NCBI GenBank assembly: GCA_964449865.1
Contig: CAYVBR010000015.1
Span: 173,341-205,340, forward strand
Source: an uncultured Candidatus Nitrosotenuis sp.
GTDB taxonomy: Archaea; Thermoproteota; Nitrososphaeria; Nitrososphaerales; Nitrosopumilaceae
Length of the DNA: 32,000 nt
Reading direction: 5' to 3'
Shown here: one piece after another, positions 1 through 32,000 of the stretch
Layout: each line of letters starts with the position of its first letter
Position numbering within the stretch: position 1 is the stretch's first letter
Made by a program: the position numbers and the translations under genes
Notes under the pieces: generated by a model
Told to the model about the DNA's origin: nothing
Seen by the model: only the letters and a program-made list of their open reading frames with translations
Databases searched by the model: none

Positions 1-2000
1 ACAGACAGATGACTATAGTTCAGGCAAACGTTACTTTGCTTTACGAAAAAGCAGGGCAGGAATACGTCATAAACATGATTGATACTCCAGGCCACATTGA
101 CTTTACGGGAAGGGTAACTCGAAGCCTTAGGGCAATCGATGGCGCTGTGGTAGTATCTGACTCTGTAGAGGGAATCATGACTCAGACTGAAACCGTAACA
201 AGACAAGCACTGGAGGAGCGAGTCCGACCCGTTTTGTATATCAACAAAATCGACCGACTCATAAAAGAGCTAAGGCTTACTCCAGAAAAAATGCAAGAAT
301 GGCTAGTAAACATCATTACCACTTTTAACGGATTAATTGACACATACGCAGAACCCGAATACAAGGAGAAATGGAAGGTCTCAATTCAGGACGGCAGCGT
401 ATCGTTTGGCTCTGCAAAAGACAGGTGGGGCTTTAACATTGATATCATGAAAGAGAAAGGAATTTCATTTAAGGACATTTTCACTGCATATTCAGAAGGC
501 GGAAGCGTAGAAGATCTTGCAAAAAAGGCCCCGCTTGCAGAAGCAGTTCTGGGAATGGTCGTAAAACATCACCCACCACCACACATTGCACAAAAATACA
601 GAATTCCAAAAATCTGGAAAGGTGATCTGGATTCTGATATAGGCAAGGCGCTTTTGAATTGTGACGATACTGGTCCTGCAGTTATGATGATTGTAAACAT
701 GGCAATGGATCCTGCAGCTGGTCCTGTCGCAATAGGTCGACTGTTTGCCGGAACACTTCGAGACGGACAAACCGTAAATCTCATTGATACTAAGCGAGAG
801 GGAAAAATCCAATCTGTCAACTTTTTCATGGGCAACCAAAGAGAAATGGTCGGAGAACTTGGTGCCGGAAACATCCCTGCACTGCTTGGACTTACGGAAG
901 CTAGGGCAGGACAAACACTTTCAACTGTAAAAGAAGTTGCACTGTTTGAGGGAATCAAGTATGTGTCAGAGCCTGTGGTCCAGATAGCAGTCGAGGCGAA
1001 GCATCCAAAGGACTTGCCAAAACTAGTCGAGGCATTGCGAAGAATTACAATTGAAGATCCAAACCTGGTTGTCAAAATCAACGAGGAAAGCGGAGAAACA
1101 GTAATTGCCGGAATGGGCGTCTTGCACCTTGAAATCGCGGCATCCCTAATTGCCGACGCAGGCGTTCAGGTAGTCACATCGCAGCCTTTGATTAATTATA
1201 GAGAAACCATTCTGAGTGGAACTGATGCCGTCATGGCAAAATCGCCAAACAGGCACAACAAGATTTTCATGAGAGTGGAGCCACTTGAGCCAGAAATTGC
1301 AGACATGATACGAAGCGGCCAGCTTTCGGAAATGAAGGACAAAAAAGAAGTGGCTACAATTTTGCGATCAAAGGGCTGGGACTCTGACGTATCAAAGAAC
1401 ATCATGAAATTTGATCCTCGTGGAAATGTTATGATTAACGGAACAAAAGGTGTCCAGTTTATCCAAGAATCAACTGACTCTATCCTGTCTGGATTTGAGG
1501 ATGTGATGAAGGAGGGACCGCTTGCAAAAGAACAAGTGAGAAACTGCAAATTTACATTTACCCACTTTGTACCTCACGAGGACACTGCGCACAGAGGCCT
1601 CTCCCAACTGGGACCGGCGTCAAGACGCGCATGCATGGGTGCCATGCTAAAATCAAGCCCTATCCTGTTGGAGCCTCTTCTTGGAATCGAGGTTCGAGTT
1701 CCGCAAGACATGATCGGAAACGTTGCATCTGTCTTGTCTGGAAAAAGAGGCAAGGTACTTGATATGCAGCAAAAAGGAATCACAAGCATTGTTACTGGCG
1801 AAGTTCCAGCGTCTGAGACATTTGATTTGGCAGAAATAATGAGAGGCCAAACTGCCGGAAAGGCGATGTGGAACACCCACTTTAAGGCCTGGTCGCCAAT
1901 TCCAAAATCAATTCAGGCAACACTGATTGCAGATATCAGAAAGAGAAAGGGTCTAAGTCCAGAACCGCCAACTGCAGACGAGTTCATCGACAAAGAGTAA
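1..2000 (+). CDS. fusA: Translation elongation factor 2 (aEF-2), 5' end cut by window edge (codon phase starts at nt 3)
   Basis: GTPase motifs are present (DTPGHIDF, NKIDR). The diphthamide-site motif HEDTAHRGLSQ is in domain IV. The frame is open to the window start. The stop TAA at 1998..2000 lies inside the target-site duplication of the adjacent element. Confidence 0.95.
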   Translation, partial: RQMTIVQANVTLLYEKAGQEYVINMIDTPGHIDFTGRVTRSLRAIDGAVVVSDSVEGIMTQTETVTRQALEERVRPVLYINKIDRLIKELRLTPEKMQEWLVNIITTFNGLIDTYAEPEYKEKWKVSIQDGSVSFGSAKDRWGFNIDIMKEKGISFKDIFTAYSEGGSVEDLAKKAPLAEAVLGMVVKHHPPPHIAQKYRIPKIWKGDLDSDIGKALLNCDDTGPAVMMIVNMAMDPAAGPVAIGRLFAGTLRDGQTVNLIDTKREGKIQSVNFFMGNQREMVGELGAGNIPALLGLTEARAGQTLSTVKEVALFEGIKYVSEPVVQIAVEAKHPKDLPKLVEALRRITIEDPNLVVKINEESGETVIAGMGVLHLEIAASLIADAGVQVVTSQPLINYRETILSGTDAVMAKSPNRHNKIFMRVEPLEPEIADMIRSGQLSEMKDKKEVATILRSKGWDSDVSKNIMKFDPRGNVMINGTKGVQFIQESTDSILSGFEDVMKEGPLAKEQVRNCKFTFTHFVPHEDTAHRGLSQLGPASRRACMGAMLKSSPILLEPLLGIEVRVPQDMIGNVASVLSGKRGKVLDMQQKGITSIVTGEVPASETFDLAEIMRGQTAGKAMWNTHFKAWSPIPKSIQATLIADIRKRKGLSPEPPTADEFIDKE

Positions 2001-2003
2001 AAA
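1986..2003. repeat. Left copy of direct repeat / target-site duplication (atcgacaaagagtaaaaa)
   Basis: This 18-nt string is identical to 8519..8536. It covers the last four EF-2 codons (ATC GAC AAA GAG) plus the TAA stop. The final 5 A's overlap the first bases of the TIR, so the true TSD is 13-18 bp. Confidence 0.85.
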
Positions 2004-2037
2004 TAGTCACCCCCCTTCTGGTGCGTAAAAATCTGCA
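1999..2037 (+). repeat. Left terminal inverted repeat of casposon (39 bp, imperfect)
   Basis: The sequence is aaaaatagtcaccccccttctggtgcgtaaaaatctgca. The reverse complement of 8480..8518 is aaaaatagtctccccccactttacgcgtaaaaatctgca. About 32 of 39 positions match, with perfect outer 10 bp, a C6 run and an inner 14 bp. Confidence 0.85.
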
Positions 2038-2080
2038 TGAGTATCTTTTGAGAATCAGTCAACGGAATTCCAAAAATCAT

Positions 2081-2189
2081 GCATATAGAATTCTATATGC
2101 GTATTCTATATGCCTAGTTTGCAAATCCTATATGCCCAGATGATCAAACCTATAGGAATTCTATATGCGTGTCCTATATGCCTAGTTTG
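2081..2189. repeat. Subterminal iteron cluster: about seven copies of TYCTATATGC (one inverted, one degenerate), including a perfect 20-bp palindrome and a 34-bp direct repeat
   Basis: The palindrome gcatatagaattctatatgc is at 2081..2100. The 10-mer occurs at 2091, 2104, 2127, 2159 and 2172, plus an inverted copy at 2081 and a degenerate inverted copy at 2149. The 34-bp unit gaattctatatgcgtRtYctatatgcctagtttg is at 2088..2121 and 2156..2189, with 2 mismatches. Confidence 0.8.
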
Positions 2190-2246
2190 AGATTTTGTAG
2201 GTGTCAAAGGTATCAGTTCCAATGTGTGTCGTTTTGATGTGGGTTA

Positions 2247-2864
2247 CTAAAATTGTACAAGATCCAATTTATCGCCATTTTGCATCAACGTGTATTTTTT
2301 AGTGCCAGAGCTTTTTACTGATATCATATCTATGGCATCAAAGAGGATTTTCTTTTCCGCATCCGTTTTGCACAAACCACTGTAGAAATACCAAGCTAGT
2401 CCATCAACCATCATTTCTTCAAGAAAGGCTTTTCGCCATTCTTTTCCAGTCATAATATCCTCAATTTCCTGTTGAGTTTTCTGCTCCGCGTATAAGGGAT
2501 GTGGTAGTAACGATGCCAAAAGTTCCGTGATAGGGTAACTAGTAAATGAGAATTTACCTTTGGGAAGTTCTGCAGTTGTAGTTTTTGTGAGTATGCGTTC
2601 TAACTCCATTTCTGTTAATGCGTCAAAGAGAATTTTAAAATCCAATAGTGCTGACTCTGATTTTGCCCTCACTTCAGAAAAATATTTTGATAAATCTCTA
2701 TTTGTCCTTCGTTCCCATTTCTTCAATCCTGATAGTTTCTCGACTTGGTCTTTAGTCAAAAAGCCGTTTCTTCGTAATTCAAGTCGTTGTTTCGCTTTAT
2801 TCTGTAGTCGTTTCTTTTCATCTTGTGGTATTATTCGTAAATATTTGCGAATTTCATCATCCAT
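2247..2864 (-). CDS. Hypothetical protein, casposon-encoded (205 aa)
   Basis: This is a long ORF with a charged helical N-terminal half. It is divergent from the PolB operon across a 42-bp AT-rich spacer. I recognise no motif. Confidence 0.6.
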   Translation of the reverse strand: MDDEIRKYLRIIPQDEKKRLQNKAKQRLELRRNGFLTKDQVEKLSGLKKWERRTNRDLSKYFSEVRAKSESALLDFKILFDALTEMELERILTKTTTAELPKGKFSFTSYPITELLASLLPHPLYAEQKTQQEIEDIMTGKEWRKAFLEEMMVDGLAWYFYSGLCKTDAEKKILFDAIDMISVKSSGTKKYTLMQNGDKLDLVQF

Positions 2865-2906
2865 TTCGTATGATCAATTATCAATATTTCTAATTTATAT
2901 CATTTT

Positions 2907-3284
2907 ATGAAAAGATTAGAAACACTCAGAAACACGCTACAGAAAATTGATGACGAGATTCTAGACCTAGACAAATTCCGTGACACTCCAACTTTACGTA
3001 AATTCAGGCGTCAGTTGCAAGGAGAAGCAAGCGAAATCAGGGCTAAAATCGCAAAACTGGCAGAAACTCAGGAGCAAAAGAATACAGAACACCAAAAGAT
3101 CCTAGAAAGGGCAAGCAGAAACCGCAGTTCCAAGATGAGGCGAAATTGGAACTATCTACGAGCAATTCAGGCAAACTATTTTCCAAATCTTTCCTTGAAG
3201 GAAATCAGAAAACAGCATAAACTGCACAGGCAAGGTCTTGAATCATCAGTGTCAGACGTGGCTTGGAAAAACCCCAGCCCATGA
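2907..3284 (+). CDS. Hypothetical basic, coiled-coil-rich protein immediately upstream of PolB (125 aa)
   Basis: The ORF is rich in K/R/E/Q. Its TGA stop (3282..3284) overlaps an in-frame PolB ATG at 3281 (ATGA coupling). Confidence 0.6.
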   Translation: MKRLETLRNTLQKIDDEILDLDKFRDTPTLRKFRRQLQGEASEIRAKIAKLAETQEQKNTEHQKILERASRNRSSKMRRNWNYLRAIQANYFPNLSLKEIRKQHKLHRQGLESSVSDVAWKNPSP

Positions 3285-5152
3285 CTCCTTTTTTTCCAGT
3301 GTCAAAATCCAAGATCCTAGATAACATCAGAGTTATCAAACAGAACAGAAACCCAAACAATTCAAAACTGCGCAAAGTCGTTGCAATAGATACGGAGACT
3401 GAAAATGGCAATATTTTTCTCCTAGAGGATGATTCTGGAAGATTCCTAGATCAACACGATATCACGTTTGAAAATGTCGCAAGATTTCTTTTTCGATATG
3501 AGGGAACGTGGGTGTTTTGCTGGAATCTAGGCTATGATGCGATTTGTATTTTGAAACTGCTTCCAAGGCATATTTTGGACTCTTACAAGCACAACAGAAA
3601 ATTAAAGTTCAGATATTCTGGATATGAGATCAACTATATTCCAAACAAGCAACTAACATTACGAAAAGGAAAACATTCTGTCTCATTATACGACATGGCA
3701 CAATATTATGATAAAAAACCTCTTGCAAAGGCATTTTCTGAGAATTTCAATGAAATCTCCAAAGATTATCTGAAAATGAAGGAGTCAAGGCAGGACTTTA
3801 CATTATCACATTACCTGCGACACAAAAAACAGATTCGTGAATATTGCAAAATGGACTGTATTCTGACAAGGAAACTAGCTGAAAAATGGCTTGAAACTTT
3901 TTACAATGCGTTTGGGTTCTATCCAAGAAACTGGGTCAGTTCTGGATATTTGGGTGAAAAAGTGCTCATAAACAACGATATCTTTGTGCCTAGATTCAAC
4001 GAAGTTCCATATTTGGTTCAGGAACAGGCTTGGCTATCTTTCTACGGTGGACGGTTTGAACTGATCAAGCGCGGATTCATTGGCTATTGCTGTCTTTATG
4101 ATATCAATTCTGCATATCCTTTTGCACTGACTCAACTGCCTGATCTGACAAGAGGAAAATGGATTACTTCCAATAACATTCATCCAAAAACCAAAGTCGG
4201 ATTTTTTCACATCATAGCGGACATTAGTAATTCTGTCAAGGTATGTCCATTTCCGTTCCGAAACAAGAACAAGACCATAATCTACCCTTCGGGCAAATTT
4301 GAAACCTTTGTCACATTACATGAATTGTTGACAGTACAAAGAGATCCAAGAATCAAATACAAAATCTTGGAATCATACCAATTCATTCCAAACAAAAATT
4401 GTGGTTATCCATTCAGAGACTTTATTGGAATGATGTATGAGAAAAGGCTTGAATTAAAGAAACGGAATGATCCCCAGCAACAAGCACTCAAATTAATTCT
4501 AAATTCAATGTATGGGAAAACTGCACAGACTACAAATAATAGATTTGGAAACTTGTTCAATCCAGTAATTTCCTCATTTATCACAGGATTTGCAAGGGCA
4601 CAACTGTACCAGTTTGTCAGGGATAATAATTTGGAAAAAAATATAGTTGCATTCGCTACAGACTCTGTTGCAATTCAAAAGAAAATTCCTGATCTGAATA
4701 GTGAAAAGTTAGGAGAAATGAAATTAGACAAGGAATCTAATGATGCATACTATCTCTCAAACGGCTATTATCGGTTTAATGGAATTTGGAAGAATCGTGG
4801 AATCGGTAATGATCCGAGCGAAAAGAATGTCGAGATTGAGCACAAGGACACCATAGAAAACAAGGACGGTCAGTTGTACATAGAGGTAGAAACCACTCAA
4901 TTACAGCATCTGAAAAGTGCCATAATTCGCAATTTGCACAAGGACATAGGCAAGATTCGTACCTATCAAAGGAAGGTTTTCTTGAATTCAGATAGAAAAC
5001 GACTCTGGAATAGGGATCTGGAACGCATTGACGATGGAATATGGTGCGATTCTGCTCCTATTAACATGAGTGTTGACGGTGAGATTATTTCTATACAATC
5101 GGAGTTTGAGTGGATTGATGATGAAAAGTATGTGCCAGAGAGCGATCTTTAA
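3263..5152 (+). CDS. polB: Protein-primed family-B DNA polymerase (pPolB); alternative coupled start at 3281
   Basis: Exonuclease motifs are Exo I AIDTETE, Exo II WNLGYDAICIL and Exo III YCKMDCILT. Polymerase motifs are A (YDINSAYPFAL), B (KLILNSMYGKTAQ) and C (FATDSV). Confidence 0.88.
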   Translation: MEKPQPMTPFFPVSKSKILDNIRVIKQNRNPNNSKLRKVVAIDTETENGNIFLLEDDSGRFLDQHDITFENVARFLFRYEGTWVFCWNLGYDAICILKLLPRHILDSYKHNRKLKFRYSGYEINYIPNKQLTLRKGKHSVSLYDMAQYYDKKPLAKAFSENFNEISKDYLKMKESRQDFTLSHYLRHKKQIREYCKMDCILTRKLAEKWLETFYNAFGFYPRNWVSSGYLGEKVLINNDIFVPRFNEVPYLVQEQAWLSFYGGRFELIKRGFIGYCCLYDINSAYPFALTQLPDLTRGKWITSNNIHPKTKVGFFHIIADISNSVKVCPFPFRNKNKTIIYPSGKFETFVTLHELLTVQRDPRIKYKILESYQFIPNKNCGYPFRDFIGMMYEKRLELKKRNDPQQQALKLILNSMYGKTAQTTNNRFGNLFNPVISSFITGFARAQLYQFVRDNNLEKNIVAFATDSVAIQKKIPDLNSEKLGEMKLDKESNDAYYLSNGYYRFNGIWKNRGIGNDPSEKNVEIEHKDTIENKDGQLYIEVETTQLQHLKSAIIRNLHKDIGKIRTYQRKVFLNSDRKRLWNRDLERIDDGIWCDSAPINMSVDGEIISIQSEFEWIDDEKYVPESDL

Positions 5153-5176
5153 AAAAAACCAACGCTAATAGAAGTC

Positions 5177-6151
5177 ATGTCACAAAGTTGGGTGCATCAA
5201 TCTTGTCACGAAGTTTATAACTATTTGAAAACAATAGTGACACCAACATTACATATAGAAATCTTAGCCAATTCTAAATCTATTTGCACTATAGATGGAA
5301 TCCAAATAACAAACCAACATACACTCACATTAGCAAACTATGATGAAGTTCATGATGAAGTACTACAAGCCTTAAAATATGTTGGTGCGATTCCATTAAA
5401 TTTTTCTTTTATTGATAAAAATTCATTTAGTAAAGTTGAAAAATTAACAATTGCTGAAGATTTTGTGACATGGTACAACACACAGACATCGAAAAAAATG
5501 ATATTCATTGATACCAACATTATGCTACACCGAATTTTTTCATCTCTAGAACTTGCATTAGGTAGTTCTTTAGCTAGTAAAGATTTTGAAATCCCTAGAT
5601 TAACAATTTTAGAAATGGAGAGACAAGCAAATGCAAAAAACAACGAAGGAACATCCACAACTAACCACAAAGTTGGTCTAAAGAAAAGAAAAACATTGTT
5701 AGGATTTAGTGAACTATTATATCTTAAAAACAAAGGTGCTCAACACATGCCAGAACTGCCTTTGGAAACTTTAACTGGATTTAGTAATATTTCTGGAGAT
5801 GGGTTTACTGACGCGTGGATTAGACGAGAAATTAAGGATCGGAGGTTTTTCTTAATGCGTGCAGGTTCTGCTACGTTTCAGCTTTTTTTTACAGCTGATA
5901 TGGTCAACGCACTTTCAGCACTCGCTGAAGGGATTGATACTGTATACATTTCACCAGTACCGGAATGGGAAAAACATATTCAACAAATTAATTTGTCTCA
6001 AATCAGTCAATTGATTTGTTTTTTGGCTACATTACTTAATGACATAACAATAAACGTGAATTCGAACAAATCAAACATTAAAGGATTTTGGAGTGGAATA
6101 ACTACGTCTAACATAATAAATCGAGATATTCTTGTTCAAGCAATACCTTAG
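5177..6151 (+). CDS. Hypothetical protein with PIN-like nuclease signature (324 aa), casposon-encoded
   Basis: Acidic residues are spaced as in PIN domains: MIFIDTNIM, then ILEMERQ, then FTDAWIRREI, then FFTADMVNAL. The ~105-aa N-terminal extension is unrecognised. Confidence 0.6.
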   Translation: MSQSWVHQSCHEVYNYLKTIVTPTLHIEILANSKSICTIDGIQITNQHTLTLANYDEVHDEVLQALKYVGAIPLNFSFIDKNSFSKVEKLTIAEDFVTWYNTQTSKKMIFIDTNIMLHRIFSSLELALGSSLASKDFEIPRLTILEMERQANAKNNEGTSTTNHKVGLKKRKTLLGFSELLYLKNKGAQHMPELPLETLTGFSNISGDGFTDAWIRREIKDRRFFLMRAGSATFQLFFTADMVNALSALAEGIDTVYISPVPEWEKHIQQINLSQISQLICFLATLLNDITINVNSNKSNIKGFWSGITTSNIINRDILVQAIP

Positions 6152-6171
6152 CTAAAAATTTGTGGGAGATC

Positions 6172-6191
6172 TATGAAATGAGAATTTCATA
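6172..6191. terminator. Hairpin between convergent casposon genes (8-bp stem tatgaaat/atttcata, loop gaga)
   Basis: A perfect inverted repeat sits in the 41-bp gap between the 3' ends of the ORFs at 5177..6151 (+) and 6193..6846 (-). A terminator function is inferred only. Confidence 0.3.
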
Positions 6192-6192
6192 A

Positions 6193-6846
6193 CTACAGAT
6201 TTGCCACATCTTTGCAATACTGTTCTGTATCTCCGATATCTTTTCTATTCTCAAATTCATTTTTTAATGCTGTAAAATGTCTTAACGTTTTCTTATTCAA
6301 TTTTTGTCTGGTTTCTATTTCAACTCTTAAGGTTTTCCAATCCCTTACTATCATTTCACCGTACGTATCAAAGAACAACTCTTTGTTAATTAATCCATTC
6401 AATACTAGAACTGACACTTGATCTAACGAAGACAGTACGAGATCTACATTATCTTCCAAATCGTCAGTGTCAACGGCATTTTTAAAAACAATATCTAATT
6501 TTGCTTTTTTCAGTCTACAATATTCGTTATGAATCCGTGTCCTCGCTTTACGAACATCTGCCCTACTCAATAACTCAAAAACTTTTGTAAGAGTATCTTT
6601 TTGCAATTGTTTGTATTTGAAATGATTATTTGTTATTGCGATCATTATTGATGCAATTATTCCAAACCCAGCTAACGCCGCAGCTAATTTCTTATCATAA
6701 GATAACATATTTTCAGGCAATACGACAATAGAGATAGCAAAAAGAACGGCAAGTATGCCGACATTTCTCATATCTTTCTTAAACGCATCTCTAATCTTGG
6801 TAAATCCGTTTGAAAATTCTATGTGTGAGCTTTGTTTCTCTCTCAT
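6193..6846 (-). CDS. Membrane-anchored hypothetical protein (217 aa, two N-terminal TM helices), casposon-encoded
   Basis: The hydrophobic segments are GILAVLFAISIVVL and LAAALAGFGIIASIMIAI. The C-terminal helical domain carries the pattern LDQVSVLVLNGLINKELFFDTYGEMI. Confidence 0.65.
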   Translation of the reverse strand: MREKQSSHIEFSNGFTKIRDAFKKDMRNVGILAVLFAISIVVLPENMLSYDKKLAAALAGFGIIASIMIAITNNHFKYKQLQKDTLTKVFELLSRADVRKARTRIHNEYCRLKKAKLDIVFKNAVDTDDLEDNVDLVLSSLDQVSVLVLNGLINKELFFDTYGEMIVRDWKTLRVEIETRQKLNKKTLRHFTALKNEFENRKDIGDTEQYCKDVANL

Positions 6847-6922
6847 TTACAATCCAGTATTATCATCATCCTATAATTCAACTTGCCTACTGTTACTAAA
6901 CTAAATAGTTACAATATTCTTT

Positions 6923-7972
6923 CTAGGTAGCAATCAAAAAATTATGAATTGTAATTTTTACTATGGTAATTTCCTGACACAATGACATTCCGTTTTCTTT
7001 TTTCAATCCATGTTTGAACTTATACGGTCTTTCAGACTGGAGTTTCCTTTCCAATACTTCCAAAAACCTACGAATCAAATCGGTATCCATCACCACATTT
7101 CCGTCTTTAGTATGGGTGTAATCCTTGAATCTGATTCCATTTCTGTCCAGAATTGAAAATTTGTAAACTGAATGCTCAACAAGCCACCTAAAAGGTTCAA
7201 TCAGATCATACACCAAAGCCTGAAATGAGGTATCTGGTTTGTGATAGAATCCATAGTAAGGATCTAATCCTAAACCGTTGACAAACTTGGCAATCTCTCC
7301 TGCCAAAACGGTATAACCGTAATTCAAAAGGGCATTGATAATATCTGAGGCATAGCGCTTTGAATTGACAAGACCGCCGCCCCGCCTTGACTGAAAACTA
7401 TGTCTTTCTGGAATTAATTTAGCATAGTTTAGAAAATAATACCTTCCACTTCCCGCCTCTATTTTGATCAATTCCTTAAGATTTGTCTTGGAATCAATTT
7501 GGGAATGATATTGCTCTAGTTTTGAAATCCCATCTAGTTCCGGATTTTCTAAAGACTTGAAAAAGTTGATTTGTGCTTGAATCTTTTCCTTTAGAATCCA
7601 TTTTTGTAAATGCAAGACTTTGACAGGATCCCGAAAAGTGTCGTATTGATCCATTCGATATTTTATTGCAGTATTGGAAACCATTCCACCATTCATGAAT
7701 GATACTGGATTGCCGTAAGTATCGGTTAGAATAACGTTGATGTTGTTTTGACTTAGTAATGAAATGGCTTCAGTTGAAACATAGCCTTTTCCAGAAATCA
7801 CGATCTTCTCGTATGGGATTTTAGACACAAACCACTCTTCCTTTTCAGAGATTCCAGTTATGTCATTTTGACCGTTTTTTAGAATCAGATGATTGTCTTT
7901 TACGTTAATTGAGATTCCATAGCCACGAAGGAGTTTTACGTTGTAGTGATTTCGTTGTCCTTTTTCAGTCAT
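6923..7972 (-). CDS. cas1: Cas1-family integrase (casposase), 349 aa
   Basis: Cas1 signature blocks are present: IEAGSGRYYF (catalytic Glu), NALLNYGYTVL, GLDPYYGFYH (catalytic His) and LVYDLIEPFR (catalytic Asp/Glu pair). The N-terminal beta-rich domain has YGISINVKDNHLILKNG. Confidence 0.92.
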   Translation of the reverse strand: MTEKGQRNHYNVKLLRGYGISINVKDNHLILKNGQNDITGISEKEEWFVSKIPYEKIVISGKGYVSTEAISLLSQNNINVILTDTYGNPVSFMNGGMVSNTAIKYRMDQYDTFRDPVKVLHLQKWILKEKIQAQINFFKSLENPELDGISKLEQYHSQIDSKTNLKELIKIEAGSGRYYFLNYAKLIPERHSFQSRRGGGLVNSKRYASDIINALLNYGYTVLAGEIAKFVNGLGLDPYYGFYHKPDTSFQALVYDLIEPFRWLVEHSVYKFSILDRNGIRFKDYTHTKDGNVVMDTDLIRRFLEVLERKLQSERPYKFKHGLKKENGMSLCQEITIVKITIHNFLIAT

Positions 7973-8436
7973 TTTTGTTTATAGTTGGATATTTCTATCC
8001 AAGCTACATCACCGTATTTTTCTTGAGCTTTCTTGATGTATTCAATAACTTCAGTATTTTCTTTAATTAATTGTATGACCCACCCAAATGCTTGTTCTGC
8101 CATCGTTGACGTGAGTGTTCCTTGCTTGATCAAAATAGCTACGGTTTCTACTTCATTTAAAAAATTTTCAAGATCCCTTTCAGTGACGGAATTCTCGCCG
8201 TTTTGCAAAACTTTTTGTTTTAATCGAATCGCTTCAATGATTCTCTTTCCTTCGTCTGATCTGTAGATTGATTCATTCAACCTAAGTAAAAGATCCGCCT
8301 CTGTCGATTTTCTAAATAAATCGAATGAATCTTTAGCTATTTTGTTTGATTTTCGTGTTTGACGATCTGATAGAAATACGCCTAACAAAGCTACAGAGAT
8401 TCCTACAATTGCAGCATAAATTTCCCAATCTGCCAC
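7969..8436 (-). CDS. Membrane-anchored hypothetical protein (155 aa), translationally coupled to cas1
   Basis: The N-terminal TM helix is IYAAIVGISVALLGVFL. The stop overlaps the cas1 ATG (ATGA at 7969..7972). The C-terminal pattern LNEVETVAILIKQGTLTSTMAEQAFGWVI resembles that of the ORF at 6193..6846. Confidence 0.65.
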   Translation of the reverse strand: MADWEIYAAIVGISVALLGVFLSDRQTRKSNKIAKDSFDLFRKSTEADLLLRLNESIYRSDEGKRIIEAIRLKQKVLQNGENSVTERDLENFLNEVETVAILIKQGTLTSTMAEQAFGWVIQLIKENTEVIEYIKKAQEKYGDVAWIEISNYKQK

Positions 8437-8479
8437 GAAATAAGATTACTTTCAGTGTCTAAAAGATTTACGACAGCCC

Positions 8480-8518
8480 TGCAGATTTTTACGCGTAAAG
8501 TGGGGGGAGACTATTTTT
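8480..8518 (-). repeat. Right terminal inverted repeat of casposon
   Basis: Its reverse complement matches 1999..2037 at about 32 of 39 positions. It is followed directly by the right TSD copy. Confidence 0.85.
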
Positions 8519-8536
8519 ATCGACAAAGAGTAAAAA
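8519..8536. repeat. Right copy of direct repeat / target-site duplication
   Basis: The string atcgacaaagagtaaaaa is identical to 1986..2003. It is a non-coding duplicate of the EF-2 terminus. Confidence 0.85.
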
Positions 8537-8907
8537 GACAAGCCCCCTTCATTATGGTAATTCTGTAACTTGATTCATAAAACCAAACGATATGATTGTG
8601 AGGTTCCATCTAATATTTAGTAAAAGAATTTCCAATGCCGAATGAAAGTTGAAGTCGGTATTGATCCACGATTAACAGAAAAAATACTGCAATCTGATCT
8701 CTTGGGGTTCACAGAAAACCGCAGAGTAGTCTTTCTGATGTATATTTGACTGGAGTCGTTTTCACACAATCGTATTTTTCAAATTGAAGATGATCAAAAC
8801 AATATAGATTTTGACAAAACTTGAATTTTTTACCATTGTTTATTGTCGGCAAAGATATTGAGTCGTGTTGACAGCGGTATAAGTTTCATGGATACTTCTA
8901 TTCAACA

Positions 8908-9195
8908 TTATTGATTAATGTCTGAGATAGTTGATGCAAACACCTTTCCGCTTTTAGTCAAGGCAACGTTAATCTTGGAAGACTCTATTTTAGATTCAAC
9001 GAGTCCTTTTTTCTCTAGCCAAACAATGTGTTTTGCAAGTCTCGCGTAATTTAGATTGGCTTCAAGGGACAACTCCGTCTTGCCTTCAGCACCTTTATCT
9101 GCCATAATTTGCATGATACGTGATAGAACAGTCATACTTGGTTTAAAATCAGGTACTGGCTTCTTACTTTCAATGTTTTCTTGTTTTTTTATCAT
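8908..9195 (-). CDS. Small winged-helix DNA-binding protein (95 aa), paralog 1
   Basis: The layout is wHTH-like: LSRIMQIMADKG...LNYARLAKHIVWLEKKGLVES...INVALTKSGK. Residues around 46-80 are identical to the ORF at 11589..11864. Confidence 0.75.
   Translation of the reverse strand: MIKKQENIESKKPVPDFKPSMTVLSRIMQIMADKGAEGKTELSLEANLNYARLAKHIVWLEKKGLVESKIESSKINVALTKSGKVFASTISDINQ
8955..9060 (-). repeat. 106-bp perfect inverted repeat, arm 1 (inside wHTH paralog 1)
   Basis: By my reading, the reverse complement of 8955..9060 equals 11718..11823 exactly. Similarity decays sharply outside the block. Confidence 0.8.
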
Positions 9196-9218
9196 TCACT
9201 AACTTATTGTTAGTAAAG

Positions 9219-9262
9219 CTATTAAGCCACGCTGACATTTGAGTTATGTTCATTGACATGTG
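9219..9262 (-). promoter_or_regulatory. Shared promoter/operator module, copy A (upstream of wHTH paralog 1)
   Basis: The minus strand reads catgtcaatgaacataactcaaatgtcagcgtggcttaatag. The TATA-like ttaatag starts 30 nt before the ATG. About 41 of 49 positions match copy B with identical spacing. Confidence 0.6.
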
Positions 9263-9425
9263 TGTTAGGATCATGGACGAACTTGTCACCATTATGGACA
9301 AAAATACGGTTGTTGAATCGACATTACGAAGAAGGTAAAACCACTATGAAGTAAAACTATTTTTGGTATGCCTCTGAACATCCATCTACTGTAAAGTTAA
9401 TTTCTTAGATGGGATAATTGCGTTT

Positions 9426-9893
9426 ATGCAAAACGAGCATCGACAAAGTTACGGCATCGTTTACAAATCATTGGTGTTTTTTCTTATTCTGTATATGCCC
9501 GTTCTGTACACTCACGAATTAGGGCATTCTTTGGTATGTGTGTTTGAAGGTGGCCATGTTGAAACTCTGTACGTATCATGGCTCGGCGAGGGTAACAGCA
9601 GCTGTGTGCCAGAACCAGATGATCAATTTCTGTACCATCTGTCTGGAGGGGCATTTGCCAGCATGTTATCTGCCATACTGCTAATCGTATGGAAAACAAT
9701 TCCAAATTACGTCAAGATAGTTTCAATAACCTTTGCGGCAAGTCAGGGCATAAATGCGCTAATTGAGGCCTTTGTACACGTTAGTTACATCAATGATCAT
9801 TTTATGCGCTACACCGTATTTAACGTGATTACTTTTGCGATATTTACTGGTCTTATGATTGCGTATATTCGGCAACACTACAAAACTCTCTGA
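9426..9893 (+). CDS. Small polytopic membrane protein with HExxH motif (putative membrane metalloprotease-like), 155 aa
   Basis: An HELGH motif follows the first TM helix (YTHELGHSLV). At least four hydrophobic segments are present. The family is not identified. Confidence 0.55.
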   Translation: MQNEHRQSYGIVYKSLVFFLILYMPVLYTHELGHSLVCVFEGGHVETLYVSWLGEGNSSCVPEPDDQFLYHLSGGAFASMLSAILLIVWKTIPNYVKIVSITFAASQGINALIEAFVHVSYINDHFMRYTVFNVITFAIFTGLMIAYIRQHYKTL

Positions 9894-10040
9894 TTTTCAA
9901 AATAAATTTGACCCTGTTTGTGTAATGTTAGAAGTAAAATCCTACTATACTACATTATCAATTCTCTAGTTTCTTACTCTGCGGCACTTTCTTACTGCCT
10001 TTTAAAATATCCGTTGACAGATAAGTACACAATATTGATG

Positions 10041-10084
10041 GATCTGTCAATGAAACTAACACAAATGTAAGCGCAGCTTAATAG
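10041..10084 (+). promoter_or_regulatory. Shared promoter/operator module, copy B (upstream of the DUF3494-like gene)
   Basis: The sequence is gatctgtcaatgaaactaacacaaatgtaagcgcagcttaatag. The TATA-like box is 29 nt upstream of the ATG at 10107. An imperfect dyad attgatgga|tctgtcaat spans 10034..10051. Confidence 0.6.
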
Positions 10085-10106
10085 ATTTACTAATGATATT
10101 TTTTCA

Positions 10107-11018
10107 ATGACTAAAAATAACATCACAAATTATTTTGTAATGTCTGTACTGATATTCTCAGCTACTGGTATGTTACAAAATAATGCTTTTGCAGCACCGA
10201 CGCTTGGAACCGCTAACAATTTCGCAGTCCTAGGCGGCACGACAGTAACCAATACTGGCGCAACTATCGTCATAGGCGATCTTGGTGTCAGTTCACCTGG
10301 CGTCGCATGCACTGGATTTGTTGGATGTACAACAACTGGATTGGGAACCGTATCTGGAACCATACAGGTAGGTACTCCGATTGCAAATCAGGCTCATGCT
10401 GACGCAGCAACTGCATATGGATCACTCATTGGAACCGCATGTACGGTCAATGAACCAGCTGTTGCAGACATAGGCGGACAAACACTTACACCTGGAGTCT
10501 ATTGTTTCCCATCCTCAGCAGCCATAACTGGAAATCTTACTCTTAGTGGCAACGGAGTTTACATCTTCAAAATAGGAAGCACTCTTGTCACTGCAGCAAG
10601 TAACAGTAATGTAATACTGACAAATGGTGCCACAGCAAACAACGTCTTTTGGGCAGTGGGAAGTTCCGCAACTCTTGGAACTAACTCTATTCTCAAAGGA
10701 ACCGTAATTGCTTACACCTCAATCACCTCAACTGCTGGAGCAGCAGTAGACGGTAGACTGCTTGCGATAAATGGTGCAGTCACACTAGATACCAACAGAA
10801 TTACTATAGTTGGTCCTGGTACTGGCGATACAGGCGGACATAATGACGACGATTGTATTGGAGGACATGGTAATGGACACGGTAATGGACATGACAAAGA
10901 CCACGATGGAAAAGACCATGATGGCAAAGACCACAATGGAAAAGACCATGATGGAAAAAACCACAACGACAAAGACAATCACGGTAAAGATGCAGGCAAA
11001 AAATCAGGCAAAAACTAA
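10107..11018 (+). CDS. Secreted ice-binding-like (DUF3494-type) beta-solenoid protein with His/Asp/Lys-rich C-terminal tail
   Basis: A signal peptide ends in NAFA. The N-terminal signature [32 protein letters not shown], and later [15 protein letters not shown], are typical of DUF3494. The tail is [43 protein letters not shown]. Confidence 0.75.
   Translation: [303 protein letters not shown]
10861..10992 (+). repeat. In-frame tandem 15-bp repeats (aaagaccaYgatgga) encoding (K-D-H-D/N-G)n
   Basis: About six degenerate 15-bp units are visible, preceded by ggtaatggacaY x2. They also generate several spurious alternative-frame and antisense ORFs. Confidence 0.75.
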
Positions 11019-11588
11019 ACCCCCCTCTTTTTTTAATTATGTTTGATTGAGTCATATTATTTAGCAACCCCTAAAAGTTAGTGTCGAACATACATCTTGT
11101 TGGCAACTGGCTCTGGCTGTGCTAAGTGCAGACTCGTTCACAATGGATTGGTAGAACCAATCTGCAAGTGTAGATGTCATGTGGGACTGGCCACAGATCG
11201 GATTGAACTTGCAGCAAAATACATCGTGGAAGGCTCTAAGAGATGACTGAATCTAGAATTCGGCTTTTATTTGTTAACTGACAATGTCACTAAAAATTTG
11301 GCTTTGTTATGGTTCCGCACCAAAGATCAAGAAGATGATCAAGGAATCGTGTGTTGTTCATTTTGGAGTCTTTACTTCGTGCGTCCTTTGAGTCTTTTAC
11401 AAATCTCACAAAAGTTTTTACTTTTACGCTAATGGTTTTGTATTCTTTTCTGGGCAGGCTACAACCATTTGAGTATGCTATATAAGGATTGGTACGAATT
11501 CAGACACCTTTTTTCCGTTGCCGTGATATTCGCATTGCTACCTTAAATAGGATTGTCCCGTACAATTAATGGAGTAAGGTAGGAAATT

Positions 11589-11864
11589 ATGACACAAATA
11601 AGAATTGAAAGCACAACATTGGATCAGGACTTTGAGCCTAGCATAAAAACTCTGTCACGCATTATGCAAACCCTGACTGATAATGGCTCTGGCGGCAAGA
11701 CTCAGATATCACTTGATGCCAATCTAAATTACGCGAGACTTGCAAAACACATTGTTTGGCTAGAGAAAAAAGGACTCGTTGAATCTAAAATAGAGTCTTC
11801 CAAGATTAACGTTGCCTTGACTAGAAATGGCAAGGTATTTGCATCAATGATTTCAAAAGCGTAG
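11589..11864 (+). CDS. Small winged-helix DNA-binding protein (91 aa), paralog 2
   Basis: The wHTH layout matches the ORF at 8908..9195. The central/C-terminal segment is identical (LNYARLAKHIVWLEKKGLVESKIESSKINVALT) and the N-terminus has diverged. Confidence 0.75.
   Translation: MTQIRIESTTLDQDFEPSIKTLSRIMQTLTDNGSGGKTQISLDANLNYARLAKHIVWLEKKGLVESKIESSKINVALTRNGKVFASMISKA
11718..11823 (+). repeat. 106-bp perfect inverted repeat, arm 2 (inside wHTH paralog 2)
   Basis: It is identical to the reverse complement of 8955..9060. Confidence 0.8.
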
Positions 11865-11882
11865 ATATCAATAAAACTGATA

Positions 11883-11926
11883 GATCTGTCCATAAAACTT
11901 ACGACAATGTAAGCGCAGCTTAATAG
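11883..11926 (+). promoter_or_regulatory. Shared promoter/operator module, copy C (upstream of the beta-helix repeat gene)
   Basis: The sequence is gatctgtccataaaacttacgacaatgtaagcgcagcttaatag. The 37-nt offset between gatctgtc and the TATA-like box is the same as in copies B and D. The ATG follows 26 nt after the TATA start. Confidence 0.6.
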
Positions 11927-11945
11927 ATTTGTTAGTACTAAACTA

Positions 11946-12704
11946 ATGTTGACAAACATCAAGCAATTTCTGATATTTTCTGTTTTGGTTACCGTGATTT
12001 CTGTTATAGCCTTTACTACTCAAAACGTAGTGGCATTAACTATTGATGGCAGAACTGCGTGTGAATCTGCACCTATCAATGGAGTTTGGGTTCCACTCGA
12101 TAGAACCTGCACTGTTACGACTCTTGTGATTGGTTCTGTTGACGGATTAACTATTCCAACTGACGTGGTTCTAAATGCTATGGCAATAATTAACAGCGGT
12201 GTCATCACTAATAATGGCCAAGTTAACGTTGCATCTGGTGGTGTCATAACAACCTCTGGCAAGATTAACAATTATGGAATTATTGGTATTGATGATGGTA
12301 CGATAACAAACAGCGGTCAATTTGTAAATATTGGCATCGTCGATTCGTCTGGAACAATTACAAATGGTCAGACGGGTGTCATGTTCATTATGGGCAGTAT
12401 AATTAACGACGGTGTCATCACCTCGTCTGGAAATATAGCCGTAAACAGCACTGGCATACTAGTCAATAATGGCGCCATGATCAATACGCTGAATATGATT
12501 AACGACGGTGTCATCATTACGTCTGGTACATTTACCAACAGCGGCCCAGTTACAAATATCGGTGATATTTGGAGCTCAGGCCTCGTCGTTAATAATAATT
12601 CAATTATTAATCCTGGCAACATATACAATCTGTGCGGTGGAACAGTCACTGATTCCGGAACAATAGCCGTAAATGCGGTAATTGCCTGTGTAGACCTGCC
12701 TTAA
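11946..12704 (+). CDS. Secreted repeat protein, probable parallel beta-helix (252 aa)
   Basis: An N-terminal signal/anchor is present (FLIFSVLVTVISVIAF). There are many short G-x-I-T-N-x-G / INN-x-G repeats, for example SGVITNNGQVNV, GGVITTSGKINN, DGTITNSGQFVN and SGTITNGQTGV. Confidence 0.7.
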   Translation: MLTNIKQFLIFSVLVTVISVIAFTTQNVVALTIDGRTACESAPINGVWVPLDRTCTVTTLVIGSVDGLTIPTDVVLNAMAIINSGVITNNGQVNVASGGVITTSGKINNYGIIGIDDGTITNSGQFVNIGIVDSSGTITNGQTGVMFIMGSIINDGVITSSGNIAVNSTGILVNNGAMINTLNMINDGVIITSGTFTNSGPVTNIGDIWSSGLVVNNNSIINPGNIYNLCGGTVTDSGTIAVNAVIACVDLP

Positions 12705-12850
12705 GGAATATGTTTTTCTAATACAAAAATTGCTTCTGACTCCGAATTAATTCTATGACTGCCTGATCTCGTGCAACTTGGATCATAGGACTGGATAATG
12801 ACACTAACTAAAATTTACAATATTAAATAACCATCCCACCCAAAATTGGC

Positions 12851-13261
12851 ATGTCACAAGTTTGGCTAGGCAGAATCTATCTAAAAGAAGAGGGTGGATA
12901 TGAAATTATTTTACGTGCCTTGGGCCATTACAGAAAAAGATTAAAGTCAATCGGAAAGTCCCCCGAACTAAAGGATGCGCCAATGTTTGCAACAATAGTT
13001 ATCTCTGAGGCAAGCAAGATTGGGCCTCAAATCGACCCCGCAATATCAAAAATAAAAAATGCGCTGGAGCATCCAGAAATGCTATCTGAACTGCAGGCAG
13101 ATGTTCCGTTGTATGAAAAAGCGCTAAATTGTTACGAATCTGACATCAAACGAGCGCAAAACGAAGAGTTCTATTCTAACCTGCTATCTGGAAATGATTA
13201 CGTGGCCACTGATTACGATAACATCAAAACAGCGCTTGAAAAAATAAGCCAGTTCTCTTAG
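12851..13261 (+). CDS. Hypothetical protein (136 aa)
   Basis: The ORF has plausible composition but I recognise no motif. Its 3' end overlaps the convergent neighbour by 4 nt. Confidence 0.55.
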   Translation: MSQVWLGRIYLKEEGGYEIILRALGHYRKRLKSIGKSPELKDAPMFATIVISEASKIGPQIDPAISKIKNALEHPEMLSELQADVPLYEKALNCYESDIKRAQNEEFYSNLLSGNDYVATDYDNIKTALEKISQFS

Positions 13262-13605
13262 TCTGATTTTGAGTCTGCCGATTTTTTCCTTTCCAATGCA
13301 TCAATTTTCTCAGCAAGATCCAATATTTTGTTTAGTGTCTCCTCATTCTGCAAATCAATTTTCTGTATTTTGTTTAGGATGGTATCGTGCTTTTCATCGT
13401 ATTTTTTTATTCTATTCAAAGTCAAATCTTGAATGTCTGCAATTTTCTTTTGGCGATAGTAGACCCACCAGCTGATTATGCCACCTATTGCAGCTCCGCC
13501 CGCTATTCCAACGTATGTGCTTGACGCATTTGTCATGTCTATGCAGTCTTTGGTTATTTCAGGAATGCAACCAAACAAAAAAAGCAAGTCTTGAAACATG
13601 CTCAT
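13258..13605 (-). CDS. Membrane-anchored coiled-coil hypothetical protein (115 aa)
   Basis: A TM helix (GIAGGAAIGGIISWWVYY) is followed by a heptad-like charged helix. Confidence 0.55.
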   Translation of the reverse strand: MSMFQDLLFLFGCIPEITKDCIDMTNASSTYVGIAGGAAIGGIISWWVYYRQKKIADIQDLTLNRIKKYDEKHDTILNKIQKIDLQNEETLNKILDLAEKIDALERKKSADSKSD

Positions 13606-13682
13606 ACTCTATGTCTGCTTTATAACATGTTTTCGCTCTTGAAAGGACTGAATCAAATACTGGAAAAATCTAATTCGGCATT

Positions 13683-13916
13683 ATGGGAATAAAGACGGCA
13701 TCCGAATACGTAAAGTTCTATGTCGGACTTGACATGCAGGGAAGCATTGGGCTTTTGAGCTTTGTAAATAATGAGCGGCTAGTCCTGAAGCATAAGCTTG
13801 AAAACAAAAACTTGGCAAAGGATCCAATTCTACACGGCCTTAGAATTCTAGACGACCTGACAAATGAAATACAAATCTTTGGCGAGGCCTCCGTTTTAGA
13901 AAAATATTCAAAATGA
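13683..13916 (+). CDS. Hypothetical protein (77 aa)
   Basis: This rests on the ORF only. Confidence 0.4.
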   Translation: MGIKTASEYVKFYVGLDMQGSIGLLSFVNNERLVLKHKLENKNLAKDPILHGLRILDDLTNEIQIFGEASVLEKYSK

Positions 13917-13947
13917 ATCTGACTGATGTGCGGCTCGTAAATCTTTG

Positions 13948-14226
13948 TCAGCGAATCTTCTTATGTCTATAACGATTTTTGATGAATCTGTTGTGATATT
14001 GATCATGTGATAATGCATACTGCATCAGCCCATCATGGATCTTTTTTGGTACGCCAAAGTATTGGTATATGCCTCCCTGGCGGAACTCTATCTCAAGCGT
14101 CTGCGTCGCCTCGTCATATCCGACTGATTTTAGATCACTTGACTCAATACGCATCCTTTCCATCCCATGTTCTGTGTACTGTGTCCATAAAACCATACTG
14201 CGGTTCATGAAAAATTCCGAAATCAA
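13948..14226 (-). CDS. KTSC-domain protein (true start probably internal, Met at 14163 or 14154)
   Basis: The sequence SDLKSVGYDEATQTLEIEFRQGGIYQYFGVPKKIHDGLMQ...NRFIKNRYRHKKI matches the KTSC pattern (S-x-I-x-x-V-G-Y-D...L-E-V-E-F...Y-x-Y-x-x-V-P). Confidence 0.75.
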   Translation of the reverse strand: MISEFFMNRSMVLWTQYTEHGMERMRIESSDLKSVGYDEATQTLEIEFRQGGIYQYFGVPKKIHDGLMQYALSHDQYHNRFIKNRYRHKKIR

Positions 14227-14282
14227 GTTGTTCTGGATTAACCAAAACCATTTTCACCTAATTCACTAACAAATTGTTCTAA

Positions 14283-17200
14283 GTGTTTATCAGCCAGTCT
14301 TGGCAAATCAATCTTGGCGTGAATAAACTAATTGTATTGTTACTATCCTCAGTTCTCATCCTGACATCTTTTCACGCTGATGCAAATGCCGCAACCGTTC
14401 CAGATGCCCCGCCAGGACTTACAGTTACTGCCGTATCGCCAACACAGATCAACCTTTTCTGGTCTACCCCAAATGATGGCCAATCAAGTATCACCGGATA
14501 CAAGATAGAATACCGCGTAGGCTCTGGTTCTTACTCCATCTTGGTTGCAAACACTGCCAGCACATCAACTACCTACTCGCACACTGGGCTGACGACTGAT
14601 CAAACCTACACGTATCATGTATATGCAATCAACTCAATTGGGACAAGTGCATCTTCATCGGATGCATCTGCAACTCCAACGTCTACATCTACTGGGACAA
14701 ACCCTGGAGCACCAACCGAACTTTCGGCTGTTCCTGCGTCTCCAACTCAAGTAAACCTGTCCTGGTCTGCCCCGTCAAACAACGGAGGATATCCAATCAC
14801 TGGATACCGAATAGAGTACCGCGTCGGCTCAAGCTCTTACAATACTCTGGCATCAAACACTGCCAGCACATCAACTACATACTCGCACACTGGTCTGACC
14901 ACCGGCCAAGTTTACATTTACCGCGTATTTGCAATTACCTCATTTGGAACTAGTATACTGTCATCCTCTGAGGCAGTGGCACAACCCCAATCGTCATCTG
15001 CACTAGCTGCCCCTGGCGCACCTACTGGCCTTGCGGCAATACCTGTCTCATCAACTCAAGTAAACCTGTCCTGGTCTCCACCGTCAAACAACGGCGGTGC
15101 TGCCGTCACTGGTTACAAAATTGAAGCTAAATCTGGCTCCGGCTCTTATTCTACTCTGGCATCAAACACTGCCAGCACATCAACTACATACTCGCACACT
15201 GGACTTGTGACTGGAACTGCTTACACGTACAAGGTTTCTGCTATCAACTCTGTCGGAACTGGTACTGCATCATCTGAAGTATCTGCAACCCCTACGTCTT
15301 CATCGTCGGCATCTGCTCCGAGCGCACCGACAAGCCTGACTGCGACTAGTGTCTCTTCAACTCAGAACAACCTATCATGGTCTGCCCCGTCAAACAACGG
15401 CGGCTATCCGATCACCGGATACAAAATAGAATACCGCATAGGCTCCGGCTCTTACTCTGTCTTGGTTGCAAACACTGCCAGCACATCAACTGCATACTCG
15501 CACACCGGATTAAGCGCTGGACAAACCTATGTTTACCGCGTTTCTGCAATTAATTCAATTGGAACCGGAAGCGCATCTGCAGAATCTTCTACTACTCCGT
15601 CTTCATCAAGCATCCCGAGTGCACCAACTGGATTTACTGCCACTACGGCGTCTCCAACTCAGATAAACCTGTCCTGGTCTCCACCGTCAAACAACGGCGG
15701 CACTGCCGTCACTGGTTACAAAATTGAGGCAAAGAAAGGCTCCGGCTCTTATGAAACACTGGTATCAAACACACAAAGTTCTGCAACGTCATTTGTCCAC
15801 ACTGGATTGACAAAAGGCACCATCTATTATTACCGCGTTTCTGCAATCAATTCAGCTGGAACTGGCCCTTCAAGCGATGCGTCTGCAACGCCTCAAGAAA
15901 CAACAGCGCCTGCACTTACCGCGACAGCTGTGTCTCCAACTGCGATTACTTTGACATGGGTTCCGCCGTCACAAACATACAAGCAACAAATCACCGGCTA
16001 CAAGATAGACGAAAAAATAGGCTCGGACTCATACAAGATCATAATTGAGAACACTGGTTCTACCGCAACGACCTATTCCATCACCGGACTTACAACTGGG
16101 AAATTACACACCTATGTTGTCTCAGCTTACTTTACTCTGGGCGGAAGCCCAATTTCAAACGAGGCATCTGCAACACCACTTGCCACCTCGACTCCACCGC
16201 AATCCCAGTCAAACACAAATCCTCCTGGAACGCCGACTGGCCTTGTCGCAACGGCAGCATCTCCAACAAAAATTAACCTGTCCTGGTCTGCCCCGTCAAA
16301 CACTGGCGGCTCTTCCATAACTGGATATAAAATCGAGGTAAAGAAGAACCAGGGCCAATTTGAAACACTCACGTCTAGCACCCAAAACTCTACTACGAAA
16401 TACTCGCATACCGGCCTAACAACTGGTGATGCCTATGCCTACAGAGTTTATGCGATTAACTCAGTTGGAATAAGTTCATCATCCTCTGAGGCATCTGCAA
16501 CACCGTCTGCAGTTTCTGCACACGCGCCTAGTGCACCAATCCTTACTATCACTCACAATACAAATCAGGCAAATCTCTTGTGGTCTGCTCCCTCAAATGA
16601 TGGCGGGGCACCAATCACCGGATACAAGATAGAATACAAAATTGGTTTTGGTTCCTACATGACTTTGATTAACAAGGCAACTGGCACTTCATATTCCCAC
16701 ACTGGATTGTTGGCAAACACCTATTCTTACAGGGTCTATGCGATCAACTCTGCTGGGGCAAGCTCCCCGTCAAACGAGATTTCCGTTGTGATTGCAGCAC
16801 CAACAAAGCCCACGACGCCTACCATTCCAGAGGAGCCTGAGACTCCAGAAGAGCCTGAAACGCCTACTGAAGAGCCGGAAACCCCAAAAACACACATTCC
16901 TGGATTCCCAGACCCTTCACGAGACCCACAATATTACGTGGATAGATACCAAAACGAGCCTGAATTTACGGCATGGTTTGACAAAAACTTCCCAGGTGAA
17001 TCAATCTATGATGTGGTGGGAGCAGTTGACCCTAACAAAAAGGAGATAATCACGACACACATTCCTGGATTCCCGGATCCTGCCAAGGACTCTGAATACT
17101 ACATTTACCTATACAAAAACGAACCATCGTTCAAAACGTGGTTTGATGAAAACTTCAAAGGCCAAACAATCTATGCGCTATTCAAAGTACCGGAGCCGAC

Positions 17201-17666
17201 TCTTGACACTACAAAATGTGGAGCTGGAACTCATCTTGATGGCGGGGTCTGCGTACTTGATGCGGCAAAAGGCGGCGGATGCCTCATTGCAACTGCAGCA
17301 TATGGGACTGAACTATCCTCCCAAGTGCAGCAACTGCGAGAAGTACGCGACAACGTCTTACTAAACACTGAATCTGGAACCATTTTCATGACTGGGTTCA
17401 ACCAGTTTTACTATTCGTTTAGCCCAACTGTGGCAGATTTGGAGCGACAGAGCCCTATTTTCAAAGAAATTGTAAAGATCACCATATCTCCAATGCTTTT
17501 TACACTGCAGATTCTCAATAATGTGGATTCTGAATCTGAAGTGGCATGGTATGGGCTGGGAATAATCCTGCTTAATGCCGGAATCTATCTTGGAATTCCA
17601 GCTTTTTCTATCTTGACCATAAAAAATGGATCAAAAATCAGAAACTTTGTGTCCAAAAGGCAATAA
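14283..17666 (+). CDS. Large secreted surface protein with 8 fibronectin type III repeats, a PE-rich linker, a duplicated HIPGFPDP module and a C-terminal Cys motif plus TM anchor. The likely start is GTG at 14319.
   Basis: The signal peptide NKLIVLLLSSVLILTSFHADANA follows the GTG at 14319. Eight ~96-aa units each contain P-x-AP...LSWS-x-PSNNGG-x-ITGYKIEY...YSHTGL...Y-x-YRV-x-AIN. The linker is PEEPETPEEPETPTEEPETP. The C-terminus has GGGCLIATAAYGTE and a hydrophobic tail. Confidence 0.85.
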   Translation: MFISQSWQINLGVNKLIVLLLSSVLILTSFHADANAATVPDAPPGLTVTAVSPTQINLFWSTPNDGQSSITGYKIEYRVGSGSYSILVANTASTSTTYSHTGLTTDQTYTYHVYAINSIGTSASSSDASATPTSTSTGTNPGAPTELSAVPASPTQVNLSWSAPSNNGGYPITGYRIEYRVGSSSYNTLASNTASTSTTYSHTGLTTGQVYIYRVFAITSFGTSILSSSEAVAQPQSSSALAAPGAPTGLAAIPVSSTQVNLSWSPPSNNGGAAVTGYKIEAKSGSGSYSTLASNTASTSTTYSHTGLVTGTAYTYKVSAINSVGTGTASSEVSATPTSSSSASAPSAPTSLTATSVSSTQNNLSWSAPSNNGGYPITGYKIEYRIGSGSYSVLVANTASTSTAYSHTGLSAGQTYVYRVSAINSIGTGSASAESSTTPSSSSIPSAPTGFTATTASPTQINLSWSPPSNNGGTAVTGYKIEAKKGSGSYETLVSNTQSSATSFVHTGLTKGTIYYYRVSAINSAGTGPSSDASATPQETTAPALTATAVSPTAITLTWVPPSQTYKQQITGYKIDEKIGSDSYKIIIENTGSTATTYSITGLTTGKLHTYVVSAYFTLGGSPISNEASATPLATSTPPQSQSNTNPPGTPTGLVATAASPTKINLSWSAPSNTGGSSITGYKIEVKKNQGQFETLTSSTQNSTTKYSHTGLTTGDAYAYRVYAINSVGISSSSSEASATPSAVSAHAPSAPILTITHNTNQANLLWSAPSNDGGAPITGYKIEYKIGFGSYMTLINKATGTSYSHTGLLANTYSYRVYAINSAGASSPSNEISVVIAAPTKPTTPTIPEEPETPEEPETPTEEPETPKTHIPGFPDPSRDPQYYVDRYQNEPEFTAWFDKNFPGESIYDVVGAVDPNKKEIITTHIPGFPDPAKDSEYYIYLYKNEPSFKTWFDENFKGQTIYALFKVPEPTLDTTKCGAGTHLDGGVCVLDAAKGGGCLIATAAYGTELSSQVQQLREVRDNVLLNTESGTIFMTGFNQFYYSFSPTVADLERQSPIFKEIVKITISPMLFTLQILNNVDSESEVAWYGLGIILLNAGIYLGIPAFSILTIKNGSKIRNFVSKRQ
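14394..16795 (+). repeat. Tandem ~288-bp coding repeats (FN3 units) with long near-identical DNA stretches
   Basis: For example, aacactgccagcacatcaactacMtactcgcacacYgg recurs in units 1-4. The stretch ccgtcaaacaacggcgg recurs in units 2-5. Confidence 0.8.
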
Positions 17667-18103
17667 ATCTACTTCAAAAAACGATCATTGGACAATTTTA
17701 GAACGAAAACAACTCGATCACAAAAATAAGAATCCAAAAACATGATCATGTGCGATGTCATTTTTACTGTCTCTGAAATTTCTTTGTCTGGTGATGTCAT
17801 CTAAACTAGATCGCGATTTTTTACTTTGTTCAAAAACATTTTTGCAACATCTGACCGATCTTTTTTTGTAATTGATTTTATTTTTTCAAAACCAAATCAA
17901 AAAATTTGAAAATCAGCATGTTTAATAGCATACAAAAAACTTACAGGTATGGCTACAAAAGCAAAAGCAAAAAAATCATCTGCTAAATCCAAGAGCAAGA
18001 AAAAATAAAAGCGACCTTAAAAAAAGGTCCACCTTTTTTCATGCCTCACAAGTTATTTCATCTACAACAAATTTTTTAAAACAAAAAATGTAATGTAATA
18101 ACT

Positions 18104-18292
18104 GTGAAAAAATCTGAACTAAAAAAACTGGTTTCAGAATACCAAAACCTAAAACTCCGCCTAAACAAGCCCAATTTTCAGCATACTGGTGCCTTGTTGG
18201 AAAAGCTTGGAGAAATAAAACATCGGTATTTTCATGAAACTGGAAATGACATAGAATCAGATTTAAAATCACGCGCTTTGCATGACTGCTGA
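18104..18292 (+). CDS. Hypothetical protein (62 aa, GTG start)
   Basis: This rests on the ORF only. The sequence is helical and charged. Confidence 0.35.
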   Translation: MKKSELKKLVSEYQNLKLRLNKPNFQHTGALLEKLGEIKHRYFHETGNDIESDLKSRALHDC

Positions 18293-18293
18293 T

Positions 18294-18416
18294 TTATGGA
18301 AATACTGCCCGCTCTTTTGCAATGCCTGCTATTCCGTATGTGCATTCCAAAGAACAATACTTGCTGTCCGGCGGCATCCCATCTAGGCTTTTTCCGCACG
18401 ACTTACAGTTGTCCAT
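18294..18416 (-). CDS. Small zinc-ribbon protein (40 aa from internal Met; DUF2116-like pattern)
   Basis: The sequence MDNCKSCGKSLDGMPPDSKYCSLEC fits C-x2-C-G-K...(Y/F)-C-S-x2-C. The upstream part of the 70-aa track ORF looks non-coding. Confidence 0.5.
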   Translation of the reverse strand: MDNCKSCGKSLDGMPPDSKYCSLECTYGIAGIAKERAVFP

Positions 18417-18548
18417 GAGTTTGTCCAGTACATTGATCTTATAAGATAATTTAATTTCAAAATAAACAGACAAGCATATCTCTTTCTGAATGACGCTAGT
18501 GCACAACGATAGGAACTTTCAAAAAGCTATGAAATTCAAAAATATTGG

Positions 18549-19328
18549 ATGAAAATTTATCACGCGGTATTATTTGTGATAATTGCAATAATTGTCATCT
18601 ACTACATAGTAAGCGCGTTTGTTTTGCAGCAGCAGGCAATCAACAAGCAGTCCGTCTATGTCCACCTCCTCCAAGACTGGAGGAGCTACCCAGGGAACAT
18701 TGTATATGACATAACAAATGTCTGGTCGCAAACAAGTGAGCAGACCCTCAAGCCGGAAATAAGACTGGAGATGGCAAAAGAAACAAGCGTTGACGAAGTA
18801 CGGTCAGTCCATGGAAAATCATACACACTGGTCCAGCATGATAACACCAACTGCCACGATGTATGGGAGCCACACTATGCGAGATTTGGAGCAGATGTGG
18901 TGCGTCATCAGATAGAATATCTCGCAGGAAAACAAAAGAATCCTGACCCGAACATTACGCTGTATGTGCCAGTCAAAAGTAAGCAAGATGACCAGGAACA
19001 TGAAGACGAACTAAAAACTGGTTTTTCACAGTTCATCCCAATCTGCACTTCAAAAAATGTTTCCTCGTTTGATTACAGTGTAAGAATAAATGATAACTCT
19101 GTCGGCTTTGATGTTTATTTTGTGCCGTCCGTATCTGAGCAAGCAAACTATGATGAGCAAAACGGAAAATTCAAACACTATGAAGCAGAAGGATGCTTTG
19201 GAAAAAACTATGTGAGCTTTAGCGGTACATGCGACGGCGTGGATAAAGATTCTGGACTCTTGATTGTAATTCCAGATGATCTTACGCTTCCGTTGACAAA
19301 GATGGACATATACCTGTATGAAAAATGA
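18549..19328 (+). CDS. Membrane-anchored hypothetical protein (259 aa)
   Basis: The N-terminal TM helix is AVLFVIIAIIVIYYIVSAFVL. The remaining domain is soluble and carries several Cys. Confidence 0.65.
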   Translation: MKIYHAVLFVIIAIIVIYYIVSAFVLQQQAINKQSVYVHLLQDWRSYPGNIVYDITNVWSQTSEQTLKPEIRLEMAKETSVDEVRSVHGKSYTLVQHDNTNCHDVWEPHYARFGADVVRHQIEYLAGKQKNPDPNITLYVPVKSKQDDQEHEDELKTGFSQFIPICTSKNVSSFDYSVRINDNSVGFDVYFVPSVSEQANYDEQNGKFKHYEAEGCFGKNYVSFSGTCDGVDKDSGLLIVIPDDLTLPLTKMDIYLYEK

Positions 19329-19371
19329 CATTTGGATAATAATTTTAATTGCAGTGTGTGGTGACTAGTAC

Positions 19372-19827
19372 ATGAAAGCAACATTTGGAGCAGGCTGTTT
19401 CTGGTGTGTGGAGGACATATTTAGAAAAACAAAAGGGGTTACATCAACTGCCGTAGGATACAGCGGAGGATGGCAAAAAAACCCGACATATGAAGACGTG
19501 TGCACCGATATGACTGGACATGCAGAAGTAGTGCAAGTAGAGTTTGATCCGTCTGTGTTGCCATACGAGAAACTATTGGACGTGTTTTGGCAATCTCATG
19601 ATCCTACACTGCTTAACCGTCAGGGGCCAGATGTTGGCAAGCAGTACCGATCGGTGATATTTTGTCACGGTGAAGGCCAAGAAAAGATTGCAAGGCACTC
19701 AAAAGAAAATCTGGATACATCGGGCAAGCTCGGCAAAAAAATAGTCACTGAAATCAAACCTGCAGGTGAATTTTACAAGGCGGAGGAATACCATCAGCAG
19801 TATTATGCGAAATGCGGCCTTGGATAG
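19372..19827 (+). CDS. msrA: Peptide methionine (S)-sulfoxide reductase MsrA
   Basis: The active-site motif GAGCFWCVE is near the N-terminus, followed by [16 protein letters not shown] and the EYHQQY tail. Confidence 0.93.
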
Positions 19828-19946
19828 ATGATTTATTCGCGGCTTTTTTATACAAAAATGCGCTTACCTGATTTAGATAGATGGGATTAATGCCGTGCCA
19901 GACCATCCCAACCCATCTATCAACACAAAATACTGATAAATCATAA

Positions 19947-20174
19947 GTGATTCTTTTAAGCAAAAGTTCACCTCATTCGTGTATGAGTTTGGAATCTGTT
20001 GTAATTCTGCCGCCTTACTGGTTTGTGCCTGGAACATCTGACCCCATTCCACTAAAGGACAGAATTGAAAAGCTAGTGGAAATGCGCCAGAGAATCACCT
20101 CTGAAATAACATTCCTGCAGTCATTGCTCGCAAAACAAGGCAAATTCCGTTTAATTCCGAATGCTGGAAATTAA
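19947..20174 (+). CDS. Hypothetical protein (75 aa; start uncertain)
   Basis: This rests on the ORF only. The C-terminal half is helical. Confidence 0.3.
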   Translation: MILLSKSSPHSCMSLESVVILPPYWFVPGTSDPIPLKDRIEKLVEMRQRITSEITFLQSLLAKQGKFRLIPNAGN

Positions 20175-20238
20175 GCCATGTTTCCATTTTTGGAATTTCA
20201 TAGTTAATTTATTATTTCATTTTTTAGACTTTATACAC

Positions 20239-20340
20239 GTGAAGTGCAAAAACTGTGGGAAAGAGTTCCAAAATCGGGCGTCTGTTTTTTGTTCTACTGT
20301 GTGCGCTGTAAATCACGCTGAAAACGCTACTGCAAATTAG
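20239..20340 (+). CDS. Small zinc-ribbon protein (33 aa, GTG start; DUF2116-like pattern), not in ORF track
   Basis: My hand translation is (M)KCKNCGKEFQNRASVFCSTVCAVNHAENATAN*. It has the same C-x2-C-G-K...F-C-S-x2-C pattern as the ORF at 18294..18416. Confidence 0.45.
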   Translation: MKCKNCGKEFQNRASVFCSTVCAVNHAENATAN

Positions 20341-20375
20341 AATAACTTATCAAAAGGGCTTGGGCAATCTTTTGT

Positions 20376-20774
20376 ATGAAATATTACGGTTTTGCGGTAT
20401 TTGCGTTACTGTTTTTGTCAATGGCACATAATGTCTATGCTGACTCACAAATCATACTTGGTGACAAACAGAAAACAAAATCAATCGAGGTTGGAAAGCA
20501 AGTGCAAATCACCGCAGACCTGAGAAACAATCAGGACATTGAGCAAGATTTTGCATATATTGTACAAATACAGAACGAGGACGGTGTCACGATATCTCTT
20601 TCATGGCTGACTGGGAAACTGGTTCCGGCACAATCGTTTAGCCCAGCACTATCCTGGACTCCAAATTTGGCCGGAACATACACTGCAACAATATTTGTCT
20701 GGGAAAGCATCGACGATCCCTCTGCACTGTCTCCTACACTTACGTTGACATTAAACGTAGGACAATCTGTGTAG
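20376..20774 (+). CDS. Secreted hypothetical protein (132 aa)
   Basis: The signal peptide is FAVFALLFLSMAHNVYA. The mature part is beta-rich. Confidence 0.65.
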   Translation: MKYYGFAVFALLFLSMAHNVYADSQIILGDKQKTKSIEVGKQVQITADLRNNQDIEQDFAYIVQIQNEDGVTISLSWLTGKLVPAQSFSPALSWTPNLAGTYTATIFVWESIDDPSALSPTLTLTLNVGQSV

Positions 20775-20787
20775 ACCTTACCAAACC

Positions 20788-21153
20788 ATGGAACTGCAAT
20801 TTGAAAAAGAGTCAAGCGATGTTCGGGGAAAAATACTGATGCTCAGATACGGCGAGAAAAGGATCAATCTTGTGGAAACGAAAAAGGGGTTCTCACGCGG
20901 AGGGCATTATCACAGTTTTGAGTCAAAACACATTTTGATGTCTGGAATTATAGAATACAGGGAAAAAAATCTGCAAACAAATGTGGAAAACACACAAACT
21001 CATTCTGCACCTTTCGTTGTAGTTACGCCCCCGATGACACCTCACATGATTACTGCCGTTACTGACTCTGTCTTCGCTGAAGAATTTGAGCAAGACTATT
21101 CGGCAACCGACTATCCTGAATACCGAACGCTCATCACACAAAAGATGATCTGA
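20788..21153 (+). CDS. Cupin-fold protein (WxcM/FdtA-like signature), 121 aa
   Basis: The motif RGGHYH is followed by ILMSGIIEY, a typical cupin motif-1 region. The stop overlaps the next gene's ATG. Confidence 0.5.
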   Translation: MELQFEKESSDVRGKILMLRYGEKRINLVETKKGFSRGGHYHSFESKHILMSGIIEYREKNLQTNVENTQTHSAPFVVVTPPMTPHMITAVTDSVFAEEFEQDYSATDYPEYRTLITQKMI

Positions 21154-21641
21154 TGTTCTCTATCTGGGTGGAGCCAACGGAAAAAGATGCAAAATACCTA
21201 CTGCAAATAATTTGCAGACTGGGGAAAAAATACGATTCTCCGACATTTAATCCGCACATCACCGTGTATAGCGGAGTGAAAAGCATATCTTCTGCAAAAT
21301 CTGCCGTCAAAAACTGCAAGAACATGAGAAAATTTGCGGTAAATTCCACTGATCTGGAGTTTTCTGATAGTCTGTGGAAAACTGTATTTATCAATGTGGA
21401 AAAAAATCAAAAACTAAAACAAATCCATGCTGTCATAAGGAAAAGCATCCGACAAAGCCCTGAATATGCTTTAAACCCACACATAAGTCTGATATACAAA
21501 AAGATGGACGCATCTGAAAAACAGGTAATAATAGATGACTTGAAAATAAAACAAAAATTCACGTTTGACAAAATAACTATAATTGCATCGTCTAAGAATG
21601 TGGAAAAATGGGACGTAGTTGATCGTGTAACCTTACAATGA
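21153..21641 (+). CDS. 2H phosphoesterase superfamily protein (LigT / cyclic phosphodiesterase-like)
   Basis: Two H-x-T/S-x motifs are suitably spaced: NPHITVYS and NPHISLIY. Confidence 0.7.
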   Translation: MFSIWVEPTEKDAKYLLQIICRLGKKYDSPTFNPHITVYSGVKSISSAKSAVKNCKNMRKFAVNSTDLEFSDSLWKTVFINVEKNQKLKQIHAVIRKSIRQSPEYALNPHISLIYKKMDASEKQVIIDDLKIKQKFTFDKITIIASSKNVEKWDVVDRVTLQ

Positions 21642-21738
21642 AATTGTTTCCGTGAATCCGTGTGGTGTATGTTTTGTTAAATTAATTCAAGTTTTTAGTT
21701 ATTAAAATACTAGGTCTGTATAGGAAAACGGGAGAAAC

Positions 21739-23298
21739 ATGGCAATTCTGTCGCCAGATGAAGCTCAGTCTTTTGTTGAGAAGCTAATAGCTTCCGGTAG
21801 GGGTGATTATGGAAGACTGTTTCACATTTTAACTGCGCTAAAACAAGGAAGGGGCCTTTATGATTCTGATAAAAAATACTTGAATGCAAAGCTTGCAGCC
21901 GAAATAGGGGTTGCCCAAAAACCCGTAGTCGAGGAAAGCCTACTTGCAAAGGTCCAGAACCTGATAACTACCGGAAACGGCGACATTGGCAGGCTGCAAT
22001 TCATCTTGGAGAGCATTCAGCAGGGAAAAACGCTTTATCGCTCAGACCTGACATATCTTGAAAAAAAGATCGGAGAAAAAGTCAACCTAAATGACTTGCA
22101 CCAAGATGCTGACTCGAGCAAAACAATTGAAACACTCAAGTCGCAAGTGACACTTGCAAACCAAAAGATAACAAACCTCGAATCTATACTAAATGAGAAA
22201 GTCATCAAACTTGGAGATGCAAAACTCGATGCTGCCCCACAAAGACCAAAGTCAATACCTGGCGCAATGCCAAAAGGCTGGGTTGCACCAGCGCAACCAA
22301 ATGAGTTGGAGCAAGTCAAAAGCCAAATCCTGCATGAACAAGAAAAACTAAATGAGAAAAAAACAGAGGCAGACGAGCTAAAAGTTGAACAATCAAAACT
22401 GATGCAAATAATTCTGAACAGGCAGGAATTTGAAAAACAAGTGAAAATAGAGCACGCACGACTTGAGAAGCAAATTGAGATGGAAAGAAAAAGTGTCTTG
22501 GAGCAAACGAAACTAGTCGAACAAATCAAATCCCAAGAGTCCGAACTGGAAAACGCAAAAAAAATACGCGACGAAATAGTTTTACATCTGCAACAAGAGC
22601 AAGCCCGCCTGTCCGACGATCTTCAAAACCAGAAAGACACACTAAATCACGTCAAAGAAGAATATCAGAAAATTTCGTCAGAGATTACAAAAGAAGAACA
22701 GGAAATCGTGCAAAAAGTCCAAAACGAACGTCAAAAGTTGGCAGAACAGGCAAAGGCTGCCAAGCGCATCCAATCTGAAAAAGAGCGCCTTGAAAATATC
22801 CGTGCTGAGTCTGAATCTATTTTACTTGCCACAAAATCTCAAGAGTCCGAGCTTGCGTCTCAGGTCAAAAAAGAGTCTGCCAAAGTAGCCCAGCAGGCAA
22901 AACTGCTCAAAAATATCACAAACTATGAAAAGTATCTGTTGTCGTCTAAAGAAAAGCAATCCCTCCTTACGAGCAAAATCGAAGAACAAAAGAAAAAAAT
23001 CGCAAAAACCGTGTCCTCAATATCTAAAATAAATCAGGAAACTGAACTGTTGGATAAAATTATTCAGGAAAGAAAAGCACTGGAACAACAAATAGAGTCT
23101 ACTGAATCCGAGCTAAATGCTATCCGCAAGGAAAAATCAAGTCTTGAGAAGCAGATAATGGAACAAAAGTCCTCAATATCTAGCGCAAAAAAACTTGAAA
23201 CGCAAAAAATAAGGCAGTTAAAAAAACGTAAAAAAGAACTAGAGCAAGGAATAAAAAAAGAAGTAACTGGTCTGAAAAAAATCACAAACAAGCCCTAG
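21739..23298 (+). CDS. Long coiled-coil protein (519 aa) with a duplicated N-terminal motif
   Basis: The N-terminal repeats are GRGDYGRLFHILTALKQGRGLYDSDKKYL and GNGDIGRLQFILESIQQGKTLYRSDLTYL. They are followed by ~350 aa of E/K/Q-rich heptad-like sequence. Confidence 0.75.
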   Translation: MAILSPDEAQSFVEKLIASGRGDYGRLFHILTALKQGRGLYDSDKKYLNAKLAAEIGVAQKPVVEESLLAKVQNLITTGNGDIGRLQFILESIQQGKTLYRSDLTYLEKKIGEKVNLNDLHQDADSSKTIETLKSQVTLANQKITNLESILNEKVIKLGDAKLDAAPQRPKSIPGAMPKGWVAPAQPNELEQVKSQILHEQEKLNEKKTEADELKVEQSKLMQIILNRQEFEKQVKIEHARLEKQIEMERKSVLEQTKLVEQIKSQESELENAKKIRDEIVLHLQQEQARLSDDLQNQKDTLNHVKEEYQKISSEITKEEQEIVQKVQNERQKLAEQAKAAKRIQSEKERLENIRAESESILLATKSQESELASQVKKESAKVAQQAKLLKNITNYEKYLLSSKEKQSLLTSKIEEQKKKIAKTVSSISKINQETELLDKIIQERKALEQQIESTESELNAIRKEKSSLEKQIMEQKSSISSAKKLETQKIRQLKKRKKELEQGIKKEVTGLKKITNKP

Positions 23299-23388
23299 CT
23301 TCTGAATGCTTTTTTGCAACATTGTGTGACTGATCAAGTATAGTTATTTGCAAAATTTTTCAATAATTGCACACTGTTCTGACTCTTA

Positions 23389-23847
23389 TTGCAAATGATG
23401 TGCGATCAGAAATTCTCTCCTGACATTTCTATCAATTATATGGGGCGGATTTTTAGTTGCAAGAAATTGAATGCGTACAAAAAGGCAACATTGACTGAGA
23501 TCGTAGAAGATCTAGTTAACATGCACCCGAGCATGAGGTTTGCCGCCATAATTGACCTAAAGGGGAATATCTTGGAATCGATAATGCAGAAAGGAAAGAC
23601 CTCGCTGAAAACTCAAAAGGAAGAAGAGCATTTTTGCATTCAAGTTGCCCAAAGACGAAAAATGAGACAAGAGTTTGACAAAAGCCTAGGTAAAGTAAGA
23701 TACGTTCAAGTTGAAAGGGAAAAGGTCACACAGATAGTAATTTACCCAAAAAGAAAGACAGTCTACTTCACATTAGAGCCTGAGCTTAGTGTGACCAAAA
23801 AAATGGCAGTAATTAACCGTGCCAAAAAAATCACGATGCATCTGTAA
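23389..23847 (+). CDS. Hypothetical protein (152 aa; start uncertain)
   Basis: The segment MRFAAIIDLKGNILESI is vaguely roadblock/LC7-like. The family is not established. Confidence 0.5.
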   Translation: MQMMCDQKFSPDISINYMGRIFSCKKLNAYKKATLTEIVEDLVNMHPSMRFAAIIDLKGNILESIMQKGKTSLKTQKEEEHFCIQVAQRRKMRQEFDKSLGKVRYVQVEREKVTQIVIYPKRKTVYFTLEPELSVTKKMAVINRAKKITMHL

Positions 23848-24040
23848 ATATAATCTGTTTATTTCAAACAACCTCGACATTACAACGTACTTGTACGATG
23901 ACATGGTATGGATATGCAACACATGATTCTCCTGCTTGGCGGAATCGTCGGACTGTCTGTTATCTTGCCATTGGTACTTGGAACCATGATTCCTTGACTC
24001 TCATAAGGTAAATATTGAAAAATACGCCCCAAATAACGGA

Positions 24041-24316
24041 ATGAAAATACTCGTTGACGAAATGGATGATGGAATGGATGAAAAATTACGCAATCTTGGA
24101 TATGAAGCATACTCTGTAAAAAAACTGCTTATGGAGGGAAAAAAACTCCGTACCGATTACTCCATAATTAATTATGCACGGGAAAACCAAATGATCCTAG
24201 TTACACGAGATACTGAAAGCGGTCAGGCGTGCGCAGAAAACAACCTGCCGTGCATACTGCTTGACAATAACGAAATTTTCAAAATTGTTGTTGAAAAACT
24301 CAAAAATCTGGCGTGA
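24041..24316 (+). CDS. Small PIN-like (DUF5615 / Mut7-C-like) protein, 91 aa
   Basis: The pattern is MKILVDEM...LRNLGYEAYSV...IINYARENQMILVTRDTE, as in DUF5615-type putative toxins. Confidence 0.6.
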   Translation: MKILVDEMDDGMDEKLRNLGYEAYSVKKLLMEGKKLRTDYSIINYARENQMILVTRDTESGQACAENNLPCILLDNNEIFKIVVEKLKNLA

Positions 24317-24346
24317 ATCTAAGCTTTTATTCTTCATTGTTTTACA

Positions 24347-24607
24347 ATGTCCATGGACAGCTGTGATACTCGTACTCGAGCGTACAAAAACGGCAAAACC
24401 TTTGATCAGTGTGTACAAGTTGCAGAGTCGCTAAACCCCGAATTTAAAAAAACAATAGAGCAAAACGGCAAAATCCTCTGGTCTGACATACTGGCGCAAG
24501 TTGATCATGATGAACTGATATACAAACTAACACTCAAGTATCTGCGACGCGACGGATATGACATCGGAAACTGGCAAATTCCCGAAGTGAAGAAATTTGC
24601 AACCTAG
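24347..24607 (+). CDS. Hypothetical protein (86 aa)
   Basis: This rests on the ORF only. Confidence 0.45.
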   Translation: MSMDSCDTRTRAYKNGKTFDQCVQVAESLNPEFKKTIEQNGKILWSDILAQVDHDELIYKLTLKYLRRDGYDIGNWQIPEVKKFAT

Positions 24608-25425
24608 GACTCTATTTTACAGCTCCATCCACTGTTTCTAATTTTTCTTGCCATTATTATTGGCGTTATTATCAAAAGAGGAATCGATATTGCGATAAAT
24701 ATTGTTTGAAGCTGTGTGATTGCTAAAGTGAACGCGATTGCGCCCGATGCACTCACAAATAACGAAAGAAACGTTCCAGCGCATGTGGGACACGCAATAA
24801 ACAATCCAGTTATGGCTGCAATTCCTCCTATTCCAGTATTCTTTTTCAAAATGGAAAATGCGTTTACCGCAATTGATGTGTTTAGCCCGACTAAATATGA
24901 AACAACTATCTGTAAAATCAGGTTTATCGGAATTATCTGCAGGCCTACCTGCTCTGTTATGTATACGATAAGTTTTGGTACGTAGCCTATTTCGCCACAG
25001 CATGGGGTTATGTGTGCAGATGGCACCTCGACGCCATAGTGCTTTGAAAAAATAACGTCTGGCTGGTATACTAAAATTCCTGACGTCAAGGCAAAAAATA
25101 TTCCATACAGGACAAACGTGATTGCAAATATCTTTCTTGACTTAGAATTCCATGTGATTTGAGCTACTACTAGCCACAGACTGGTGTCGTTTTTGAGAAT
25201 TTTCTGTCTGTGGTACTGATAAATGCCGTATGCAATTGCGCCAAGTGCAACAAGCAACATTACGTAAAATGCCGTCCCTAGCCTCTCTATTGCAGACACT
25301 GCGTCTGGCGTAACTGCGGCTCCGCCAAGCCTTGCATAAATCAAAAACAAGATGCCTATGCTTGCAAAACCAAGTGTGATCAAAAGCCTACCGTCGCGTC
25401 TGGTATCGTCTTTTGACATTATCAT
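24604..25425 (-). CDS. Polytopic integral membrane protein with intramembrane CPTC motif (273 aa)
   Basis: There are at least six hydrophobic helices, with cysteine motifs TPCCGEIGY and FIACPTCAGTF. The family is not identified. Confidence 0.7.
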   Translation of the reverse strand: MIMSKDDTRRDGRLLITLGFASIGILFLIYARLGGAAVTPDAVSAIERLGTAFYVMLLVALGAIAYGIYQYHRQKILKNDTSLWLVVAQITWNSKSRKIFAITFVLYGIFFALTSGILVYQPDVIFSKHYGVEVPSAHITPCCGEIGYVPKLIVYITEQVGLQIIPINLILQIVVSYLVGLNTSIAVNAFSILKKNTGIGGIAAITGLFIACPTCAGTFLSLFVSASGAIAFTLAITQLQTIFIAISIPLLIITPIIMARKIRNSGWSCKIES

Positions 25426-25488
25426 TGCCTGATTCGCGGTATGATTAAATCGTATCTTTTAAAATTCTAAAGAAGTTTGAGCACTTTG

Positions 25489-25656
25489 TTATGCACAACA
25501 AAGTGTTTTTTTGAACTCTTCTACGTTTCTTGTGAACTTGCATTCTTTGCATACATGCCAAGTTCTGTTCTTCAGTATCCTCAGTGTTGCGTCGTATCCA
25601 ACTGAATACATTTTTCCGCCGCATGATGGACACGGGAGCGGTACGTCTATTTGCAT
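25489..25656 (-). CDS. Zinc-ribbon protein (55 aa), not in ORF track
   Basis: My hand translation of the minus strand is MQIDVPLPCPSCGGKMYSVGYDATLRILKNRTWHVCKECKFTRNVEEFKKTLCCA*. It has two CxxC knuckles. It overlaps, in another frame, the less plausible 62-aa track ORF at 25445..25633. Confidence 0.5.
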   Translation of the reverse strand: MQIDVPLPCPSCGGKMYSVGYDATLRILKNRTWHVCKECKFTRNVEEFKKTLCCA

Positions 25657-25766
25657 ATTCTAATTTTGTATTTTCTGCATTTAAGAGCCGCGTAGGACTG
25701 ATAACTTGTTCATTTCTTTGGGAAATATGTTGTATCTTTATAAGAAATAAAGTTCAATGAGAGTCG

Positions 25767-26192
25767 TTGGACATAGATCAAAAAGAAGAGCCTGATTATT
25801 CCACTGCAAAAATTACACATGTTGGATTTATTGATCCATATGCGCTAGAAGGAATAGTGATTCTCCAATCTGATGACAAAAAAGAATTTCACATGCGCGC
25901 ATTCTCTGGCGAAGTGGCGCGACACATCAAAAGCTTTGTTGAGGGAAAACGCGACAACTTGCCGACCATATACAACATGATTGAGCAGCTCTGCGAGGAA
26001 AACGAACTGTATCTGGTAAAAGTCAAAGTATATGAAAGTGGCAGCGTTCTGCGCGCAAATCTTTACTTTACTGGCAAAAAAGACATCGTTCTTAGGAACT
26101 ATAGGGCGTCTGACGCTGTCGCATTGGGGGTGTTTTACAACATACCTATTCTTGTGAGAAAAACACTGCTAAAGAAAAGTCTTGAAGTCTAG
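25767..26192 (+). CDS. Bifunctional-nuclease-domain (DUF151/BFN-like) protein, TTG start
   Basis: The sequence PTIYNMIEQL...VKVKVYESGSVLRANLYF...LRNYRASDAVALGVFYNIPILV parallels the BFN pattern (P-x-THDL...ARPSDAIALA...PI-x-V). Confidence 0.6.
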   Translation: MDIDQKEEPDYSTAKITHVGFIDPYALEGIVILQSDDKKEFHMRAFSGEVARHIKSFVEGKRDNLPTIYNMIEQLCEENELYLVKVKVYESGSVLRANLYFTGKKDIVLRNYRASDAVALGVFYNIPILVRKTLLKKSLEV

Positions 26193-27286
26193 GTTAGGAT
26201 TTCTGCAAGTCTTGCTTCCTGACTTGCCTTCTTGATTTCCATTGCAATCCTTCTTCCAACTCCAAATGTCTCGCCATATTGGTATTTTGTGTACGGTGAC
26301 GTGGTAGCAACAATTGGGTTTCCTGGAACCCTGAGTGATACGTCGTACACTACTAGTTCCAAGTCTTTTGTGATTACACTTTGTAGTGAAAACGGACCGA
26401 TTATTCCTGGGGGATACACCTTTTTTACGCCGGCTACAAACTTGTCTCCCATTTTGAGTACTTTTTCTAACAATGACTCCCTTATGCTTGCAGGTGTGTG
26501 GCCTACCTCTATGTTCTGTATGTCTATGTTGATGTCAAGCTGTTGTTTTGCTGGAATTGCGTTATAGTCATGCACGTTTGTCTGCAGTCTGCGCTCTATT
26601 CCGATAAAGTCAACTTGGTCTGATATGGGTGTGTGGAAATAATTGAAATTCATGTATGTGCCAATTACCAATTCCTCAATGCTTGCCTTTTTTAGGTCGT
26701 CTCTTGCTATGATTCCTTTTTTGATCCTCTCCTCTGATTTTATTTTATAATCTGCATATGATGACACTGTGAAAAATGCGCGTTCTAACTTTCTTCCCTT
26801 TTCTTGGACCTTTACTATTGCAGGTCCGTCTATGTCTTTTGAAGATTTGAAAATCTTTGGATACCTGACGTTTGATTTTTCAAGCAGATAATACTGATTT
26901 TTCTTGTAGCTCCGCTCCTCTGCTTGGAACAGTGAGCGGTTTCCAAAAATTGGCACCTTGAACTTGTTCTCTATGGTCTCATATCCCAAGTATGCAGTTA
27001 GTGCCCTGTGGGGAACAATTATTGTATTTGTATCGATTAGGCGTTTTTGCATCTTTTGTGATGCCATATCTTTGAAGTTATTTACTACGATTATCTCGTC
27101 TGCAATTCTTTGAAATCTTCGATATGGAATGTCTCGACCCTTTTGGCAAATTACCACTGTTTTTAGTCCCTCATCTTTTGCCCCATCCATGACCTCTAGC
27201 GCAGAATGGCTTCCCAAGACCCCGATTCTCAAATCAGAATAATTATCTGCAATTTTGTGAATTTCTGCAGGCTTAATCATGGACAA
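26189..27286 (-). CDS. purP: 5-formaminoimidazole-4-carboxamide ribonucleotide (FAICAR) synthetase PurP, archaeal ATP-grasp
   Basis: The N-terminus reads IGVLGSHSALEVMDGAKDEGLKTVVIC. The length is ~365 aa, the organisation is ATP-grasp-like, and the gene lies near purS/purQ. Confidence 0.85.
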   Translation of the reverse strand: MSMIKPAEIHKIADNYSDLRIGVLGSHSALEVMDGAKDEGLKTVVICQKGRDIPYRRFQRIADEIIVVNNFKDMASQKMQKRLIDTNTIIVPHRALTAYLGYETIENKFKVPIFGNRSLFQAEERSYKKNQYYLLEKSNVRYPKIFKSSKDIDGPAIVKVQEKGRKLERAFFTVSSYADYKIKSEERIKKGIIARDDLKKASIEELVIGTYMNFNYFHTPISDQVDFIGIERRLQTNVHDYNAIPAKQQLDINIDIQNIEVGHTPASIRESLLEKVLKMGDKFVAGVKKVYPPGIIGPFSLQSVITKDLELVVYDVSLRVPGNPIVATTSPYTKYQYGETFGVGRRIAMEIKKASQEARLAEILT

Positions 27287-27414
27287 ATTGACTGCAAATC
27301 TTTGGTAATATAATCAAACTTCCTCGGTCTGACCGTAGATGCCAACTGAGGATGAACCTAGTGTTAATCGTGGAACCGTTCCATAACAGATTAAAATAAT
27401 CACACTGCAAAATA

Positions 27415-27975
27415 ATGCCAATGAAGCTTGTAATCGGAATTACCGGAAGCACCGGAGTAGTCTATGGAGTGAGGATTCTTGAGGCACTCAAAGAATGCGG
27501 AATTGAGACCCATCTGGTCATAACAGAATGGGCAAAAAAATGCCTGACGATGGAGACTGACTACAAGCTTGACGACGTAAAGAGCATGGCCGCCCAGTAT
27601 TCTGATGACTCTAATTTGGCGTCTGGAATTTCAAGTGGCACATACAGAACAGATGGGATGATTGTGATCCCGTGCAGCATGAAGACATTGTCCAGTATAG
27701 CAAACGGTTACGACGAAACGCTAGTTGCAAGGGCAGCCGGAGTCACACTAAAGGAATCTCGAAAACTTGTTCTGGTGACGCGGGAAACCCCTCTTACAGC
27801 AATAAATCTTGAAAACATGCTAAAGCTAGCAAGGCTTGGGGTCGTGATATTGCCGCCAGTTCCTGGGTTCTATACAAAACCAAAATCAATCGAACAAATA
27901 ATTGATCACACTGTTGGCAAATGCCTTGACCAGTTTGGCATTGAACATAATTTATACAAAAGATGGGGAACTTAG
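27415..27975 (+). CDS. ubiX: Flavin prenyltransferase UbiX
   Basis: The sequence includes KLVIGITGSTGVVYGVRILEAL, GMIVIPCSMKTLSSIANG and LVLVTRETPL. Confidence 0.9.
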   Translation: MPMKLVIGITGSTGVVYGVRILEALKECGIETHLVITEWAKKCLTMETDYKLDDVKSMAAQYSDDSNLASGISSGTYRTDGMIVIPCSMKTLSSIANGYDETLVARAAGVTLKESRKLVLVTRETPLTAINLENMLKLARLGVVILPPVPGFYTKPKSIEQIIDHTVGKCLDQFGIEHNLYKRWGT

Positions 27976-27981
27976 CTAGTA

Positions 27982-28410
27982 TTGCCCAAGGTTCACATTG
28001 AAAAGATAATCAATGCCGAGCGACACCATGTCTTTGACATTGTGGCAAACTTTGAGAACTTTCAAAACATTCTGCCCAAGTATTTTCCATCAATCCGGAT
28101 AAGGTCCGTTAGAGAAAACACCGCAATAGTGGAAGAGCATCTAAGACTTGGCAACAAGGAACTCATAATGATGACAAAACATGTTACGAAATACCCAGAA
28201 ACACACGAGGTTTTTGTAATTGGTGGTGATGCAAAAGGCACTCACATCATAGAAAAATACGAAAAAACGGGCGAGTCTACAAAACTAGTAGTTGACGCCG
28301 ATATCAAGATTGGTGGGATTTTGAAAGTCTTATCTGTCTTTTCTGGAAAAAAAATTAAAACTGAGTTTAACCAAATAATTGATGAATTTGCTAAATTGGC
28401 GGAGAACTAA
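27982..28410 (+). CDS. SRPBCC (START/polyketide-cyclase-like) family protein, TTG start
   Basis: The N-terminus is HIEKIINAERHHVFDIVANFENFQNILPKYF. The ~140-aa size is typical of SRPBCC proteins. Confidence 0.6.
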   Translation: MPKVHIEKIINAERHHVFDIVANFENFQNILPKYFPSIRIRSVRENTAIVEEHLRLGNKELIMMTKHVTKYPETHEVFVIGGDAKGTHIIEKYEKTGESTKLVVDADIKIGGILKVLSVFSGKKIKTEFNQIIDEFAKLAEN

Positions 28411-28638
28411 CTAGCTTTCTTTTGGCTCTTTCTTGTCTTTTTTGCTTTTCTTTTCTAGGTCTTTGAGTTCTTTCTCGGATTCTAATTTTCCTTTTTCAAA
28501 TTCGCCTTTGGCTCTTCCAAGTGTTCTTGCTAGTTCTGGAATTTTCTTTGCACCAAATATCAGAATTGCTGCCGCTACGATTATGAAGACAATCTCAGTC
28601 ATTCCAATTCCAGCATTGGCCATATTTTGTAATATCAT
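28411..28638 (-). CDS. tatA: Twin-arginine translocase subunit TatA/E
   Basis: A single TM helix is followed by an amphipathic helix: IVFIIVAAAILIFGAKKIPELARTLGRAKGEFEKG. Confidence 0.88.
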   Translation of the reverse strand: MILQNMANAGIGMTEIVFIIVAAAILIFGAKKIPELARTLGRAKGEFEKGKLESEKELKDLEKKSKKDKKEPKES

Positions 28639-28752
28639 TGATTACTAGTGTCCAAGATGAGATTTAAGTCTTCTACCTGTTTGCAAATCTGGATCTGATT
28701 TTAACAAAATGACTCTGATAGTTTCGGAAAATAATATTTTCAGAACCTGACA

Positions 28753-28796
28753 GATCTGTCAGTAAAACTAGCAAAAGTGTAAGCGCGCCTTATATC
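28753..28796 (+). promoter_or_regulatory. Shared promoter/operator module, copy D (upstream of the lysine-rich protein)
   Basis: The sequence is gatctgtcagtaaaactagcaaaagtgtaagcgcgccttatatc. It is embedded in a perfect 16-bp palindrome ctgacagatctgtcag (28747..28762). The TATA-like box is 31 nt upstream of the ATG at 28821. Confidence 0.55.
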
Positions 28797-28820
28797 GCAG
28801 CACGGTGATAACTGCATTGT

Positions 28821-29153
28821 ATGGGATTCTTAAAGTCATTAAAGAAAAGTGCTGAGAAAAGCGCTGAGCGCAGTGCCGAACTTGGCATGAAATATGGAAA
28901 AATAGGTGCCGCGCGAGGAATGGAACTTGGAAAAAAATACGGCAAAATAGGATTTGACAAAGGAGTGGAGCTTGGTAAGAAAGGCTTTGAAAAGGGCGTA
29001 GATATTAGCGTCGAACAAGGCATAGCTTGGCAAAAAAGACACAAAAAAAGTCTGAATGCACAAAAGAAAGCCATGAGATCCCCAAAGAAAACCGTAAAGA
29101 GAACACCAAAGAAATCTTTGAAAAAATCACAAAAGAAAAAATCAAAGAAATAA
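28821..29153 (+). CDS. Lysine-rich basic protein with internal G-x-ELGKKYGKIG repeats (110 aa)
   Basis: The repeats are GMKYGKIGAARGMELGKKYGKIGFDKGVELGKKGFEKGV. The C-terminal tail is KKxxKK-rich. Confidence 0.55.
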   Translation: MGFLKSLKKSAEKSAERSAELGMKYGKIGAARGMELGKKYGKIGFDKGVELGKKGFEKGVDISVEQGIAWQKRHKKSLNAQKKAMRSPKKTVKRTPKKSLKKSQKKKSKK

Positions 29154-29204
29154 AAATTATTCCTAAATCGCGTTATTCAACAAAACATGGAAAACAAATC
29201 TGTA

Positions 29205-30005
29205 TTAACTCTGTTGAGGCTTCTTGATTCTAAATTCTCGTCTTTCTATCACTATCATGCCTGCCAGATACAGTGCGATCATGGGTCCTGAAATAAACCA
29301 CATTGTAACGCCGCTCCCGTCTGGAGTCACTACTGCACCAATAATCACCAGAATCACAATTGCATACCTGATGTTTCTGCGCCAGAATTTGGCATCCGTA
29401 ATGCCTGACGCGGTTGCGGCATACATGATTAATGGAAGCTGAAACGCAACTCCAAAGGCAAGCAAAAATTGCAAAACAAACGATACAAAATCCATCACGT
29501 TCAAAAACGTAACAAGGCCTGACGCTTCCCCGTACTGGTATAGAAAATCAAGCATAAACGGTATTACTGTAAAATATGAGAATATCACACCTGACACAAA
29601 AAGAACCAGTGCTGGAATTGCTATTGAGCGGGTTGCTTTGACTTCGCTTTCCTTTAGCGCCGGCCTGATGAACGCGGTAAGCTCTCTTATGATAATTGGC
29701 ATGGAAAGTACGACTCCTGCAATTGATGCGACATACATCTGTGCATAAAATGCCTGGCCTGGGGCTGTCTGAATCAGCTGAACGCTTTTTGGCACCAGTT
29801 CCTGACGCATGTGGTTTGTTATCTGTGCAGCAATATTGTTAATTGGCTCTGGAATCGGATAGTACAGCGTAATTCCGTTGTAGACAAAGTGATCCAGCCT
29901 ACAAGTAAGGATGATTGTAATTATGATGATGACTGCAATTGCTATTCTTGTTACTCTTTTTCGCAGTTCTGCTAGGTGCTGAAAAATTCCATGTAGTTCT
30001 GACAT
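29205..30005 (-). CDS. tatC: Twin-arginine translocase subunit TatC
   Basis: The N-terminal motif is HLAELRKR. Six TM segments and a ~266-aa length fit TatC. Confidence 0.88.
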   Translation of the reverse strand: MSELHGIFQHLAELRKRVTRIAIAVIIIITIILTCRLDHFVYNGITLYYPIPEPINNIAAQITNHMRQELVPKSVQLIQTAPGQAFYAQMYVASIAGVVLSMPIIIRELTAFIRPALKESEVKATRSIAIPALVLFVSGVIFSYFTVIPFMLDFLYQYGEASGLVTFLNVMDFVSFVLQFLLAFGVAFQLPLIMYAATASGITDAKFWRRNIRYAIVILVIIGAVVTPDGSGVTMWFISGPMIALYLAGMIVIERREFRIKKPQQS

Positions 30006-30050
30006 CTGATGTTTTAATGAGCCAAATGTTCTAATTTATGTTACTGATCT

Positions 30051-30608
30051 TTAGCTGTGATTTCCGGGTATTGGCAATAGTTTTGCGTCTGGAAGTCCTG
30101 CTTTTTTTCGCTCTTCCTCTGTGAGACTTTCAAACTCTATTGAAATTGTTGCCTTGAGGTTGAATCGCCCCTCCAATTCTTTTGCAAACTGGCCTACTTC
30201 TTTTCCTGAATAGAATTCTTTAGAGCCCTCCAAAAATATGCGGGTTCCCTTGTCCCTCACGTCTCCACCGAACTTGTCTTTGATGAATTTTGTAGCTTCC
30301 TCAACTTCTTTTTTTAGAATGTTGTTGTGATACAGTACGATTCCCTTAGTTGGGGTGTAATCAATAGGCGTTCCCCTCTTGTACAGGAATACTCCGATAA
30401 ATCTTGCATCCTCTTCTGGTTCCTTCACGCCTTTGATTTCCCAGTTTAGCACCTTGGCTTGATCATAATCATATTTCTGGATGTCGTCTGATGTTATCTT
30501 CCAGTATCTGTGGCGAGTCACTGCAATTCCTGAGTTTTGATGTCCTATAAAATCAATACTATGCCATGACGCAAGTTGGTTCTGTTTTGTCCTTGATTTA
30601 TTTCTCAA
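30051..30608 (-). CDS. Hypothetical protein (185 aa; start uncertain)
   Basis: This is a long ORF with normal composition. I recognise no motif. Confidence 0.55.
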   Translation of the reverse strand: MRNKSRTKQNQLASWHSIDFIGHQNSGIAVTRHRYWKITSDDIQKYDYDQAKVLNWEIKGVKEPEEDARFIGVFLYKRGTPIDYTPTKGIVLYHNNILKKEVEEATKFIKDKFGGDVRDKGTRIFLEGSKEFYSGKEVGQFAKELEGRFNLKATISIEFESLTEEERKKAGLPDAKLLPIPGNHS

Positions 30609-30643
30609 ATTGGCGCATCTGAAATTGAGATTATATTAGACCG

Positions 30644-30913
30644 ATGACACGTCTTCTCATGCCGATGTTTGAGGTTCAGGTAATCATCGAAAACAAACCC
30701 GGAATCAGTGATCCTGAAGGCACCACAATCCTAAATGACCTTGTCCTAAAGGGAAGCTATTCCTCAGTCAAAAAAATACGATCGGCAAAAATGCTGAAAT
30801 TCCAGATAAACACCGCCAACAAAAAAGCGGCACAGGAAACAGTTCAAAAACTCTGCAATGATCTTAGAATCTATAATCCGATGGTAAGCAAGGTCACGTT
30901 TACCGTAATCTAG
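30644..30913 (+). CDS. purS: Phosphoribosylformylglycinamidine synthase subunit PurS (start probably at an internal Met, MFEV)
   Basis: The sequence FEVQVIIENKPGISDPEGTTILNDL matches the PurS signature (V-x-V-x-x-K-x-G-x-x-DP-x-G). Confidence 0.85.
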   Translation: MTRLLMPMFEVQVIIENKPGISDPEGTTILNDLVLKGSYSSVKKIRSAKMLKFQINTANKKAAQETVQKLCNDLRIYNPMVSKVTFTVI

Positions 30914-31329
30914 TCGTCTTTTCCAATCGACTTTATCGTGCCGTCTATGAGCAGCTTGCTTCTCAAATGGGATGCCAAGTCTGTCTGCGTAATGACGCCT
31001 ACCAGTTTTTCGTTTTCAAGCACGAGCAGCCTTCGGATGTTGTTGTTTAGCATTTTTTGCACAGCATCCTCGATTAGCGTAGTTGGCTCAACCCATCTGA
31101 ACTTTGGTGACATTATCTCAGAGATTGGGACGTCGGATGCAAGTCTGTTCTTGACTACTATTTTTCTGACAAAGTCTGCCTCGCTTAGTATTCCAACTGG
31201 GTTCTGGCCTTCGGTTACGACAAGAAAGCTGATGTCCTTTTCCTGAAGTAGAGACGCTGCCTCCAAGCACGTTTTTTCCTTTGATATCGTGATCACGTGC
31301 TTGTTCATTATGTCTCGAACTTGGCCCAT
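30910..31329 (-). CDS. CBS-domain pair protein
   Basis: Two CBS repeats are present: VRDIMNKHVITI...VVTEGQNPVGILSEADFVRK and ISEIMSPKFRWV...LLVLENEKLVGVITQTDL. Confidence 0.85.
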   Translation of the reverse strand: MGQVRDIMNKHVITISKEKTCLEAASLLQEKDISFLVVTEGQNPVGILSEADFVRKIVVKNRLASDVPISEIMSPKFRWVEPTTLIEDAVQKMLNNNIRRLLVLENEKLVGVITQTDLASHLRSKLLIDGTIKSIGKDD

Positions 31330-31442
31330 GATTCGTTTTGCGTAATTTCAAGATAAAAAAGGTTTGTTGTCATTCCTACTATGTTCTTGCGACCGACTAG
31401 AATCGTGATTTAATTAATTAATGGCGTCGTACAAATTACCGT

Positions 31443-32000
31443 GTGAAAGTCGGCATTGTCGTATTTCCCGGAAGTAATTGCGATCGCGACATGTACCATG
31501 TTTTACTTGACGTTTTCAAATTAGATGTGAAATATTTTTGGCACGAGGACCACCTTCCAAAGGATCTGGATGCCATTGTCCTGCCGGGCGGTTTTTCCTA
31601 CGGTGACAGACTAAGAGCTGGAGCGATTGCTGCACACAGTCCAATAATATCTGATGTCAAAAAAATGGCAGACAAGGGAATGCCTGTTCTTGGCGTGTGC
31701 AATGGATTTCAAATATTGGTGGAATCTGAACTGCTGCCTGGAATACTGCTAAAAAATACGTCGCTTAACTTTATGTGCAAATGGACAGAACTCATAGTGA
31801 AAAACAACAAGACTCCGTTTACCAACAAGTTTGCACTAGATGAAAAAATCCCAATTCCAATCGCAAACGGGGAAGGACGCTACTATGTTGACAAGGCCAC
31901 GCTTAGCACGCTAAAGAAGAACAACCAAATTGTGTTCAGGTATGGCGAGTCCGTGAACAATTCTGTATTTGACATTGCCGGAATCTGCAACAGGGAGGGA
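31443..32000 (+). CDS. purQ: Phosphoribosylformylglycinamidine synthase I, glutaminase subunit PurQ (GTG start; 3' end beyond window)
   Basis: My hand translation is (M)KVGIVVFPGSNCDRDMYH...LPGGFSYGDRLRAGAI...GVCNGFQILVES. This includes the class-I glutamine amidotransferase nucleophile elbow GVCNGFQ. Confidence 0.88.
   Translation, partial: MKVGIVVFPGSNCDRDMYHVLLDVFKLDVKYFWHEDHLPKDLDAIVLPGGFSYGDRLRAGAIAAHSPIISDVKKMADKGMPVLGVCNGFQILVESELLPGILLKNTSLNFMCKWTELIVKNNKTPFTNKFALDEKIPIPIANGEGRYYVDKATLSTLKKNNQIVFRYGESVNNSVFDIAGICNREG

Follow-up and report, generated by a model that had tools for sequence, protein, structure and literature searches.

Family 1 casposons have been known since 2014, and their casposase has been characterized biochemically (PMC6614799, PMC8464041). 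The family is thaumarchaeal and is defined by a protein-primed family B polymerase (pPolB), insertion at the gene of elongation factor aEF-2, terminal inverted repeats (TIRs), and a target site duplication (TSD) (PMC4046053, PMC6563490); PMC6614799 likewise documents this definition and the EF-2 target. The casposase of NitAR1-C1 from Ca. Nitrosopumilus koreensis AR1, an element near-identical to NitSJ-C1, was studied in vitro (PMC6614799, PMC8464041), and its 13-bp TSD, ATTGATAAAGAGT, was defined experimentally (PMC8464041). A conserved small gene upstream of pPolB was proposed as a terminal-protein candidate (PMC4046053), and the published cargo nucleases are of the OLD, NERD, HNH, Cas4, and HEPN types (PMC6563490).

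We analyzed a stretch of 32,000 nucleotides (the window) of the chromosome of a Nitrosotenuis-like ammonia-oxidizing archaeon; with high confidence, it carries an intact family 1 casposon (Table 1). The element is a further example of a known casposon family, not a new kind of element. A preliminary description of the window had judged it a probable member of this family, and every part that it listed for the 6.5-kb block at the aEF-2 3' end was recovered at the positions given, including the Cas1 and protein-primed PolB profiles and genuine TIRs and TSD, with neither CRISPR nor cas2. The GC content is 35.5% in the element versus about 40% in the flank, and all seven open reading frames (ORFs) are intact and closely packed, with overlapping start and stop codons.

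Table 1. Positions of the casposon, its genes, and its target site in the window
Feature	Position	Strand	Remarks
aEF-2 gene	9..2000	+	N-terminus truncated by window edge; element integrates at its 3' end ("leader" side)
Left TSD copy (probable), ATCGACAAAGAGT	1986..1998	+	13 bp; last four EF-2 codons and stop-codon T; exact repeat
Casposon proper (probable limits)	1999..8518		6520 bp; bounded by TIRs, between the 13-bp TSD copies
Left TIR, AAAAATAGTCACCCCCC...GCGTAAAAATCTGCA	1999..2037	+	First two A's finish the EF-2 TAA stop
Subterminal iteron cluster	2081..2181		Non-coding; six CTATATGC, five direct and one inverted
p205	2247..2864	-	Divergent from polymerase operon; 42-bp AT-rich intergenic region
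p125	2907..3284	+	Small, basic (pI 10.4); directly upstream of pPolB, ATGA overlap
pPolB	3281..5152 (ORF from 3263)	+	PF03175; PHROG 11768; motifs in text
p324, PIN-domain nuclease-like	5177..6151	+	Small N-terminal alpha/beta domain
DUF4760 protein	6193..6846	-	217 aa; PF15956, E=5.5e-12; downstream of cas1, same strand
Cas1 (casposase)	6923..7972	-	349 aa; PF01867; compact, without extra HTH
Second DUF4760 protein	7969..8436	-	155 aa; PF15956, E=4.4e-6; stop overlaps cas1 start (ATGA)
Right TIR	8480..8518	-	Minus-strand reading AAAAATAGTCTCCCCCC...GCGTAAAAATCTGCA
Right TSD copy (probable), ATCGACAAAGAGT	8519..8531	+	13 bp; exact repeat
Solo TIR-like sequence, AAAAAGACAAGCCCCC...	8532..8570	+	Left-end orientation, after right TSD

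Target site, termini, and mobility

The ORF preceding the element contains all EF-2/EF-G Pfam domains (GTP_EFTU, EFG_II/III/IV/C), and its product is 100% identical to a 730-residue protein (P0124) and 89% identical to the EF-2 of Ca. Nitrosotenuis aquarius. The host is nearest to Nitrosotenuis, nearer than to Nitrosopumilus. The C-terminus, ...ADEFIDKE, is the same as in uninterrupted orthologues, and the naive 3' end is known from locus L008, where the orthologue ends FIDKE-TAG.

The duplication of the EF-2 terminus, as first described, is present as an 18-bp direct repeat, ATCGACAAAGAGTAAAAA, in two exact copies (1986 to 2003 and 8519 to 8536), and it is non-random by shuffling (any match in 0 of 100 shuffles), but the functional TSD most likely comprises only its first 13 bp. 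From the sequence alone, 13 bp and anything up to 18 bp are indistinguishable; a junction after 13 bp is indicated by the symmetry of the TIRs (AAAAA.../...TTTTT), both here and in a sister casposon (L009), and the element proper would therefore span 1999 to 8518. Compared with the N. koreensis TSD, ATCGACAAAGAGT is identical at 11 of 13 positions and keeps the essential A1, A11, and T13, and both differences are silent, at third positions of the codons for I-D-K-E.

The TIRs, described as 39 bp long, were found as an inverted repeat of 40 nt (1998-2037 and 8480-8519; 83% complementary), and realigning 1999-2037 with the reverse complement of 8480-8518 gave 33 matches out of 40. The terminal 17 nt contain one mismatch and the inner 15 nt are identical, with a diverged block of 7 to 8 nt between them. 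An AAAAA-N5-6-CCCCC(C) terminus is also found in the relatives L009, L013, L016, L017, L020, and L022. Inward of the left TIR, six CTATATGC matches fall within 100 bp (chance expectation, 0.67) and include a perfect palindrome, GCATATAGAATTCTATATGC; the motif occurs nowhere else in the 32 kb. The subterminal iterons of the preliminary description are thus present at the left end but absent at the right end, and no counterpart was found in relatives.

The solo TIR-like sequence after the right TSD was most likely left by an older casposon, and the present element would then have inserted next to it. The corresponding flank in sister genomes contains, in this order, a TIR, a HEPN_AbiV gene, and a cas1 fragment (first 32 codons); the naive site L008 is without the solo relic. 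The sister casposon L009 (GCA_964616415.1, contig CAZTUP010000006.1; 8.4 kb), which is apparently undescribed, is missing from L010-L012, with sequence identity of about 98% on both sides of the site. Its presence and absence at one site in such similar genomes indicate that the lineage moved recently and, with respect to the concern that all related genomes might carry the same block without TIR or TSD, that the sister element is instead polymorphic at the same site.

A family 1 casposon by descent that is now immobile, either as a fixed, decaying insertion or as genes retained by the host, is a possible but rather unlikely alternative. It would agree with the divergence of the TIRs and their mismatch block, with the casposon relics that are common at the EF-2 locus, and with the occupancy of the site: every recovered metagenome contig carries a 100% identical element at the same position, the search for this exact host turned up neither an empty site nor an alternative one, and the contigs with an identical EF-2 or Cas1 are all occupied. 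The empty-site junction string put forward in the preliminary description was absent from JGI metagenomes; that string itself includes the relic of the older casposon end. However, immobility is at odds with the seven intact, tightly packed ORFs, the conserved Cas1 catalytic residues and polymerase motifs, the single difference within the terminal 17 nt of the TIRs, the fact that the last few end nucleotides suffice for the N. koreensis enzyme, and the recent mobility of the sister element.

For an intact casposon, integration steps can be proposed from what is known biochemically of the N. koreensis family 1 casposase and replication steps from the polymerase family. The casposase would bind the 3' ends of the element (...ATTTTT-3'), and two transesterifications would join them to both chromosome strands at the borders of ATCGACAAAGAGT, a target preceded by a putative TTC/TTT "leader" in the last EF-2 codons; gap repair would then produce the 13-bp duplication. 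Because the cut would fall after the stop-codon T, the first two TIR nucleotides, AA, would restore TAA and leave EF-2 unaltered. Insertion would be polar, next to EF-2, so a new copy would push the older decayed end downstream. The element might copy itself from its TIRs by its own pPolB, with a terminal protein as primer; by position, p125 is the candidate for that protein. To our knowledge, no casposon has yet been shown to excise.

Gene content

The polymerase, described as protein-primed with Exo I-III and Pol A/B/C motifs, matches the protein-primed PolB profile of Pfam (PF03175, E=3.1e-24) and a PHROG profile (11768, DNA polymerase, E=1.7e-62), and its motifs were located (Exo I DTE, Exo II NLGYD, Exo III YCKMD, Pol A DINSAYP, Pol B KLILNSMYG). 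Motif C reads FATDS instead of DTDS, a variant shared by all of the family 1 casposon polymerases examined. Translation probably starts at the ATG at 3281, which overlaps the upstream stop codon as ATGA. The upstream gene product, p125, has homologues directly upstream of pPolB in L009, L014, L021 (N. devanaterra), L023, L024, L026, L030, L033, L036, L037, L093, and L095, and this position makes it a terminal-protein candidate. No fusion to PolB was found in 55 representative p125 clusters, which are all small proteins. For the "three small conserved genes" of the original family 1 description, a clear homologue is present here for only one. The divergent p205 has no match in Pfam, PHROG, PADLOC, or NCBIfam and is 25% identical to p212, which is equivalently placed in the sister casposon.

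The p324 protein matches the PADLOC CARF_PIN profile (E=6.5e-9) in its PIN part only, and 7 of the 10 members of its family match PIN_4 (PF13638). The family is rare (10 homologues in 5.8 billion proteins), and the two homologues with recoverable context (three loci) all lie within Cas1- and pPolB-encoding elements. The AlphaFold2 model (pLDDT 84.6) is most similar in the PDB to the cA4-binding SiRe_0806 (Foldseek E=1e-6); D112, T113, N114, E146, E148, D212, and D241 are invariant. By hydropathy, the 217-residue DUF4760 protein has a hydrophobic, transmembrane-like segment and the 155-residue one an N-terminal hydrophobic segment; one homologue of the former adjoins a family 1 Cas1 in L035. 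Together with the solo TIR relic, the features specific to this copy are its accessory parts: the PIN-like nuclease, the two predicted DUF4760 membrane proteins, and the left-end iterons.

No function is assigned to p205, p125, or the two membrane-like DUF4760 proteins, four of the seven proteins encoded, and family 1 polymerases are sister to those of the haloarchaeal viruses His1 and His2 (PMC4046053), as might be expected of an integrated His1/His2-like virus or plasmid that uses Cas1 as its integrase and is no transposon. This reading is very improbable given an element of only 6.5 kb, no structural, packaging, or capsid match in PHROG, and a gene set and termini as in described casposons.

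Cas1 is full length with its catalytic blocks, as noted earlier (PF01867, E=9.5e-50; TIGR00287, E=1.8e-45), and has more than 1100 homologues; E172, H244, D256, and E259 are invariant across relatives. Its closest relative of solved structure is 6OPM (E=1e-30), which we take to be the Methanosarcina mazei family 2 casposase. In a neighbor-joining tree built without the N. koreensis casposase, the suggested phylogenetic check, it falls into a clade whose loci have pPolB and/or EF-2 and which includes the Ca. Nitrosotalea devanaterra locus L021, with array-linked Cas1 elsewhere. In agreement with the preliminary description, an array search and a screen of 30 further ORFs detected no CRISPR array and no cas2, cas4, or other cas gene in the 32 kb. 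That cas1 is a stranded CRISPR adaptation gene that has lost its array and happens to adjoin an unrelated pPolB element is the least probable reading and already contradicted: generic Cas1 profiles, CRISPR subtype models included, do match well, but cas1 and pPolB share one TIR/TSD-bounded unit, the two occur together in more than 12 independent loci, and arrays were seen only beside distant bacterial Cas1 (25-32% identical).

Comparison with described systems

The element shares with NitAR1-C1 a compact Cas1 without HTH (349 residues here, 347 in NitAR1-C1), a protein-primed PolB immediately preceded by a small conserved gene, TIRs, and insertion at the very end of aEF-2, into a homologous 13-bp target after TTC/TTT with A1, A11, and T13 conserved. 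An ambiguity common to both is an apparent repeat (18 bp here, 22 bp in NitAR1-C1) that exceeds the real TSD. They differ in the TIR 3' end (...ATTTTT here, ...TTCTA in NitAR1-C1), in the "ruler" at TSD positions 5-8 (ACAA versus ATAA), in the Nitrosotenuis-like host genus, and in the cargo of a PIN-like nuclease and two DUF4760 proteins.

The sister casposon L009 has the same EF-2 site, 13-bp TSD, and AAAAA...CCCCCC terminus, a TIR relic after the right TSD, a 90% identical Cas1 also beside the right end, and a p125-pPolB operon with a divergent p205-like gene. However, pPolB identity is only 57% and the polymerase module has the opposite orientation, indicating that the elements are mosaics. 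L009 further differs in having perfect inverted repeats over its terminal 30 nt, in being demonstrably polymorphic, and in carrying a BubE/ThiF-DUF6791/Multi_ubiq ubiquitin-like module and a TPR protein in place of the PIN and DUF4760 cargo.

Locus L021 is one of the two published casposons of Ca. Nitrosotalea devanaterra, NitDev-C1/C2 (PMC6563490); identity is 55% for Cas1, 51% for pPolB, and 34% for the p125-like gene, with FATDS in common. Variable, element-specific nuclease cargo is also a trait of the casposons of the 2019 thaumarchaeal survey (NitNF5-C1/C2, NitEve-C1), and tandem or re-used EF-2 sites, as at this locus, are described for NitNF5-C1/C2; the survey reports no casposon from Nitrosotenuis and mentions neither PIN-type nor DUF4760 cargo (PMC6563490).

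Family 2 casposons (AciBoo-C1, M. mazei; 6OPM) likewise have a Cas1-family integrase, TIRs, tandem arrays, a TSD (about 14 bp), and site-specific insertion in which the leader side is recognized, whereas their Cas1 C-terminal HTH, RNA-primed-type PolB, HNH and HTH core genes, and tRNA gene targets all have no equivalent in the present element. With the CRISPR-Cas adaptation module it shares the integrase fold, the catalytic residues, polar "leader"-adjacent insertion, and duplication of a short "repeat"; a series of insertions would accordingly build leader-TSD-insert-TSD-relic arrays. Unlike that module, the element has no Cas2, short-spacer array, or interference genes, and the inserted DNA is the integrase-encoding element itself.

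Ends of the element, its target site and its class

Judged by its sequence, the block behind aEF-2 is an intact family 1 casposon in a Nitrosotenuis-like lineage, the host EF-2 being 89% identical to that of Ca. Nitrosotenuis aquarius and about 82% identical to those of Nitrosotalea and Nitrosopumilus. No casposon from such a lineage was reported in the literature searched. The features matching family 1 are the array-free Cas1, the DNA_pol_B_2 polymerase, the compact casposase, the terminal inverted repeats (TIRs), the target site duplication (TSD), the thaumarchaeal host with its EF-2 target and the grouping of Cas1 in a distance tree. The preliminary description had read the block as a probable family 1 casposon, correctly, with the family, the target and the integrase chemistry being already established. 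All open reading frames of the element are intact and closely packed.

Coordinates of the features of the element and the surrounding chromosome
Feature	Position	Strand	Remarks
aEF-2, C-terminal 663 residues	9..2000	+	all EF-2/EF-G domains matched
Exact 18-bp repeat ATCGACAAAGAGTAAAAA	1986 and 8519
Terminal inverted repeats	1998-2037 and 8480-8519		40 nt, 83% complementary
Element proper (probable extent)	1999..8518
CTATATGC iterons	2081-2181		six copies, left end
p205	2247..2864	-	205 aa
p125	2907..3284	+	125 aa, basic, pI 10.4
pPolB	3281..5152	+	protein-primed PolB family
p324	5177..6151	+	PIN-like
DUF4760 protein	6193..6846	-	217 aa
Cas1	6923..7972	-	349 aa
DUF4760 protein	7969..8436	-	155 aa, stop overlaps cas1 start
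Segment without counterpart in sister genomes	8532-12850		about 4.3 kb
Winged-helix gene	8908-9195	-	HTH_45 / Sso10a-like
Inverted repeat of 228 nt	8923-9150 and 11628-11855		84%
GCGCAGCTTAATAGATTT-ending sequence	9205-9258, 10031-10098 and 11873-11930		54-58 nt
15-nt tandem repeats	10876-10995
TIR-like string AAAAACTAAACCCCCCTCTTTTTTT	11010-11035
Winged-helix gene	11589-11864	+	HTH_45 / Sso10a-like
Conserved 136-aa gene	12851-13261
FN3-repeat protein gene	14283-17666		1127 aa, 306-nt tandem repeats

The block follows right behind the EF-2 stop, and its ends are formed by the inverted repeats. Aligned base by base, the two arms (39-40 nt) are identical at 33 of 40 positions, with one mismatch in the outer 17 nt, an identical inner 15 nt and a diverged block in between. 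The 18-bp repeat is found only twice in the 32 kb, and 100 shuffles yielded not a single match. The TIRs and the duplicated EF-2 terminus of the preliminary description were both confirmed. The GC content of the block is 35.5%, compared with about 40% in the downstream chromosome and 45% in EF-2.

The family 1 casposase of Ca. Nitrosopumilus koreensis generates a 13-bp TSD (5'-ATTGATAAAGAGT-3') and requires a TTT leader and the bases A1, A11, and T13; the apparent 22-bp repeat in the N. koreensis genome is longer than the real TSD (PMC8464041). In the window, the TSD candidate consists of the leading 13 bp of the 18-bp repeat, ATCGACAAAGAGT, directly preceded by TTC. It is identical to the N. 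koreensis TSD at 11 of 13 positions, keeps A1, A11, and T13, and both mismatches are synonymous third positions within the same EF-2 codons (I-D-K-E-stop). With a 13-bp TSD, the element ends are symmetric (AAAAATAGTC...GACTATTTTT); the same holds for the sister casposon L009 (GCA_964616415.1, contig CAZTUP010000006.1), whose terminal 30 nt are perfect inverted repeats. This symmetry and the N. koreensis experiment argue for a TSD of 13 bp rather than 18 bp, a length on which the extent of the element proper in the table is based. The insertion point then lies directly behind the stop-codon T of EF-2; this T is part of the TSD, and TAA is restored by the two A's with which the TIR begins. The window EF-2 ends with ...FIDKE, like the uninterrupted orthologue L008, where the stop is TAG. 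The TIR terminus motif is common to the element and its relatives, and the 3'-distal part of aEF-2 is the commonest documented target of family 1 casposons (PMC6563490).

The Cas1 protein matches the Pfam Cas_Cas1 family (PF01867) with residues 18-308 (E=9.5e-50) and TIGR00287 (E=1.8e-45), and the polymerase was likewise recovered by profile search, as the preliminary description had called both genes. No second Pfam domain was found in Cas1, which is compact, without the C-terminal HTH of family 2, and close in length to the 347-aa N. koreensis casposase. All relatives in an alignment reaching down to 58% identity keep residues E172, H244, D256, and E259. The best relative of solved structure is 6OPM (E=1e-30), which we take to be the Methanosarcina mazei casposase. 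More than 1100 homologues were found at E<1e-10, the best 120 of them each at least 58% identical.

Searching one genome per species with the Cas1 profile returned two groups. Group 1 (42-86% identity, with the best species representative at 86%) has loci often carrying pPolB, a p125 gene and/or EF-2, and contains a locus (55% identity) of Ca. Nitrosotalea devanaterra, for which two family 1 casposons are published (PMC6563490). Group 2 does not exceed 38% identity. CRISPR arrays in the scanned loci are found only beside distant bacterial Cas1 proteins (25-32% identity). In a neighbor-joining distance tree of 60-odd sequences, drawn without support values and leaving out the N. koreensis casposon NitAR1-C1, the window Cas1 groups with those of L009 and L015 inside the pPolB/EF-2-linked clade, and the array-linked Cas1 proteins stand apart, a result in favour of the preliminary description.

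A second thaumarchaeal Cas1 clade (L038-L049, L053, L062, and L077), about 30% identical to the window Cas1, occurs in Nitrosopumilus, Nitrosarchaeum, and Nitrosotenuis MAGs, with three copies on chromosome OZ252092.1. Neither pPolB nor a CRISPR array was detected within 10 kb of its members, and the clade may represent another casposon family or solo cas1 genes.

The statement that the 32 kb hold no CRISPR array and no further cas gene was confirmed. TRF and a spaced-repeat scan found no array in the window, the 30 other ORFs have no cas domains, and cas2 is absent; Rfam and tRNA (ARAGORN) scans of the window gave no matches. In a CRISPR-Cas adaptation module, cas1 lies beside cas2 and an array, whereas the window cas1 has neither. 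Family 2 casposons are characterized by an HTH-fused Cas1, a PolB of the RNA-primed type, HNH and HTH core genes, and a tRNA target. In contrast, the window element has no HTH or HNH domain and a DNA_pol_B_2 polymerase, and the window lacks a tRNA gene.

Polymerase operon and cargo

The polymerase matches DNA_pol_B_2 (Pfam ID PF03175, the organellar/viral protein-primed type) with E=3.1e-24 and PHROG 11768 with E=1.7e-62, whereas PF00136 reaches just 0.0024. A sequence search of the PDB gave no match. This family membership suggests that pPolB would work by protein priming. The motifs Exo I, Exo II, Exo III, Pol A, and Pol B are canonical, and motif C reads FATDS (residues 455-463), with Ala replacing the first Asp of the canonical DTDS. 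Each of the 13 related casposon polymerases covering motif C has FATDS, including those of L009, L023, L024, L026, L030, L033, L036, L037, L093, L095, and the Ca. Nitrosotalea devanaterra locus (L021), so it is a family trait rather than a lesion and, being conserved, presumably functional.

Family 1 casposons are described with three (to four) small conserved genes of unassigned function beside polB. The sub-lineage of the window element, L009, and L095 has one small gene upstream of pPolB and one divergent gene, and no counterparts of the p111 and p80 genes of L093 were detected in the window element. The stop of the upstream gene, p125, overlaps the pPolB ATG at 3281 (ATGA), and homologues occupy the same position in 12 other loci. 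By its position, p125 is a terminal-protein candidate, a role that is unsupported, since the homologues among 1.84 billion representatives are all small proteins and none is a p125-PolB fusion. The divergently transcribed p205 has a sole match, its L009 equivalent p212, at 25% identity.

On the cas1 strand, cas1 is flanked by the two DUF4760 genes, the 155-aa one upstream, and both proteins have a strongly hydrophobic segment. The p324 protein matches the PADLOC CARF_PIN profile with its PIN part only (E=6.5e-9). Its family has just ten members in 5.8 billion proteins, seven of which match Pfam PIN_4, and D112-T113-N114, E146, E148, D212, and D241 are invariant in the family alignment. The genomic context was recoverable for two members (three loci), all within Cas1+pPolB elements. 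The structure most similar to the AlphaFold model (pLDDT 84.6, pTM 0.84) is SiRe_0806 of Sulfolobus islandicus, a cA4-binding CRISPR-ancillary protein (Foldseek E=1e-6, TM 0.49). The N-terminal domain of p324 comprises 90 residues, below the size of a CARF domain, and gave no sequence match. Our literature search found no paper on SiRe_0806 or on DUF4760 function. The nucleases in the 2019 survey of thaumarchaeal casposons are OLD, NERD, HNH, Cas4, and HEPN; PIN is not listed (PMC6563490), whereas the window element carries the PIN-like p324. We see a slim chance that p324 is a casposon-linked nuclease not recognized before, of the PIN_4 type, with intact acidic residues and a small novel N-terminal domain. 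It would tie casposons to CRISPR-associated machinery in a second way if its role were to process casposon ends or excise the element, or if it served as an effector of addiction or defence. We know of no casposon for which the excision step is known.

Under the nuclease reading of p324, the CTATATGC iterons would be candidate binding sites for an element-encoded factor controlling replication or transposition. They include one 20-nt perfect palindrome, and the rest of the window has no further copy (0.67 expected). The subterminal iterons of the preliminary description are thus present at the left end and missing at the right. None were found in relatives; the repeats in L009, L013, and L014 were rejected as iterons, as they are coding repeats of TPR and Gly/Asn-rich proteins. 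Features particular to the window copy are p324, the left-end iterons, and the mosaicism described below.

The chromosome around the element

The other window ORFs encode, among others, an ice-binding-like protein, a large FN3-repeat protein, MsrA, TatC, a flavoprotein, and a CBS-domain protein. The sister genomes have nothing that corresponds to the segment separating the casposon from the conserved 136-aa gene, and in them this gene follows about 1.7 kb behind EF-2; the region downstream of EF-2 is a variable island, beyond the casposon alone. The arms of the 228-nt inverted repeat correspond to two paralogous winged-helix genes, which enclose 2.5 kb with a membrane protein and the ice-binding-like secreted protein. 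Several metagenome contigs end exactly inside this repeat (window 8984). The bracketed segment could be a surface-protein cassette that inverts or varies in some other way.

The three copies of the sequence ending in ...GCGCAGCTTAATAGATTT lie directly upstream of the starts of the first winged-helix gene, the ice-binding-like gene, and a haemagglutinin-repeat-like gene, resembling a shared promoter region. The 15-nt tandem repeats encode the (H/N)DGKD-rich C-terminal tail of the ice-binding-like protein. The stop codon of this gene lies within the TIR-like string AAAAACTAAACCCCCCTCTTTTTTT; neither a TSD-like sequence nor a partner arm was found, and the string may be due to chance, a terminator, or another old relic. 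The stretch at 14.3-17.7 kb (GC 50%, strong negative GC skew) was considered as an rRNA operon and rejected, as it has no Rfam match and is the gene of a protein with eight fibronectin type III domains.

Sister elements, mobility and re-insertion beside EF-2

An identical Cas1 and a 100% identical element are found in several Logan metagenome assemblies, at the EF-2 site every time. No empty site was found for the window's own host, neither by exact EF-2 and Cas1 look-ups, which returned occupied contigs only, nor by a junction search in JGI. The predicted empty junction reads ...GACGAGTTC-ATCGACAAAGAGT-AAAAAGACAAGCCCCC, and the string ATCGACAAAGAGTAAAAAGACAAGCCCCC, which the preliminary description had expected at empty sites, had no match in JGI metagenome contigs. 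Contigs with the flanking p155 gene stop at the 228-nt inverted repeat, short of the EF-2 site, and no record of the flanking winged-helix protein was found.

The genome of L009, with an EF-2 90% identical to that of the window, shares both the insertion site and the TSD, and its casposon measures 8.4 kb. Three metagenome contigs (L010-L012) encode an EF-2 protein identical to that of L009 without its casposon, and they align to L009 at about 98% before the insertion site and about 99% behind it. This is a clean presence/absence polymorphism, and the L009 lineage has therefore moved recently. The polymorphism of this sister, whose Cas1 is 90% identical, is only indirect evidence that the window element may have an active integrase and be mobile. 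The two elements are mosaic, with only 57% identity of pPolB and an inverted polymerase module, and the best matches of the window pPolB sit in other elements, indicating that recombination shuffles the casposase and polymerase modules independently of each other.

The cargo of L009 (12192-20620) includes BubE, ThiF/DUF6791, and Multi_ubiq, a ubiquitin-like conjugation module of a type linked to antiviral defence, and is thus defence-type cargo on a casposon. L009 also encodes a 414-aa protein with eight 102-nt TPR-like repeats.

Behind the right TSD of the window element, the sequence AAAAAGACAAGCCCCC... resembles a left TIR. The "empty" sites of L010-L012 have this feature as well, with a HEPN_AbiV gene and the initial 32 cas1 codons behind it, and are therefore decayed older casposons. 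The reading of this AAAAA..CCCCC flank as a generic terminator was rejected, given the HEPN gene and the cas1 fragment behind it in the sister loci and its absence from the naive orthologue L008. The locus L022 (about 1100-5400) consists of EF-2, a TSD, an approximately 3.2-kb casposon with interrupted cas1, a TSD, a TIR-bounded remnant of about 1 kb, and the degenerate TSD' ATTGACAAAGAGT, and is a natural leader-repeat-insert-repeat series. The relic flank, L010-L012, L022, and the naive L008 together indicate that new copies enter beside EF-2 and displace older ones downstream, an arrangement like that of the published tandem NitNF5-C1/C2 (PMC6563490). The cargo is freely exchanged, with PIN and DUF4760 in the window, the Bub module in L009, and HEPN in the relic.

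Behind the observed anatomy, homologies, and sister-element polymorphism, we propose that the casposase would join the 3'-OH ends of the TIRs to both strands where the 13-bp site begins and ends, and that repair would then duplicate this site, as suggested by the N. koreensis biochemistry. Going by the polymerase family and the 2014 model (PMC4046053), replication could be protein-primed and start at the TIRs, and p125 would be the terminal-protein candidate by position.

The CRISPR adaptation machinery is presumed to descend from casposons. To our knowledge, few intact family 1 casposons have been described so far, all from a handful of cultured thaumarchaea, and with the window element a Nitrosotenuis-like lineage joins the range of the family. 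Across genera, the 13-bp EF-2 target is kept together with its critical bases, while the TIR termini differ. The current picture of casposons is unchanged, and the window element provides material to test it. Together with L009, it is a clean natural case of recent polar re-insertion beside an older relic, and this EF-2-proximal insertion formally resembles, and follows the same logic as, the leader-proximal spacer acquisition of CRISPR.

Follow-up and report, generated by a model that had tools for sequence, protein, structure and literature searches.

The aEF-2 gene of an uncultured Candidatus Nitrosotenuis ends against a mobile element that is bracketed by an 18-bp direct repeat, and the question that this locus raises is which of these bases were duplicated from the target and which belong to the element itself. 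We analysed a 32,000-nucleotide stretch of DNA around the junction (the window), numbered along its forward strand. We read positions 1999–8518 as a family 1 casposon that was integrated site-specifically by a Cas1-type casposase at the 3′ end of the Ca. [quoted passage not shown] It draws on the repeat, the terminal inverted repeats (TIRs), the gene content, an upper bound of 13 bp on the duplication and the rebuilding of the stop codon in a pair of empty and filled sites, all of which were observed in the analysis.

The 3′ part of the aEF-2 gene occupies positions 1–2000 of the forward strand; its start lies before the window and its stop codon, TAA, is at 1998–2000. The ORF ending at 2000 matches the Pfam families GTP_EFTU, EFG_III, EFG_IV and EFG_C and is 100% identical to the 730-aa EF-2 P0001, the closest named relatives being Ca. 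Nitrosotenuis sp. DW1 and N. chungbukensis (both 99.2% aa). Its last codons are TTC ATC GAC AAA GAG, followed by the stop, and the left junction reads ...GAG TTC ATC GAC AAA GAG TAA AAATAGTCACCCCCC, with ATCGAC beginning at 1986. At the right junction, positions 8509–8518 are GACTATTTTT and 8519–8540 are ATCGACAAAGAGTAAAAAGACA; within the latter, 8519–8533 form a non-coding duplicate of the last four EF-2 codons plus the stop. An earlier note on this DNA had given the junctions and this duplicate, and re-reading confirmed its coordinates and sequences throughout. The 18-mer ATCGACAAAGAGTAAAAA occurs exactly twice in the window, at 1986–2003 and 8519–8536, and still only twice when two mismatches are allowed, where 100 dinucleotide-preserving shuffles gave a chance expectation of none. 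The earlier note had held that occurrence at many unrelated loci would speak against a duplicated target; we found, besides the two copies in the window, one exact match in IMG/VR, in an unrelated context and consistent with chance, and the 18-mer is no dispersed repeat.

The two copies enclose an element of 6,520 bp with 40-nt imperfect TIRs, a Cas1 casposase and a protein-primed-type family B DNA polymerase (PolB). The longest inverted repeat between 1800 and 8800 has its arms at 1998–2037 and 8480–8519 (40 nt, 83% complementary) and adjoins the direct repeat at both element ends. Within it, we place the left TIR at 1999–2037 (forward strand), where its first two A's finish the EF-2 stop codon, and the right TIR at 8480–8518 (reverse strand), where it terminates in T5, so that the casposon termini would be 5′-AAAAATAGTC...GACTATTTTT-3′ and the mobile DNA would putatively begin with AAAAA and end with TTTTT, as judged from sequence. 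The left TIR consists of A5, six variable bases and a C-run at offset 11, a layout it shares with 44 other casposon ends. Six subterminal repeats of the form T[TC]CTATATGC[ACG] (2080–2182; five direct, one inverted) separate the left TIR from the first gene and have no counterpart at the right end. The GC content of the casposon is 31–38%, compared with 45% for EF-2, and an identical 8,984-nt stretch was found in several metagenome assemblies; the source metagenomes in which the identical element occurs are the SRR13076xxx series and SRR14271354.

Casposons are transposons that replicate themselves and integrate by means of Cas1. Seven ORFs make up the element. The Cas1-family casposase (6923–7972, reverse strand) has 349 aa and no C-terminal HTH domain; it matches PF01867 (9.5e-50) and TIGR00287 (1.8e-45), and among solved structures the M. 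mazei casposase 6OPM is its best match (1e-30), with an alignment that stops at residue 321 of the 431-aa chain. In 14 relatives, residues E172, H244, D256 and E259 do not vary, and identity is 52% to the NitAR1-C1 casposase core and 58% to Cas1 of Ns. evergladensis SR1. PolB (3281–5152, forward strand; 623 aa from ATG 3281) has a mechanical start at TTG 3263, the ATG start being backed by a gene call in locus L081. It matches PF03175 (DNA_pol_B_2) at 3.1e-24, PF00136 at 0.0024 and, over residues 20–579 of 623, phrog_11768 (DNA polymerase) at 1.7e-62; a polymerase of the protein-primed type is suggested by the best Pfam match, which is to the organellar and viral family PF03175 and not to PF00136. 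Immediately 5′ of PolB is a small conserved casposon protein of 125 aa (2907–3284, forward strand), with tblastn matches in 13 other loci bearing a family 1-type Cas1, identities of 36–57% among the matches listed and no Pfam, NCBIfam or PHROG match above threshold; it is directly upstream of PolB also in L027 and L093, the loci whose coordinates were compared. One conserved small gene is seen 5′ of PolB here; published family 1 elements have three or four. The remaining ORFs encode 205 aa that match no family and show weak conservation in two other loci (2247–2864, reverse strand), an element-specific cargo orphan of 324 aa (5177–6151, forward strand) for which Pfam, NCBIfam, PHROG and tblastn found no homologues, 217 aa with a DUF4760 domain (6193–6846, reverse strand; PF15956, 5.5e-12) and 155 aa with a weak DUF4760 match (7969–8436, reverse strand; PF15956, 4.4e-6). 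PHROG and NCBIfam searches for cargo returned nothing beyond the polymerase. No CRISPR-like array was found in the 32 kb, no Cas2 or other Cas family was found by Pfam in the 23 ORFs (at least 60 aa) of 1–17666, and no tRNA gene was found as a target. The locus thus combines a Cas1 integrase outside a CRISPR locus, a family B polymerase and TIRs flanked by a TSD, which bears out the casposon identity proposed in the earlier note; a casposase that is HTH-less and related by identity, the protein-primed-type PolB, the thaumarchaeal host and the ef-2 3′ site assign it to family 1. It is an intact and ordinary family 1 casposon, a new member of a family whose behaviour at this target has already been published.

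On its left side the duplication has a clear limit in the window, because the leader ends in C and not in T: the bases preceding the two repeat copies, C1985 and T8518, are unlike. The right limit was bounded by comparison with other insertions. In another Nitrosotenuis lineage an empty site (L007) and a filled site (L008) have flanks that are 99.6% and 98.9% identical; the empty site reads TTC-ATCGACAAAGAGT-GAACATC and the filled one TTC-ATCGACAAAGAGT-AAAAATGG...TTTTTT-ATCGACAAAGAGT-GAACATC, so the repeat cannot exceed 13 bp, and insertion turned the EF-2 stop from TGA into TAA. A 13-bp core of the form A...T is present in all six other complete elements, which occupy four different targets, and the right flanks of L131 (AATTTG) and L132 (AAGGTA) would allow the repeat to be extended by two nucleotides at most. 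The conserved TSD bases A1, A11 and T13 are all present in ATCGACAAAGAGT, which in the window forms an exact repeat at 1986–1998, where its last base is the T of the EF-2 stop, and at 8519–8531, where it is non-coding; the leader-side flank, at −3 to −1 (1983–1985), is TTC. Such a comparison limits the TSD from above only, as a duplication of 11–12 bp with an element-borne T...A would give the same sequence; we therefore take the TSD to be at most 13 bp and place its exact cut positions provisionally, by homology to the biochemistry of NitAR1-C1. In the comparative set, a C is tolerated at filled sites both at leader position −1 and at ruler position 6. For this exact site no casposon-free allele came to light: the reconstructed 30-mer CATCGACAAAGAGTAAAAAGACAAGCCCCC had no matches in JGI metagenome contigs and all three contigs with an identical EF-2 are filled. 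The nearest relatives, L090 and L091 (EF-2 99.9% aa) and L092 (99.6% aa), cannot serve as clean empty sites, because a solo TIR or a degenerate TIR-like sequence follows EF-2 in them.

These data bear on three other ways of reading the repeat. If the staggered cut spanned all of ATCGACAAAGAGTAAAAA, the duplication would be 18 bp (or 14–18 bp) and the element would start at TAGTC; the junction identity does extend over 18 bp, and the first survey of these elements gave 21-bp repeats that overlapped the TIRs. This is extremely unlikely, however, since the repeat of L007 and L008 ends at 13 bp, with GAACATC following GAGT, since L131 and L132 leave room for so little extension, and since NitAR1-C1 biochemistry yields 13 bp. 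Casposon ends moreover begin with an A-run at every one of 45 ends whatever the target (A5–7 in 44, A4 in one), which indicates that the A-run travels with the element. The opposite error would be a duplication of 11–12 bp, consisting of TCGACAAAGAG with or without one flanking base, with TAAAAA...TTTTTA as the element. The computed inverted repeat, which takes in T1998 and A8519, would fit this, as would the A...T form of all natural cores, which element-borne bases would also produce. But A and T already stand beside the 11-mer in the empty L007, oligonucleotides that lacked these bases were joined by the NitAR1-C1 enzyme exactly at A1 and after T13, and mutation of A1 or T13 in the target abolished NitAR1-C1 integration, which makes it very unlikely as well. 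That the 18-mer is instead the attL/attR core of a tyrosine or serine recombinase, as in integrative elements that target tRNA genes, has a practically negligible probability: such elements characteristically enter a conserved gene at its 3′ end and restore that end, yet Pfam, NCBIfam and PHROG detect no tyrosine or serine recombinase among the seven ORFs, TIRs and a Cas1 casposase are present, and the core of the repeat varies with the target while the ends stay constant.

The 13-bp reading therefore stands, and a mechanism can be proposed for it in which the exact cleavage positions and the ruler are taken by analogy from NitAR1-C1, whose enzyme is 52% identical. The casposase would attack the two target strands 13 bp apart, on the leader side between C1985 and A1986 and on the spacer side just behind the T that opens the EF-2 stop codon, and gap repair would double ATCGACAAAGAGT to give 1986–1998 and 8519–8531. 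The apparent 18-bp repeat would then be the 13-bp TSD plus five A's, which on the left would be the element's own terminus and on the right the pre-existing flank. Both the shorter stagger of 13–14 bp within an 18-bp identity and the extra A5 common to TIR and flank, as put forward in the earlier note, agree with NitAR1-C1 biochemistry and with natural insertions. The pre-insertion allele would be expected to read TTC-ATCGACAAAGAGT-AAAAAGACAAG, and an empty allele or excision product would join ...GAGTTCATCGACAAAGAGT straight to AAAAAGACAAGCCCCC, with exactly one 13-mer. It counts against this scheme that leader position −1 is C in the window, given that the change T-1C lowered leader-side integration by NitAR1-C1 in vitro (PMC8464041). 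Nitrosotenuis-type casposases may accept C at this position, which is disfavoured by the only characterised enzyme.

Because the TSD ends at T1998, the insertion lies within the EF-2 stop codon, with the T supplied by the host and the last two bases, AA, by the element. The earlier note had the EF-2 ORF and stop left intact; a stop is indeed present, and it is not simply left intact, since its AA comes from the element. A rule that would make T13 the T of a TAA stop in every case was dropped, as L131 does not clearly follow it; the EF-2 sites do, and so does L126, where a 345-aa ORF ends at this point, and the flank of L132 is too short to judge. The element ends AAAAA...TTTTT would imitate the A-rich and T-rich flanks of the target, so that an insertion would rebuild the EF-2 stop and restore a usable target on both sides. 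Such regeneration could account for the tandem arrays and the relic ends found at the EF-2 site.

The right flank itself resembles such a relic. To the right of the second TSD copy, the A5 continues as GACAAGCCCCC, which resembles the first ~16 nt of a casposon end, and the whole flank AAAAAGACAAGCCCCCTTC (8532–8550, forward strand) keeps the A5-N6-C5 layout of the casposon left terminus before it diverges. From this pattern, 8532–8550 is probably the stub of an older casposon at the same site. The earlier note took the right A5 to be native; genuine empty sites do read GAGT-AAAAA, as in L004, whereas the flank here is probably an older relic. It is unlikely, though a less distant prospect than the readings of the repeat set aside above, that AAAAAGACAAGCCCCC (8532–8547) is a pristine host 3′ flank that merely looks like a TIR. 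GAGT-AAAAA is common at empty Nitrosotenuis and Nitrosopumilaceae sites (L004, L031, L063, L066), and another stop codon in the window is also followed by a C-run and then T's (11016–11035), possibly terminator-like. The C-run is absent from the empty sites, however, and A5-N6-C5 with its C-run at offset 11 fits the other tabulated ends (offset 11, 12 or 13); of the motif's mere three occurrences in 32 kb, two come right after GAGT, and the sister strains L090 and L091 hold a 38-nt solo TIR at this place without a casposon. That solo TIR is 89% identical to the TIR of the window element, which indicates that relic ends persist at the EF-2 site. Neither a third TSD copy nor a matching right end for the stub was found downstream; 8537–8833 has no homologue in any other species and gave no alignment with the corresponding stretch of N. 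chungbukensis. Casposon ends, mostly relics, lie 3′ of EF-2 in 43 of 77 related species representatives, and we tentatively raise the possibility, which we hold to be doubtful, that the EF-2 3′ flank in Nitrosopumilaceae is a polar landing pad that gathers casposon ends. If it is, each insertion would remake the target, with new elements placed next to the gene and old ones decaying to stubs, and more than half of the sampled species would carry fixed casposon-derived DNA at the end of EF-2, namely the last two stop bases and the first ~15–40 nt of the flank. Relic ends of this kind, each a TSD with an A5-N6-C-run, could go on directing integration, or the host could by now be using them, perhaps within the EF-2 3′ end or a terminator.

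The window mostly confirms what was known and is a clean natural example of the result obtained in vitro for one family 1 casposase; the comparative set adds an in vivo empty/filled pair with its 13-bp upper bound and its TGA-to-TAA swap. These data leave the picture of casposons and CRISPR origins unchanged. Thaumarchaeal family 1 casposons are known to prefer the EF-2 3′ end, with overlap of TSD and TIR (Krupovic 2014, PMC4046053; Krupovic 2019, PMC6563490), in line with the site-specific integration claimed in the earlier note, and the integration assay it had suggested, in which purified casposase and TIR oligonucleotides are offered the EF-2 3′ end, already has a published counterpart for NitAR1-C1 (Wang 2021, PMC8464041). 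In that work the true TSD was the 13-bp ATTGATAAAGAGT, which excludes the flanking T-run and A5 and is duplicated by full-site integration; integration needed A1, A11 and T13, together with TTT as the minimal leader and AAA on the spacer side. The TIR substrates of the published work terminated in ...TTCTA-3′, with no T-run, which keeps the ends proposed here for the free element putative.

The closest systems are NitAR1-C1, NitSJ-C1 and NitAR2-C1 of Nitrosopumilus (Krupovic et al. 2014, PMC4046053; Beguin et al. 2019, PMC6614799; Wang et al. 2021, PMC8464041), which have the same target, the last codons of aEF-2 (FIDKE-stop). The TSDs of NitAR1-C1 and the window are homologous position by position (ATTGATAAAGAGT and ATCGACAAAGAGT), and the group shares with the window element termini that begin AAAAATAG with a C-run at the same offset, a compact HTH-less Cas1 (347 versus 349 aa), a protein-primed-type PolB and an apparent repeat longer than the true TSD, with A/T-run ends that overlap the flanks. 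The window element differs in its host, Nitrosotenuis, in its size (6,520 bp versus 7,649–8,187 bp), in its TIRs (40 nt at 83% identity versus 68–71 nt) and in its cargo of two DUF4760 ORFs and the 324-aa orphan; compared with NitAR1-C1, leader position −1 is C instead of T and ruler positions 5–8 are ACAA instead of ATAA. Reuse of the EF-2 site is known from the tandem NitNF5-C1/C2 at ef-2 of Ca. Nitrosopumilus adriaticus NF5 (PMC6563490), true tandem casposon arrays are present at L027, L065 and L128, and an ef-2 casposon has also been described in Ca. Nitrosotalea devanaterra (Krupovic et al. 2019, PMC6563490). The TIR-like stub in the window is alike, but its second element is cut down to about 16–19 nt and has no third TSD copy. 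Family 2 casposons (AciBoo-C1 of Aciduliprofundum boonei, Methanosarcina mazei) have a C-terminal HTH, mostly use tRNA-gene 3′ ends and make 14–15-bp TSDs. With these and with CRISPR Cas1-Cas2 the window element shares an integrase of the Cas1 fold, a target built like a leader plus repeat, a staggered attack set by a ruler and target duplication, whereas CRISPR Cas1-Cas2 requires Cas2 and puts ~30-bp spacers into longer repeats, and here neither an array in the 32 kb nor Cas2 among the scanned ORFs of 1–17666 was found. Tn7 at attTn7 (glmS) likewise recognises an essential conserved gene at its 3′ end and leaves the product unchanged (an analogy drawn by Krupovic 2014, PMC4046053), but it relies on TnsABCD enzymology and inserts downstream of the gene, whereas the cut in the window lies inside the stop codon and two of the three stop bases are supplied by the element.

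The junction sequences described in the earlier note match the window. At the left junction the EF-2 gene runs GAG TTC ATC GAC AAA GAG TAA AAATAGTCACCCCCC, with ATCGAC beginning at 1986 and the stop codon at 1998–2000, and at the right junction GACTATTTTT (8509–8518) is followed by ATCGACAAAGAGTAAAAAGACA (8519–8540). The 18-mer ATCGACAAAGAGTAAAAA has exactly two copies in the window with up to two mismatches allowed, while no copies are expected by chance. The longest inverted repeat of the region (40 nt, 83% complementary, arms 1998–2037 and 8480–8519) adjoins the direct repeat on both sides. The base preceding the repeat is C at the left (TTC, a Phe codon) and T at the right, where it ends the T-run of the terminal inverted repeat (TIR). 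Hence, the duplication starts no earlier than 1986, and its left limit is set by the window itself. The right limit is ambiguous within the window because the TIR and the right flank both go on with A5.

For comparison, EF-2 3′ ends were taken from 80 species representatives, together with 80 metagenomic loci that carry casposase relatives. Two of these loci, L007 and L008, share 99.6% identity across EF-2 and 98.9% in the downstream sequence. L007 is empty (around 1860), reading TTC-ATCGACAAAGAGT-GAACATC, and L008 (10747–15737) is filled, reading TTC-ATCGACAAAGAGT-AAAAATGG...TTTTTT-ATCGACAAAGAGT-GAACATC; the inserted 4,970 bp are a decayed casposon whose cas1 is truncated and whose ends do not match. 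Mismatches flank the L008 repeat on both sides, and the repeat is thus at most 13 bp. The EF-2 stop changes from TGA in L007 to TAA upon insertion in L008, showing that the element provides the second and third bases of this codon. Hence, the stop codon is not left untouched, as the earlier note had it, but rebuilt. Elements complete at both ends occupy EF-2 variants in L027, L093 and L128 and different targets in L126, L131 and L132. In every case the core is 13 bp long, with A first and T last, and the ends have the form A4-5...T5. The right flanks AATTTG (L131) and AAGGTA (L132) limit extra identity to 2 nt.

A duplication of 11–12 bp, with the T...A belonging to the element, is compatible with the sequence data taken alone and is excluded solely by the published biochemistry of NitAR1-C1, the orthologous family 1 casposon of Nitrosopumilus. 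[quoted passage not shown] 2021, PMC8464041). The homologous 13-mer in the window is ATCGACAAAGAGT (1986–1998 and 8519–8531), in which A1, A11 and T13 are kept. With this 13-bp duplication the element spans 1999–8518 (6,520 bp) and has the ends AAAAATAGTC...GACTATTTTT. The 13–18 bp ambiguity noted previously stands for the window itself, given the shared A5, but a length of 18 bp does not, since the L007/L008 repeat is at most 13 bp and the NitAR1-C1 TSD is 13 bp. Overall, the observation of the earlier note is confirmed and its interpretation is supported.

A search for the uninterrupted form of this insertion site found none. The reconstructed empty-site 30-mer had no match in JGI metagenome contigs, and contigs with an identical EF-2 were all filled, with no empty allele among them. 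The closest unoccupied Nitrosotenuis site, L004 (87% nucleotide identity), reads TTC-ATCGATAAAGAGT-AAAAACAACC and shows that A5 after GAGT can be native. The closest relatives, sister strains L090 and L091 (EF-2 99.9% identical in amino acids, 95% in nucleotides), have only a 38-nt solo TIR after EF-2 (L090 10123–10160, L091 6184–6221), which is 89% identical to the TIR of the window element. A short palindrome (ATCTGACGTCAGAT) comes after the solo TIR in these strains, and the neighboring winged-helix gene has the opposite orientation to that in the window.

The right flank at 8532–8550 (AAAAAGACAAGCCCCCTTC) consists of A5, six variable bases and a C-run at offset 11, followed by divergence, a layout shared with 44 other casposon left ends. 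This stretch probably remains from an older insertion at this position, reduced to a stub, and the present element would have entered on its EF-2 side. The right A5, taken as native target in the earlier note, thus probably belongs to that stub, although A5 is native at the L004 site. No third TSD copy or matching right end was found downstream of the second TSD copy, and no other species has a homologue of 8537–8833. EF-2 is followed after ~200 bp by the counterpart of the gene at window position 14283 in L019, and after ~1.1 kb by that of the gene at 12851 in L004, indicating that much of 8537–12800 is extra material in the window lineage. Indeed, both loci lack the stretch from 8537 to roughly 12800, which by this comparison looks like additional inserted material.

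Several features were observed in this downstream region. Paralogous small winged-helix (HTH_45) genes lie at 8908–9195 (−) and 11589–11864 (+), with several copies in L001, and metagenome contigs break within the first of them at the point equal to window position 8984. The ORF at 10107–11018 (+) encodes an ice-binding-like domain (PF11999, 3e-52) and its 3′ end (10863–10990) is a 15/30/45-nt tandem repeat; after its stop comes ACCCCCCTCTTTTTTT, a C-run/T-run motif like the start of a casposon end and possibly a terminator. The ORF at 14283–17666 (+), the first gene syntenic with the L019 EF-2 neighborhood, encodes a large protein of 1,127 aa; tandem DNA repeats of 306 nt make up its eight fibronectin type III repeats.

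The element has the gene content of a casposon. The ORF ending at 2000 encodes aEF-2, identical (100%) to a 730-aa EF-2 and 99.2% identical to those of Ca. Nitrosotenuis sp. DW1 and N. chungbukensis; in its cluster at 90% identity, every named member belongs to Ca. Nitrosotenuis or is an unclassified thaumarchaeal MAG. GC content falls from 45% in EF-2 to 31–38% in the element, and seven ORFs lie between the repeat copies. One encodes a 349-aa Cas1-family protein (PF01867, 9.5e-50; TIGR00287) without a C-terminal HTH, for which the best solved structure is the M. mazei casposase 6OPM. A second encodes a protein-primed-type PolB (PF03175; phrog_11768, 1.7e-62). Directly upstream of PolB is a 125-aa ORF that is conserved in 13 other loci with a family 1-type Cas1 and adjoins PolB in L027 and L093, the loci where coordinates were compared. 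Two of the four cargo ORFs contain DUF4760 and are located on either side of the casposase gene (6193–6846 and 7969–8436, both on the minus strand). Except for one partial match in L142, no counterpart of either was seen in the remaining complete elements of family 1 that were examined; they are element-specific cargo. The motif T[TC]CTATATGC[ACG] recurs six times at 2080–2182 (five direct copies and one inverted), just inside the left TIR and ahead of the first gene; this group has no counterpart at the right end of the element and may be the casposon's binding-site array or promoter region. The window contains no CRISPR array and no tRNA gene. Contigs of several sequencing runs contain an identical stretch of 8,984 nt (100%), and its context is the same in each. 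The casposase shares 52% identity with the NitAR1-C1 casposase core and 58% with Cas1 of Nitrososphaera evergladensis SR1. Gene content, TIR and repeat structure and casposase relatives thus identify a family 1 casposon, which appears to be an undescribed compact member from Nitrosotenuis.

Casposon-type termini directly follow the T of the EF-2 stop in 43 of 77 Nitrosopumilaceae species representatives (three further loci, with contigs ending at or just past the stop, were excluded), and several more loci have degenerate termini. Among the 15 of these 43 loci with 10 kb of downstream sequence, cas1 is full in two, fragmentary in four and absent in nine, which argues that most ends are relics; in most species with such ends, the EF-2 stop codon would accordingly be fused to a relic casposon end. 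Tandem arrays with two or three TSD copies between different casposons or fragments were seen at EF-2 in L027, L065, L128, L066 and L074. L126 holds a miniature element of 2.3 kb, in which the TIRs are perfect and cas1 is truncated; it lies where a gene other than EF-2, encoding 345 aa, ends.

The phenomenon itself, a casposon at the EF-2 3′ end with a 13-bp TSD, is already known in detail. [quoted passage not shown] 2014, PMC4046053). Subsequent work named ef-2 as the commonest thaumarchaeal casposon target, described tandem insertion there and reported no Nitrosotenuis casposon (Krupovic et al. 2019, PMC6563490). The NitAR1 casposase integrates target-specifically (Beguin et al. 2019, PMC6614799), and the in vitro integration assay proposed in the earlier note has in effect been published for NitAR1-C1, with a 13-bp duplication (Wang et al. 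2021). In that study the first four bp of the TSD form the leader part and the last five the spacer side, A1, A11, T13, the TTT leader and the AAA spacer-side flank are all important, and ATAA at positions 5–8 acts as a ruler. In the 43 occupied natural sites G10, A11 and T13 are invariant and A1 is present in 37. The NitAR1-C1 casposase prefers T at −1 and the ATAA ruler in vitro, whereas the natural sites have T (32) or C (11) at −1 and T (17) or C (26) at position 6, so that the in vitro preference is either not strict in nature or enzyme-dependent.

Follow-up and report, generated by a model that had tools for sequence, protein, structure and literature searches.

The closest described systems to the locus studied here are the family 1 casposons of Thaumarchaeota (NitAR1-C1/NitSJ-C1, NitAR2-C1, NitNF5-C1/C2, NitDev and NitEve-C1; Krupovic 2014, 2019). 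EF-2 is the most frequent target for thaumarchaeal family 1 casposons (PMC6563490), the absence of Cas2 is a known state of casposons (PMC4046053), and the gene at the position before polB has been proposed to encode a terminal protein (Krupovic 2014; PMC4046053). Published casposons also carry OLD, HEPN and Cas4 genes. The family 1 casposase of N. koreensis has been purified and integrates site-specifically in vitro without a partner, and its target site duplication (TSD; ATTGATAAAGAGT) was defined by experiment (PMC8464041).

We found that positions 1999-8518 of the window (i.e., the whole 32,000-nt stretch of DNA that was analysed) are an intact family 1 casposon of 6.5 kb with seven genes, which has entered a thaumarchaeal host genome of Nitrosopumilaceae type at the 3' end of EF-2. 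It is smaller than the four published family 1 elements for which coordinates were retrieved (8.2-19 kb). Copies identical to it are present in the runs SRR13076554 and SRR14271354. The element has the characters of family 1, namely a Cas1 integrase encoded outside a CRISPR-Cas locus, terminal inverted repeats (TIRs) with a TSD, a compact casposase, an intact 629-aa PolB (PF03175) and a conserved gene before polB. With its published relatives it shares an HTH-less Cas1-type casposase, a protein-primed PolB preceded by a conserved small gene, AAAAAT-N5-CCCCC TIRs and element-specific cargo; like them, it has entered the EF-2 gene at its 3' end, duplicating an ATYGAYAAAGAGT target, and has a small gene right beside cas1 on the side of the nearer TIR. 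What sets it apart is the identity of that cargo: both the gene abutting cas1 and a second cargo gene encode DUF4760 membrane proteins, and a further 324-aa cargo protein is PIN-like.

The host EF-2 gene (9..2000, plus strand), recognised by its Pfam GTP_EFTU, EFG_II-IV and EFG_C domains and cut N-terminally by the window, is the insertion target, and its stop codon (1998-2000) straddles the junction such that T1998 is the final TSD base while A1999-A2000 are the opening two bases of the casposon; the duplicated target copy likewise reads TAA (8531-8533). The two 13-bp TSD copies (ATCGACAAAGAGT; 1986..1998 and 8519..8531, plus strand) were read directly and form a direct repeat identical at 13/13 positions. 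Eleven of the 13 positions match the N. koreensis TSD, including the critical A1, A11 and T13, an observation that lends indirect support to site-specific integration by this casposase alone. An inverted-repeat search placed the left TIR (AAAAATAGTCACCCCCC...) at 1999..2037 (plus strand) and the right TIR, whose sequence was also read, at 8480..8518 (minus strand), giving a length of 39 nt (39-40; the search itself returned 40 nt with 83% complementarity to 8480-8519), and the left TIR has the AAAAAT-N5-CCCCC pattern that was published for the TIRs of NitAR1-C1 and NitNF5. The 10-mer T(T/C)CTATATGC occurs six times at 2081..2181, in the left subterminal region only. The window contains seven matches to this 10-mer in all, against an expectation of 1.27, and none of 100 shuffles reached seven; these repeats are candidate protein-binding or replication-origin repeats.

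Further inward, a 205-aa element-specific gene (2247..2864, minus strand) was identified as an open reading frame; family searches with its product gave no match, and among the other loci only one weak relative was found (L038). It is followed by a conserved 125-aa casposon gene (2907..3284, plus strand) directly 5' of polB, whose homologues immediately precede PolB in nine loci (L019, L038, L042, L026, L028, L029, L031, L035 and L041). The polB gene itself (3263..5152, plus strand) is intact and encodes a protein-primed PolB of 629 aa (Pfam DNA_pol_B_2, PF03175, E=3.1e-24) with orthologues in other family 1 loci. Next comes the element-specific 324-aa cargo gene (5177..6151, plus strand), the product of which has a PIN-like C-terminal region (PADLOC CARF_m1--CARF_PIN, E=6.5e-9, aa 90-320); homologues of it were sought in the other casposon loci and none was found. 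The remaining three genes, namely cas1 and the two DUF4760 genes on either side of it, lie on the minus strand.

The cas1 gene (6923..7972, minus strand) encodes a family 1 casposase of 349 aa (Pfam Cas_Cas1, E=9.5e-50). Since the N-terminus MTxKG.RNHYN is conserved among homologues, the annotated start is correct. The protein has a single Pfam domain (aa 18-308) and is free of HTH, Zn-binding or other extra domains; 998 relatives were found at E<1e-30, the named ones being thaumarchaeal (Nitrosarchaeum, Nitrosopumilaceae, Nitrososphaera). In an alignment of 15 family 1 casposases, E172, H244, D256 and E259 are invariant. An AF2 model built from the same number of sequences reached a pLDDT of 53.5, and structural comparison was therefore made by sequence alignment to two solved proteins, the M. 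mazei casposase 6opm and the A. fulgidus Cas1 4n06. The former is the best relative among solved structures (E=1.1e-30, aa 11-318), and the M. mazei and A. boonei family 2 casposases are expected to share the casposase function. They differ from the present enzyme in carrying a C-terminal HTH (6opm has 431 aa), whereas the family 1 protein ends about 31 aa past the shared core, which is too short for an HTH; the family 2 elements also differ in their PolB, which is of the RNA-primed type, and in their targets, which are mostly tRNAs. A reading of the sequence alone had described a basic C-terminal tail of about 60 aa and suggested that it could be a DNA-binding extension. The analysis did not confirm this length and gave no support to a special extension: the tail measures 31-41 aa (counted from the end of the Pfam Cas1 domain, aa 308, or of the TIGR00287 match, aa 318), has a modest basic charge (about +5) and is conserved within the family, with seven invariant positions across the 15 casposases, and its length corresponds to that of the unaligned C-terminal segment of canonical A. 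fulgidus Cas1 (in 4n06 the alignment stops at 313 of 347).

In comparison with the Cas1-Cas2 module of CRISPR-Cas, the element shares a homologous Cas1 core with invariant E/H/D residues, and its short target duplication is analogous to repeat duplication. By contrast, the casposase belongs to an element that is bounded by TIRs and encodes a polymerase of its own, and its coupled neighbour is a predicted all-helical membrane protein rather than a Cas2 fold. A CRISPR-Cas adaptation module encodes Cas2 with Cas1 and has an adjacent repeat-spacer array; here, Pfam, PADLOC and NCBIfam scans of all seven casposon genes detected no Cas2-like ORF, with no small ORF left unassigned, and no other cas gene, while the window, scanned for tandem repeats and with Rfam, showed no CRISPR-like array. 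The claim of a solo Cas1 without Cas2 in a TIR-bounded element was thus borne out by the profile scans. This is a defining and already published property of casposons and calls for no new explanation. By analogy with its N. koreensis relative, the casposase would integrate the casposon unaided, as a homo-oligomer, with Cas2 not required.

The first gene of the operon (7969..8436, minus strand) encodes a 155-aa membrane-anchored DUF4760 protein (Pfam DUF4760, 27.4 bits at a cut-off of 25). As the sequence-only reading had stated, its stop overlaps the cas1 ATG by 4 nt (AAAAATGACT, i.e., ATGA at 7972..7969), its product is a predicted single-pass membrane protein, and the pair begins close to the stated 45 bp inside the right TIR: the GTG start lies 43 nt inward of the inner TIR edge and 82 nt from the casposon end. 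A crude hydropathy window, on which all our membrane predictions rely, indicated one N-terminal helix (aa ~3-22) with basic residues after it, and the AF2 model (pLDDT 83.5) is all-helical; the protein would have an N-out/C-in membrane anchor and a cytosolic helical bundle. Comparison with homologues, at nearly saturated synonymous sites, gave a dN/dS of 0.046-0.066, and because the ratio is as low as ~0.05, the ORF is a real gene under strong purifying selection on the protein. It belongs to a rare and divergent DUF4760 subfamily (155 cluster representatives at E<=1e-3 among 1.84 billion), and its family, with conserved motifs, also occurs outside casposons. The PDB fold search and PHROGs gave no match to it, nor did tblastn against phage records, and an IMG/VR search returned no relatives. 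The possibility that it is BREX BrxA was rejected, as the PADLOC match was weak (19 bits, 2.5e-4) and BrxA was absent from the PDB sequence and Foldseek matches. The second DUF4760 gene (6193..6846, minus strand), located 76 nt 3' of cas1, encodes a 217-aa protein (Pfam DUF4760, E=5.5e-12, 46.5 bits). Two membrane helices are predicted in it, at aa 25 and 52, and 88 aa of it align with the 155-aa protein at 28% identity; tblastn of the 217-aa protein against plasmid records gave no match. Both proteins exceed the gathering threshold of Pfam DUF4760 (PF15956) and share with other members of that family a layout of N-terminal membrane helix and helical domain, the 155-aa gene being distinguished from these by its tie to a casposon terminus.

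Comparison across elements showed that the position between TIR and cas1 (hereafter the slot) in family 1 casposons is hypervariable and usually translationally coupled to cas1. Among distinct family 1 loci with an upstream same-strand gene, this gene ends no more than 22 nt from the cas1 start in 19 out of 21, and eight of these 19 have the identical 4-nt overlap. The slot genes nevertheless fall into at least 13 mutually unrelated groups (HNH nucleases, a group with an HEQxHFD motif, proteins with two or multiple membrane helices, and singletons), approximately 9 of the 19 being predicted membrane proteins. None of the ~30 other family 1 casposase loci that were compared has a DUF4760-type gene before cas1. 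These include six elements with casposases 85-90% identical to the present one, in which the slot holds an HNH gene, a gene for a 92-aa protein with two membrane helices, a 51-aa protein (in L109) or a 221/245-aa protein, or no same-strand gene at all. In the published NitAR1-C1 and NitAR2-C1, too, a small gene abuts cas1, but the genes found there are different ones.

This variable slot lies behind a conserved sequence. A terminal module of ~82 nt, which includes a GTCGTAAA.CTTTTAG motif ~21 nt 5' of the first start codon, is kept in nine elements and precedes six different first genes; in the 10-row terminal alignment (nine true termini and the unalignable L020), the CGTAA and TT positions of the motif are invariant or nearly so. 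In the present casposon, the conserved GTCGTAAATCTTTTAGA motif (8458..8474, minus strand) ends 21 nt 5' of the GTG start and is a BRE/TATA-like promoter candidate. The suggestion that transcription begins in or beside the TIR therefore gained support from the conserved module, and the 155-aa/cas1 pair is very probably transcribed from beside the TIR. Judging by its conservation and spacing only, the motif would drive a leaderless transcript starting at the first start codon. A sigma-70-type promoter scan, which uses a bacterial model, is uninformative for an archaeon.

The 155-aa gene could also be followed to places where cas1 has decayed. The survey of gene-pair conservation, set beforehand as a test of the partnership, went against it for nearly all related elements: among the loci surveyed, only two diverged sisters (L007 and L014) have the pair again, and in these the homologues at 85-86% have casposon TIRs upstream and, as the alignment showed, decayed cas1 stubs downstream. 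Throughout L007/L008 and L014-L017, the 155-aa gene is intact, while the neighbouring cas1 is reduced to a stub (44-47 codons) that has acquired stop codons or lost an internal part. Three diverged lineages, L007 and L014 among them, keep the ATGA at which the two genes meet. L007 has the order TIR, 155-aa homologue, cas1 remnant and 177-aa DUF4760 gene, and its comparison with the window shows a first gene that is 85% conserved and a second DUF4760 protein that is only 24% identical. In L014 (a 3.1-kb contig), the cas1 stub is followed by a convergent Holliday-junction-resolvase-like gene and no DUF4760 gene. No cas1 was found in the fetched flanks of more distant relatives (L098-L103 by phmmer; L001-L006, with no Cas_Cas1 call), where the neighbours are integrases, transposases, KAP- or STAND-like NTPases and TPR genes. 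The 155-aa gene thus persists after cas1 decay, apparently as casposon cargo that outlives its transposon.

Given that slot occupants vary and that the 155-aa gene survives intact beside decayed cas1, we consider it passenger cargo, and the reading we favour, with good though not complete confidence, is that of a family 1 casposon with an autonomous casposase whose variable first-gene slot here carries functional cargo, the 155-aa protein, with a role independent of transposition. Most plausibly, judging from its neighbourhood only, the protein takes part in conflicts of mobile elements with one another or with the host, be it by exclusion, defence or addiction; sister casposons commonly carry conflict-type cargo (TIR-domain protein, HEPN_Swt1, Multi_ubiq/ThiF/BubE and NERD genes). 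The proposal that the membrane protein is the partner of the casposase in place of Cas2 belongs to a broader alternative, namely that it is a dedicated accessory (one that replaces Cas2, serves as a membrane tether or regulates transposition) held at a fixed ratio by translational coupling. The 4-nt ATGA overlap, its retention in L007 and L014 and the predicted membrane proteins in about 9 of the 19 slots are what one would expect of such a factor, but the ~30 other casposases, including those 85-90% identical, have no DUF4760-type gene before them, and the genes that they have instead are mutually unrelated. Moreover, the 155-aa gene remains intact under purifying selection beside decayed cas1, in vitro activity of a family 1 casposase requires no partner (PMC8464041), and the modelled all-helical membrane protein would not resemble the ferredoxin fold of Cas2. 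We thus regard a dedicated accessory as quite improbable, and the Cas2-like partnership gained no support from the survey. As an observation on the slot in general, the conserved ATGA junction and the share of membrane proteins would be compatible with some regulatory or physical tie of slot proteins to the casposase.

Another explanation, which retains the cargo but widens it, joins the 155-aa and 217-aa DUF4760 proteins into a two-component membrane module (toxin/immunity, addiction or superinfection exclusion) that stabilises the casposon and hence outlives the casposase. Such a module would account for two DUF4760 proteins flanking cas1, for the same gene order in L007, for the conserved-plus-diversifying pattern of the two genes (85% vs. 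24%) and for persistence after cas1 loss. However, our searches found no toxin or enzymatic domain, the gene past the cas1 stub in the 3.1-kb contig of L014 is Holliday-junction-resolvase-like rather than DUF4760, and distant 155-aa relatives show no second DUF4760 gene nearby, and we consider the two-component module unlikely. Least credible is that the ORF is a mere translated leader which sets casposase expression and whose product is irrelevant. Coupling is indeed common in the slot regardless of the gene, and some slot ORFs are as short as the 51-aa example; yet a dN/dS of ~0.05 with near-saturated synonymous sites indicates selection on the protein, its family with conserved motifs exists outside casposons, and the gene is retained beside a dead cas1, making this leader role highly improbable.

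An extension of the favoured cargo reading, which we put forward as speculative and rather unlikely, is that the slot is a cassette site framed by the conserved terminal promoter and the cas1 start, that unrelated genes, nearly half of them for membrane proteins and others for nucleases, are swapped through it, that their products, at a fixed ratio to the casposase, might modulate transposition or exclude rivals, and that DUF4760 represents a new casposon-borne class of conflict or regulatory proteins which can be domesticated after casposase loss. For specialists, the value of the locus lies in a hypervariable, coupled slot behind a promoter-like module, seen even at 85-90% casposase identity, and this slot and the DUF4760 gene that survives under strong purifying selection together make an uncharacterised protein family, and the way in which casposons acquire cargo, accessible to concrete tests. 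DUF4760 or PF15956 was unreported in the casposon literature searched, and neither term occurs in the Krupovic 2019 supplements. The one published mention of DUF4760 likewise places it in a genomic island beside integrases (PMC9964261).

We found that the EF-2 gene (positions 9..2000) lies upstream of an element bounded by terminal inverted repeats (TIRs) of 39-40 nt (1998-2037 paired with 8480-8519), and that a 13-mer, ATCGACAAAGAGT, reads directly outside both of them (1986-1998 and again 8519-8531). The family 1 casposon of Ca. N. koreensis has an experimentally defined target duplication, ATTGATAAAGAGT, at the EF-2 3' end (PMC8464041); the 13-mer in the window equals it at 11 of 13 positions, including A1, A11 and T13, which are reported to be essential for that casposon (PMC8464041). 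The 6520 bp between the repeats (1999-8518) hold seven genes, which encode an unknown 205-aa protein, a 125-aa protein (nine other loci have a homologue immediately before polB), a protein-primed PolB (PF03175), a 324-aa protein (5177-6151) with a PIN-like C-terminal region (PADLOC CARF_PIN model, E=6.5e-9), a 217-aa DUF4760 protein, Cas1 and a 155-aa protein. This gene set and these termini are those of the published definition of family 1 casposons (PMC4046053; PMC6563490), of which every testable defining feature was found. The element is a small (6.5 kb) further member of this family, and at least ten public contigs carry identical copies of it at EF-2. The 324-aa cargo protein matched no family in Pfam, NCBIfam or PHROG, nor any protein of the other casposon loci fetched, and the casposon literature searched makes no mention of DUF4760 or PIN-like cargo. 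Just inside the left TIR only (2081-2181) there are six copies of a 10-mer, T(T/C)CTATATGC, one of them inverted; seven matches occur across the window (1.27 expected), none at the right end, and a replication or regulatory protein may bind at this cluster.

The sequence-only reading had remarked on a solo Cas1 without a Cas2 partner. That observation stands: Pfam, PADLOC and NCBIfam scans detected no Cas2 among the seven genes, no free ORF of a size suitable for Cas2 is left unassigned in the element, and the window contains neither a CRISPR array nor an Rfam match; the features of a CRISPR adaptation module that were examined (i.e., Cas2 and array) are thus absent. The surprise is already accounted for by the literature, in which casposons are described as lacking Cas2 and family 1 Cas1 proteins as compact and without additional domains (PMC4046053, PMC6563490). 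The closest solved relative of the protein is the M. mazei casposase 6opm (E=1.1e-30). Its basic C-terminal tail, previously put at about 60 residues, is shorter: with the Pfam Cas1 match stopping at residue 308 and that of TIGR00287 at 318, 31-41 residues remain, whose net charge is about +5. Seven tail positions (R315, G322, G328, Q333, E334, T336 and K339) are invariant across 15 family 1 casposases, and in A. fulgidus Cas1 (4n06), too, the C-terminus extends past the alignment (which stops at 313 of 347) for a similar length.

The cas1 ORF (6923..7972, minus strand, 349 aa) and the upstream 155-aa ORF (7969..8436, minus strand) are both present as initially described. The minus strand at their junction reads ...AAACAAAAATGACTGAAAAAGG..., so that the TGA stop of the 155-aa ORF and the ATG of cas1 overlap by 4 nt; this cas1 start is correct, since the N-terminus MTEKGQRNHYNVKLLRGYG aligns with homologues from residue 1. 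Near its N-terminus the 155-aa protein carries a hydrophobic helix (residues ~3-22); RQTRKSNK comes next, and the positive-inside rule accordingly predicts an N-out/C-in anchor. Its AlphaFold2 model (mean pLDDT 83.5) combines one long helix at the N-terminus (3-57) with a compact bundle of helices; it has no significant fold match in the PDB and one viral match. The protein matches DUF4760 with 27.4 bits (above the Pfam threshold of 25) and has zero matches in PHROG. A weak match to BrxA was also considered and rejected, as searches of PDB sequences and folds lent it no support. With only 8 relatives at E<=1e-3 in an index of 5.8 billion proteins, and 155 found by profile search of 1.84 billion representatives, it belongs to a rare subfamily.

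To relate this gene pair to other elements, we considered about 25 family 1 loci (42-86% identity) obtained by scanning GTDB species representatives with a casposase profile, together with six further elements from contig look-ups whose casposases are 85-90% identical. None of them has a DUF4760-type gene upstream of cas1 (phmmer, and a family HMM built from ~150 relatives), while one (L040) has a gene like that of the 217-aa protein 3 kb away. The position itself is widely filled: in 19 of 21 distinct loci having a same-strand upstream gene, that gene ends at most 22 nt from the cas1 start, and eight loci have the same 4-nt overlap. The genes found there represent at least 13 unrelated groups, including HNH nucleases (L020, L105/L106, L108), a group with the motif HEQxHFD (L027, L036, L111/L112), small 2-TM proteins (L029, L104) and multi-TM proteins (L028, L040), the remainder being singletons. 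The same layout is seen in published casposons, i.e., NitAR1-C1 (EF-2, a 166-aa hypothetical protein, then Cas1) and NitAR2-C1 (a 164-aa arCOG06953 protein adjoining Cas1). The coupled-pair architecture is therefore generic and the identity of the first gene is not; the earlier proposal that the membrane protein is the coupled partner of Cas1 fails outside one small sub-lineage, the pair being absent from the related elements surveyed. Another locus (L042:7814-11089) has a head-to-head pair of family 1 casposase genes separated by ~1.1 kb, which may belong to two end-to-end casposon insertions; upstream of each, on the same strand as it, is a predicted membrane-protein gene that differs between the two (141 aa, 1 TM; 157 aa, 4 TM).

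We also compared the element termini of ten loci, from the target duplication as far as the first start codon; an alignment was obtained for nine (L020 could not be aligned and was left out of the counts). The nine termini precede six different first genes (DUF4760 in three; HNH; an HEQxHFD protein; a 2-TM protein; 162-aa and 302-aa unknowns), and all share AAAAAT-N5-CCCCC, then ...AAAATCTGC..., then GTCGTAAA-N-CTTTTAG, with CGTAA and TT positions that are invariant or nearly so. From motif to GTG, TTG or ATG start there are 21-24 nt in eight of the nine; the ninth, L109 (51-aa first gene), has the motifs and a longer spacer. Spacing and conservation suggest that the motif is placed as an archaeal BRE/TATA element would be, with transcription probably beginning at or adjoining the start codon (i.e., a leaderless mRNA). 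This favours the earlier suggestion of transcription starting by the TIR. The 155-aa gene, earlier placed ~45 bp inside the repeat, begins 43 nt inside it by our count.

In the contigs with the closest homologues of the 155-aa gene (L007/L008 and L014-L017, 85-86% identity), the gene calls include no cas1. Upstream of the L007 homologue lie a tyrosine integrase and Topo IB, and downstream a 177-aa DUF4760 gene; the L014 homologue is preceded by EF-2 and followed by a convergent Holliday-junction-resolvase-like gene. Nucleotide alignment revealed a casposon TIR upstream of both homologues, that of L007 resembling the TIR of the published NitNF5-C1, and past each homologue's stop the start of cas1, overlapping it in the same way (ATGA or GTGA). 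Translation showed an internal deletion in the L007 stub, in which residues 1-44, with a stop in frame, run directly into the final ~25; that of L014 ends at a stop after 47 residues. These loci (L007:2500-3300 and L008; L014:1830-2560, also L015-L017) are thus remnants with a TIR, an intact 155-aa homologue and a decayed cas1, and the pair is accordingly ancestral to this small sub-lineage. To the left of the L007 TIR, the flanking sequence (ATAGATAATCAGC) is similar to the 13-mer targeted in EF-2, even though a tyrosine integrase and Topo IB are its neighbours. Among more distant relatives (37-55% identity), phmmer found no cas1 in the fetched flanks of L098-L103, and the gene tables for those of L001-L006 hold no Cas_Cas1 call; neighbours include transposases, integrases, a ParB-methyltransferase gene, a KAP NTPase, a STAND-like NTPase and TPR/SHOCT genes.

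Three rival readings of the 155-aa gene were weighed. It could be a mere translated leader, which is extremely improbable as selection data contradict it: beside the stubs the gene runs to full length, and its dN/dS is 0.046-0.066 (dS 1.0-1.7). The 155-aa protein is thus held by selection where the casposase is dead, and its function is therefore independent of the casposase. A true casposase accessory factor accordingly seems very unlikely, and the N. koreensis casposase has been demonstrated biochemically to act by itself (PMC8464041). Somewhat less unlikely, if still doubtful, is that the two DUF4760 proteins form a toxin/immunity or addiction module; L007 keeps the gene order of the window (TIR, 155-aa gene, cas1 remnant, second DUF4760 gene), and its second DUF4760 protein is only 24% identical to the 217-aa protein.

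We favour a scenario in which the casposase would integrate alone, without a partner, and the 155-aa DUF4760 gene would be lineage-specific cargo in a variable first-gene slot, expressed from the putative conserved terminal promoter and coupled to cas1 simply by its place in that slot. As to its role, a conflict-related one (exclusion, defence or addiction) is the most plausible guess, albeit a tentative one, given that sister casposons carry TIR-domain, HEPN, Bub-type ubiquitin-like, NERD and OLD genes and that the DUF4760 family is also present in genomic islands. What is mildly new is the conserved promoter-like sequence with its variable-slot architecture, and a slot gene outliving the decay of the casposase.

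Casposons with 85-90% identical casposases differ in their defence-type cargo, i.e., Multi_ubiq/ThiF/BubE, a Bub-type ubiquitin-like system (L104:15250-17013), DUF5343 with HEPN_Swt1 and a 521-aa TIR_2 protein (L108:3427-4618 and 7332-8897), a TIR-domain protein (L111:8113-8529) and a NERD nuclease (L109:7176-7883). Family 1 casposons are inserted at the EF-2 3' end in both orientations (L105:1288-5074 and L111:3307-7413 vs. window 9-8531 and L104): the cas1 end adjoins EF-2 in L105, L111, L019, L037 and L109, and the polB end in the window and L104. Two family 1-type casposases, 46-66% identical to that of the window, come from short contigs in bacterial MAG bins (L032, titled Chitinophaga sp. 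MAG, and P0094, named Rhabdochlamydiaceae); these are more likely mis-binned thaumarchaeal contigs than bacterial family 1 casposons.

Just outside the casposon, two inverted paralogous winged-helix (HTH_45) genes form a 228-nt inverted repeat (8923-9150 / 11628-11855, 84% complementary), and a second inverted pair lies at 9205-9258 / 10045-10098. Between the HTH_45 genes lie 2.5 kb coding for an M50-like membrane protein and for a 303-aa protein whose tail is a His/Asp/Lys-rich repeat. In the five contigs L009-L013 the first base falls inside the 228-nt repeat, ~548 nt upstream of the 155-aa gene. Further along, within a region of elevated GC (0.46-0.50) whose GC skew is strongly negative, a 1127-aa ORF (14283-17666) containing a 306-nt tandem repeat (~3.3 copies, 71% matches) probably encodes a repetitive surface protein.
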